64,000 nucleotides of DNA from Chlorokybus atmophyticus (taxonomy: Eukaryota > Plantae > Mesostigma and Chlorokybus algae), in NCBI GenBank assembly GCA_009103225.1, contig RHPI01001037.1, positions 1,216,916-1,280,915 of the forward strand, written 5' to 3'. Of the stretch, positions 1 to 64,000 are shown piece by piece. Each line of letters opens with the position of its first letter. The first letter of the stretch is position 1. Below the pieces are notes generated by a model that was not told the origin of the DNA, did not search any database, and saw only the letters and a list, made by a program, of their open reading frames with translations. The position numbers and the translations under genes were made by a program.

Positions 1-94
1 CACCATTACGTTCAGCTTAGTAACAATGGCATGATTGGACAATGGGTGTGGCATCCTCTAAACTGGCACTTCAAGGTTGATTCCAGCAACTTAC

Positions 95-402
95 CAGATA
101 GCCTGGTGCAAACGCCATGATTAGCTGTTTAAAATTCAAAAGATTCAACACGGGCACTGATGCATCTGATGCTGTTTGTGAGAGTGTCAGCATATCCTGA
201 GGGTAGATACCACAAGGTAGTGCAACATCTGCCATGTACATGAATTTTGGGAATGCAGGCAAAGCTATGACCTGCAAGTCATCTACGAACCATTCGATAC
301 AATGTGTTAGCCTGAGGAAGAGGGGCCTGTCCACGAGGGGCTGCAACCGTTGTAGCCACCTGAGCTTATATGCAAACAGGTCGTAGTTTGCCAAGTATAC
401 AC
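95..402 (-). CDS. Possible internal exon of an unidentified gene continuing beyond the window start
   Basis: Open frame GVYLANYDLFAYKLRWLQRL...MAFAPGYL bounded by ctgtgcag| acceptor and |gtaagt donor; no family recognised. Confidence 0.3.
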
Positions 403-1115
403 CTGCACAGTTGCCCCATAGGAATGCCAATGCGTTGTCTGTGCTGGGTATCTTTGGCAATCGCACGAACAGGTTTGATCACACAAACTATAGCATCGTG
501 TGCAGCAAGTGCTTAGTGAAAACCTTTCTAGTTCCAGTGCTTGCTATGACCGTTGAGCCAGTAGCCCTTCTGCGTGTCACCACCCCTGCGGTGACTGTGA
601 CATGCAGTGTAAGTGCTCCGCATTGCGTTTCTCTTCATCCGTTGCATACTCCATGTCCACATGCCCGCGCACTCTGTACTACTCTGCCTGCACACGGTAG
701 GAGTGGAGGTGGAGTTGAAGGAGGAGAGTTTAGGCCGGTGGTCGTACTTGCAGGTGCGTATGGTTGGCTATGTGGTGTGGTGTGAAAATGCATGCTTATA
801 ACAGCCTCGCGCTGATCCTATATACAACAGCACCTTCAATTTATACACATGTCAACTTTTCTCCCCCCGCTCCCCACCCCTCATCACCGAGCATTCCGCA
901 GGAGGAGAACAAGATGCCACCCATGCGTTCACCATCACGTGTCTGCAGGGTGCTGCTGGCCCGGCAGCGGTGGCGGCAAGGGCGGCGGTGGGTGCGACAG
1001 GAAAGCGCCACGTGGCGGCGGAGGCAGGGGAGGGATGTACTACAGCTGTGTCGTGTCGACTGTCAGCGCTGGTGTCACCGCAGGCCTCAAGTCTAGCAGC
1101 CCACCGCTTGCCTCC

Positions 1116-2051
1116 ATGCCAGGCTCGACTGCGCGGCGGAAACGCCGCGAAGCTAAGGCAAAGGCGGAGGCGGAGGCGGAGACGGCGTGCAAGGGGCGGC
1201 TGGAGGAGTTTAGAAAGTGCCTGGCGGAGAGCGACTGCGTCAAGGTACGGCCGAAACAAGGCTGTGAGGCCAGGCCGCCCGTTGTGCGCATGTTGCGTTG
1301 CCTGCAAACTTACACTTCGACGCGAGCAAAGTGTGCCCTTGCTCACTGTATTCAGTGACACCCAAGCTGGTTCTCTGGTTTTCCAGTAGTGCATCGGCTG
1401 CATGTCTTGACCTTCTCGTGGTTATCGCTGCCCTTTACGCATGAAGGATGAAGCGGAGCATGGGCAGTCCGTTGTAGCTTGAAGGACAGACACTACCATA
1501 TCTCAGCGACGAGTCATTGAAGTGGAGGTCTCTCATTTCTACACAGGAAACAAACAGGAAAATGTATGCATCAGTGCATTTGTCACTGTAACAACGACAT
1601 GTACAGCAACCAGCCAGCAAAGGGCGTGCTTGTGCAACATGTGCACACCCAGACCCGGACACTGCTCAATCAAATACTGCGCACACATACACATATGGCT
1701 TGGTTGACGGCCTCTCCACTGCAGGTTGAGGGCAGGACTTTGAAGGAGTGCGCAGGAGGCACTGAAGGCGTGAGCAAGGAGTGCCAGGACCTGCGCACCC
1801 TCTACAAAGAGTGCAAGCGAGGAGAGGTGTGTATGGCATTGTGAACTCTAGCAAAAACGTTCACGTGTGTGCTGCATGCGGGCATAACTCGTGTACGTGC
1901 ATGCATACGATTTAATATGTTCTGAGCTATGTGTCGCGTACTCTCAATCCAGTGCATGTTGGCTTCCAGCTTTCATGCAAGTCTTGCTAACTATGAAATG
2001 TGTGCTCAGTTGGACAAGTGGAAACGTAAAGTCGGCCACACAGGATACTGA
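1116..2051 (+). CDS. COA5: Diverged COA5/PET191 paralogue (twin CX9C-type cytochrome c oxidase assembly factor) with N-terminal extension
   Basis: join(1116..1244,1725..1826,2010..2051), GT-AG introns in phase: MPGSTARRKRREAKAKAEAEAETACKGRLEEFRKCLAESDCVK|VEGRTLKECAGGTEGVSKECQDLRTLYKECKRGE|LDKWKRKVGHTGY*. Same intron positions and exon 2/3 lengths (102, 42 nt) as the copy at 31331-32263. Confidence 0.8.
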
Positions 2052-2219
2052 TTTGGGGGGACATGTCAACCAACATGCAATTGCCAGTCCCGATCGCTTT
2101 AAAGCTTGAACTGCTAGATTAGTGTCATGCAGGGTTAGAGTTCAGCAATTGTTTGTTTCAGCATTGCAAAGCTGCGCGGAGAAGAGATGGGTTGAGCATC
2201 AGCGTCCCAACACAACAAT

Positions 2220-4554
<2,335 letters not shown>

Positions 4555-4735
4555 GTAGTCCTGCACCTGCTCCTCCTTGCCCTCCACCTCCTTGTCGCTG
4601 TGTGCAATGCTGGTGAGGGTGCTGCTGGCCAAGCCGGCGGCGGGGGTTGCGGCCAGGGCGGCAGGGGCGGCGGTGGATGCACAGGAGGGCGCCACGTGGC
4701 GGCGGCAGCGGAGGCCAAGCAGCAGCTGCTGGGGT

Positions 4736-6780
4736 ATGGCTGGCGGCGGCGGCGGTGGTCAAAGCGCGTCGTCTGCGCCGGTGGTATGCCCGAGGTGCCA
4801 CCGCCCTGGCCACGGCGCTGCGGACTGCACCGTCGGCGGCGGCGATGGCCTCCGCAACACCGCCGCCGCCGCCAATGACGCTCGCACCTCCGCCGGTAGG
4901 GATGAACAACAAGCAGCATGCCTGGTGCAGTCATACATGCATTCAACGCAGCAAAGGTTGGTGTTGTGAGGCAGTTGATGTAGACTTGGCTAATTTGATT
5001 GGAAGGCAGGATCGATCAATGATAGAGTGCACGTGTGGGAGATGTTTGATATCTGAAGCCCACAAGCGCCCTTGTCACTCCTGCACGCATGCACTTGTTG
5101 GTCTACAGCACTACTACTACTGCTTTGGTACATGTTGATGTTGATCACAACAAGCAGCAGCACACACCGCATTACCTGCATTACAGGCGGCGTGAGCATC
5201 CCCGAGGCGGGCTTCCCCGTACCGTCCCACTCACTCACAAGCCGCAGCAGCGATGGCGCTAACGCCTCTGTGGACCATGTGGTTGATGGATCTATGCTCG
5301 AGGGAGGCGGCCAAGTAAGTAAGCGTGCGTGTGTAAGAGCACACTCGCGCTTACAGCCACTCGCACAATCTTACAAAGCATGTGCGCTTGCACGCGCACG
5401 CGCACATACCCACCCACACCCACACATCTCCTCTCACAGATCCTCCGAGTGTCCACAGCTCTTGCAGCCATCACAACCAAGTCCTTGTCCATCCACCGCA
5501 TCCGCGCCGGCCGTTCCAAGCCCGGTCTCCGTCCCCAGCACTTGCTCGCCCTCCAGTCCGTGTGCAACATATGCAATGGTACTCTCTCCCACGCACACGT
5601 TGGCAGCGAGAGCATCACGCTGCGGCCGGGTGAGTTGAGGGTGGGTGAGTACGAAGCCGACACGCGCACGGCGGGGAGCTGCACGCTGCTGGCGCAGGCT
5701 GTCGTGCCGTGCTTGGTGAATGCGAGGGGGGAGAAGGGAGAGAGTGTGTTGGTGTGTAAAGGAGGGACGGATAACCCGGCGGCACCACCAGCGGACTATC
5801 TTGAACATGCGTTGGCGCCTGTACTCAGACGACACTTTGGCATCGACATCAGTATCATGCTAGAAAGGTGCATGCGCGCGTGTGTGCACGCGTGTACTTG
5901 TGCACATGGGTGCGCATGTGTCAAGTGAGCCATGTTGTAGTTGTTGGCTCATATCATTGATTGCATTTCTCTAGGAGGGGGTTTTATCCAAAGGGAGGGG
6001 GAAGGATGTCGGTGAGAGTGGGGGCGTTGCCTACAGGGAAGGCCTTGCCACCAATACAGGTAGGACCATGCTGTCTATCTAACCTCACAGGTATATAGTG
6101 TTCGTGTTCAATGTTGTGTCATTTTTCCATTTGACACGCCTGTTGTAGCTGATTGACCAAGGCAAGGTTGTGCGTGTTGAAGCGAGGGGCTTTGTGTCAG
6201 GCCGTCACAAGTTGGATGCACTGAAGGTCAGAGGAGACCATACAAGTAACAACAAGTGTCGGAGTGGTTTATCAAAGTTGATGTTGATGTTGATGTTGGG
6301 CACCCCTGACAGGGAGAGTTGAAGGAGGCGCAGCGGCTCCTGAGGCAACATCTCGACGAGGACGTGGACATCAACGACATCACTGCCGTGCAGGAGACGA
6401 GCGGTGTGTCCGCCATCGGCGACGGGATGGGTCTGACGCTTATTGCTCACACGGACACCAACTGCATACTCGCATCCAACGCTTCCGCCACCGACACAAA
6501 CACTCCTGGGAGACATGCCGCAGAGGAGTTGCTGCGTGTCCTTGACACCGGCGCAACCGTTGATACATACATGCAGGACCAACTTATCATCTTCATGGCG
6601 CTGGCTTGCGGGACCTCCGTGCTGAATGTTGGGAGAGACGAACCCACGCTACACGCGCGCACGGCCGCAGCTGTTGCAAATGCACTCACTGGTGCCAAGT
6701 GTGATTTCGCACGGGATGAGAGCAGAGGAGCCGTGTGGATGCTCACTTGCGAGGGCGTCGGATGGACAAGACCAACATAA
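4736..6780 (+). CDS. RTCA: RNA 3'-terminal phosphate cyclase with N-terminal CCHC zinc knuckle
   Basis: join(4736..4895,5187..5314,5440..5867,5975..6059,6149..6226,6313..6780), phases consistent. Motifs VDGSMLEGGGQ|ILRVSTAL, IRAGRSKPGLRPQHL, KGGTDNPAAPPADY, RRGFYPKGGG, VDTYMQDQLIIFMALA, TLHART (catalytic His position, so RTCA rather than RCL1). Head-to-head with METTL18, 181 bp between ATGs. Confidence 0.92.
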
Positions 6781-6905
6781 TGTGTATGGTATCGTGCATG
6801 CGTGTGTGTACATTGATGCAGTGGATGTTCTCGCTGCTTGCTGTACAAGTGTGTATATATAAAGCGTGCGTGTATGGTCCGTACACCCACCCCAACATGA
6901 GTCTA

Positions 6906-9733
6906 TCAACCGCGTGTGACGCGGCGTCGTGTGCGTTTCCGCCCCGAGCCCGGCCGCTTGTTGGTGTTGTTGTTACTGCCATCTTGCATGAAGAACGGTT
7001 CGTCGAACTGCGACCGCATCCACGCTATAAGCTTCTCCTTCTCGTTGGCATCCTTATCCTTACTACTCTTATCCCTCTCAATGAGCAGCGACAGCACGTC
7101 AGGCTGCTCGTTGGTCCCCTTTCGCATCGACCGTGTTGACAAAGAAGCGCGTGTGCTACGCGTGCTCCCACTCGGACCCGAGTGCGAAGGTGAGCGTGGG
7201 GAAGGAGCCCCCCCGTCCGTGATGAAACCGCTGTCGCGGTCGTCATCGTCGCTCAAACCGCCGCCGCCGCCGCCAGCCTCGGAACCGCTTGTGAAGATCA
7301 TCTCGGATAAGGGAGCCTTCACGCCCTCGCCGCGACGCGTGTTCAACTCCTGAAGTGAGAGATTGAGTTCCAGGTCAGGGTCAGGGTCAGGGTCAATCCA
7401 AGGTGACTGTCATTGCATAAGTGTTGAACACTTACACAAGTTGTTTCGTGATTGGAGGGACTCATTGCATCACACAGGCTAGATAGAGTGGTATGCCGAC
7501 ACACACATCCCCCTCACCTGTACGTCATGCGACATATCCACCAGTTCCCCTCTCAGTCTATCAAACTCCACGAGGTTATCCTCCACCGCCAGCAGCACGA
7601 GATAATAGTTCTCCACGGCAGCAGGGGTGACTTCCTCGAGGTCGGGCAGCTCCAGCGGCTGCTGCCGACGCCAGACGTCGCTCTCGACGCGGTCCACGCC
7701 CGCCGCGCCGCGACGAGGACCCTCCACCGCAGTGTGGCTGGAGGACTTGGGCTTCAACTCGGCCCATTTGAGACGGGAAGCGGCCTGGGAGAGGGGGGAG
7801 GTGAGGTGAGTGTGTGCGGGGGGGGGGGGTGGCATGTCGGCCCANNNNNNNNNNNNGGGGCACGTGTGCGTGTGTATGTGTGTGTCACAGGCTGTGACAC
7901 ACAGTGACCCACGCACACGTGCCGTGTGTGCACACAGGCATGCACGCATCACTGCATACGTGCACAGTTGCGCTCCCATACTTGTGTGTGCGCATCTGAA
8001 AGATTACATGCATGCATCCTTGCCTTGGATTCAATGGCAGACGCTTGGTGGTTTGTCACGATTATCCCAACAAGTAAATTCATGAAGACAAAGGCTCCCA
8101 GTACGATGAACGACACGCAATACGCGTACGCCGCCGCAAAGTATCCTGCGTCCTGCAGCTCGTGGAAGATGTCCACCCATCCGTCTTGAGTCAGAAACAC
8201 GAACAGGGTGAACATGCTCGAGGGGAGGTCGCCAAAGTCACGCGGGGCCGCCCGAGCAAAGATTGACACGCCCACCACGGACCATATGAACATGATCAGG
8301 GCTAACAGGATCAAGATGTTGCTCATGTCTGCCACGGAGAGAGCGATGGTCTGAACCACAGTCTGTAAGCCGGATAGGAACTTGATGCTGCGAAGGGCAC
8401 GCAGAGCACGCAACACACGCAGTATCCGCAACGCCTGGGGAGGTGAGATTAATGTTGGTCAATGCACACGTTACCAACACCAATGTTCGGGTGATACTAG
8501 TACAGATAGGGAGGTAGTATTCACACCAAATGGTGTCGAATGCAGCTTTGAACAGCGTTCTCTGATACAGCACCACAGTGTGTAGTTGTTGTGTGGCACG
8601 GTGGACGTGTGGCAAGTTGTGTGCGTGTGCCATGTTGATCATCACCTTCCCGCCGCCAAGGGATGTGATAAGTTCTCCAAGTATGGACGCCGCAACCACA
8701 ACGAAATCAAACACGTTCCACGGCGAGTCCCAGAACCCTCTGAAGTCATGCACCCACTTGAGTCCTAGCTCTATGCCAAACACGGCCACGAAGGCCGTAT
8801 CCAACGCAGCGAACGTGTTGGGATGCTCGCGCGCCAGTGTCGCATTGGTTTGCAACCCGATCACGACCGTGTTGGCGGCGATGACGGCGAGGATAGAGTG
8901 GTGGAAGAGCTTGGATTCGAGGAGTCGACCGGCCAGGTCGCGACGGACGTAACCCTCAAAAGGACGACCGGTGTCCTCGTCGACAACACCCGTGAAAGCG
9001 ATGCTGCGGAGGTATGCTGCCACGTTGACCTCACCCTCACCCTCACCCTCCTGCTCCTGCGCATCATCATCCTTGCTGGAGTGGACATCACCACCCTCCT
9101 CGAGCTCGTCCTTCCCGGCGTCAACGTAGCTGATGCCCTCGTGATGACGGTGGTACAGGTGCAAACCTTCACCGAAGAACTCCGCCCTTGACACCTTTGT
9201 CTGTGCCCCCGCGCATGCGCATGTTACATGCGGTCAAGGCAAGGCCCACACATGCGTAGCACACACGCATACGCACATGCATACACTAGCAACCGATACA
9301 TCAGGTATGTTTCCCACACTTCTGACCAAAGGAGCAGTGGTGTCACACTGATACATTGGGTGCCACATTGCAACAGGCTCAACATGCTGGTCGTTTACTT
9401 CTGCATCACACGCATATGCTCGCACGCGTGTACCTGTGAGACACACATGCACGCACGCACACATACACACACCCACACTCTTACCAGCAGGTCTGCAGCC
9501 GTGTCATTGATGTATGGTCCAGGCAGTGACACTTTGGGTCCTGTTGAGACGGCAGGGTCCAGCTCGGGTCGTGACCCGCGCCTCCTGGCGACTCCCACTC
9601 TGGGGGTGTATCCGGGACCCCATCCCGGCAGCTCCGACACGTACCCCCCGACCACCATCGGCGTCACTCTGTCTCTACTGCTGCTCCATCCTGTCTCGCC
9701 GCCACCGAGCCAGCCCCGTACCCTCGCCCACAT
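6906..9733 (-). CDS. CATSPER4: CatSper4-like single-domain (6TM) voltage-gated Ca2+ channel alpha subunit, about 640 aa
   Basis: complement join(9485..9733,8646..9200,8024..8434,7518..7784,6906..7349), all phase 0. S1-S3 FHHSILAVIAANTVVIGL / FGIELGLKW / FWDSPWNVFDFVVV; S4 LRILRVLRALRALRSI; pore TQDGWVDIF; S6 FIVLGAFVFMNLLVGIIVTN; C-terminal ENYYLVLLAVEDNLVEFDRLRGEL. The TQDGWVD filter and the C-terminal helix match my recall of CatSper4. Start codon choice uncertain. Confidence 0.8.
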
Positions 9734-10351
9734 CGCCAACCCTGCCACGGAGGCCGCCGCCGGTTACGGGGAGTGACGTAACGGGAGGGGTTTTTGCTAG
9801 GCGTGCATTACGATACGATTACGTCATCGGAGCTGCGATACGGTAGGTCACGTGACATGTGTGAGTGAGTTGCAAAACACAACTGGAAATAGTAGTGTTG
9901 AGATTTTTAGGGTTAGGGTTTGTTGGTCGACACAGGCATACGTGGCGCTCTCCCAGCGCACTGCCCCTGGCCTGGCCTGCCCTGAGCTATCTGGCCTGGA
10001 CACATGTTACTTGGTAATATTAAGGAAAAGGAGGACTGATCAAGGGGCGCAGGGATTGCCTACTGGCAGCGTTTCAAGTGTTGAGTGTACTGGGGAAAGC
10101 AATGCGTGAACGTGTCAGAGTGTGCGAGTGCTACATACTTACTCTGTGTTTAATGTGTACATAGTTGTCGAGCCTGCAGTGCTACTTGTAGGAGTGGCTT
10201 GATCGCTTGATCAGATCCACAGGTACACAGGAGCGCGCACAAGACACACATGTGTCTGTGCGCGCACATGGGTCGCAGGAAGAGAAACCCAATATGTACA
10301 TATTGTGAGGACTGAGTCGACTCATCACCCCAAAGGGAAGGGGGATCCACC
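9734..10351. promoter_or_regulatory. Putative bidirectional promoter between the CatSper-like gene and the dynein heavy chain
   Basis: 618 bp between divergent ATGs. Contains GTGACGTAAC (9774-9783), TTACGTCAT (9819-9827), palindrome GTCACGTGAC (9847-9856) and telo-box-like TTTTAGGGTTAGGGTTT (about 9905-9921). Confidence 0.5.
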
Positions 10352-13300
10352 ATGCCTTACAGGGGCGGCTCTTCCTTCTTCAACAGCAGCGAAGCCAGCA
10401 GCGATGGCGACGCCACCCCAACCCACACCGAGCGCAACGTGTGGTTCCCGCGCATAGCCTCCGGTGCCGAGGCGCCCAAGCAACACTTACCACCCGTGGA
10501 TGGGAGTGTTGGTCTTGGAGGAGCTTACAACAATGGTGGCAGTGCGTGGAGGACGAGGAAGGCGGCGTGGTGGAAGGAGGCGGCGGCGAGAGCGGGAGGG
10601 AAAAGTGAGTGGTTGTGTGAAGGTGGTGTTTGCACAACATGTTGCATGTTGTTGTTGATGATGTCATTGTCACCATTGCTTGCAGTGTGGGTGGTGGTTG
10701 TGCTCATCACCGCCTTTGCTGTCTCGATGTGGCAATAACTACCATCAACCAACATGTTGTTGTCAGCGTTGTCGCATGCTAGTATAGGCATACAACCACA
10801 TCAACACAGCACTATTAGCTGCATGCACGTGTAGAAGCATGCTATGCATCCCCCACGCGTTGACCCAGACCTTGCTGCTGTAATAAAACATCCAGCTACA
10901 CTGTCGCTGCCATACACAACACACACACACACACTTCTCCACGCAGGTCCACTCGACGACCTCTTCGCCATCCGCACGGAGGACATCGACGCGTACGAGC
11001 TCCGTTCAACTCCCGCTTCCAAGCGTCTCCGCGGCCACTTCTCCTCCCTCCCTTCCATATCCCCATCTCACCCTCCCTCCTCCTCCCCGCGCGCGGCCAC
11101 ACACCTCCTACCTCCCCTCAACACCACCACCAACAACAACGAGAACCACAACACAACCAACTATAATAACAACAATCCTGCTTCGCCAAGTAAAGGAGGC
11201 AATGGGTCCCTTTATCTCCACCCGCAAGTGCCTGTGAGGACGCTGCTGATGCTAAGTCCCAAGGCGTCGCCTAAGGGGACAGCAGCAGGGAAGAGTTTTA
11301 GGGGTGTCACAACAACAACAACAACAACAGTTGGTGGTGGTGGTGTGTCAAGCCCAAAGTCTCCTGCTACTACTGCTCCTCCTCCTCCTCCACCTGCGGC
11401 TGCGCCGTTAGAGGGGGTGACAGACCCCGTGGAGGCTGAGGCTATTGCACGCATACGGTGAGGGGGCAGGCTGTGTGATGTATGCATGCAGTATGTTGCA
11501 ACGATGGTAGCAGGCGTTGAGGGTGATTGTGTGTATGTGCTGCTTGTGGTGGTGGTGCAGAACTGGCGATGATGTGGTGGAGTTTTACGCTCAGTACGGG
11601 CAGGAGAGCGCGGTCAAGTTCTTCTACTGCATCAGGTGTGATGAGTCTCTTTCATTGCCAGGCACACAACCTACATGCACACTATGCCACGCATGTAACT
11701 ACGTTAGCTTGTTCACACACAACATGCAATTCATAGAAATTGTGTCTCTCTTGTCCAGGGCTGATACGGGCTTGGACTTCCGTCCTTATGACTTGGCAGT
11801 GGTCCCGCGTGAGGCCTTAAGCGCCCACGCCGAGCACTTCACTCTATCCGCTTCAGGCGTGGTTCGCGTGGTCCCTCCGCAACACAACAACAACAACACC
11901 CCCCACAACCCCCACCACCACACGCCCACGAGCAGCGAGTTCACCCCTCTCGGCGAGTGGGTCCGCGAGAAGTCTCTTTTCGGCGTGCTGAGACGCATGC
12001 GCTTCTTCAAGCACTACCTCGTCGACAAGATGTTCCGCATATGGCACAAGGGTGTGAGACATAAACTCTATTGTCAGGTGAGAAATAGACTCACGAGGAG
12101 GTTGTTCCTGGCGAAACCAACGTTCTGCGGGGCGCTAATGGAGCTGAGAGGACTCGTACATGATTTGTCGGAGATACGAATGATGCATGTCAACCAGAAT
12201 CACCTGTACAGCCTCGACGAGTTTGCCGAACTGCAACAGTCCCACAGGTAGCGCACAGCAGACTACACACATGCACAACAACTCAGTTACGCATGCATGT
12301 GCATCGATGCAACGTGCGTGTCTGCGTGGCACGGTGTGACACGCCCAGAAACGCATGCATGCACCTTTACACAACACATATGCGCGTATACGCACACCAC
12401 CCCTTCATCGTGTACGTGTGTGTCTGGGCACAGGACGCACAAGGCGACACCTGCTCTTGAGGCTGCTGTGGAGCGTATCCAATCCGGTCTCGAGCGCATC
12501 TGCCGCGAAGTATCCAAGCAAGCTCGCTTATACAAAGAGTCCATCCGCGACGCCAGCGAGTTGGAAGATGTGACCGGCGTGAACCTCCTGCAGGTGAACT
12601 TAACGTTGTTGTATACGCTCTTGTGTACACATAGCTCACACCTCACACCTCCTTTAGGGTCAGGCTGCGGACAAGACCCGCAGCATGGTTAGCATCAAGC
12701 ACCAGAAGATGGAGCGCGCTCGCACGTACCGTCGCGTGACGGAGGAGGCCAAGATGTTGGGCGAGTTCATCCGTCTCGCGGACTACATGTTGGTTGAAGG
12801 ACTCGTCGCACGCGCTATCGGCACGGCAGAGGAGTTGCTCGCTTTACTCGAGTCGCCACGCGTGGCGAGTGACAAAGCCAGTAAGGGAGTGTTTCTCACC
12901 ATGGTGTCGTTCGCGGAAGAGGGACTCGCATTCTCACCTACTGAGGTGGATGTGTTGGCTGTACTCAACAACAACCTACTGGAAGGGATGATCTCCACAA
13001 TACAAGGTGTACCGAGACTCCTCTTCATGCGCTCTTTCGTGCAATACTTTGATGCAAAGTTGTCAGGACTCAACCCTGTGGCCATCATACGTGCAACGGA
13101 TTACTTCGCTCAGCTGCGTGTACGTGTGGACAAAGTGGTGAGTCAGGACTTTGCAGAGGCGTTGCAGTATGCGCAGATATTCGAAGAGAATCGCGACATA
13201 TACACGTTCGGGAAGACGTGGCGTCCCGAGGCTCACGCCGCGGAGAAACACACCCTCAAGGAGTTCAGGGATGATCTGTACAAACAAAAGGAGTGGCGGA

Positions 13301-16300
13301 ATGACTTGGAGAGGATGAAGATCGGGGCCGTCATCGGCGTGTTACACGTCGACTCCAAGTCACTCCGCAACTCACTTGTACCGATCACACTACGTACACT
13401 CGAGTCAATAAAGGGGTTACTCCTCCAAAGCGCACGTGAAGAAACTGTCAAAGCTCTCAGCTCGTTCCAATCCAGAATCAAACTACTCCAAGAGCGACCT
13501 CTTGCCTTAGACGAGTTCGTCACCTTCATGGAGGCTGTGGACGAGACCGTATCAAAGAGACGTCTTGCCCTCATGGAGTCAGCTGTTGTGGACGACATGT
13601 ATGATCTACTCACCTCCTTTGAGGTCAAGGCGCCCACCGCGGATCAAGTGAAGCTGGATGACCTGCATGATGCGGTCGCGGCGTATCAGGCGGCCGTCGT
13701 GAATGCGGAAGAGTATATCACAGATAGGAAGGGGGGGATGATGAACACGCTGGATAAACAGATTACGGCGATCAACGAGGAGCTACTGTCGTTGCTTGGT
13801 ATGTGGTATATGCATCGTTCAGTTCACGTGTACCATGTGGTGTTGGGTACAGCTGTGTGTCAAGCTGTACCCAACATCAACTGGGTTGCACTGCTGACCT
13901 GGTCAGTCCCAAAGCTTTGAACACACACAAGCTTCATGTTGGGTATGCGAGTCACGAGGCGTGTGTGTGTCACACATACGCACTGGACGTGACACAACAA
14001 GTCTAACACACCCACTCACTCCAGGTTCTCTTCACTCGGGTCCTTACGTGGAGCCGGACTCCCTCCCTTCCGCCACGGCCGCCGAGCTCCACGCCGTGCA
14101 GGAAGGTTTAGGCGCCTTAGGCTCACGCGCGGGCGAGTGCCAACGCTACCAGCGCTTGTTCGGCATGCCCGTGGACGACTTCGCCAACTTGGCTCTGACT
14201 CAAAAAGAGTGTACTGCACGCCTAAGCGTATGGAGTGCTTTATCAGAGTTCATCGATAAAGCGCAAGCGTGGAAGACGGGTCCGTTACAGAAGTTGAGGG
14301 TGGTGGAGATACAAGCTGATGTGGAGCAGCACGCCAAAGATGCGTACAGGATGGGTAAAGCCAACAAGGAGGACCGCGTGGTGTATCGTTTGAAGGATGC
14401 CATTGATGAGTTCAAGACAGTGATGCCATTGATAGAAGAATTAGCCAATGAGGCTCTCGGGTCCCGTCACTGGCAGGAGATTTTCCGACTCGTAAACCAA
14501 CATTACGAGCCGGGTCAACCTTTCAGTGTGACAGATCTCCAGGCTTATGGCATAGCCAACCACATGGATGCTGTGGCTGCCATCTCACTCAATGCGAGTA
14601 AAGAGCATTCGCTTGAAAGAGCACTTGATAAGATGAGTGGAGACTGGTCTGGGTTGGAGTTCAGAGTGGTGGCGTACAAAGACACGGGGACATTTGTCAT
14701 GGGCGGCGTGGATGAAGTGCAAGCTTTGTTAGATGATCAGATAGTGAAAATCCAGTCCATGAGAGCGAGTCCTTTCATTAAACCATTTGAAGCCCGTGCG
14801 AGTACGTGGGAGGATATGCTCCAGACTTTGCAGGATTTGGTGGATAATTGGTTGGCTTGTCAGGCGACATGGCAATATTTGGAGCCAATCTTTGGGTCTG
14901 CGGATATATTGAAACAGATGCCTGAAGAAGGGGAGCAGTTCAGAACTGTGGACACCATATGGCGAGACATGATGGCCAAGACCAACAAGGCACCCGCGTG
15001 TATCACCATTGCGCGCGATAAGGAGAGGCTCGCCAGGCTGAAAGAGGCTAATAATCTATTGGATGCTATTCAGAAGGGGTTGGCGAGCTATTTAGAGCAG
15101 AAGCGAGTGGCTTTCCCGAGATTCTTCTTCTTATCGAATGATGAGATGTTGGAGATCCTTTCTGAAACAAAGGACCCGACGCGCGTGCAACCCCACTTGA
15201 AGAAATGCTTTGAAGGCATTGACTCGCTTCGCTTCGAAGAGAAAGCTGATACGCAGTTCATCACAGCTATTGTGTCTGCTGAGGGTGAAGCTGTGGACTT
15301 AAAGGACAACATTAAGCCTGCTGCTGCTAATGGTGCAGTAGAGAAGTGGCTGTTACTCGTCGAGTCCGGCATGGTTGAGTGCATTCAGAATCAATGTGAG
15401 TTATCAGTAGCTGCTTATGCGACTGTTCCCAGAGAAGAGTGGGTGTTGGCCTGGCCGGGACAAGTCGTCCTTGTCGTGTCGGCCATCTACTGGACCCAAC
15501 AAGTCACCGCAGCAGTCAACGCCGGCAACAATGTTGTGTCGGACTATGAACGGGAATGCACAGACTCCTTAGGGAGAATTGTGTCTCTTGTTAGAGGAGA
15601 CTTGACCAAACTCGCAAGAGCAACATTATCTGCGCTTGTTGTGATGGACGTGCACGCGAGGGATGTTGTGGCGATGCTGTCTAGAGAAGGTGTGGGTGGT
15701 GTGGGTGGCGAGAGTGGCTTCGCGTGGCAGAGTCAACTGAGGATGTATTGGGAGAACGGGACGTGTATCGTCAGGATGATGAACGCGTCGGTGGAGTACG
15801 GGTACGAGTATCTGGGCAACTCGTCGAGACTGGTCATCACGCCGCTCACGGATAGGTGCTATCGGACGCTGATGGGAGCCATACATCTGAACCTGGGAGG
15901 AGCACCGGAGGGACCTGCAGGAACAGGTGCGTGCTGTGATGTGGGTGGGGGTGGGTGGGTGGTGGGATGAATGCGTGCGTGCGCGCGTGCACGTGCGCGC
16001 ACGTGTGCGTGTGCGTGTGCGCGTGAGAGTGTGTACGCGTAAATGCATGGGCATGCGTGTGTGCATCTGCATTCGTATGCATTGCGCACCTATGTGTGCG
16101 TGTGCGCGCATGCGTGTGGTAATAGATGTGTGCGCGTTTGTGCGTGTACATGTTGTAACACTGATGACACCCATATTATCCAGGCAAGACCGAGACGACC
16201 AAGGACTTAGCCAAGGCCCTCGCCCGCCAATGCGTCGTCTTCAACTGCTCCGACTCCCTCGACTACCTCGCCATGGCCAAGTTCTTCAAAGGCTTAGCCG

Positions 16301-19300
16301 CCTCCGGCGCGTGGGCTTGTTTCGACGAGTTCAACCGCATCGACCTCGAAGTCCTATCCGTCGTGGCACAGCAAGTATTAGAAATCCAAATCGCCGTCCA
16401 ACAGAAGGTCAAGACGTTCACCTTTGAAGGGACTGAGTTGACTCTCAAACCGACGTGCAACGTGTTTATTACCATGAACCCGGGTTATGCCGGGCGATCG
16501 GAGTTGCCGGATAACTTGAAGGCGTTGTTTAGAACGGTGGCTATGATGGTGCCGGATTATGCGATGATCAGTGAGATTATACTGTATTCGAATGGGTATT
16601 TACAGGCGAGGGATTGTGCTAGGAAGATCGTGGCGACGTATAGACTGTGCTCGGAGCAACTGAGCTCGCAGGATCATTATGATTATGGAATGAGAGCCGT
16701 CATGGCGGTACTGCGGGCAGCTGGTATGTTGTGGTTGTGGTTGTGGTTGTGGTTGTGGTTCTCGTGTTTGCGGGTGGATAGTGTATGCGTGTGCGTGCAT
16801 GTGTGTGTGTACACACTGTGTTGCTCACCTGAGTTATGTCTCTCATTCCTCCTTCAGCCAACCTGAAGCGTCGTTTCCCCTCCGAGGACGAGTACGTCCT
16901 TATGCTCCGTTCCATCATCGACGTCAACCTCTGCAAGTTCCTGTCCCACGACGTCCCCCTCTTCAACGGCATCGTCAAGGACCTGTTCCCCGGGGTCGTG
17001 CTGCCCTCCCCGGACTACGTCAACCTCGACAACGCCATGAGGGCGAACTGTAAGAAGATGAATCTGCAGCCGACGGACTACTTCCTGACAAAGGTGAGTA
17101 GAGATGAGAGTAACACAGTAGCACACTAGCACACTACTATGGCAATTGCACCTCTGAGCATGCAAGGTTTGAGTTGTGCGTGTGTGTGACGCACGCACGC
17201 AAGCACCCATGCACGCACATGCGCATACGCATGAAAGTGTGTGTGTGTGCGCGCGCGTGCATGTATGAGGTTGCATGAACACTCTCGCACACACCCATAT
17301 GCGTGCGCGTGCGCACACACACACACATACACTCTCACTTGCATACACATCACGATACGGGATTTGAGTATACGCACAGAGTCACGATACGCGTGTACGT
17401 TCACACCAACAACCAAGTGTTGCACACCCCACTCACCCTCCCTCCTCCAGGTGATCCAGCTCTACGAGATGATCGTGGTCCGCCACGGCCTGATGCTCGT
17501 GGGCCTCCCGTTCTCCGGCAAGACCTCCGCCTCCCGCGTCCTCGCCTCCTCGCTGTCGGACCTCGCCGACGCCGGACTCAACAACGAGAACAGGGTCAAG
17601 GTCACGGTCATCAATCCGAAGGGAGTCACCATGGGGCAGCTGTATGGACAGAACGACCCGGCCACGCAGGAGTGGTGCGATGGGGTGCTGGCGGTCAAGT
17701 TTAGGGCGTTCGCGAGTGAACAGGTGAGAGGGGTGGGGTGGGTGGGTGTGCATGCGTGCACGCATGCATGCACTCGCAATGGGAAAAATCCAGCAATGAT
17801 GAGTAAGCATGCGTGCAAACGTGACTGTGCTTGAGAGAGTGAGTGAGTGCGCGCGCGCGCGCGCGTGTGTGCGTGTATGTGTGTGCATGCATGCGCGTGT
17901 ATGTGTAATTGTGTGTATGTGAGTGAGTGAGTGAGCAGGCGTGTGGGTATGCATACCTGCATGGGTGCATAACACACGTACTCACTGATGTATGTGTGGC
18001 AGTCTCCTGCGAGGAAGTGGTTGATCCTCGACGGTCCCGTCGACGCCATTTGGATCGAGAACATGAACACCGTCCTCGACGACAACAAGAAGCTCTGTCT
18101 CCCCAACAGCGAGATCATCCAGATGTCCAGCACGATGAACATGATCTTCGAGGTGGGTGACCTCGCCGTGGCTTCACCCGCCACGGTCTCACGCTGCGGG
18201 ATGGTGTATCTGGAACCACATCAACTGGGGTGGAGACCACTCGTGCAGTCATGGCTAGCAACATTCCCAACGTGTGCTGATGAACATACGCGGAGACTGG
18301 ATGCGTTGTTCGAGTGGTTGCTGCCGGCGGCGTCGAGGTTTGTGAGGACAGAGGTGAAGGAGATATCGCCCACGTTGGATGCCAACATTGCACAGTCACT
18401 CATGCGCATGTTCGCCGCACTATACCCGGAGCTGTTGTTGGATGAATCCACCAACACAACAACAAGTGACCCACAAGCCATTACCCAACGTGTGGATGCG
18501 ACCTTCGTGTTTGCGCTCACGTGGTCCGCGGGCGCCACGGGTGACGTGGCGGGTAGGAAGGCGTGGGACGTGTTTGTGAGGAGGATGTGCATAGGAGGGG
18601 CTGCGCCAGAAGGGTATGAGATGTACGTCCCCAACAAACACGCCACGCTCGTCGCGCCGATGGTACCGGACGATAACGGGGCACTCGTACATGACTACTT
18701 CTGGGACAAAGACGCGGGTACGGGAGTGTTGTGTGTGATGATTTGCACTCGTTTATGGTATGTTTTGTTGACAGTGAAGCTGTTGGAGTTGCACTTGACG
18801 CTTAGCATGTCTGCCCACATGCGTGCGTGCGTGCGTGCGCACACGCATATACTTATACGCAGCGCACGTCTGCTTGTATGTACGCGCGTGTATGTGTAAC
18901 AACTGCTAGCATGCACACACAAGCCTCCATACGACTCGCACGACAACTCTACATTCCCACTTCAGGTGCATGGAAGACGTGGACATCCACCATAGCTCCC
19001 GTCGACATCCCCTCCGACGCCCAATTCAGCGAGATCATCATCCCCACGGCCGATTCCACCACATACACCTTCCTCCTCCAACTCGCTATCGGTCAGGAGA
19101 AGCCCATTCTGTTCGCGGGTGCGACGGGGACGGGCAAGTCCGTCTACATCAAGAGGCACCTCATGTCGGGACTGGCCAAGGAGAAGTACAGTACGGTCGC
19201 GGTGGCATTCTCGGCGAGGACGTCGGCGAATATGACGCAGGAGCAGATCGATGGGAAACTGGATAAGAGAAGGAAAGGGGTGTTTGGGCCACCAGCTGGC

Positions 19301-22300
19301 AAAGTGAGTGTCGGTGCCCCCTTTTGTGATATGCCTACCCACCCACACACGTGCCCCTGCGCACCCACCCTCTCCACACATACACGCACGCGCGCACATA
19401 CCCACCCACCCACACCCACACCCACATACACGCACACGCACGCACGCACGCACGCACTCTTACACATGCACGCACGCAATACGCAAACATCACGTGTGCT
19501 CCAGCACACCGCAATTGTACTAACCCGTCCCCTGCCCGTCCCCTGTCTCAGAAATGCGTGATCTTCGTGGACGACCTCAACATGCCCCAACTCGAGCCGT
19601 ACGGCGCCCAGCCCCCGATCGAGTTGCTTCGTCAGTTCATGGACTACGGCGGCTGGTACGCCCGCGACAACTCCTTCCGCGAGATGGTCGACGTCAACTT
19701 CGTCGCGGCAATGGGACCACCGGGAGGAGGAAGAAACAACGTCACGAGCAGATACTTGAGACACTTCAACACGGTGGCCGTGTCACAAGTGGCGGATACA
19801 TCACTGTTGACAATATTCACATCCATACTCAACTGGCACTTGAATGCCAATCCATTCCCAACAGAAGTGCGTGCCTTGACTTCTGCGGTGACAGCGGCAA
19901 CCTTAGAGGTGTACTCTACAAGTGTGGCCACACTTCTTCCAACTCCAACCAAGTCTCACTACATCTTCAACTTGAGGGACTTTGCTCGTGTGGTTCAGGG
20001 GGTGATGTTGCATCACCACGCTTTACTGCCGGCCGAGTCTGGCGTACAAGCGGCGAAGCAGTTTGCGCGCTTGTGGACGCACGAAGTGTTGCGCGTGTTT
20101 TATGATCGCCTCACGGATGATAAGGATAGAAAATGGCTGCTTGATACAGTGAAAACACTCACGAAGAAGCACTTCTTCTACCTGTTTGATGAGCTGTTTG
20201 GACACCTCAAAGAGGGGGAGAATGGTAGTGATACAGTGGACATGAATGCGATGAGGAGGTGTTTCTTCGGTGCGTACATGGACGAGGACCAAGATGCGAG
20301 TAAATACGGTGAGGTTCAAGACATAACTAAACTCCTCGCTGCGATGGAAGAGTACCTAAAAGACTACAACGGCACGAGCAAGCGTCCGATGAACTTGGCA
20401 ATCTTCCTATTTGCGGCCGAGCACGTGTCGCGCATATGCCGCTTACTCCTCCAACCGGGTGGCCACATGTTGTTGGTTGGCGTGGGGGGGTCGGGGAGAC
20501 AATCCCTCACGCGCCTCGCATCCCACATGTGTGGCATGCAAGTCCTCCAGGTGGAGATATCAAAGTCATATGGCATGATAGAGTGGAGAGAGGACTTGAA
20601 GAGAATGTTGAGAGTGGCGGGAGAGGCCGCGGGAAGCCCCGCCGTGTTTCTGTTCAGTGATACGCAGATCAAGAACGAGGCGTTCGTGGAGGATATCAAC
20701 AATGTGCTCAATGCGGGAGAGGTACCCAACATGTTTGCCAACGATGAGAAGGCCATCATCATAGAGAACGTACGCACCATCGCAGCCAAAGCAGGACGAA
20801 AACTCGAGACACAGGTTAGCACTGTGGTTGTGGTTGTACTTGTGTCTCAATGTTGTCTATCATATATAACATCCTGATACATGTGTGCATTGCAGTTGGA
20901 GCTCTGGGCTTTCTTTGTTGAGCGTTGCCGTGCGCGTCTCCACATCGTCATCTGCATGTCTCCTGTCGGCGACGCCTTCCGCGAGCGCCTGCGACAATAC
21001 CCGTCGCTCGTCAACTGCTGCACAATCGACTGGTTCCAAGTGAGTGGGACCAAGAGATACATGTGTGTTGGTGATACATGTTGGTGATACATGTCTCTCA
21101 CTGTTCTTAACGAGTTAGTAGATAGGCCTCAGCCTCATGTGCACCTTGGTCCAGCAAGCTTCCGCTAATACGTACAACGCATATATATTTTACGTCATTC
21201 AGTATTACTGTATAGTGCATGACTTGACACAACTCTTGCATTGCAGGAGTGGCCGACGGATGCGCTCGAGGCCGTTGCTCAGAAATTCTTGAAGGAGGTT
21301 GATCTCGAGTCCAGCGTGCGTGAGGGCATGGTCCGCATGTGCAAGACTTTCCACGACACGGTTCGCGACTTCAGCGGCCGTTTCTACTCCGAGCTCGGCC
21401 GTCGCAACTACGTCACTCCCACATCCTACCTGGAACTCATATCCACATTCCAGACTTTACTCACAGCCAAACGCAAGGAAGTGATGAAGCTGAAACAGAG
21501 ATACGAGACGGGGTTGCAGAAGTTAGCCAGTAGTGCGGAGGAGGTGGCAGGCATGTCTCAGGAGCTTGTTGAGCTAAAGCCCAAGTTGATTGAGACTGTT
21601 GGTGAAGTGGAGGAGCTCATGCGCAAGATTGATAGAGAGAAGATTGAAGTGGTTGAGCCTAAAAAGGCTGTTGTGCAAGCCGATGAAGCCGTGGCTGCGG
21701 CTCAGGCTGCTGAAGCTAAGGCTATCAAAGATGATTGTGAGAGTGCTTTAGCTGAAGCCATGCCTGCATTGAAAGAAGCTCTCTCTGCTCTTGATACACT
21801 CAAGCCTGCGGATATCAACTATGTGAAGTCTCTCAAGAACCCGCCGAGTGCTGTGAAACTTGTCATGGAGGCCGTATGCGTCATCCTCGACGTGAAGCCC
21901 GTGAAGGTCCCGGACGGGTCCGGCAAGATGGCGTTTGACTATTGGAAGCCATCTGTTGCTTTACTCAATGATAAAGAGTTCCTCAACACGCTCAAGGCGT
22001 ATGACAAAGACAACATACCGCCCAAGATTATAGATAAGATACGGTCGACTTACCTGACAAATGAGGAGTTCACGCCGGAAAGAGCAGCCAACGCATCAGC
22101 TGCAGCAGAGGGACTGTGCAAGTGGGTGAATGCTATGTCGAAGTATGATGCTGTTGCAAAAGTTGTCGCACCAAAGCAAGCGCAGCTGAAGATTGCTGAA
22201 GCAGCCTATGAGAAGGTACACACGCACACGTACATGCAGTGAACTTTGTTGTGTGTGTGTTGGTGCAATCTGACTTGCATATGTATAGGTTATGGTGGCG

Positions 22301-25300
22301 CTGAGGGCGAAGCAAGCTGAGCTCAAGGAGGTGCTTGACAAGCTTGCGGCCATGGAGGCGCAGCTGGCCGCCAACATGGCCAAGAAGGAGAACCTACAGC
22401 ACGAGGTGGGGATGTGCACCGTCAAGCTCGAGCGCGCGGAGAAGCTCATTGGCGGTCTCGGTGGAGAAAAGGTATGCATGCGTGTGTGTATGTGCGCACG
22501 TGACTGTCTTGGTGTGATGACTGAATTTTGTGTGTAATCAGGTGCGGTGGACCGAGGCAGCGCATGCGTTGGGACACGTGTACACCAACTTGACGGGAGA
22601 CATACTCGTCTCGGCGGGTGTGATCAGCTACCTCGGCGCGTTCACGGCGGGTTACCGTCAGGCCATCATCGAGAAGTGGGTCGCATTGTGCGAGGCCGAG
22701 AGCATCCCTCGTTCCCGTCTCTTCTCCCTCAACGCGGCATTGGGCAACCCCGTCGCCATCCGCGAGTGGCTCATCGCGGGTCTACCCAACGACTCGTTCT
22801 CCATAGACAACGCCATCGTGGTGGCCAACGCGCGAAGGTGGCCACTCATGATCGACCCGCAGGGACAGGCCAACAAGTGGGTGAAGAACATGGAGAGAGC
22901 CAACAACTTGCAGGTGATAAAGCTCAGCGAGGGAGGGGAGTATATACGCACACTCGAGAACGCCATACAGTTCGGCCTACCCGTGTTGTTGGAGAATGTT
23001 GGGGAGGAGCTCGACCCAACACTCGAGCCTTTACTACTTAAACAAGTGTTCAAGTCAGGAGGCATGAATTGTATAAGGCTTGGTGATGCAACGATAGAGT
23101 ACTCGTCGGACTTCCGCTTCTACATGACGACGAAGCTGAGGAACCCACACTACCTCCCTGAGACAGCTGTCAAAGTAACGCTACTCAACTTCATGATCAC
23201 AAAAGAGGGTCTGAGTGATCAGATGCTTGGTGTTGTTGTGGCGAAGGAGCGCCCGGACCTCGAGCAACAGAAGAATGAGCTTGTTGTCCAGGGCGCCGAG
23301 AACAAGCGCAAGCTCAAGGAGATTGAGGACAAGATCTTAGAGGTGTTGTCGGGCTCCGAGGGCAACATCCTCGAGGATGAGACCGCTATCAAGATCATAT
23401 CCGAGGCGAAGGTCCTCGGCAATGACATCAATGCCAAGCAGGCTTTGGCGGAGCAGACGGAGAAGGAGATTGATGCTGCCCGTGTCGGGTACAAGGCGGG
23501 AGGGGACTACGCCGCCACGCTCTTCTTTTGTATCTCTGACCTCGCCAACATCGAGCCGATGTATCAGTACTCTCTGCCATGGTTTGTCAACCTCTACGTG
23601 CTGTCCATCACGAACAGCGCCAAGGCCGAGGAGGTCGCTGACCGCCTGGCCAACATCAACACCCACTTCACCTTCTCCCTCTACTGCAACGTGTGCCGCA
23701 GCCTCTTTGAGAAAGACAAGCTGCTCTTTGCTTTCCTACTGTGCTCGCGCATCATGGAGACCCGCGGCGATATCGACCCCGCCGAGTGGATGTTCCTACT
23801 CACGGGCGGTATCGGCACGGGTGGGACCGGCTTCGGGACCAACCCGAACCCGGAATGGTTGATAGACAGGTCCTGGACTGAGCTTTGCCGGCTGTCGGTG
23901 CTATCCCCGGCCTTTACGGGACTCGCCGAGGGACTGAGAGACAACCCGAAAGAGTGGAAGGAGCTGTACGACAGCACCGAACCCCACCTCATGCCTTTAC
24001 CCGGGGGAGGAGCCAACAACAACAGCAAGTTCTCCTCCCTCAATCCAATCCAGAAGCTGCTTGTCCTAAGGTGTGTCAGGCCAGATAAGGTTGTCCCCGC
24101 CGTGCAGGACTTTGTTGTCCAGGCGATGGGGCGCAAGTTTGTCGAGCCTCCCGTGTTCGATCTGGGTTCGTGTTACGCCGACTCAAGCGCCACGTGCCCG
24201 TTGATATTCGTATTGTCTGTCGGTAGCGACCCGATGGCGGCTTTGCTCAAGTTCGCCGAGGCCAAAGGTATGATGGAGAGGATGCAGTTCATCTCTCTGG
24301 GGCAAGGTCAGGGCCCGAAAGCTTCAGCTCTCATCAAAGATGCTATTGAGGCCGGGTCGTGGGTCGTGTTGCAAAACTGTCACTTGGCGCCGTCGTGGAT
24401 GCCATCTCTGGAGAAGATATGCGAAGAGATCAATCCGGATACGGTCAATGTGGACTTTAGACTCTGGATGACGTCGTATCCGAGCCCAAAATTCCCCGTG
24501 GCGATCCTCCAGAACGGCGTGAAGATGACCAACGAGCCCCCGAAGGGCATCCGCGCCAACATCAAGAGGTCGTACGGGTTGGACCCCATCTCCAACGACG
24601 ACTTCTTTGAGGGTTCCACACGCCCGCATGTGTTCAAGAAACTGTTATTCGGTCTCACTTTCTTCCACGCCGTCGTGCAAGAGAGACGCAAGTTTGGGCC
24701 CCTCGGGTTCAACATCCCGTACGGGTTCGATGATGGCGACCTTCGCATCAGCGTGAGGCAGCTACGCATGTTGATAGATGAGGCCGAGGGCGGGACTCCC
24801 TTCGCCGCACTCAACTACATCACCTCCGAGTGCAACTACGGCGGGAGGGTCACCGACGACAAGGACAGGATACTCATCAAGGCTGTACTTGAGAACGTTT
24901 ACTGTGCTGAGATACTTGAACAAGACTACAAGTTTTCCAGTTCAGGGCTCTATTATGCTCCCGACGAGGGCGATAGAGACTCCTTCGTGCGGTACATTGA
25001 GAGTTTACCGATAGCGCCGCTGCCGGAGGCCTTTGGTCTCCACGCCAACGCGGACATCACCAAGGACGTGAGCGACACCAACATGATGTTTTCCTCCTTG
25101 CTGTCGATGTCGAGCACGAGCGGGTCCGGCAAGGGCGGCGCCGCTGCCAGCGCCGAGAGCGCCGTGGCCGGCGTGGTGAAGGATATCCTCGCCACGCTGC
25201 CTCCCGACTTTGATCTCGAGGCGGCCCTGAGACGCTTCCCCGTGTTGTACGAGGAGAGCATGAACACGATGTTGTGTCAGGAGATGGCTCGCTTCAACCG

Positions 25301-26003
25301 CCTCACCGCGTGCATACGCAAGTCTCTACAAAGCATAGAAAAAGCCCTGCAGGGCCTGGTTGTCATGTCATCAGACCTTGAGACGGCCTTCAGGAGTTTG
25401 ATCATCAATCAAGTCCCTGCCATGTGGGGGAAGTTGTCCTACCCGTCGTTGAAACCCCTCGGGTCCTATGTGAAGGACCTCCTCACGCGTCTGAGCATGC
25501 TGCAGACGTGGTACGAGCGCGGGTCAAAGCCGTCGGTGTTTTGGCTTTCGGGTTTCTTCTTCGCGCAGTCGTTCATGACGGCAGCGCTGCAAAACTACGC
25601 GCGTAAGAACAAGATCCCCATCGACATGGTCGGCTTTGACTTCGACATGTTGGGGATGGACCCCGACGCGTACAAGACGGGACCCGAGGACGGCGTGTAC
25701 ATCCGCGGCTTATATGTCGAGGGATGCGCGTGGGACGAGGAGAGAAAGATGTTGTGCGAGTCCAAGCCTAAAATACTCCACGTGCCCGCACCCGTTATGT
25801 GGCTCAAACCCGCACTCATAGTGGACTTCGCTAAATATCCACACTATGACTGCCCGCTGTACAGGACGGCCGAGCGAAAAGGCGTGTTGGCTACAACAGG
25901 ACACTCCACCAACTTTGTCATGAAGATACGCATGCCGACGGACCAGCCGCCAAGCCTGTGGACCATGAGGGGTGTGGCCATGCTGTGCGCGCTGTCGGAC
26001 TGA
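10352..26003 (+). CDS. Axonemal inner-arm (single-headed) dynein heavy chain
   Basis: About 17 exons: 10352-10604, 10947-11457, 11561-11635, 11759-12247, 12434-12593, 12658(or 12664)-13798, 14025-15926, 16184-16723, 16858-17093, 17451-17723, 18003-18717, 18966-19303, 19552-20814, 20896-21039, 21247-22215, 22289-22471, 22542-26003. P-loops GPAGT|GKT (AAA1), [25 protein letters not shown]; [36 protein letters not shown]; stalk/MTBD; C-terminal W..RGVAMLC. Confidence 0.97.
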
Positions 26004-26969
26004 TGATGATACAACAGGGTTGGAATTAGTGTAGTGCGTTGGTATCTACTAGTGTATTGTGCTAAGTCTGCTACGGTTTCAGCAGCACCATCTGCGTCAG
26101 TTTCAGATACGTGTGCAGCACAGCACCTGCCCATGAGTTCTTCCACGCAGATGCACAGTGTGCAATGTTGATGAACATCTGCAATGTCAGTGCACACTGA
26201 CCAACACAAGCTGCTTCCGATCTCGCTTTGTGTGCTTTTGACAAGACAGAAACACACCGTGTTCTCTGTCTACACACCGCAGCTTGTCTGCACCAATTAT
26301 ATCTGTCGTTGAAAGAAACACATATCTGACAGGACTGGGTCATATTGCTTAACCATTGCAGAGTTCTCACTCGACTCACATCACTTCTGTGTTCAGTACT
26401 GCCGCCTTTGCTGCCTTGGACACGACAGTTGTCGTGGGATTGGGAGAGAATCTTGCCACTTGTGATAGGCGATAGATGTTGGCACAGTAGATGCCATGTG
26501 GTAGTGCTAGTGATGGTTGTTAAGTGGCAAAGGTTTTGCTTGCGAGTGCGTGCCCCTTCATGCTGTCAATCTCCTCCTCACGCTCACGCCCTGCCTCACC
26601 CCTCCTCACCTTCCCACTCTCCTTTCGCGAACTGTCTCGCCGTAGGATTCCCCACATCCAAACTTGCTAGCAACTAGCAACGAACCATGAAAACTGCAAG
26701 CCACCATGCGAGCCAGCTGTGCAGTCTGACTGCGCCTATATTATAGACTACCTGCACCACAGGCCAAGCACTTGCACACGCAGCCACGCAGACTGGCAGT
26801 GACTAGTGAAATTTCATAAACATGTGCCACTCGGCAAGCTACTACACAACGCAATACTAATCTGTCTAACGAGCGACTTTACTCAAGCCACACTACTACA
26901 ACTAGTAGTTGCAATGCTGTACAGGTGTGCGGATTGCAGCTGAGAAAGCTCTCATGAATGGATCAAGCA

Positions 26970-29200
26970 TTAAGCATAAGACCTCAGCCCCAGATGCCAG
27001 AGCAGCTGCCCGCTCTTGACACGGAGCATTGACATTGTCGGACTGCCCTTGACAACAGGTGCGGGCGGGCTGGGTGAAGTGGCTGTGTTGTCCGGACACG
27101 CGCCACAAGACGTGATGTTCATCTTCAGCACTTCGCGTCGCAGGCGTTCGAATGACGACACGTCTATCGGTGTCCCATTCACATCAGTGAGGTAGAACAG
27201 GTCTGCAGCGCAACCATTGCTCGTGGCAACCTCTGCTCTGGCAATGTTCACACCCGACTCTCGAAACACGCGAGTTACATCGGAGAGAAGACCGCATCGG
27301 TCTTGACTTGTAATCTCCAGGCGCAAGCCCTGATGTTGCAATGTTACGTTGGTACAGGCTGAGTACTGGCATCTATACACACAGCCACTGCTTACCTGTG
27401 GTGTACGGCGCATGATAGCGGCGTGAATTGCCTCGGTCAACTCTTGTTGCTCAGCTGCAGAGCGCAACAGGTAGCCGTCTTTGTGGCGTAGGTAAAACTC
27501 CTGTTGTGTAATTACCATGGGTAAAATCATCAGTACCACATCACATACACACAGTGGACGTGTGTGTTATTCACCTGCAGGCCTAGCCCGTCTGACGAGT
27601 CAATGGTGGCATGGAATATCTCATAGTGCATATCGGTCAGCGTGCACAAGACATCAAAGAACAACTTGGGGCGGTCGGGACTGCGGATAGACAGCAGCGT
27701 GTACCCGCCATGCGTGCCCATTGTCTCCATGTTCTTGAATGTAACGACAGGAGTGCTGCGATCGGGCCCGCGCTTGCGCTGAGGGACCGCAATTGGGGCG
27801 GAGCAGCTGCCGTCCGGTTCAGCTGTCTGCATCAGCATCAACTGGTGCAAACGCCGCTCGGTGTGACAGGTCTGGCCAAAACTCTGTTGATGCAGGCAAG
27901 CATTTCAGCATAACTTGCAAGGTAGATAGTCAACATGGACAAAAACTAGCAGCCATTATCTCACTAATGACGCACATAGGCACAGTCGTGTGAAGACGGA
28001 AAACAAAAGTCAGATGTACTCACGCTTATTGAAGCAAAGCCAGGTGCGGCGTCCGATCGCAATACGGCCAGCAGCATATCTCGTATCCGGTTCAGCGCAG
28101 ACTCGTCAACAATGGGCTTGCCCGCAGCATCAGTGACGCAAATCACACACGCCACATGCTGTTGATGGGTCCAAAGCTCTGCACTGTGTATGCTGCACTG
28201 CAGCCGGTTGAGCAACCCGGAAACCTCAGACAAGAGACCAGGACGGTCTACTCCCGCAAGCTCTACAATAGTACACCACTTCTCATTCGCCTGCTGTGGA
28301 CTTGATGCTGACGGTGAGGGCACCACGCCAGCAAATGTGCAACTCACAGTGAACAAGCGCTGCGCACAGACATCCTCACATCAGTACAGACAAGGCTTGA
28401 GCAAGGACGTGAAGAAAATGGCAATGAAGTGGGAACCAACCTCTTGAATTCTGTTCACCAACCCATCCTCCTGTATCTTAAGTCCGCGCGTGTCAGTCAA
28501 GTGAAACACTGCGTCACATGCAGTAGTGTGAGACACTCATACTCGAGGTAAACCATAAGTCTTCCACACAGCAATGACAGACATGAGTACCACCTTTAGC
28601 TGACAGCATTGTTGCGTTGTAAGCAACACTGGACAGCAGCAAAGTGCTAGACACTACACCATGCGCTTAAAGTCGTAGTGCAAGGCTGCAACCCAACTCT
28701 CTCACCATCCACAAACCAGCCGCCGTCCGACGAAACAGTGGCCTTGTGGATCATCAGGCCCAAGTCGCTAAGCGTTTGCACCACTTCCAGTAGCGACCCT
28801 CGCCGGTTTGCACTGTCAATCTGCGAGGTGGAATCATCAGCATGCATTGCCAGCAGCAGGTAGGGAGAAAGTCTGCAGCACTCCAGTGTGCTTACTGTGA
28901 TGATGGTGTACTGAGTAGACGAGTCATTGTCTATGACAATCCTGTGAGCGGCAGCAGAGTGAGCAACACCACAACACCACCCGTCCCTCAAAAACAAGAA
29001 ACTCGCAGGCAGCAAGCGCACCTTGGGGGGTCCAACCTCAGGGACAGTGTGTCGAAATCTGTTGCGCAACAACAGTTAAGAAAGAGTTTAAACGCAGCCA
29101 TGCCAAGGACAGCGTGTCGCACAGTATAAATGTACACAATTGGAAGAAAACAACCACGTCCGCAGCCAAGACACAGCCCTGCCACAGCCGTACCGTCCAT
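26970..29200 (-). CDS. ACR: ACT domain repeat protein (plant ACR family)
   Basis: MD|DFDTLSLRLDPPR|IVIDNDSSTQYTIIT|IDSANRRGSLLEVVQTLSDLGL...SSDGGWFVD|VFHLTD; DRPGLLSEVSG; DRPKLFFDVLCTLTDMHYEIFHATI; DRCGLLSDVTRVFRESG; C-terminal LWHLGLRSYA*. Confidence 0.9.
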
Positions 29201-31330
29201 GGCGCTGAAGCAAGGGCGTGCCCCTCGTGTGGACGCCTGTTATTGCTCCGCCAGCTCTACAGCAGCGAGCTGCCAGCAACAAGCAGAAAGAACGCAGCAC
29301 GCCTCACAACCACAGACGCACATCCTGAGCCCCGCCCCGGGCACCGCCGCCACCATCGTCCAAGCTAGCCCTGCTTGCCCACCAAATCAGCCCAGCCCAA
29401 CGTCCAGTACAGCTTGCCTGGCCGCCCCGCTGGGAAAAGGCCAAGCCTAGCCAAGCTGAGCTGACGCCAAGCCGAAGCTGAGTTGAAGCTAACACACTTG
29501 CGCTGTGTGATAACACCCGGCGATTCTCGCGCTAGCCAAAAGGTGAGGCAGTAAGGTGAGCCTTGAGCGAACGTTAGCTCACAGCGCTTGGACGCGGGGC
29601 ACCGCGCGCCGTGTTACAATTGTGGAGAAAGCTAGCGCGTAACCGAAGCAGAAGCCGCGTTCTCCTCGCCTGCGTGCTAGCGTTAACGAGCGTGTCCTGG
29701 CAGCAGTCACGCTCCACCGAGACAGTGGCGCGTGTAGGGTAGGCACTGCCTGCTAGGCAGGCAGGCTGGCGTTGCGAGGAGAGGCGATGCACGGGCGCGA
29801 GGACAAGCCCGTGACCGCAGCGCGCAAAAGCAGGGGCGGCGTTTCGACAGGACGACGTCGCGGTCGCCACTCGCAATGACGAGGGCGACCGGGCCGGCGC
29901 TTAGGGAGAGATACACGAACCTTGTTGCCAACAAGTTGTTGGCCTTCAAACAGGGCCTGTATCAATTCACACATCAACCGGATGCTAGCAGGATCGGATG
30001 TCATTTAACTCATAAGTGTTCTTGACAATCACAATCAACTACATATAAAAATGCCACTGATGGTCATGCCAAAATCCACATATGCGGATTCGTTGTGACT
30101 CTTAACATATAAGCTATAAGTGCAAAGACGCGCATGTATGCAATGCAATAAAAACCATCTATGAGAATAAGACTTTAATTAACAATCCAGAGTGTTCAAT
30201 TGCCTTATACAAACTATGACGTAGCAGCCATGCATATACATGACATAGTAACATGCAAAGTTATATGACATGCAAGATGGGTTACAATAACATCAGTACT
30301 TGTATGTATCCATTGAATTACTATAATATGCTCTGTGAATGTGGATACGATACCGCAATCAAGTGCGCGCAAACAAAAATGCATGTTGTGCATGCGCATG
30401 CACAACATGCATTTTATGAGTTAGCTGCAGTAACATCACGACATATGCGGACACATGCACTTTTGAAAGTTGACATCGATAATATGGCCACTTTGCTTTA
30501 CTTGATATAACCAACATAAGCATGTTTCTTAAAATGGCGGGCAGGATTCAAGAGAGGTGCACTCCCAAGATTACAATGAGGGCGCGTGCACAGCTTCAAA
30601 GCCACCCTCGACATGCAAATTGATGTGAAAAAGGAGGCCATAAACAACACCTCCACAACGCACCTTTTTCCGCAATACATCAATTGCTCATAACCCAGCA
30701 TGCCAGCATTGCGAGTTTGAGTGAAGACGACAACATGCACTACGATGCGGTACGTTCATCAGAAATAATATTGTGAAATGGTCCCAGCAGCGGCTATACT
30801 ATTCACATTTCAAGAAAGTACTTGAGGTCGTCAAATTATTCTTGTTAGGCACCACATAAGGTTGATGCACATTGGACAATGTCTCAAGAGGCCACGATTG
30901 CATAATTCATGACAAAGTTGCACTACTTGAAAGTGAACATAGTTGGATGGGGGACGTAGCATTCTAGAGATAAAAGGGGTTAGATGTGAATCGTTGGTGG
31001 CCATGTACTTACAAATTCGGTGAAGATTCTTCTAGTGTTCTCCCTAGAGTGGCAAAGTGTTTCGGTAAAGAGCGTAGCCAAGTTCTCCATCGGTGTGTCC
31101 AATATGCCGAGAAGTGCTGGATTGACTACAAACAGTTGACTGTGGAGTTCGGATACTATTGCTCAGCCCATATTATTTCAACGCAGCTTTGCAAGTGTTG
31201 TGCGATGCTGAAGAAAACAGTGCTGAGGCAAACACTTGCTAACACTAACCCTGCATGACAACCTAGCGACTCAAACCGAATGGGACTAGCAGGCGCGCGC
31301 TTTTCGCGCTCTTCGAAATAGCCCCCAAAG

Positions 31331-32263
31331 TCAGTACCCTTTGTTGCCGCGTATTCGTCTCCTCATGTCCAACTGCGCACACCCATTGGTTAGCAAAACT
31401 TGCATGTTGCTGGGAGCAGACACCCACCAGGTGACAGGATAAAATCATAGTTTATGCATAGGAACACGCACACGCGCATAGGAGCACGCAGGCATGCACA
31501 TCTGTGTATGCGTATACACAGCATGCAGGCACGCACACCTGCGTATATGCTACATATGCACCAAATCGGATTATACAATGCCACGACAATGCATTCACAC
31601 CTGTCCTCGCTTGCACTCGTAATATACAGTGCGCAAGCCCTGGCACTCCTGGCTCACGCCTTCAGTGCGGCCCGCGCACTCTTTCAAAGTTCTGCCCTCA
31701 ACCTGCAGTCGAGAAGACGTTAGCCAAGCCGAGCAATGTGTATGTATGCGTAGTGTTTGTACTCTAAGCAATGTGCGTGTTCAGGTGTGCATGCTGCACG
31801 TAACGCTGGCAAACCAAGCCCGTTACTGGCTGATTGCTGCACCTTTCTTATATACAATACAGAGACAATTGCACTGATGCATGCACACAATTTCTTGTAT
31901 CGGTGAGATCCTGGAAAGAACTCATCGTTCGGTGAATGTGGTCACGCCAGAACTTTCGTAGCTACTATAATTCTAAGTTCGAACAAACTCAAGTATATGT
32001 GACGTAACCAATGAAATGCCGCGCCCCGCCGTTGCTTCATGCATGAAGGGCGGCAACCAGACGACAAAACATGCAAAGGATGCTTTATTGAGCTACCTCA
32101 ACACCGTTTTCTCACTGACTGCATGCATCTCAACGCAATCCTGATATTCATGAACCGTTGAACCCTCACAGCCTACTTTGTCTCGCGGGCGTACCTTGAC
32201 GCAATCGCTGTCCGCCAGGCACTTCACGAGCTCATCCAGCAACCCCTTGCACGACTTGGACAT
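31331..32263 (-). CDS. COA5: Canonical COA5/PET191, 70 aa
   Basis: complement join(32195..32263,31601..31702,31331..31372): MSKSCKGLLDELVKCLADSDCVK|VEGRTLKECAGRTEGVSQECQGLRTVYYECKRGQ|LDMRRRIRGNKGY*. Confidence 0.93.
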
Positions 32264-32905
32264 CGCCGCCTCCGCCTTGGCCTTGCGGCGTTTTCTAGCA
32301 TGAGGCAAGCTGCGAAGTTCGTCTGTCTGCTAAGGGACCAGCACTGACAGTCGACATTTGCATAGTATGTCGATAATATGGCTGGCTGTCGGCGTAGCGG
32401 AAGGCGGCTAGTCGGGGCGCTAAAGCGCGAAAAAGTGAGAAGTGGCAGTGTAGGATGGATGCGTTGCAGCCAAGGTGCCTTGCAACATAAGAGTGTGGTG
32501 ATGTCGAGAGACTTGTTGGTTGATGCAGCTATGAACTGCTTAAGCACGGCCGCACGCATGCACCCGGTCAACAACCAACCACCTGTGGTGCCTGTGGATA
32601 GCTTTAATAACTGGTAGTGCACATGGTTTGCAGGACACGTGTACCAAATAAACCAACGTCAACACCGGCTGATGGCACACAAGGCACAGAAGGCACAATG
32701 GAGTCTCTCTGTGTACATATTGTGCAGGCAGGCCATGCAAGAGCGCAGCGCAACAACTGTCAATGCAGCTTTGCGTCCTGAAAACATGTGCACATGTGTG
32801 CGCAGAACATCATGGTGAATTGATATGGTACCCAGCGGTCTCCTCGTGATTAACTGCACTCAAGCAAGTACTATTGAACGCGCTAAAGCAGATCTGATGT
32901 GCAGG

Positions 32906-35900
32906 CTACAAGTATGGCCCTCTGGTAACCAAAATGTCTGCATACGGTGCGCGCTGCTCCACGCGGATGTAGCGGGTGGAAGTCAATACTGCAAGCACAA
33001 GCGTGCTTATCAGGTATGGTTAGTATGCAAACATGTGCACGCTCGGGTTTTGCACTCACCGCACACTTGATAAAACATGCGTGCAGCGCGCGAAGCTTTC
33101 ATGCCTGCTGTCATGGCAAACAAGGACTGCTTGTCGTCACTTGCATCCAACGCAGAACGCAGGTACCTGCCAGTGTTGCGGGCTGATAAGTAATGTAATC
33201 ACTTATCATCAGACAGCCACAGCTCAGATCGGTGAACTCATCGTTAAAGCACATGTCTTGATCACACATGTTGCAAGACAGTAACCAATGTGGTACGTAT
33301 CTGTCACCAGTTTGTGCAGATGACACGTGGCAACATGTGAAGTAGAGCACTTACGGTAACACAGCAGCAGTCATCTTGTCAACAGAGCTGTTGGGTCCTG
33401 GACGCTGTGACAGGGCACCAGACTCTTCCAGCAGCTCTGCATGGCATCTCATGATGAACAATAATGAGAGCGATCACACAGCAAACAGACAGCCTAATTG
33501 ACTGACAGTTAGCATACCGAACTGAGTGAGTGACCCAACAAAGTTGTTGTGTGGGCTGTCACGGTCAACAGAGTCGTCGCCATTCAGGGGACCAAATGCG
33601 TCGCGAGCAACCGGGGGACTCAAAGGAGATCTGCAGGAACGTTTGTAAGTGGTGCGTCTGTAGAGACAGATTGCTAAACACTTCTCACTCACTTGTCTGT
33701 TTGGAAGTCTATGTCAGGCATCTCCAAATCAGGTTGCCGCATGCCGCTGCCGGGATGTGATGACACATGGCCACGGCTGCCACTTCGCCCGCTTGCACCA
33801 CTGCTGGCTGCTGCACAACAGATGCATGTTCATAAATGCCATTCGGAGAGGCAAAAGGTGATGGTGGATGTACATTTGTGGACAGCTGTACCATTTTTAC
33901 CTGGGTGCGGAGTGGAGGCGTTGCCAGTTCTGGGTGTAGTTCCTCGCCGATGTTCCAACAGAAGGTTGCCATGTCCCTGCATCGCAGTCGCAATCACTCA
34001 TAGTCAGGCACAAGCGCCAGTTGCCTGTGTGCACTCACCAGATCATCGGAAGGAAAGCTGCCAAAGCCGTCGAATGGTTGTTCAGCGGATGATGTGTCTT
34101 TTTGAGACAGGGGAGTGGAGGCGGGGCTCGGAGGAGGCATCGGGACGTGTACTTGTGCGTTCCTGTGCCACAAGTCCAACAGCTGAGGCGCCCAAGTCCC
34201 GTCCACAAGGCAACCCCTTGCTGCCGGTGTAGTAAACAGTTGTTCTATGTCCAGCCTTGGCCGACGCTGCCAAGAAAAACACTGGTTTTGGTATGTTATG
34301 GATATGTGTTCAAGTTATCATCAGTTTTTAACTGGTTGGGTGAGCGACAGTCAGGTCACGTTGATATTGAGCTGAGTGCACTTGAGCAGCCTCAAGCATG
34401 CGTGCATACATATATACGCAATGAAGTCTCTCTCACCTTCACTGGTCGGTGTACGACTATGTCGCAGGCATCCTGCAACCATGCGGTGAACTCCGCAGCT
34501 GGGATCTCCGACACATCATCAACAGCAGCAGGCCGCGGCTGCCTTCGCTTGCGCTGCCGTTGCCGTTGTGCAGCCTTCACTCGCACATTTCAGAGTTGGC
34601 TATTTAGAACATGATCTGGTGGTCGGTTTAATCTTGTATAGGCTATATACTGCTGTGCAAACCATCACAATCACCTGCTGCTCATTGTCTCGGGCTTCCC
34701 TATCACCATCAGTTGGTGGCACGGCACTGTCATGTTGGCCAAAGTCTGGAGGGGCTTGTTCCATAGGGTCTTCTTGAATTGGTGCAAGTGTGGGTTGCGC
34801 TGCATGAGCAGGACAGCATAAGATGCATAGTGTTTTTGCTGCTGGCACTGTTTGCACCTGATATGAGCAAAGGCACTTACAGCGTCCAGAGCCTGCGGGT
34901 GAAGAGAAGTCTGCCGTGTCCGCAAAGTATGCCGAGTTGAGGTCGACGGGTTGTAGCGTGTCTTCAAACTGATCCTGCGCACTCCTGACAGGTGCAGCAA
35001 ACAGACACAGTATCGGCACGCACACTCTGCCAAGCGGCTTGGCACCATGCAAATTACATGACAACAATATTTACCCGCAACCAATGCCGGCGCTGAACTG
35101 GTTGTCCTTGATCGTGATGTCTGCGCTGTTGGCTGTGCCCATCAACGTTGAAGTGTCAGTGCACTTGCTTGTTAACTGCTGCCTTCAGTGCAAGTTGGCC
35201 TTACCAACTCGCGTGCGGTCCATCGCAGGATCAGGCAGCGGAGTGGGCGCACCAACCATGAACATGACGTCACCGCCCTAGTTGACAAGTTTGCGCACAA
35301 CTTTGCAGTTGACGAACAAAATAACGCGACTGACCATAACAAAGTTGCAAGCGTCAACCCCTCACCTGCACAATGCGGAGGTAGTCGGCGGGGTCCACAT
35401 CAGAGTCAAGGAGGGATGCAGGACGTGGTGTTGCAATAGAAACCGTCTCAAACCTGCAGAAAGCGGTCTGCGTAACGCCACGGTGGTGCTACCAAACAGC
35501 GCGAATGCATTGTTTGGCTGCTGTTGTGTGCAGAGGAGGTTCATACCTGGCAGTTTCTCTTCCCTTCTGTAGATTCTGCCCATCAAAGTTTGTCTGCTTG
35601 AAACTTGAACTGAGTTTGACCTGCAAGTAGTAGCGTGACATTCCTTCGATTACAACCTGCTCGCAGCCAGTTGATGCATACAACCATTGCAGACAGCGAG
35701 CAAACTACAGCACGCTTCAAGTGCTGGCGCAAGTATGGTTACAACCAGCTCACCAGGAAGGAGTTGACGTCCTCTGCCAAGGAAAAACTAAAGCATTTAG
35801 TTATTAATGCAGCTGTGCTAAAGTGCAACAACGCATGCAGCGCAAGCAGCAGATTTGTACTCATACTAGTTTGTGCATTGTGGCTGCTTGGTAGCAGCAT

Positions 35901-36664
35901 GCACTGTCATAGCATTGGCCTTAACAAGCATGATAGCACTCACCGTACAGAAAACGCTGCTGACGCTCAAACACAACAACTACGCCACCTGAACATAGCA
36001 ACAGCGACAGGAACTTAGTCGCACTTTCGTCATGCCTGGCGGCCTCCAACTTGAGGCAGCTGCCCAGGCCTTGTCTGTTGTCACCTCAAACTCATGCTTC
36101 GTGCTTACCCATCAGAATCCCACTGAGCCTCAAGGCAAGGGGAGTCGGTGGATGAATGATCTGTTCGCTGCAGAGCAGCAGTGGACAACGCCAGCATCAA
36201 CACAATGCCAACCGCCGCTATTGTGTATCATCGTGCGATAGCAATGCTTGTTCGCTACCAGTGCATGCTGGCATGCTTATCACCTCAGTGCCCCATGCAT
36301 ACGTTGCTGTAACACGCTTGCTGCTTATCATACCAGGTCTCCTCAATGCTGATGGCTTGCACATTCTTCTTGGTAAGCTTGGCACGCATGGTTGCCGCGA
36401 TCCTGTCAACGAACAGAAACAGAAAGAGTTGATAACCAAGAGCTATCAGGCGTCGGTGAGAGTCGATGACAATTGCAGCTGGCAAGTTGCAAGTTACTGC
36501 CAGTGCCTGCTGTGTGGAGTAAACTTGCGACTGTGCATGCACCCCGCATTGTCACATGTGGAGTCCAAAATACCCCCTTCAGCCCAGCTGTCCCGAGGAC
36601 ACAGGCCTCACCATATGCGGCCTAGCGGCCCCTTTTTGGCGAGCAGCTGGTGCGAGTAGAACAT
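32906..36664 (-). CDS. REC8: Meiotic kleisin cohesin subunit REC8/SYN1-like
   Basis: N-terminal MFYSHQLLAKKGPLGRIW|IAATMRAKLTKK..CEQIIHPPTPLALRLSGILM|GGVVVVFERQQRFLY|EDVNSFL (the LSGILMGGVV signature is REC8/SYN1-type rather than RAD21-type); middle FTAWLQDACDIV; C-terminal ELLEESG, ARMFYQVC|VLTSTRYIRVEQRAPYADILVTRGPYL*. Internal exons only partly resolved. Confidence 0.88.
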
Positions 36665-37286
36665 GGTGGTCTGTCAGGCGGACTCCCTCCCTTCAGTTGC
36701 CAGTAGTAGGGGAGCAGGCTAGCCTCAGCAGCCCTCACTGCCGCCACAGTTGCCAGCAGCGCCGCCTCCACGCACCTTCCAGCTCTATGGCATGCACTGT
36801 GCTCTGCTGCTCTGCTACGACTGGCGCTAGGCCTAAGCCTTACTCTGCACCAGCAGCAGAGTAGTGCATGCTTCCATGCAAGGCTCGCAGGCATGTGCCA
36901 TCGACCCCGCCATTTCCAGGACGCAGCGATGCCAGTAGCCTGCTGCCAGAATAGCCAGTAGCCTACTGGCACTTGGGCTGCCAAGCTATTAAGACGCTGA
37001 CAAGACGTTAGGTTGACCAACGTTAAGGTTTGGGCTTGTGTCGTTTAGGCAACGGCAGTGCATTGAGCTTTGCGCACTGCCGGCGGCGGTGGCGGAGGCG
37101 GCGGCGGCGGTTGTGACGGGAGGAGACGGTGTAGCTACGAGTATGTAACATACTGTATGTTACAGCATGTTGTTGGTGTTTGCAGAATTAGAACAGTCGT
37201 GTTCAGCTGTGTGCTGACACGCTGAGGTGCGGGCGGTTAGGAACCAACACAGGCGAGCACTGCCTGTAACATGTGTCTCCACCGCT

Positions 37287-38423
37287 ATGGCCTGGAGTTT
37301 TGTGAAGCGCATGGCTTTCCTTACGCCCATTTGCATGTTTCTCAACGACACTGTGGCGTCCATGAAGGTAAGCTAACAAGCGTGGATGGGTTTTGATTAA
37401 TTCGCAGGTGTTGCAAGGTCAAAGCTTGCCATCCAAAACCACAGTTTCATACGGTTTGCTGATGACAGAGATCAGTTCATCAGTGGTGTATGCTACAAAG
37501 GCAGTGTTTTGTTGGCCACAAAGTCATTATGCGTGTGCATCATTTGAAGTTGGTTGTTGATGAGTGTCGGGGGTGATGTTCATTTGCTTCGTGTGCCGTA
37601 CTACACATCACGTCATAGGTACTACTTGTGTCGATGCGCACTCTGCACCACGGTGTCCCAGGTTCAAGTGTAGCAACCCTGTGATTGAGGCTGTGCATGT
37701 TTGCTCTGTTATTTCAACACAGAACCGCTCTGCAGGGTATTACAGGTCGCAGCATGCAACCCACACTGAACCCTCCAAATGCTCAGCAGCCTGATCGCGT
37801 GCTGCTGGAGCGGTTATCAGCGCGTGCTTGCCAGTACAGACGCGGGGATGTGATTGTGCTGAGGTACGAGCAGTAGTTGTTGTTCGTTGGTTGCAAATGC
37901 TGCTCTGGCAAGGGAGCGGACTTGTTGCAAGCAGACACCGTTTGTTGTTGTAGCACGGCCATCACTTAACTATAACTGCCAACTACTTCAGGTCGCCTGA
38001 AGAGCCACACTTGACACTCGTCAAGCGCATGATTGCGCTGGAAGGCGACTGGGTGACGGTGCCAGGCAAGGGCGATATTGAGCGTGTGCCAAAAGGCCAT
38101 TGCTGGGTTGAAGGAGACAATGCTGCAAACAGCTCAGACTCAAACCACTATGGACCGGTGAGTCACTCACGAGGGTCTTCGTGAACATATGCTTGTGTGC
38201 GCTGCGCATGCAAGTTCCAGTTCTATGTTGCCTAGTTGCCTGGAAGCACTGCATCCCTTTCAGCTGACAACCAGCTGCATGCTAGGTGCCATTGGCGTTG
38301 ATTGAGGGTCGAGTGACGCACATCATCTGGCCTCTAGATCGGATTGGCAGAGTCCAAAGCAAGGTGCCTGAGGGGCGCGTTATGTTCCAAAGCAACACGC
38401 GCACCTGGCATAGACGATCTTGA
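37287..38423 (+). CDS. IMP2: Mitochondrial inner membrane protease subunit 2 (S26 peptidase)
   Basis: join(37287..37367,37736..37863,37991..38157,38286..38423): GRSMQPTLNP (catalytic Ser), RGDVIVLR|SPEEP..LVKRMIALEGDWV (catalytic Lys), VPKGHCWVEGDN..NSSDSNHYGP|VPLALIEGRVTHIIWP. Head-to-head with REC8. Confidence 0.92.
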
Positions 38424-40416
38424 CGCACCAGCTGTCCACTTTATGTATTCGCACATGCACAGAGCTCCAGTTATCTTATGACGTAATGGGCTGCCTTGTT
38501 GTGGTAGTATGCAAATATTCAGTGGGCTAGCCATAATGAGCGGCTGCTGTCACCGCTCTTGTACATACAGCACGCTTAGCCGTTTTTACCAGGGGTAGGC
38601 TTTACTATGAGGGAAATGCACCAGTTGTGAAGGTTGAGGTACCTGATAGATTGAATGATTAATGGTAGGCGCTGTCTCCCAACTCAGGTTCGCTAGTCCT
38701 GCTTTTACTTGACCATGAGTTGCATGACACCTGCAAACGTGTTTGAAGCATGTGCAAACCATGCAAGGCTTACTTCACCAAGCCCTTGTGTACTGTTGTA
38801 ACTGTGACCTGATTGAATCGTACATATACAAGATGCAATGCGCAGACATCCTGATGACATGGAAGGTAGTGGTAGTACAAAGCAATTGCTAAGCACAGAC
38901 TCACACGCACGTGGAGGTGCAAACCTAAGAAATAACTACAATGACCACTACAATCGCCCTGTTGCTGTCAACTTGCCCTGACCTTTCGTGGCTACAGTTG
39001 ACAGGCTGGGCAAGGTGGCAGACGCGGCTTTTGCTATGCTGCTAGATAAGGTGGTGAGACCCCCGGTGGTGGTTGATATCGCTGCAGCTCCAGCCGGATC
39101 CATCCTGGCAGACGGGCCAGAAGGTTGATACCTGTACAGACCACGATCCCGTTGTTGTGCTTGCGTACGCGGGCCTCATGTCTGTTGCTGAGCCTGGGAG
39201 AGAGGTGCCGTGCGGGGGATACCGCACAGCGGGTAAGGCGGAGGTTGTTGCGAACGGCTGGTAGGTTGGGGTGGCAGTGGCTGGCAAGGGTTGGTAGGAT
39301 GTTGATGTTGAAGGTGTCGCCGTCGGCAGTTGTGTTGTACTCATCGTAGTGGTCCCTGTTGGCCAAGCGCTCGACATGGGGAACTGCATAGAGCTGGACA
39401 TGGCAGATCTTATGCGGCTTAGCTGTGCATTATTCACTTGAGTGTGGAGCCACCTGCCACAACATTCAGACGGTGAGCGTCATGTCAAGAAGCACCATGT
39501 GCCCAAGTTTTAGTAATTATGCAGTGGAACAGTACAATGCGCATACTGTATCATCTGCGCATTGGACTGTCAAAGCTGCATTGCTTCCTCTAGCTTGGCA
39601 TTGAGGTCATCCTCCTGCTTATGCAACTGGTTACCGCTTGGCCGCAAAATGCACAACACGTTCATACTCTGCGCTCTGCAATCAGAACCAGCGCATTTGC
39701 AAGCACCTTTGCCCTGAGGGAGTCATTGTCAGCCAATTGTGTATCCAGCTCCTGCTTCAAGTGCGATGCGTCAAGTGCGGCCTTGTCAATCATCGCCTGG
39801 CGCTCAGTGAGCAGATGCTCTTGCTGAGCATTCACTGCTGTCTTGAGCTTCAGCTTTGACTAGTTTGCACGCAAGTCCATCCGCACATGGCAGGGATTAC
39901 CTTTCCATCTTAGCATGGGTTTATCAAGAGACAACAACATCCAAAGTCCCAAAACAGCGCCCAATAAACAAAGTTTGAGACCCACCTGAAGACGTTTAAT
40001 GCTTGCGCAACGAGCATAGTTGTGTGGCACCACAAATGATAGCAACCATGCCTTACCTTTTCCCTTGCATCTGCCAACTGATTCGCATGCTGCGACTTCA
40101 ACTCGCTAATTGTGCGGCTGCTAGCTTCGTGCAACTCGCAAAACTCCCTATGTTTGTGGAGTCATCAATGGTGTAAAAACCAATCTATGAAGCTGTCAAC
40201 AACTTACTGCTCATCACACGGAATTTTCCGCGGACCAGCCCTGGTCCGCACGTACGAACTAGTGTCAAATTGCCCGGGCGGCTTGGGGTCCGGACTAGGG
40301 TCGCCCGCCTTGGTCTGCGCGCGGGGACTAGGGCTGGTCCAACAGTATGTAATTGTCCCACGGTCCCCGAGAACCGGCAAGCCCTAGGCCTTCAAGACAT
40401 TGCCGCTCAGGGCGCC

Positions 40417-43381
40417 ATGGTGACACGGGCTGCAAACCAGCATAGGTTGAAGGAGCAGGATTATCAATCAAAAATTGAGAAGACGATTATGTCCATGCTG
40501 CGCCATGGTTTGAATGAGAGCAAGCGGCATTGGTTGACTGAAAAACAGTTAGCTGCCGCGCGCACCAATGTTCAAAACGCCCGAAATACAGCTGTACAGT
40601 GGCAGGCTGAGCAATAGGATCTGCAGCAATGGAATAAGGAGGATTGGGAGACATGCCGGCTACGCATCAACGCCATCACTAAGCGTAGGCGACAACAGCA
40701 AGATCTTTGGATTGAAGAGCAGATGAAGACCATTCCTTTCCAGGATCTAGGGTGGCTTGAGAATTACAAGTCCTTGCGCGCATACCTCATTTACAAGTGG
40801 GCGTGCAACCATCCTTGGCCATCCAGTGCTGCTGCTGCTCCTGGTTTGACTTCTCGTGCTGCTGCTGCTTCTGGGGCTACGGCTACCTCTAGCAATCCTT
40901 CTCAAGCTGCTTTTACTGCTGCTCTTGCCCCTGCTCTTGCTGCTGCTGCTGCTGCACTTGCAGCATTGGGAGGGGTTTCGGGGCGACCTCCAGTTCATCC
41001 AGTCTTTTCAGACAGGCCACCACAAGGAAGCGCAGAGAAGGATGCCATAGACAGTGGCCATCCAACCGCTGGAGGAACTCCAGGCGGTGCTTCTGAGGGT
41101 CATGCAAGCGGCAGTGGCGATGACCCTGCTGGTGGTGATGAATTTGCTGAAGGTGATTAGCATGGAGACGGCAGTGGTGATGAACCCAGCGATCCTGAAA
41201 GCAGCAGTCATAAAGGCATCAGTCATAAAAGCAGCGATGATGACAGCAACATTGAAGGCGACAACGATGCTCGTAAGAAGTTGGAAGCCAATATTGCGAC
41301 TGCATGTTCAGGAGTCGCCAATGCCAGCAACATAGCCAAGTTGGTGGAAGGCTTTGTCCTGATACTCCACCAGCAAGTGCCCCAACTTCGGGTAACCCTT
41401 GGCCAAAGTCAGCATTAGTCAGCTTATGGCTACATGTGTGTCATAGGCCGCACTGTCTTGTTTGTGCTCTGACTTGGTTTTCAATGCAGCAACACCTAGA
41501 AGAGGCGTCTACCAGCACACAGGCCATTGCATCCGCCAACGCTGATGTTAAGCGCATCCATGCAGTGAAAGTATCAGCCGCTCATGCAGCTGCTGCCAAG
41601 GCCAGCCAAGAGCATGCAGAGTTGCTGAAAAAGGAGCAAAAGGCCGGAGAGGAGGCCGGGGGGCGCATACAAGAGCTAGGGGCGGCTCTTGCACAGCAAA
41701 AGGAAGCGAGAGAGGAGGCCGCGGGGCGCATATTACAGCCAGCGCGTACAACGGCTGCAACAAACTTTGCAGTAGTTGGGAGCAATCAATGCTCGGCGTG
41801 CAGAGCTGGTGAGGGAAGAAGCTGAACATCGGCGCGCTGAACACCCTGTCTTGATAGAGCACCTCACCCGCTGCAAGCGGATTGAAGATGACGTTAAGGC
41901 TGCCTTCATCAGGATCAGCGAGTTGGATAAAGACTTAATGCTGGCCTCTGAGGAGCAGGCTGCTGCAAAGCAGCGTGAGGATGCACTGGCGCAGCAGGCC
42001 ACTAATGCACAGCTACTGGCCGCTTCCACTCAGAAGTAGCGTGAGGATGCAGCGCAAGAGTTAGTTGCCACCACTGCTGAGCGGGACCGCCTACGACAAT
42101 AGTGGGCAACAGCTAAAAAAGCCAGGAAAAAGCAGCAGGACCTTCTTGATTAGCTTCAGCAGCAGCCCTCCGTTTAAGCACAAAAGCTCCAGCACAGGTT
42201 GACGTCCTTAATGCACGACTTCGGCAGGCGAATCAAGACTCCACTCGAAAGATGAGTGAGGACGCGCTTCAACACAAGCTGTTGGGGACCAATTCGAAGG
42301 GGAGCATCAAGTCGTTGCACGCTTGGAGGAGATGCTGAGCTTGCGTGAGCGCGTGCGCAAAGCCGAGGAGGCCGCTCAAATGGAGCACGACGCCGCGCAG
42401 AAGCTCTTACCAAAGCCAGCTTCAGCAAATGGCCTCCATACAGCAGAAGGCGCTTGAGGATGCAAACCGCCTACGAGAGCAGAATGCCAACCTGCTTGAG
42501 CGCCTGCGCAAAGCCGAGGAGGCCACGCTGAAGCAGCAGTGGACGGCAGCAGGAAGCGAAGCTACAAGAGGAGAACCTGCGCTTGAAGGATTGCATGAAC
42601 CAATTCGCGGAGTCCAAGAAAGGCCTCTTTTCAGCAATAGACGACCTTAAAGGACAACTCGACAAGCAGGCCACTCAATTAGAGGCTAGGTGCAAGCTGC
42701 AAGTAGACGTTGACTCCCTTGAGTGACGAGAGGGACCGCTTGCAAAGGGTGTTGAGCAAAACAGAGGAGGCTAGGCGGCGGCTGATTGCGAATAGTAAGA
42801 AACCTGCAACCATGGCGGACCCCGAGTTGAAGAAGGTTCAGGACGAGCTCAACAAATGTAAAAAGACATGTGCTGTGATCCTTGAACTTCTCAGTTACAC
42901 ACAGAATGAGCTCGACATAGCAAATCGGAAACTGCCCGTGCCTACTGTAGACACGGTTGCTGCTGATGTCGTCCATAAACCGCTCATCTAAACACAGAAG
43001 GAGCTTGAAGACACAAAGCGGCGCTTGGCTGCACTAGAGGCTCCCTCCACGTCCGCACTACCGCCAGAAGCTGAACTGCAAGAGAAATTCATTGAACAGC
43101 AAAGGGAGAACTATCAACTTGATAGGCGGGTCATGAAACTAGAAGTTGACCTGGAGCTCGTGGAAAAACAGCAAATTTACATGGAAGGCGTGCTGGTTGA
43201 TGAGTGGATGCGGGTTGTGGTGGAGGACTTCCTGGCTGAAAGTCCCGACGCGCGGGCATATTCCTTGAGTGAAAAAGGAGCGCAGACTACCCAGCGCATA
43301 CAACAGTACTTGCGAGGTTGGCAAGAGCTCATTGCTCTAGAGCTTACGGTCTGTATACAAGCTCGCGATGCTTGGGTGTAA
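40417..43381 (+). pseudogene. Decayed transposon-internal gene: Ala/Gly/Asp-rich linker plus long coiled coil
   Basis: A heptad-rich reading frame continues through TAG at 40615, 41158, 41773, 42037, 42100, 42151 and TAA at 42175, 42989, with a frameshift near 41740; ends ..QARDAWV* at 43381. Confidence 0.65.
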
Positions 43382-43899
43382 CAGCCTGGACCCTTTTCCA
43401 TATTTTAATGCATAATATGTGTTTTACCCTTTCTGGGCTTAATACGCGAGGGGCAGAAGCCTGCACTTATACAGTTCTTTAGATTTGGTAAATCATGAAC
43501 AAAATGCCTGGTTATTAACCTGCTTAGTTTTGGTGCTGGTATAAATAGGAAAACCCTGTGTAATACAACCAACTTTGCTTTCTGCTCTCTGCTGTGAGTA
43601 TATTGGTGTATGCTTGAGAGAGGCGTGATCCAAGGCACACTGCTGCGTTCTTGCTTGGTGTGAGAAGTAGTAGTGTTCGTGTGCGTGTGCGCGCTCAACG
43701 CATGCGTATGCGCGAGGGAAGGTTCCGGTGTGAAGACTGTGCTAAGTGTGCACACGTGTGTTGTATGACTTGTGTGCTGTGTATGTGAGCACGAGCATCG
43801 TTACACTGGGCGCAGAGGAACAATCCAGAGACGCGAGACACTTAGTTAGGACAGTGATCCCGCTGCACTGTGTAACATAATTCAAAACACAGCGCACCA

Positions 43900-45769
43900 T
43901 TACCTCCGTGACATCAATCAACGGCTAGCGGAGAATGGGCTCCCTTTGTACGCCAACACTTTGGAGGCGTTTGAGGCTCTGCAGCCGAGCCTCACTTATG
44001 TGCGCATAGGCTGCAACTATCCCAACTGGTCTATTACACAGATACAAACACACGCACTTCACAAACACGTAAATGTAAGTGCAAACATACTTTTGCTGCC
44101 TAGCTGCCCATACATGCGGTAGTGGTTGAATTTCATTCGCCGTCCATTACTTCTACCCCTTTCAGTCCATGCAAAGCTGCTCCTGCTGCTCCCTTGCCTT
44201 GGCCAGTCGAGCTTTGTTTGGGTTGAGAAAGGGTCCTCAAACTGGTCGCTCGCGGCTGTGTTAGCCACGCATACGCCTTGCCTCCTCCCCTCAGCTTTCT
44301 TCAGGTAGTTGACTGCCACATGACTGTCAGACCGCACCTCTTTAACAGCAATCACCCAAGGGGGTGGGTCATCAGTCATTGTCATCTTTATTGAGTGTGG
44401 GATAAGATGCATCAAACAAGTACTTGCATGTGGGAGAGACAGGTAGGCGCTGAGGAACAGGCATGCTGAGCGCGGCCAACAGTTTATCCACGGCGGCAAT
44501 ATCTGTTGGCAGCTTATCCGCGACAGGGCTGTGCGTCATTGTGTCGCTTATAAGGCTGGCGATGTCATCTCGCAACTGCTCCTGTTCAAAAGGAACCTCC
44601 AAGGCTTGCTTGACAATAGAATTTATCTGGCCAAAGATGAGCTTTATAATCTTATTGACAAGAGCAAACTGGACACCAGAATCTTTCATGGCTGTTACGT
44701 TCCTTAGGTAGATATCCAGCCACTTTTTGTAGCAGTCTCTGATGGTGGTTAGCCGAGCTCGGGAGGTTGACTAGGGGGAATAGGTGGTGCCCACTTGCGG
44801 CAATTGCCAGGTCAAGTGCACGATGCGCCCTTGCAACTGCTTCGTCCACTATCTATGATGACAGAGCTTGGTTAAACAGCAAGCGATAAGCACCAATCCA
44901 TGTCACCACGCTATCATAAAGAACAAGCAAGACTCACGCGTGCATGGCTGTGTAAAAAACCGGACTGACCAGTGCCTATGAGATGACATGTGATGTTAGC
45001 CTTTAGGTCACAGCAATGGACGGCATAAGTCGTAGGCACTGGATAGTGCCTACGAGTTATGCCTTCCATTGCTGTGTTTATGACCTTAGGTCAGCAATGG
45101 ATTGCGTAAGTCGTAGACACTGGACAGTGCCTATGAGACTTTAAGCCGCAGCAATGGATTGCATAGGTCATATACCGCACTGCTTACCATGCCGCGGCAT
45201 CCACCGGCAGTGCGGTTGCAGATAACTTGACGCTGCTGCTGCTCGCTCTCCATGACCAAATGGCTCGTCGATAAATGAGCCACCTCCAGCTTCAGCAGCC
45301 GGTAACAGAGGGGAATGTGAAGTGGATAGCTGGCCAGCGGTTGCAGGGGGGTGAGCAGCAGGCTGAGTTACTGAAGCTGGCCTGCAGGGAGTCATATTAG
45401 GCGCTTAACAACTGCTGTCAAAAATTCTTTGCTAGCCGTGTCACAAACAACCAGGCTTGAGAGCTAGCTAGTGGGGGCAAGGATGTCACCTGAGTGAGGG
45501 GTCTGCCTGCCCATCCACTTCCATTGGGGACGCGTTGTCACCAGCGGGGCCCCTACTAGCCAAAAGTTGGGACACTAAAGCTTCTCTGTGGCAAGAGCTT
45601 GCTCTTTTTGACTCAAGTCCTTCTGACGCATGAGACCTTGCATTGCGTTGACAACCAACTTGGAACGCTGCTTCCGCTTGCGCAAAGCTGCAAGGTTGAC
45701 TGCAGGTAGCTTGAGTTCAATAAACCTGTGGAATCATTCAGCGATATCAGCTGCTTTTTGGTCAGCCAT
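43900..45769 (-). pseudogene. Second decayed transposon-internal gene of unknown function, convergent with the first
   Basis: Fragments MADQKAADIAE*FHRFIELKLPAVNL.., VDEAVARAHRALDLAIAA.., MKDSGVQFALVNKIIKLIFGQ.., PPWVIAVKEVRSDSHVAVNYLKK..KLDWP; stops and a frameshift present. Telo-box AAACCCTA near 45836, upstream of the start. Confidence 0.45.
44965..45170. repeat. Array of direct and inverted copies of an about 55-bp unit, including a long hairpin
   Basis: CACAGCAATGGA-c-GGCATAA-g-TCGTAGGCACT-[ggat]-AGTGCCTACGA-g-TTATGCC-t-TCCATTGCTGTG (45009-45076); further copies of the left arm at about 45087-45140 and 45149-45168. Confidence 0.85.
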
Positions 45770-48549
45770 GCTGGGTGCATGCGTACTACCCACGAAAATA
45801 GCTGCTCGAAAGATTATCGCCGCCGCCGCCGCCCAAAACCCTAGCAAATGGACACGGGACCATGCAGCCCAGTGCCTGCTACTCGTTTAGCATTAGTACA
45901 CGTGACTTTGGATGCAAAAGGACCAGGTGAGATGTGTCATCGTGCCCAGGCAAGATACCAAACAACCTGGTCCAGGTTGCTGCCAATGTACCGCTCCGAT
46001 TTTGGTCCGTAATCTTCATGAGCCAGTGCTTGACAGTTGTCGAGTGCTGATCCGGGACCATGCATGGTCTACGAGGGCGGCTTACAACCGTACCAGTGCA
46101 GCATGGTTTTAGCTCATGCAAACCATGATTGGTCCGTACATTACAAGCGTTCTTTACCAGTGCTGCCCTGGCTCATAGGCTGCTGGGCTTATGACCAGCT
46201 TTGGGCTTACTACTCAGGCCGCTTGCTGACCAGTGCTGTACCGGTTTACAAGCCGCGGAACACCCGACCAGCCCTAGTCCATTCATTTGGACCATATCGG
46301 CGGGCTCCGGGGCCGGACCACCGGTGCTCCAATCACGCCGGACCAGTTGCGGCACTGGTACGCTAAGCCGCGCCAGACATGGTCTGCGCGCCACCTCCGA
46401 CAAGTCCGCGCGTAAAAACCCCTGTGTCAATGCGCGCGCACTCGGCACTCGTCGACTTTAGAGACTGCTGCGTGCGTGCAAGGTTGGACTTGAGCTCCTG
46501 GCTTGTGGACTGCAAGGCACCTGCAGTGAGCACACAAAGCGCAGAGCAGAAGACTTTTTATGGTCAATTAACCTCGCCTTCTCTTCGTTGAGCTGCCCCA
46601 CAAGGTACTGCTTGATAGTCTGTGCCTGGTTGACAAAGCAGCTCAAATTTGGCAAATGTGTTTACACTGGTTTGTTTCAACTATGCTTAAGGGATCTCCT
46701 GGCCCGCTAGCAAGGACAGCAGAAACCTGCACAGCAATCGCGGCGTATTGATAAGGTACATACCTTCATAGAGTGGGTGTATTGATATGTCGAACAAACT
46801 GCATGAACATGCAATGTCCTGACGTGTTAATGTACCTTGTGTGACGGTTGTGTGCTTGAGGCACATCAATGCAAAGCTGATTATGTTTCAAAATTCTGGA
46901 TGGAACCGTGATAAAGTCAACAAGAATGCTCTGCTCTGCTTTCAAGATCTGAGAATCGTCCTCCACAACTCCTAGCATGTGAAGAAACAGGTCTGCTCCA
47001 TAGGTTGGTTATGCGCACTCGCAACGCATGTATTGCGCATGACGTATATGGAGTCGAGATAGAGTCCGTAGATTGAATCACGCTGCAGCTGTGTTTGGTT
47101 TCAGCCTGCCTCCTTAAGAGAGCCAGCCTCTCCGAGAGAGGCCAAGCTTTTTGTGCATGCACTTAATGTGCTGTGGTCATTGTGTGTCACAAATCGCATG
47201 ATACAACAGGCGAGCAACACGGACTGCATGAAGAGTGATCGAACACACACAAGGAGGCACAGTGGCGGAAGTTGGCTAATGGAAACAAAGCTGGTACATG
47301 GTTGTTTGGAAGCTCACTTGCAAGTTGGGACTGGAGGACGACTGCCCAATTGGAGCTCTCACGGTCAGATCTTTAAGACGGTCCTCAAAGCCAGCCCGCG
47401 TAAGTCCACCTCAACGTTACTTAAAAACCACGCTATTCGCCTTGCTCTTGTCCATGCCAAGAGCCGCCGCCACCACCGTTGCCTTAAACCGTATTCAACC
47501 AGCCATCTCAATCCTCCAAGCAAATGCCCCAAGGGTCAGCAACGACCACGACAAGCAACGTTACTGTCTCTATCATTCTTGGCCCCTTCCTCACCAGACC
47601 TTCGCACTCATGCTATCGCCACGTGGCAAACACTGGCCGCCTTCATTGCTTTCTCCTCCTTGCTCGCCGCTGCCGTCGCCGCTAATGCCAGACACAACAA
47701 TTGTCCAAAAATTATAATCAAAATTTGAATTCATAACTTGCGCGGCAAATACGGCCCGAATCGTAGTAATCATGCTTGAGTAGTAAGCTGTGCCAAATTG
47801 GATCAGGTTGTTGTGCGCTGTGGCGGTGAGGTGAGTGTGGGCGGCGACGGCGGCGGCGGCCGGGATGTGGCAATCGCCTCATGGCATCGCAAAAGGGCAA
47901 GGTGAGCTTTGCTGCTTTGGCATGTTGCAATTGTGCGTTGCATATGTGATTGGTGATTGTGTGTTAGTTGCATGAGGTGTTGCCTAAGGCGGGGCTGGTT
48001 TAATTTGAAAAGGGCAACTTCAGCGAGGTGAGGCCGATCAGTGGCATTTGCGGATTGCTCCAACCAAGTTTCTTACTTGAGTTTGTACTTAAAGGTGTGC
48101 AAGCATGATCTGAATGCGCGCATGCAGATTTTGCATAAAAAAAACTGCTCACCGCCAGTCAACAACAGCTGCTCTCATGCTTGACAGGAGTTGTGCAAGC
48201 CTAGGCTTATGCCGCTAAAGTCTGTGACTCTGCTTGGGAGAAATGGCAAAGGCAGTTGCGATGCACGCAGCTCAGCAGCAAGAGCTCAACAACTTTTCTC
48301 CGCAACGGAGACACTTGTTGGATTACTGCACTACACTGCAGTGCAGCTGCAATTGCAATGCAGCTGCATAAGGTTGTTTATGTGTGCACTGTGGCTCACT
48401 TGCAAGTTGCATGCAATCTGTCCCGCAGCAGCCACAAGCGTGCCGCAATCATCAAGAGATTGGTACATGCAGCTGTAGTTTCATCACCTTCTGTACAAGT
48501 ACAAGTCTGATTCAATAATGCTGCAGCTTTGTCCCCAACTGCAAGTTTC

Positions 48550-48904
48550 CATATTGCTATGTCAGAGTTGCATGAATTGTTGCCCAGATGGTTTATGATC
48601 ATACGCATGGGCGTACCACTACACACTCACTTACACAAGATGAAGGTATAAGAGACAACCTATCATTGATAATAATGGTTGAGCAAAGGTTATGCCAATT
48701 TTATTAAATGCATGGGACAACATGATGGCTAAATATAATAACGACCACTTTGTTGGTCACATTGTTTGCAAGGATGATTTCCTCCGCCCCCCCCCCCCCC
48801 NNNNNNNNNNNNNNNNNNNNNNNNNNNNNNNNNNNNNNNNNNNNNNNNNNNNNNNNNNNNNNNNNNNNNNNNNNNNNNNNNNNNNNNNNNNNNNNNNNNN
48901 NNNN

Positions 48905-48982
<78 letters not shown>

Positions 48983-49650
48983 TTTGAGGGGGGATTGCAT
49001 TGCAAGCGGGGTGCAGTCATGGAGACGACGATCGTATCATGACATTGTTGAGGTAAAATATACCGGTTGAGAAGGCAGTGCATATAATAAGAGTCGATAC
49101 CTCTTTAATAAGTGTTTCAGCTATAAGAACAAATGCTAGCTAGCATTATAACGCTTACTAATATCGAAATGCATAAGTTTATATACAAGTAAGTGGAGCT
49201 ACTTATTTTACTATCTTTTAATTAAGACACATTAAAGCACATGCAAAATATTAAACAATGGTTGTTGTCATTATTTAGCAGGACACCTGCAAAACTCTTG
49301 TCTTAAGCATTTTACATCGACTCAACGTTAAAGGTTTATACAATAACAATGTATGTTGTTAGTGAGAGTATTTGGCAATCCGGCTACACGTGCAGAGTAA
49401 TAAGAAATACAACTAGCATTGTAAATATATTATCATCATATGGTTTATCATTTTGCAATGATAAGAAACCTCATCACCTTTGATATAACACAAATCACAA
49501 CATTGTTAAATGTAAGTGTAACTTTGCGAGGTAGTTAACATTCAATGTGGCTCATACATACAATGAGTTTTTATCAATCGTGACCTTTGGGGATATACAC
49601 ATGGGCAAAATGTTCATCGCTGGTGGCTGTTGTTACAAAAATTTTATTTG
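48550..49650 (+). mobile_element. Possible highly degraded MULE/FAR1-like transposase relic in AT-rich DNA
   Basis: Scattered fragments NFIKCM, NAWDNMMAKYN and NIVKCKCNF weakly resemble FAR1/SWIM segments; many stops; spans an N gap. Confidence 0.25.
48784..48980. other. Assembly gap flanked by poly-C and poly-G
   Basis: Short C-run, about 104 N, then about 76 G. Confidence 0.9.
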
Positions 49651-50180
49651 AATAAACATTTACAATCAAAATTCATGATTTTCAGACGGAGTTGCAAGTG
49701 AAATTGCAAAACACAAGCACACCAACTTCATCATATCTTACACTGCATAATTATTTTTCAATGGTAGCATGCAACTTAGGATAAAAATGCAGTATTCTTG
49801 TGACGCATGTGTTGCTGTATATCTTCACGATGGCTCGACGCCACAATCACCGCGTCACCGCAAGTCACATAATGATTTACGTATTATTTGCTGCGTCACC
49901 GCGTCACCATGAGGCAGACTATAGTTAATGTATTATTTACTGCAATTGAAACTCAGTTAGCAATCAAGCGAGTTTAAGTGTTGCTATTTGAATGAAAAAT
50001 GTGTATTGATTAATTGTGCTGAGAGGTGAACGATGTTGGCGTTTCTTGTTCAAATGATTCTTAATAACGATAGCTGCAGTGAAATAATAACAACATGTAA
50101 CATGTAGTTATTAGTTTGCTAAATGCCATTTGTGGCCCTCGACTTCATCATGGACTAGCAACCCACTATGTAGCCAACGC

Positions 50181-50771
50181 TCACGACTTTGCTGTACCGC
50201 AAGGTCGTGAAGTTCGTGATAAATCTTCAAGCAAATTTATAACAACTGCAACTGCTTTCACTTGCGACTTGGCGCTTGGCCGGCATGTCAGTCGAATCGT
50301 CCGAAACGTCATTCGTTGCGGCAAGCGCGTGACGGGGCGAGTCGTGGAGCGACGTGGAGCTCTCTTGCGACATGAACGCCGCCACGAGGGCAGGACGGTG
50401 TGCACCACGGCCGCGGTGGTCCATAGCCTAGGCCGCGCTCTTCAACGCTGCCCATCGACCGGCAGCTGGCGCTGCCCTCAAGCTGACGCAGCAACCACCA
50501 CAACCGCCCTCATGTTTAACGCCAGTGGCGTTACGCCGCTGCTGGTTTGCCCGGGGTCAGTTGCCCCGTACCGCTCTCATGAGATTCCCAATGGTTCCTG
50601 CAACGGCCAGGAACTTTTTTGACGGCCTTGTCAGGCGACCAACATGATACTCTCGATCAGGTTCGGAATGGGATGGGCGCAGGACTGAACCGTCGGAGCA
50701 GCATCAGCCGCGCTGCCGCGGGTCGAGCGGCTTGGGAAGTACACACCGAATCCAGCAAAAAAAAATAAAAG
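50181..50771 (+). ncRNA. Unassigned hairpin-rich GC island, candidate structured RNA or SINE-like element
   Basis: Stems at 50181-50210, 50461-50476, 50517-50533, 50594-50614 (followed by T6 at 50615-50620) and 50706-50732; TATA-like TTTATAA near 50237; A-rich run at 50757-50771. No Rfam family recognised. Confidence 0.2.
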
Positions 50772-51292
50772 GGGCAGGAGGCTAGTCGGTACGGGAGGTT
50801 CAGATCGTTACTTTATTCAGAGGTTAGAAGCCAACGCGTTCGCTGGAACTCGCCAGAAAGCTGCCGGCGACTGGGTGGCATGACGTTAGATGATGTGATA
50901 GCTAACGTTAGGCAGCTCTTGGCCCACTACAGCTGGAGTGTGTCGTATGGATTTCTGTCCATCTCTCGCTTGTCCGCCATAGCTGTGTGCCTGTCGCTGT
51001 GATCGTCCTTGAGTGCCCCCCCCCCCCCTCCGCCGCCGCCGCCGCTGTCGTCGCTGTTGCCATAGCAGGGGCTGTCTCTCCCGCTGCGGGTGCGCTTGAC
51101 GGTGTGAATACAGCTTTGCGGTGTTGAAGCCCGGGCGGCGACAAGGCGGTGGGTGATTGCCGTCAGCGGCAAGGGTTTCAGTTGCAATCGCCCACCCGCG
51201 TTGACCTTGAAGGCTTCAGCAGGCGGCGGGTGGTCCCTGCGTTCGGTCCCTGCGTGTGGCGGTTGTCTGTGTTCCAGCAGCGGCTTGCCGGG

Positions 51293-52261
51293 ATGGCTGA
51301 GCACTTCAACGGCCGTATGGACGAGAGCGGCGTGAAGCCTGACGCCCCTGTGCTGTGCGCTAACAATTGCGGCTTCTATGGGTAAGCTTTTTCTCCGTCG
51401 AGTGCTTGGTCTGTCCGCAAGCGGTTACTTCCTTTGTCTAGTGTCTAGTGAGACGGCCGTCACGTTGTCTACTCTGTTTGACACTCAGAGCGCGCGAGTT
51501 GAGTGCTTTTGTCCTTGTCGCCTGTGTGTGGTGTTAGGGAGCGTTTGTACAGTCATAGCAACTATTCCCTGTGGCGATCAGCAACTCTGGTGTCGATGCG
51601 GCCAACTCCTCGGTTGTGATGTTTACTCACGGGGTGCACCGCCCTCGAAGCAAGGCGGTTGGTCAGGCGGTTAGGGGTTTGTGTGAGTTGATGTGAGGGT
51701 TAGGCGTTAGCTTCAGGCCAGGCCACAACACACGTCAGCTGTCACTTTGTACATGGGTATCTGGGGTTTCGGTACGTTGCTGATTTTCCTTTGCGCCCTT
51801 GCAGAAACCCTATGAGCATGAATTTGTGCTCCAAGTGCTACCGCGACACCCAGCAGAAGGAACGTGCACAGCAAGCTGTGGCAGCTGTCACCCCTGAGGC
51901 TATGGATATCTGTGTCCATCCCGCACTGGTTGAAGTGAAGCAAGCAGCTGAAGTGGTTTATACTCCTGCTGTGCACGTGGAGGAGCCTATGCCCGCGGCC
52001 ACCACTTCCGAGACACAGGCGACGGGGTCAGCTGGTCCAGCAGAGGACTTGAAGAAGCTGCAAAAGGGCGGCAACCGCTGTTTCTCATGCAGCAAACGGG
52101 TGGGGCTTACGGGGTTCAAGTGCCGCTGTGGTTTTACATACTGCACAACTCATCGGTACAGCGACAAGCACAACTGCACCTTCGACTACAAGGCGGCGGG
52201 CCGCGACGCCATTGCAAAGGCCAACCCCACAGTTGTAGCCAGCAAAGTGGAGAAGATTTGA
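51293..52261 (+). CDS. A20/AN1 zinc-finger stress-associated protein (SAP)
   Basis: join(51293..51381,51805..52261): [10 protein letters not shown]|[14 protein letters not shown] (A20) and [39 protein letters not shown]...[16 protein letters not shown] (AN1). Confidence 0.95.
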
Positions 52262-53017
52262 GTTTGTACAGGGATGCTCAAACCTGTGGCAAGCAGGGGT
52301 CGACTGCGCAGTCCCTGCCGCAGGGCTGTCTCTCAATGAACTGTTGAGCTGTCACGCAATGCGCTGAATTGCTAGCAGCCACAAGGCGCCATACACCCTG
52401 CCATGTGGCTTTGTTAGGGTGGACTTCTACATAGCTGCAACCATGTGCGCAGGCTCTTCTGCTAGCCCATAGTGACCCGTTCAAGTGGTTTGATGTTAGT
52501 TTGCAATGGATCCGTTTGCTGCCCAGGATCTGAACACCAACTGGCTTTTTTGATCATAGTAACCAGTGGTGGTGCTCTGCAATGGTTTGTGTATTGTGCT
52601 ACTCTAGATATGCGAGGTTAACCTCAAGCCCGCCGCCATTGGCTATGCTTGGATGGTAGTGTTGTTGCTAGTACTTCACCACAGATGTTGCTTGGGTTAC
52701 GTCTGCGATGTCGAGTTTCCTGTACTGCGATGGGTAACTTGCGCGCATATACACTGACCAAGTGTCATTGTTGCTTGAACTGATGATCAAGGGACAAGTA
52801 TGAGTTTCCTGTGCTGCAGTGGGACACTTCGCTCACTTTGCACGTACTGCACATCCCAAATGTTATCGTCGGTTGAATTGATGAAGGAACTATTCAAATA
52901 CAACACATGTTACAGCCATTAATACAACAGTACCCCAACACCATTACTTGGGGGATTAACATCATAACCTGAAGCTGATAAACTTGCCCACATACCCAGC
53001 ACACAGGGTCAGACCTG

Positions 53018-53389
53018 TTCCTTCTTGTATTCATGTGTACAGGGTATGCTGGCAGTAGAGTGCGCAACGGTTGGGATGTATGCTGTACAAGGCCCATGCA
53101 AACCACGAGGCAATTGGCAACCACCAATTCCTTCTTGTATTCATGTGTACAGGATATGTTGGCAGTAGTGTGCGCAACGGTTGCGACGTATGCTTTACAA
53201 AGGCCCATGCAAACCACGAGGCAATTGGCAACCACCAGAACTACACAACAAACAGTGCCAAACTATTGGCCATTACTTGTCAGCAGTGGTTGAACTTGAT
53301 GATTCATTCTTGAAAGCAGAGAATATCTTTTCCTTATGAGGAGTGGTTAAACTTGATGCTTCACTTCTTGAAGGCAGAGAGTATCATTT
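53018..53389. repeat. Two adjacent tandem duplications (110-bp unit x2; about 57-bp unit x2)
   Basis: TTCCTTCTTGTATTCATGTGTACAGG... at 53018 and 53128; AGTGGTTRAACTTGATG... at 53285 and 53342. Confidence 0.85.
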
Positions 53390-53921
53390 ACATAATAATG
53401 CGCTCATGTCAACCTTTCCGTCCCAATAAAAACTACTACTGGCAACTTGATTACTGTTGCGCGAGAATATGCTGCCGCACATGCAATGGCCAGGGCTTGA
53501 AAAACAATTGCATCGCTCTGTGCGTGTGGCACCTCGCCTCTGGCGCACCCCTCATTCGACCTTGGTGTGCACAAACAGCTTGTACACTAGAATTCAGCTC
53601 GGCGGGCTCCTGCGTTTTCCTTGCGTTGTCCCGGCAGCAGGAGGTCTTGCGCTGTTCCTGCTAGCAGTTAGAGCGCAGGTTGCTCTTCTCAGGTTCTTCT
53701 CTGAAGCATGCAGCACCGCCGCGGTTGCTCAGCCATGTGGCCACATTGCACCACGGTGCAATTGTAGACCTCAGAGTGTCTTGTCTGCACACGAGGCGCC
53801 CACATCTTTGGTACAACAAGTTGACAGTGCATGGGAACCGCGGCTGCCACAGCTATTTGCCATGGTGAGTTCAGCCTGGCGCCTGAAGGGGTTGATTGAT
53901 GTGACCTTATTGGTGGTCACA

Positions 53922-55324
53922 CTATGTCCGCAGCAGGGCCTCCAGCTCAGCATCTTCCTCTGGATCATCATATTGCTGCTTGGCTCTCTTGCCCTCTCGT
54001 GATAACCGGCTCAACCGTTTCAGCTTTGCTCTGCAGATTGGTGTCAACAACAACAGGCGCCATGCACTTTCATGAAAGCTGCGGCCGCCTAACGCGCAAG
54101 CACTTACGTTTGTTCGCTCGTTTTGCTTCCGCCCCCAGATGCTGTCTTTGGCCGACTCACTGGCGTACCGGCCTCTAACTTTCCCTCTGTTCCTAACAAA
54201 TTAGTCCCATCGCTGTTCCTGCAGAGATTTGTGCAGCGAGGATGAGCAATCTACCTACCTTCCTTTCCGGCCAACTCTTCAACCTGCCCAACCAAACATC
54301 ATCATCAAAACGTGCTGCAACCCAAACAGTCAACGTTTTCATAACAGGTTTCGACACCTACCGCAGGCGATGTAATCGATGACAGGGAAAACAGCCTGTC
54401 TTCAACCTTGAAGCCCCTGGCCCGCTTCATGCTGCCGGCAAAGTTGTTAAGGACAACCAGCTTCTCGAAGAATGCGAATAGTGTTCCTTGCTAGTGCAAC
54501 GCGCTACACACTTAGCAGCCTTTCAGTGCGGCAAAGGCAAACAGCAAAGCTCGTTTGCTCTCAAAACCAGGGACAGAAAAATGTGCAAGAGGCCATACAA
54601 TGCGGAGTGACATAAACTCAACAGTCCAGGCATGGTGGGTGAGTGCTGTATGCTACACGTGTCTGTAATGCAGCAGTAAGTGGTGACGTGCGCCATGCAT
54701 CAAGCAAATACTTCAGCTGTGGAGCATGCACCCGGGACTCTGAATCCATCGTTTATATACGAGCAACCTCGCAAGGGTGCATGCTTCACGCATTTCCCAT
54801 AAGCATGCCAACTTCTGCATTGTACACTAAGGCTACCAAATGAGAGAGCAGGAACCATGAAGCATTGCAGGATTGTGGCAAACGCTACTGTTTGTGAACA
54901 CTGCAGGCATGCAGTCAGCGCATGCAGATTGTGCATGGCTCACATGAATGCATCATGTGCATAGAAGTGAATGTCATGCGACGCATCGTCCAACATACAT
55001 GCTGGAATGCGCTGCAATAACGCGATCACCTGCTGGCTTTTGACGTTGCGGATAGAAACCCGTCATAGCCTTTGAAGACATTGCCTGTTTGACTGGAGTC
55101 CTGCAGGTAACTGGACTCCATTTCATATATCTGTTCCAAACAGAAACACCTCAGAGGCGCTCACAGCGCTTGCATCAGCCACATGGCAGGTAAACAACCT
55201 GCCGTTCAATCGCCCAGAGCTCATCCTCCAGCTTCTCCTTACGCTGCAATAGCTGCGCAAGAGCCGGGGAGCCCACCACCGGCGCGGCGGCGGATGCCGG
55301 CCGCACCGACGTCCCCCCCATCAT
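53922..55324 (-). CDS. EAF6: Chromatin modification-related protein EAF6/MEAF6 (NuA4 subunit)
   Basis: LAQLLQRKEKLEDELWAIERQ|IYEMESSYLQDSSQTGNVFKGYDGFL..|MKRARGFKVEDRLFSLSSITSP; small downstream exons give a phase-consistent path to TAG at 53922-53924. Confidence 0.88.
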
Positions 55325-55660
55325 GGCCAGGAAGCTAACGCCAACCCCTGCCTGCTCCGCGACGACCCCGCCGCTGATGCTGCCACCACAGTATGCCACG
55401 TCAGCATAGAACGCTAATATTTCGTTGTGCGCAAACCCTAACGGGCACTTGGCGCACAATCTGTGCGTTTTGCCTGTTAGGCTAGGGTTTCTGCTTGGTA
55501 GGGGCGCGGCGGGTAAGGCTGTCATTGGCGCTGTGGTTTGGGGCGTCGGGCGGTGGCTGCGTTGGCGGTGTTGTGGTTACAAGAGGCACGATGAGCAACT
55601 GAAGCCTTCTGCCTCCGGGCTCTTCATCTTTGCAGTGGCGCCAGTCCGCCGCCAGCAGCC
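55325..55660. promoter_or_regulatory. Bidirectional promoter EAF6/DUF1664 with two telo-boxes
   Basis: AAACCCTA at 55433-55440 and TAGGGTTT at 55483-55490, between divergent ATGs 336 bp apart. Confidence 0.5.
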
Positions 55661-57528
55661 ATGGCGCTGCAGATGGCCGCCTCCAGGGGCCTCATCACCA
55701 TCGTCGCCGCAGGTCGGGAATTGGTATTGCGGGTGGCTGCATCTTTCACTACGATCATTTGCATGGTGTGTCCTTCAGCTTGCCTTCGACCTTGCCTAAA
55801 GATGGGACATAATGATCTGCTATTGCCGACGCGTATATTGTCTTCCCTAGCCGTCCTGGTAGATGCCGTTTTAAGTTGTTGCAATCTCTTGAAGTATGAA
55901 CAGTGTGCATATCGCTAAACGAATGTGGTCAGCTGTCAGCCTGAATAACTGTTGCAATGGCTGATGACGACTCAGTGTGGACGTGTGCTTGCGAGTTGTT
56001 TTGCCAGTCCTTTGTGATTCAGAAGGTCCAGCCTGCACTGCTTTAACGATTGAGCATTGGGTTATTAGGCAAGACGAATAAGTCGAACTTAAGCTAGAGT
56101 GGCAGCAGCATAAGTGGTGATAGTACAGATCAGTGGTTGTTCTTGTATGCCAAAGGGAGCTGCTGTGCAGGCATGGGCGGAGCATACATCTTCAACAATG
56201 GTGGCATTATAACCGATCTCTTCTCAGAGATTTCCAAGGCAAGGCACTTGCTCTGTAACTCTGTGCCCCTTGTACATTACTGAGAGTGCTGGTTCAGCTT
56301 GATGGCGTACGTGTCAAGTGCGTGTTCTGTTACATAGGCTGCAGTGCGACATCTAGCCAGATCAAAATATGAGTCAGGAGCCACTCGCAGTGGCGAATCT
56401 ATCGCTACCAAAACTATCGACGCTTTAGCTCAGCAGGTAGATTGCACAAATGAAGGGGCTGCGCCCTGCTAGGAAGTCAAGACATGGTTATACTAACATG
56501 CCGTTGTTCTTTTACGTTACAGGTTGAACGTTTACAGCTTGAGATGCGGAACATGCTCAACACATCACGCAGCATTACGGTGGTGAACGGACAGTCTCGA
56601 GGTGTGTTATCGTGCACATGCTGCACAATTGCATTGAGATGAACTCTTAGATGCAACTAACCACGTTGCACATGCAGGTTTTGCAATTATCAGCGTCCCA
56701 ACTGTGGTTGCACTTGCTGTTGTTGGTTACATGCGCTGGAAGGTATGAGCAGTCCATAAGTTGTTGCATAGGCAAGCCATTCCAACCTTCTAGGTGCTGA
56801 TATCTGAACATGTTGTCAGGGTTACAGCCTTGGCGATGTCATGTACGTCACTCGGACACATTTCAAGGCCGCTCTTGTTAGCGTGAACAGCAGCCTGGAG
56901 GCGCTTACAACGAGACTGAACACAGTTCGGCAGCAACTTGCAGCGCGGCTGGAGCACCTCAGCAAGCGCTTGGACTCTAGTATTGAGATGCAGTGCGAGA
57001 TTAAGGGCGAGGTACAGCTTTAAACACAGCTGGAAATCTCCTGTCTGGTCTTGCCCACGGTGTGCTGGAAGACAGGCCGTTCGAGCCCTTGTTCTCACTT
57101 GATGGTTGTCTTAGGTGTCGGAAACCAAGCAGCGGGTGGAGAACATGGCCAAAGACTTGGGCAATGTGGGCCTGGATATTGAGACAGTTCGGCAGCTGGT
57201 CAAGAGCCTCGAGCATAAGCTTGGTAACGTGGACCTGAAACAAGACTGGGCGAACCAGGGCATATCCTTTCTCTGCCAAGTAGCATCTGACAGGGTCGAA
57301 GGTAGCGCTGCGCTGCAGGCGTTTCCACATCTTCAGCTTGAAGGTTCTGCCCAGCAGTGGGCGCAGGCATCATCCGTAACTACATGCCAGGGCTTGAAGA
57401 GTATTCTGCCAGCACCCGAGCTACCGGGCCGCCACATCCAGCACCCTATGCTGCATTCGCGCTCTATTAGCATGAGTTGGTGTGAGACAGGGCGTCATGT
57501 GAGACAGGGTTTGCTGCGCGCTACGTAG
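55661..57528 (+). CDS. DUF1664-family protein (plant-type, TM plus coiled coil)
   Basis: join(55661..55712,56171..56238,56338..56436,56523..56601,56678..56742,56820..57012,57115..57528): GLITIVAAG|MGGAYI, LAQQ|VERLQLEMRNMLNTSRSITVVNG, VGYMRWK|GYSLGDVMYVTR, KQDWANQGISFLCQ. One GC-AG intron at 56239. Confidence 0.85.
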
Positions 57529-59109
57529 TCTTAGTTTAGACCCTGTTGTTAGTATATGCCAAACTTGGCATTGTAGATAATATTGGTCATCATAATGGTT
57601 ATATGTCTACCTGTACACAGATGCGTCATTCTGTGCGCCCTGTCGCGGCGTACTGTCGGCACACTTGAATTGGCTTAAAGTGTGGTGAGTGCTACGGGGT
57701 GCAGTATGGACGAGTGTGAGCAAGCGGATGTATTTTGCTGTCTGTTGCGCAAGCACAGGCGGCTCGCAGGTGACTCTCAGAGGGTTTAATTGTGTGGAAG
57801 CATGGCTGTAGTTGAAAGAGTCCGCGCTCGGTGTGTTGCAAGCCTAGCTCATGGTGATAGGTTTGCAGGTTTATTAGGGTTGCAGTGTGTGGGTTGCCTG
57901 CACTAGTGCAAGTATGCGGCGATTGCTATGGGCGGTGACTGGGTAGCACACCATGAAGCTAAGGACAGTTCTGAGGCCCTTGCATTCAAGTGTTGATGTC
58001 TGTGTAGATGACAATGTCAGATTTTTCTTCTGTGCGCTACTGCTTGTTCATACATTGTAAATCTTACACAAATGGAACAACTCAGGTGTAACAGCACAAA
58101 TCGAAGGTGAGACATCAGGTATTAAAGAGAGTGCCCTAAAGGTACACGTTGGCTGCATCTTCCAGTTATGTTGATTGCTATTTAGGCATGACCTCCGTCA
58201 AATCGACACAGCAAGCTGCGCCATACAGCAATTGTTTGAAGTAGAGGCACGTCATACACAACAGCTGATACGCCTTCATGCCAGGCATGCAGGACCACGT
58301 GCAGCCCAACAATGTCTTCATACTGCGGCCATACTTTCAAGAAGTGTGCTGCATGATATCACTGTGTTTCACTATTCAGCTGAAGAATTGAAGAACTGAT
58401 GGTGACTTCACCATGGCAAGCTCGTTGTTCCTATTCTCCATGGTGCACATCGTGGCTCCCGTTGCTGGTGCTCTCTGTGCGTGGTTGGCGGTGTGTTTAC
58501 TCTACGTTGTTACCAACATTTGTGATACCATTGCCTTAACCCAGTTGTGATCAACTGCGCATCTTGTAACTTACATGGGTTTTTGTCTGTTGCTGCGGAC
58601 TAGTGGGTTCCTATTCCTCCGCGCACCATGCCAGCATGACATCTTGTTGAGTATGACAGGATCACATGCATGGTATTACAACACTTGAGCACTGTTGTCA
58701 ATGCAGAGACTATGTCGGAATTTAGTGCACACATACAGCAATGACAGTGCATAGCTTGGTATGACGATTTTGCTGTTAGTTTGACTATAACACAGCAATG
58801 GAGGGATGCAGTGGGGCGCTTGGCGCAGGTGCGTGGCTTTCCGCGCCAATGTTTTCGTTAACGTGCATGTCCAAATGACTGCTTCACATAGTTCTTAGGT
58901 ACATGGGGCCATAGCTATCACCACAGCCGCCGCTGCTCTGCTTGACTGCAAAGATAGCAGTCAACAAGCATGTGTTAGGCATTCTGACAGGAGAAATGCA
59001 GCTTGTTAACAACTCCATGGAGCGCATGACAATACTGACCATGTACTGGTGACAGAGGCCTTGTTGCGCCCTGAACCTAATAGGCATCGCCAACATCGAA
59101 GCTGCAACA

Positions 59110-62100
59110 TCAGCCGGCAAGGCTGCCTACACAAGCGCTTTCATCTTGTGAATAGCCATTGTCAACTCCTGTCCCAATTGCAGATCGCCTTGCTTGAGTC
59201 TTGGCGTATCGCTGCAGGCTTTCTTCATAACTAAACTCTGTGGGCCTCGCAAGCAATGGGATGTGTGTGCTCTTGGCCCTGCGCTTGCTCTCGGCCGCAT
59301 CTCCGTATTCCTCATGTTGATCCAAAGCCGAACCCACTTCCGATAAGATACACGCCCCAATCAGCTGCCGAGTCAGCACTGCACGTACATGCGCCAACAG
59401 GGCTGCCCTTCCTGATGCTGACACGCGGAATCGCAACCCGCCAAAAGTACATGCACTCAGAAGCAACGGCTCCGGGCTTGCCATTTGATACTGAGGCTTG
59501 CGTGGTGTTGCACTGGTATCCAGCAACAGGTCCAACACCTGCGCAATGAAACCCATGTTGAGGACTCCGCAACACACAGACACGAATGAACTGTAGAAAC
59601 TCTTGCAAACTGGTGAGTGACTGAAAATACATCTAGCTCTGCGGCGCAGTCAAGTGTGCAATAACTACAAGTCTTACAAGTCTTAAGCTGAATGTTGACA
59701 AGGATGACGACAACGTGCTCAGGTGAACTACTGCAATAGGCTTCAGTGCAAAACCATAATGCGAGCAGGATGTACACCATGTTACCTCAGGGGCTTCATC
59801 TCCCCTTCCAATCATGAACAGTACGGATGTCATGCAGCGAACTTGATGGCGAAGAAATGCGGAGCCTTGGATGACAAAAGCGTGTATGGGGATTGAAGAG
59901 GAGCCCACCAAGTCAATGTCAAAGTGTGTGATTGTCCTCACAAATGACTTCACGCTTGGGATGTCCATTTTGCAAAAGTTGCGAAAGTCGTGCGTGCCAA
60001 CAAGCTTTTGTGCCGCTTTGCACATGGCCTGCAGCAGAAGGGTTACAGTAACAGACTTGCACTGTGTCTGATTGTACAAGGTTGACTTGCAGAGCACAAC
60101 ATGTCATGTCAAACCATGCTTTGGGTGAAAGTCCTCGATGGGGTTAACCTCAATGTTCATGCTGGTGCTGTCAAAGTAGTACTTGTACTCGCGGCCGATG
60201 CAGCTGAAGCGTGCGCTGAATGACGATGGCACAGGACTCCATCCAAGCACCCTGATGTCATCCGGAAGGACTTTATTGAGTATGGTGATGTAGTCAAGCT
60301 CATCTTCAACACCTGCAAAGTGCACCGCAGCGCTGAGTGCTATCATGCCAGTTTCAAGTGCATTCCCCTGTGACATACCCGAAGTCGAGGCCTCAGCCTC
60401 CAAGTTTCTACTTGCATGCGCAGCGTCGATGCGATCAATCGTTGGTTCAGAGTGGTCAGCTTGCAACCAACCGTCACTTGTGTGCTTTGACCGCAACAGC
60501 AACGCAATTACCTGAAACTAGGCAAGTCACACATGCACATAGCTGTGTATGCAAACCAATGCTATGGGGCTGCTGGAATGTCTCACTTACTTGGCCAGCG
60601 GCACTGACACCTCTGTCTGTGCGCCCGCAACGTGTGTACTGGGCGGATGCGCGATCCTTTATCAGCCTTCCTTCCACCAAGGCTTGAAACAACTGCGCCT
60701 CCACAGTGTTGCCTGTAACGCCTTGTGATGCAAAGCCCTGGTACCTGCGTAACACAATAGAAGGTGGGGGTCAAGTGAGTTCCTTGAACCAACAAACTTC
60801 AGTCTAAAGGTTGATGCAACACTCACCCTTCTCCCAAGTACACGAGGTGGAGGGCAACGTGACGCCGCGGGTAGGACGACACGTCAAACTCTGCATTGTT
60901 GCTCTTGCCAATGCGCTGCCCATGGTTTCGTCGTGTTGCAATTTTGTCACGTGCGTGCACATCAGCACTTCCGGCACCATTGGATGGTGTGAGCTGGATA
61001 CCATGGCTTGGACTGCTGTTCAAGGGGTCGCATAACGTGATCAGCTGCGATATTGACGATACGAAATACACCTTTTGTTGACCTGTTGCAGTATACATTA
61101 GCATCACGGCAACACGTGTTATGGCCACTTGACTCGCTCACCACTGAGAGCGGTTGTTCTAGCAATCCAGTGCTGCAACAACACACTGTAAGCAAACTTG
61201 TCAGTGACAGCACAAGTGCTATGAAGGATTTCCGCTTTGGACAGTTTTTGAATGCTTACCTGCAGCTCACCAAACTCGTCATTCAAGTTCAGCAAGTACA
61301 GCGGGTGTTGGGGGCCTGCTATCAACTCATTTGCGCATACAGCTTGTGCCAGCGTGCCTGAATCAAGGTGACTCTTTGGTCATCATTCAGACTGCACCAG
61401 ATCTACCCGTTGATGAACACATGCCTGGACAAGCATCGTCATGGGTGGCATCTTGCGAACATAAAGCGCAACCTACTCAAGTTGCATGGTAGTACTGCTG
61501 TGGCTGCAGCTTCATTGTCACCAGCTTTTGCGAGTTGCGCACCCTGTATGCAGCGCTGAACGATTAGCACACAGGCCTGAACTAAAGTTAAGCAGCATGC
61601 ACATGTTGGCTCGTGATTGTCGCATTCTCATTATTGGATTGGGTGCTCAAAGAAGTCTCAATAATGAATCCACGCACGAATCTCAAACGAGTATTTTGCG
61701 CAGCCAAGAAGTGTTTTGGCACATCGACTTGACTGAAATCCGCGTTCTGTTGACTGCTATACACACCAAGTTGGTCGTGCCATGTAAGCTACATTCGCAG
61801 TTGCACCCGCCACAACACCAGACAAGCGTGGCATGGCTATTTGATGCCTGTAACTAACGTGCAGTCCAGTGTTTATGCGGCACTATGGCCATTCCATATT
61901 AAACCAGCACGGCAGACCGTGCGGTATGCGCATGCGGTAGTAGTGCAAATGAAAGACAGCACATGCATATCAAGCAGCGCAGACGAAAAGGCACCTCTCG
62001 CTCGTCAACTAGGACGGGGTTCCAGCCAGCGCCCGCAGCAGCAGAAAATAGCTCTTGCGTGCAGCTGCTCTCGTCCTGCCAACGCCCATCACAGCTCAGC

Positions 62101-62255
62101 AACAGCCACACCATCTGCGCACAAGCAGCAACCACTCCACGAGCAGCCCGCCGACGTACCTGGCCTCCCCAGACGCGCAGCACAGGCACCCGCTGCTCCT
62201 CCTTTGCCGGCTCCTCCGCCCCGGCCTCCGCCTGCGCCTCGGCCTCCCCGGCCAT
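59110..62255 (-). CDS. PUS3: tRNA pseudouridine(38/39) synthase, TruA family (PUS3/DEG1) with long N-terminal extension
   Basis: FDVSSYPRRHVALHLVYLGEG|YQGFASQ, CGRTDRGVSAAGQ (catalytic Asp), LNKVLPDDIRVLGW, FSARFSCIGREYKYYF, LVGTHDFRNFCKMD, GSAFLRHQVRCM, KPQYQMASPEPL, HIPLLARPTE. The start and 5' exons (61.0-62.3 kb) are uncertain. Confidence 0.88.
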
Positions 62256-63104
62256 CGCCGTCGCCGGATTGACTGCCAGCCTCAGCGGCAACGAAGCTTG
62301 CAACTGAGGCTTACCTGACATACCATTCTGAATGAAGTGGGCTCATGCTGACGGCATCACTAGTGGTGTGCGCAGCAACAGCAAGCACACCAGCAGTGCA
62401 AGAGGGGTATGCTGCTATGCCGGCATGCAAAGTGTGACACCCACAGTAACATGTGCAGCATGTGCGAGCCGAGCAGAGCAAGGACTGTACCACAGCAACA
62501 GTGCATGCAAGTGTATAGCGTCAGGGCATACTGGTGCTCTTACGCACCAATGCACCCGTCACTACAGCAGTATGAAGTAAACACCGCAGCTGCTCGGATC
62601 CATTGCATGCATGAAATTAAGCACGGTGTGGCAACTGAGGCAGCTGCGTGCTGTAACAATGTGGTAGCAACAAGTGTAGTCTGATGGCTACTGGTTATGT
62701 GGGTATTTTTTGGGTGCGACGCTGGTGAAAAGTACCATACAATCATTCAGTTACCACACCAGCGCACGCCATTGTAATGGTGTACAAAAGTCCCAAGCAC
62801 CATTCTAAATACGCAATAGATGCTTCTGTGCGAGCTTGGTAATGGCTGGCACGCAGTTTTTGCGCTACTGCGCAGAGAGTATGCCTCAATGTAGTGCACC
62901 AACTACCGGACACATTTGCAAAACGGCAAGGATGTGCATATGCTGCTAACAGATACGGAGAAAGCTACCGCTGGCAGCTGTATTTCTGAATGAGACTCGC
63001 CACACAAACAGCGCCGATGGTGACCCTCATATGTCTGGTTACACTATATGTACACTACGATAGGGCTTTGCGGTGGCAAGCTGTTTTACTGCTGTCTGTA
63101 ACAT

Positions 63105-63811
63105 TCAAAGAGGGTGTGGTGGCTGCTGAGTCGGAAGCAGGTTGAACCGCCTCTTGCAGGTAATCCGCTGCTTTGAGAACTTGTCATCCGGGGAAAAGCG
63201 AGCTGCAACACTCGCATAACTCAGACAATGCTTGACTGTGCTCACAGCGTGTACTTCTTTGCTGGAAAGCATGGTTGGTCAACACCACTGGTGCACCCCA
63301 GGTACCCTATGTAATGCGACAGCATGCAACGCACGAGACGCGCGTATGGTATGAGACTACAAGGGACGACGGCTTCAAACAAAGCCTGTGATACCCACTG
63401 AGAGACACACGGCGCGTTTTACATAGACAACCACACAGAAAACGGATTTGCACACATAGGAAGCAAATACTGATAATGGTAACGCTACTACTTCCCACAG
63501 CTGCCATCGACATGGACATGTACGTCGAGACAGGGCTGACAACGTACCGGGATGGGCTGACTGTGTGGGGGATCCGTCAGGTGCAAATTTCTGCCATGAC
63601 AATAACGAGCAATCAGTGCCAACAACAACCTTGATGGTTTCCAACCCTTTAATCCACGCAACTACAACGATAGCAAAGCGATTTCAAGCAGTATCTCTCA
63701 GAACACGCAACAAGACCGCCGCCACCATAGCAACATAAAACGCAGGGCTGCACTCACCGACATCGTGTAGACCTTCTCGCCCTTGTTGTCAACGTAGTAC
63801 ATGAGATACAT
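63105..63811 (-). CDS. NOP10: H/ACA snoRNP subunit NOP10, 64 aa
   Basis: complement join(63758..63811,63548..63590,63105..63202): [18 protein letters not shown]|[14 protein letters not shown]|[32 protein letters not shown]. Confidence 0.95.
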
Positions 63812-64000
63812 TTCCCCAAAAATGCAGCGACAACCGAACCAGCAACCACCGCCTGGAGCAACCACCGCCACCGCCACCACCACCGCCGCCGCCGCCGCCG
63901 CCGCCAGGTCAGGCTACCAGCAGTTTGAGTTAACTCACCCTCCGCCGATATCACACTCACCCTTTGATATCAGGCCTTCGCGTTGCGCAGGGAAGAGATC

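What the first reader, a model, noticed from the sequence alone, without database searches (positions are those of the whole stretch)
6906..9733. CatSper4-type calcium channel subunit in a green-plant-lineage genome
Seen: an intact 5-exon single-domain 6TM channel with an RxxR S4, a TQDGWVD filter and a C-terminal ENYYLVLLAVEDNL helix, contiguous with plant-type genes and sharing the intron style of its neighbours. Established: CatSper is the sperm-flagellar Ca2+ channel of animals, with patchy homologues in some flagellated protists, and is absent from flowering plants. Inference: a flagellated green alga keeps a CatSper-type flagellar Ca2+ system, possibly used in zoospores or gametes.
Basis: partly seen in the sequence, partly recalled or inferred. 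Interest (0 to 1): 0.85.

Follow-up and report, generated by a model that had tools for sequence, protein, structure and literature searches.

The report
CatSper4 channel gene in Chlorokybus
This early-branching relative of land plants has an intact, spliced and transcribed gene for CatSper4, one of the four pore proteins of the calcium channel that steers animal sperm tails, so this subunit is much older than animals and fungi and survives in the green lineage.

Summary
On the minus strand, 9733-6906, five exons give an intact 641-aa single-domain 6TM channel. The N gap lies inside intron 3, a GC-AG intron, and a spliced contig of a public run joins exon 3 to exon 4 across it.

The protein is a CatSper4 orthologue. 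A profile of its 37 closest single-domain relatives scores it 510 bits, against 250-330 for mammalian CatSper4 and 216 or less for bacterial Nav. NCBI names many of those relatives CatSper4(-like). The same profile gives mouse CatSper4 327 bits, CatSper1 180, and CatSper2/3 below 177.

Its C-terminal helix domain matches one solved protein only, mouse CatSper4 (E 4e-11). In trees it sits inside a 100/100 CatSper4 clade, sister to Mesostigma (100/99).

Not shown here: flagellar location, heteromeric assembly and Ca2+ conductance. I could not fetch CatSper1-3 or EukCat sequences, so the tree lacks them.

The scan has already noted CatSper1-like, CatSper2, CatSper3, beta, epsilon, theta, tau and EFCAB9 candidates on other pieces of this genome. 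No paper I could search links CatSper to streptophyte algae. It is a new member of a known kind.

The parts
6906..9733 (-). CatSper4-type channel gene: 5 exons, 641 aa.
   Evidence: Spliced ORF without stops. Spliced public contigs follow the model.
9485..9733 (-). Exon 1 (aa 1-83), a non-conserved N-terminal extension. The ATG at 9733 is the first in frame after an upstream stop.
   Evidence: The X1 contig covers 9486-9737. No Pfam match.
8646..9200 (-). Exon 2 (aa 84-268): acidic linker, conserved pre-S1 motif (9002-8913), S1 (8906-8847), S2 (8813-8751), S3 (8723-8667) and the first Lys of S4.
   Evidence: Pfam Ion_trans positions 2-82. Family alignment. Coordinates.
8024..8434 (-). Exon 3 (aa 269-405): the rest of S4, the S4-S5 linker and S5 (8380-8255), the pore helix and filter (8227-8165), and S6 (8137-8051).
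   Evidence: Pfam Ion_trans positions 94-235, E 1e-30. PDB hits.
8381..8648 (-). S4 voltage-sensor helix KALRILRVLRALRALRSIK, split by intron 2 (8645-8435).
   Evidence: It aligns with the RxxR-repeat S4 of non-mammalian CatSper4.
8177..8191 (-). Selectivity filter TQDGW (the TxDxW type).
   Evidence: Identical to the filter of mammalian CatSper4 rows in the alignment.
7785..8023 (-). Intron 3, with a GC donor and AG acceptor. It holds the assembly gap 7845-7856.
   Evidence: Junction context. The X1 contig skips 239 bases here, with 4 ambiguous letters that allow the GC..AG cut.
7518..7784 (-). Exon 4 (aa 406-494): linker and most of the CatSper4-specific C-terminal helical domain.
7341..7676 (-). 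C-terminal domain W..Q.P.E.PD...ENYYLVLLAVEDNLVEF...LN (aa 442-497), spanning intron 4 (7517-7350).
   Evidence: The A2 profile hits only mouse CatSper4 residues 335-390, E 4.3e-11. AlphaFold predicts a long helix at pLDDT 95-99.
6906..7349 (-). Exon 5 (aa 495-641 plus stop): a Ser/Gly/Arg-rich tail with the conserved distal motif PDVLSLLI (7103-7080).
   Evidence: The run X1 contig differs at 6988 (M615T) and 6999 (E611D).
9734..10843 (.). Divergent intergenic region shared with the axonemal dynein heavy chain gene. It contains TTTAGGGTTAGGGTTT at 9906-9921.
   Evidence: Sequence. Dynein domains downstream on the + strand. The region's limits are approximate.

Best explanation
The gene encodes the Chlorokybus orthologue of CatSper4, one of the four different pore-forming subunits of the CatSper calcium channel.

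Shown here:
- An intact, spliced, transcribed gene.
- A single voltage-sensor plus pore module.
- A TQDGW filter whose Asp is the residue type that makes CatSper and Cav pores Ca2+-selective.
- An S4 carrying five Arg and two Lys.
- Three motifs outside the channel core that are shared with animal CatSper4: a pre-S1 motif, a long C-terminal helix and a distal D-x-L-S motif.

Inferred:
- The protein joins CatSper1, 2 and 3 in a heterotetramer in the membrane of the biflagellate zoospore's flagella.
- It opens on depolarisation. It may be more steeply voltage-dependent than in mammals, where CatSper4 has lost most S4 charges.
- It admits Ca2+ that changes the flagellar beat.
- Its C-terminal helix docks a TMEM249/CatSper-theta-like partner. 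[quoted passage not shown]
- The gene was inherited vertically from an early eukaryotic ancestor.
For: Gene model and splicing.

Fold: Pfam Ion_trans on both halves.

Nearest relatives. An exhaustive search with the pore half finds 37 single-domain proteins at 43-67% identity. They come from Mesostigma, Cyanophora, Rhodelphis, Picozoa, metamonads, a malawimonad, an amoebozoan, zoosporic fungi, an ichthyosporean and animals. Many are named CatSper4(-like) by NCBI.

Profile scores. The A1 profile, built without the window protein, scores it 510 bits over residues 144-614. Mammalian CatSper4 scores 250-330 and BacNav 216 or less. Against PDB the same profile gives mouse CatSper4 327 bits and the CatSper4 core construct 247. 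BacNavs score 177-197, CatSper1 180, and CatSper2/3 are below 177.

Window pieces against PDB. Among CatSper chains, exon 2 hits only CatSper4 in the top 60. For exon 4, mouse CatSper4 is the best hit in the whole PDB.

C-terminal domain. Its profile hits mouse CatSper4 at E 4.3e-11 and nothing else below 0.1. It is modelled as a long helix at pLDDT 95-99.

Trees. The CatSper4 clade has 99* support in the quick tree and 100/100 in the careful tree. Window plus Mesostigma has 100/99. Opisthokonts, fungi and animals each form clades, which fits vertical descent.

Literature. The CATSPER4 C-terminal cytosolic domain binds CATSPER-theta, and beta pairs with CATSPER4 (PMC10523455). TxDxW is the CatSper pore motif (PMC3198926).

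Context. The gene lies head-to-head with an axonemal dynein heavy chain gene. Unverified scan notes list the other subunits in the same genome.
Against: - No CatSper1-3, EukCat or TPC sequence could be put in the tree. The subunit assignment therefore rests on profile scores against solved mouse chains and on the C-terminal domain.
- With the window's pore exon alone, mouse CatSper3 (73 bits), CatSper4 (72) and NaChBac (77) are tied. With S1-S3 alone a bacterial Nav scores above CatSper4 (53 against 40 bits).
- Nothing here shows protein, location, partners or current.
- The run that shows splicing is only guessed to be RNA, and it gives no information on life-cycle stage.
- The fully charged S4 differs from mammalian CatSper4.
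- Sexual reproduction is unknown in Chlorokybus, and zoospores are produced only occasionally (PMC7027972).
Confidence: 0.72

Rival explanations
1. It is a stand-alone homotetrameric voltage-gated Ca2+/cation channel. It would work like a bacterial Nav or a EukCat channel and would not be part of a CatSper complex, despite descending from the CatSper4 lineage.
For: The S4 is fully charged and the VSD countercharges are complete. BacNavs score as well as mouse CatSper3/4 against single exons. No CatSper outside animals has been studied functionally in the papers I could read.
Against: The CatSper4-specific cytosolic domain is conserved from this alga to mouse. In mouse this region serves assembly with theta (PMC10523455), and its conservation is hard to explain without a conserved partner. 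Scan notes report CatSper1-like, 2, 3, beta, epsilon, theta and EFCAB9 candidates in the genome (unverified).
Confidence: 0.14
2. It is a CatSper-family subunit but not the CatSper4 orthologue. It would be either another paralogue or a pre-duplication 'proto-CatSper' lineage that only resembles CatSper4.
For: CatSper1-3 are missing from my trees. The pore exon scores CatSper3 and CatSper4 equally.
Against: The family profile prefers mouse CatSper4 by about 150 bits over the full length and about 68 bits on the core alone, compared with CatSper1. CatSper2/3 score lower still. The C-terminal domain is found in CatSper4 only. Mammalian CatSper4 nests inside the animal part of the same clade.
Confidence: 0.06
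3. It is an expressed relic that no longer makes a working channel.
For: Chlorokybus is mostly non-motile, and most green plants appear to lack the gene. No other Viridiplantae appear among the labelled hits.
Against: The 641-codon ORF is intact across five exons. All conserved family positions are kept: filter, S4 charges and C-terminal motifs. The message is correctly spliced.
Confidence: 0.05
4. It comes from a contaminant or from recent horizontal transfer out of a protist or fungus.
For: The distribution in the green lineage is patchy.
Against: The closest relative is the Mesostigma protein (100/99), as expected for Chlorokybus, and both sit among other non-opisthokont lineages. The gene has four spliceosomal introns. 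It lies on one contig between a dynein gene and an RNA cyclase gene. An independent public run holds the spliced form.
Confidence: 0.03

Closest known systems
Animal CatSper4 (mouse CATSPER4, PDB 7eeb chain D; invertebrate 'CatSper4-like' proteins)
   Same: Single 6TM domain, TQDGW filter, pre-S1 motif, long C-terminal helix domain (E 4e-11 to the mouse protein) and distal D-x-L-S motif. It falls in the same clade in trees. Identity to sponge, cnidarian and echinoderm proteins is 51-55% in the pore half.
   Different: S4 keeps five Arg plus two Lys, whereas mammalian CatSper4 has two Arg. The protein is longer, with non-conserved N-terminal (about 140 aa) and C-terminal (about 140 aa) low-complexity extensions. 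The host is a photosynthetic streptophyte alga with zoospores rather than sperm.
Mesostigma viride protein Mv26005 (EukProt EP00899_P016346/5)
   Same: Sister in the tree (100/99): 67% identical in the pore half and 48% over 309 aligned columns. It has the same filter and C-terminal helix position.
   Different: The Mesostigma model lacks S1-S3 and is probably a truncated gene model. Its C-terminal motif is more diverged (ENLALAFAAVKSNL).
Bacterial voltage-gated sodium channels (NaChBac, NavMs, NavAb)
   Same: Single-domain 6TM architecture and a charged S4. Scores against single exons are similar to those of mouse CatSper3/4.
   Different: They fall outside the CatSper4 clade, which has a long stem (branch about 1.3-2.0) and 100/100 support. 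Their filter is TLESW/TLDDW-like rather than TQDGW. They lack the pre-S1 and CatSper4 C-terminal domains, are about 270 aa long, and are prokaryotic genes without introns.
EukCat single-domain channels of diatoms, haptophytes and dinoflagellates (Helliwell et al. 2019, PMC6509283)
   Same: [quoted passage not shown]
   Different: [quoted passage not shown] None appeared among the 37 closest single-domain relatives that I could label. I did not test them directly, because I had no EukCat sequence in hand.
Four-domain Cav/Nav channels (for example Chlamydomonas CAV2, T-type Cav3)
   Same: Homologous voltage-sensor and pore modules. The filter context is acidic, as in Cav domains.
   Different: Those have four linked domains; this protein has one. 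The best single domain of such channels scores about 124-148 bits against the family profile, compared with 510 for this protein.

Membership tests
CatSper4 (pore-forming CatSper subunit 4) | Single-domain 6TM voltage-gated-type architecture (S1-S4 sensor, S5-P-S6 pore) | tested here: met
   Pfam Ion_trans covers positions 2-82 on exon 2 and 94-235 on exon 3, out of 241. There is one domain only.
CatSper4 (pore-forming CatSper subunit 4) | TxDxW selectivity filter with the pore Asp | tested here: met
   TQDGW at aa 350-354, identical to mammalian CatSper4 rows. The motif definition comes from PMC3198926.
CatSper4 (pore-forming CatSper subunit 4) | Closer to CatSper4 than to CatSper1, 2 or 3 | tested here: met
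   The profile of the closest relatives scores mouse CatSper4 at 327 bits (core construct 247), CatSper1 at 180 and CatSper2/3 below 177. Window exons 2 and 4 hit only CatSper4 among CatSpers. The pore exon alone does not discriminate, and no tree with CatSper1-3 was possible.
CatSper4 (pore-forming CatSper subunit 4) | Monophyly with animal CatSper4 to the exclusion of BacNav and four-domain channel domains | tested here: met
   The careful IQ-TREE run (55 rows, 408 columns) gives the clade 100/100. The quick tree of 72 rows gives 99*.
CatSper4 (pore-forming CatSper subunit 4) | CatSper4-specific C-terminal cytosolic helical domain | tested here: met
   The A2 profile against PDB hits only 7eeb_D residues 335-390, E 4.3e-11; the next hit is at E 0.12. 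The helix is modelled at pLDDT 95-99. No Pfam family covers it.
CatSper4 (pore-forming CatSper subunit 4) | Reduced S4 charge (two Arg), as in mammalian CatSper4 | tested here: not met
   The window has K-R-R-R-R-R-K. Sponge, cnidarian, echinoderm, fungal and protist CatSper4 rows also keep four to six charges. This is therefore a mammalian derived trait, not a family-defining one.
CatSper complex | Co-occurrence with CatSper1-3 and auxiliary subunits (beta, gamma, delta/epsilon, theta, EFCAB9) in the same genome | not testable with these tools
   Only this 64-kb window was readable. Scan notes list CatSper1-like, 2, 3, beta, epsilon, theta, tau and EFCAB9 candidates on other pieces. I did not verify them.
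CatSper complex | Flagellar membrane location, heterotetramer formation and a Ca2+-selective current | not testable with these tools
   These need proteomics, imaging or electrophysiology.
Bacterial Nav (BacNav) | Groups with prokaryotic single-domain channels | tested here: not met
   It is separated from 10-12 BacNav rows by the 100/100 branch. BacNavs score 216 bits or less against the family profile, compared with 510.
EukCat (A-C) | Groups with diatom, haptophyte or dinoflagellate single-domain channels | not tested
   No EukCat sequence could be fetched by id. The published tree separates EukCats from CatSpers (PMC6509283).
Two-pore channel (TPC) half | Two tandem 6TM domains; best similarity to TPC | tested here: not met
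   There is one domain only. No TPC chain is among the 60 best PDB matches of the window exons or of the family profile.

The most novel reading that the evidence does not exclude
Chlorokybus and Mesostigma retain a complete CatSper complex inherited from near the root of eukaryotes. It would work in the flagella of zoospores or flagellate cells, with a CatSper4 that is still a true voltage sensor. All other green plants, including those with swimming sperm, would have lost it. CatSper would then be an ancestral ciliary Ca2+ channel of eukaryotes rather than an invention of the animal-fungal-apusozoan lineage.
Probability: 0.5. Interest if true: 0.75.

Novelty: new member of a known kind. Interest (0 to 1): 0.6.

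Why it matters
[quoted passage not shown] Plant-focused reviews note that it is absent from land plants such as Arabidopsis (PMC5406480).

An intact, expressed CatSper4 in the earliest-branching streptophytes changes that picture. It groups by descent with glaucophyte, Rhodelphis, picozoan, metamonad, malawimonad and amoebozoan orthologues. That places the subunit close to the last common ancestor of eukaryotes and implies repeated loss, including loss within green plants.

The gene also offers a non-animal, culturable system in which to study CatSper. The mammalian channel has resisted functional expression in heterologous systems (PMC5362262). In addition, the family alignment shows that the weakly charged S4 of mammalian CatSper4 is derived.

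Tried and rejected
**Searches that gave blanks for technical reasons**
- The search for homologous proteins with the exon-2 frame gave only 8 bacterial Navs. Its length window (182-579 aa) excludes a 641-aa protein, so the blank says nothing.
- The same tool with the Mesostigma protein returned only that protein. Low-complexity words from its tail filled the candidate list, so this too says nothing about other green algae.

**Sequences I could not get**
- I could not obtain CatSper1-3, EukCat or TPC sequences as ids. PDB chains are not stored as proteins, and I did not type sequences. The trees therefore lack them.
- As a substitute I used profile scores against solved mouse CatSper chains.

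**Searches that did not discriminate**
- Atlas feature searches with exon 3 and exon 2 gave only generic Ion_trans clusters.

**Papers and supplements not held**
- Cai, Wang and Clapham 2014 (PMC4169769) is not held.
- The supplement of Helliwell 2019 is not held.
- The distribution maps in PMC10523455 and PMC12638846 are figures and cannot be read. I cannot say which non-animal species those papers list.

**Unresolved**
- An unlabelled clade of CatSper4-like proteins (P0027, P0045, P0030, P0104) traces only to SRA run numbers, with no organism given.

**Readings rejected**
- BacNav-like, by the tree and profile scores.
- Four-domain channel fragment, because there is a single domain, a start and stop, and the message is spliced.
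- Frame break at the gap, because the gap is intronic.

Full report
**1. The observation**

Six-frame translation of 6850-9800 shows the coding frames on the minus strand. Five exons join into a 1926-nt ORF of 641 codons: 9733-9485, 9200-8646, 8434-8024, 7784-7518 and 7349-6906. All introns are phase 0. Introns 1, 2 and 4 begin GT and end AG. Intron 3 (8023-7785) begins GCAAGG and ends CAG, so it is a GC-AG intron.

The assembly gap at 7845-7856 lies inside intron 3. Whether the letters on each side are continuous therefore does not affect the protein.

I tested this with public data. One run (X1) holds 59% of the sampled words of 7857-9800, about the exon share of that stretch. Its contigs were laid on 6700-9900.
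- A 4357-nt contig lies on 8022-8432, 7517-7782 and 6700-7348. The two joints skip 239 and 168 bases, exactly introns 3 and 4. The 4 ambiguous letters at the first joint allow the GC..AG cut.
- A second contig ends at 8645 with 12 loose letters, GTATCCGCAACG. These equal 8422-8433, the start of exon 3, so intron 2 is also removed.
- Other contigs cover exon 2 (8817-9190), and one covers exon 1 up to 9737.

The run is only guessed to be RNA, but spliced contigs can only come from RNA. The contig differs from the window at 6988 and 6999. These give M615T and E611D in the non-conserved tail.

**2. What the protein is**

Pfam Ion_trans matches exon 2 (profile 2-82: S1-S3) and exon 3 (profile 94-235: S4-S6). 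It is one voltage-sensor plus pore module.

S4 reads KALRILRVLRALRALRSIK: five Arg flanked by two Lys at three-residue spacing. The filter is TQDGW.

Against solved structures the single exons do not discriminate well.
- The pore exon scores NaChBac 77 bits, mouse CatSper3 73, CatSper4 72 and CatSper1 61. Four-domain channels score higher only by adding their four domains.
- S1-S3 scores NavMs 53 and CatSper4 40. No other CatSper chain is listed.
Its best hit in the whole PDB is mouse CatSper4 residues 334-374, although at E 0.18.

**3. Relatives**

An exhaustive HMMER search of 1.84 billion cluster representatives with the pore exon returned, besides four-domain channels, 37 single-domain proteins at 43-67% identity. 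Exact look-ups and a profile search gave their origins:
- Mesostigma viride, at 67% the closest
- Cyanophora paradoxa, Rhodelphis marinus, Picozoa
- the metamonads Paratrimastix, Carpediemonas and Aduncisulcus
- Gefionella, Ceratiomyxa
- chytrids, Allomyces, Catenaria, Gonapodya, Anaeromyces, Rozella
- Chromosphaera
- sponges, a ctenophore, cnidarians, echinoderms, amphioxus, tunicates, annelids, collembolans and mammals

NCBI names most of the animal proteins, and several fungal and metamonad ones, 'cation channel sperm-associated protein 4(-like)'.

**4. Tests of subunit identity**

- *Family profile against the window protein.* A profile of the 37 proteins (A1, without the window protein) scores the 641-aa model 510 bits in one stretch, residues 144-614. 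Mammalian CatSper4 scores 250-330, bacterial Navs 216 or less, and the best single domain of a four-domain channel 124.
- *Family profile against PDB.* The same profile gives mouse CatSper4 327 bits over chain residues 17-431. A 250-aa CatSper4 core construct scores 247, bacterial Navs 177-197, and mouse CatSper1 180. CatSper2 and 3 are below the last listed score of 177.
- *Motifs outside the core.* The alignment shows three shared motifs: a pre-S1 motif (AF..VVDED...F..Y....L.G.L.ES), a C-terminal domain (W..Q.P.E.PD......ENY.L.L.A.E.NL.EF..L...L......LN) and a distal D-x-L-S motif.
- *C-terminal domain profile.* A profile of the C-terminal domain from the window and 24 non-mammalian relatives (A2) hits one solved protein, mouse CatSper4 residues 335-390, at E 4.3e-11. 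The next hit is at E 0.12, and no CatSper1-3 chain appears. No Pfam family covers this domain. AlphaFold2 on A2 models it as a short helix followed by a helix of at least 35 residues at pLDDT 95-99.

**5. Trees**

I built trees from the CatSper4-like proteins, 10-12 bacterial Navs, and domains II and IV of three or four four-domain channels. Two runs were made:
- quick tree: 72 rows, 404 columns
- careful IQ-TREE: 55 rows, 408 columns, LG+C20+F+G4 by PMSF

The CatSper4-like proteins, including the mammalian ones, form one clade on a long stem. Support is 99* in the quick tree and 100/100 in the careful tree. The window protein is sister to the Mesostigma protein (98* and 100/99).

Fungi (97/89), animals (98/87) and opisthokonts (90/98) each form clades, and mammals nest within animals. 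This is the pattern of vertical descent. The sister relation to Mesostigma independently agrees with the scan's statement that the genome is Chlorokybus.

Rows left out of the careful tree: the unlabelled metagenome and SRA proteins, one long four-domain protein, two long bacterial rows and one mammal.

**6. Limits**

I could not fetch CatSper1-3, EukCat or TPC sequences, so the tree cannot show the four-way CatSper split. Assignment to subunit 4 rests on the tests in section 4. Two word-index searches were uninformative for technical reasons.

**7. How it most likely works**

By orthology, the protein is one of four different subunits around a Ca2+-selective pore whose filter Asp ring comes from the TxDxW motifs (PMC3198926).

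In mouse, CATSPER-beta pairs with CATSPER4. [quoted passage not shown] That domain is not resolved in the atomic structure (PMC10523455). It is conserved from this alga to mouse, which suggests it has a conserved partner. The scan notes a TMEM249 candidate and a beta candidate elsewhere in this genome (unverified).

The full S4 suggests that CatSper4 was originally a real voltage sensor. The two-Arg S4 of mammals looks derived, because sponge, cnidarian, echinoderm, fungal and protist rows keep the charges.

Chlorokybus makes biflagellate scaly zoospores, and sex is unknown in it (PMC7027972). The gene lies head-to-head with an axonemal dynein heavy chain gene. A role in zoospore flagellar Ca2+ entry is the natural inference, but it is untested.

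**8. Novelty**

No held paper contains both 'CatSper' and 'Chlorokybus'. CatSper co-occurs with streptophyte terms in only one unrelated paper. Papers that pair CatSper with Chlamydomonas use it for comparison and do not, by their titles and abstracts, report a green-algal homologue.

[quoted passage not shown] Others place it before the unikont/bikont split (PMC5362262, PMC5406480).

Databases already hold unlabelled or auto-labelled family members from Mesostigma, Cyanophora and metamonads. This scan had already noted the other subunits of this genome.

The finding is therefore a new member of a known family in an unexpected lineage. It is one of the four pore subunits that a complete CatSper channel would need in this alga.

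Noticed in passing
window 10844-26003 (+): A large axonemal dynein heavy chain gene lies head-to-head with the channel gene. Domains found: DHC_N2, AAA_6, AAA_9, AAA_lid_11, Dynein_heavy and Dynein_C. The two flagellar genes may share the roughly 1.1-kb divergent promoter region.
   Followed up: partly
window 9906-9921: A plant-telomere-type repeat, TTTAGGGTTAGGGTTT (telo-box-like), sits in the intergenic region between the channel gene and the dynein gene.
   Followed up: no
window 5329-5928 (+) and the stretch below 6700: An RNA 3'-terminal phosphate cyclase (RTC) gene converges on the channel gene. The spliced X1 contig runs on for about 3 kb beyond 6700. Either the two messages overlap at their 3' ends or the assembler merged them.
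   Followed up: partly
alignment (P0237, P0238 against all other rows): Mammalian CatSper4 has lost most S4 charges, keeping two Arg. Sponge, cnidarian, echinoderm, fungal, metamonad, glaucophyte and streptophyte orthologues keep four to seven. The weak sensor therefore looks like a late, derived trait.
   Followed up: partly
P0027, P0045, P0030, P0104 (loci L001, L002): These form a well-supported (100*) clade of CatSper4-like proteins known only from SRA assemblies and JGI metagenomes. They sit among the non-opisthokont lineages, and the organism is unknown.
   Followed up: partly
P0251 (1111 aa), P0198 (1339 aa), P0240 (1453 aa): These are long proteins that match the CatSper4-family profile. 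One (P0251) also carries EF-hand Pfam domains, which suggests possible channel and Ca2+-sensor fusions in uncultured eukaryotes.
   Followed up: no
P0010/P0159 (Mesostigma viride): The public Mesostigma gene model starts inside S2/S3, with S4 at residue 43. It is probably truncated at the N-terminus.
   Followed up: no
window 30001-32000 and 48001-50000: Two stretches have markedly lower G+C (0.44 and 0.40) than the rest of the window (0.50-0.59).
   Followed up: no
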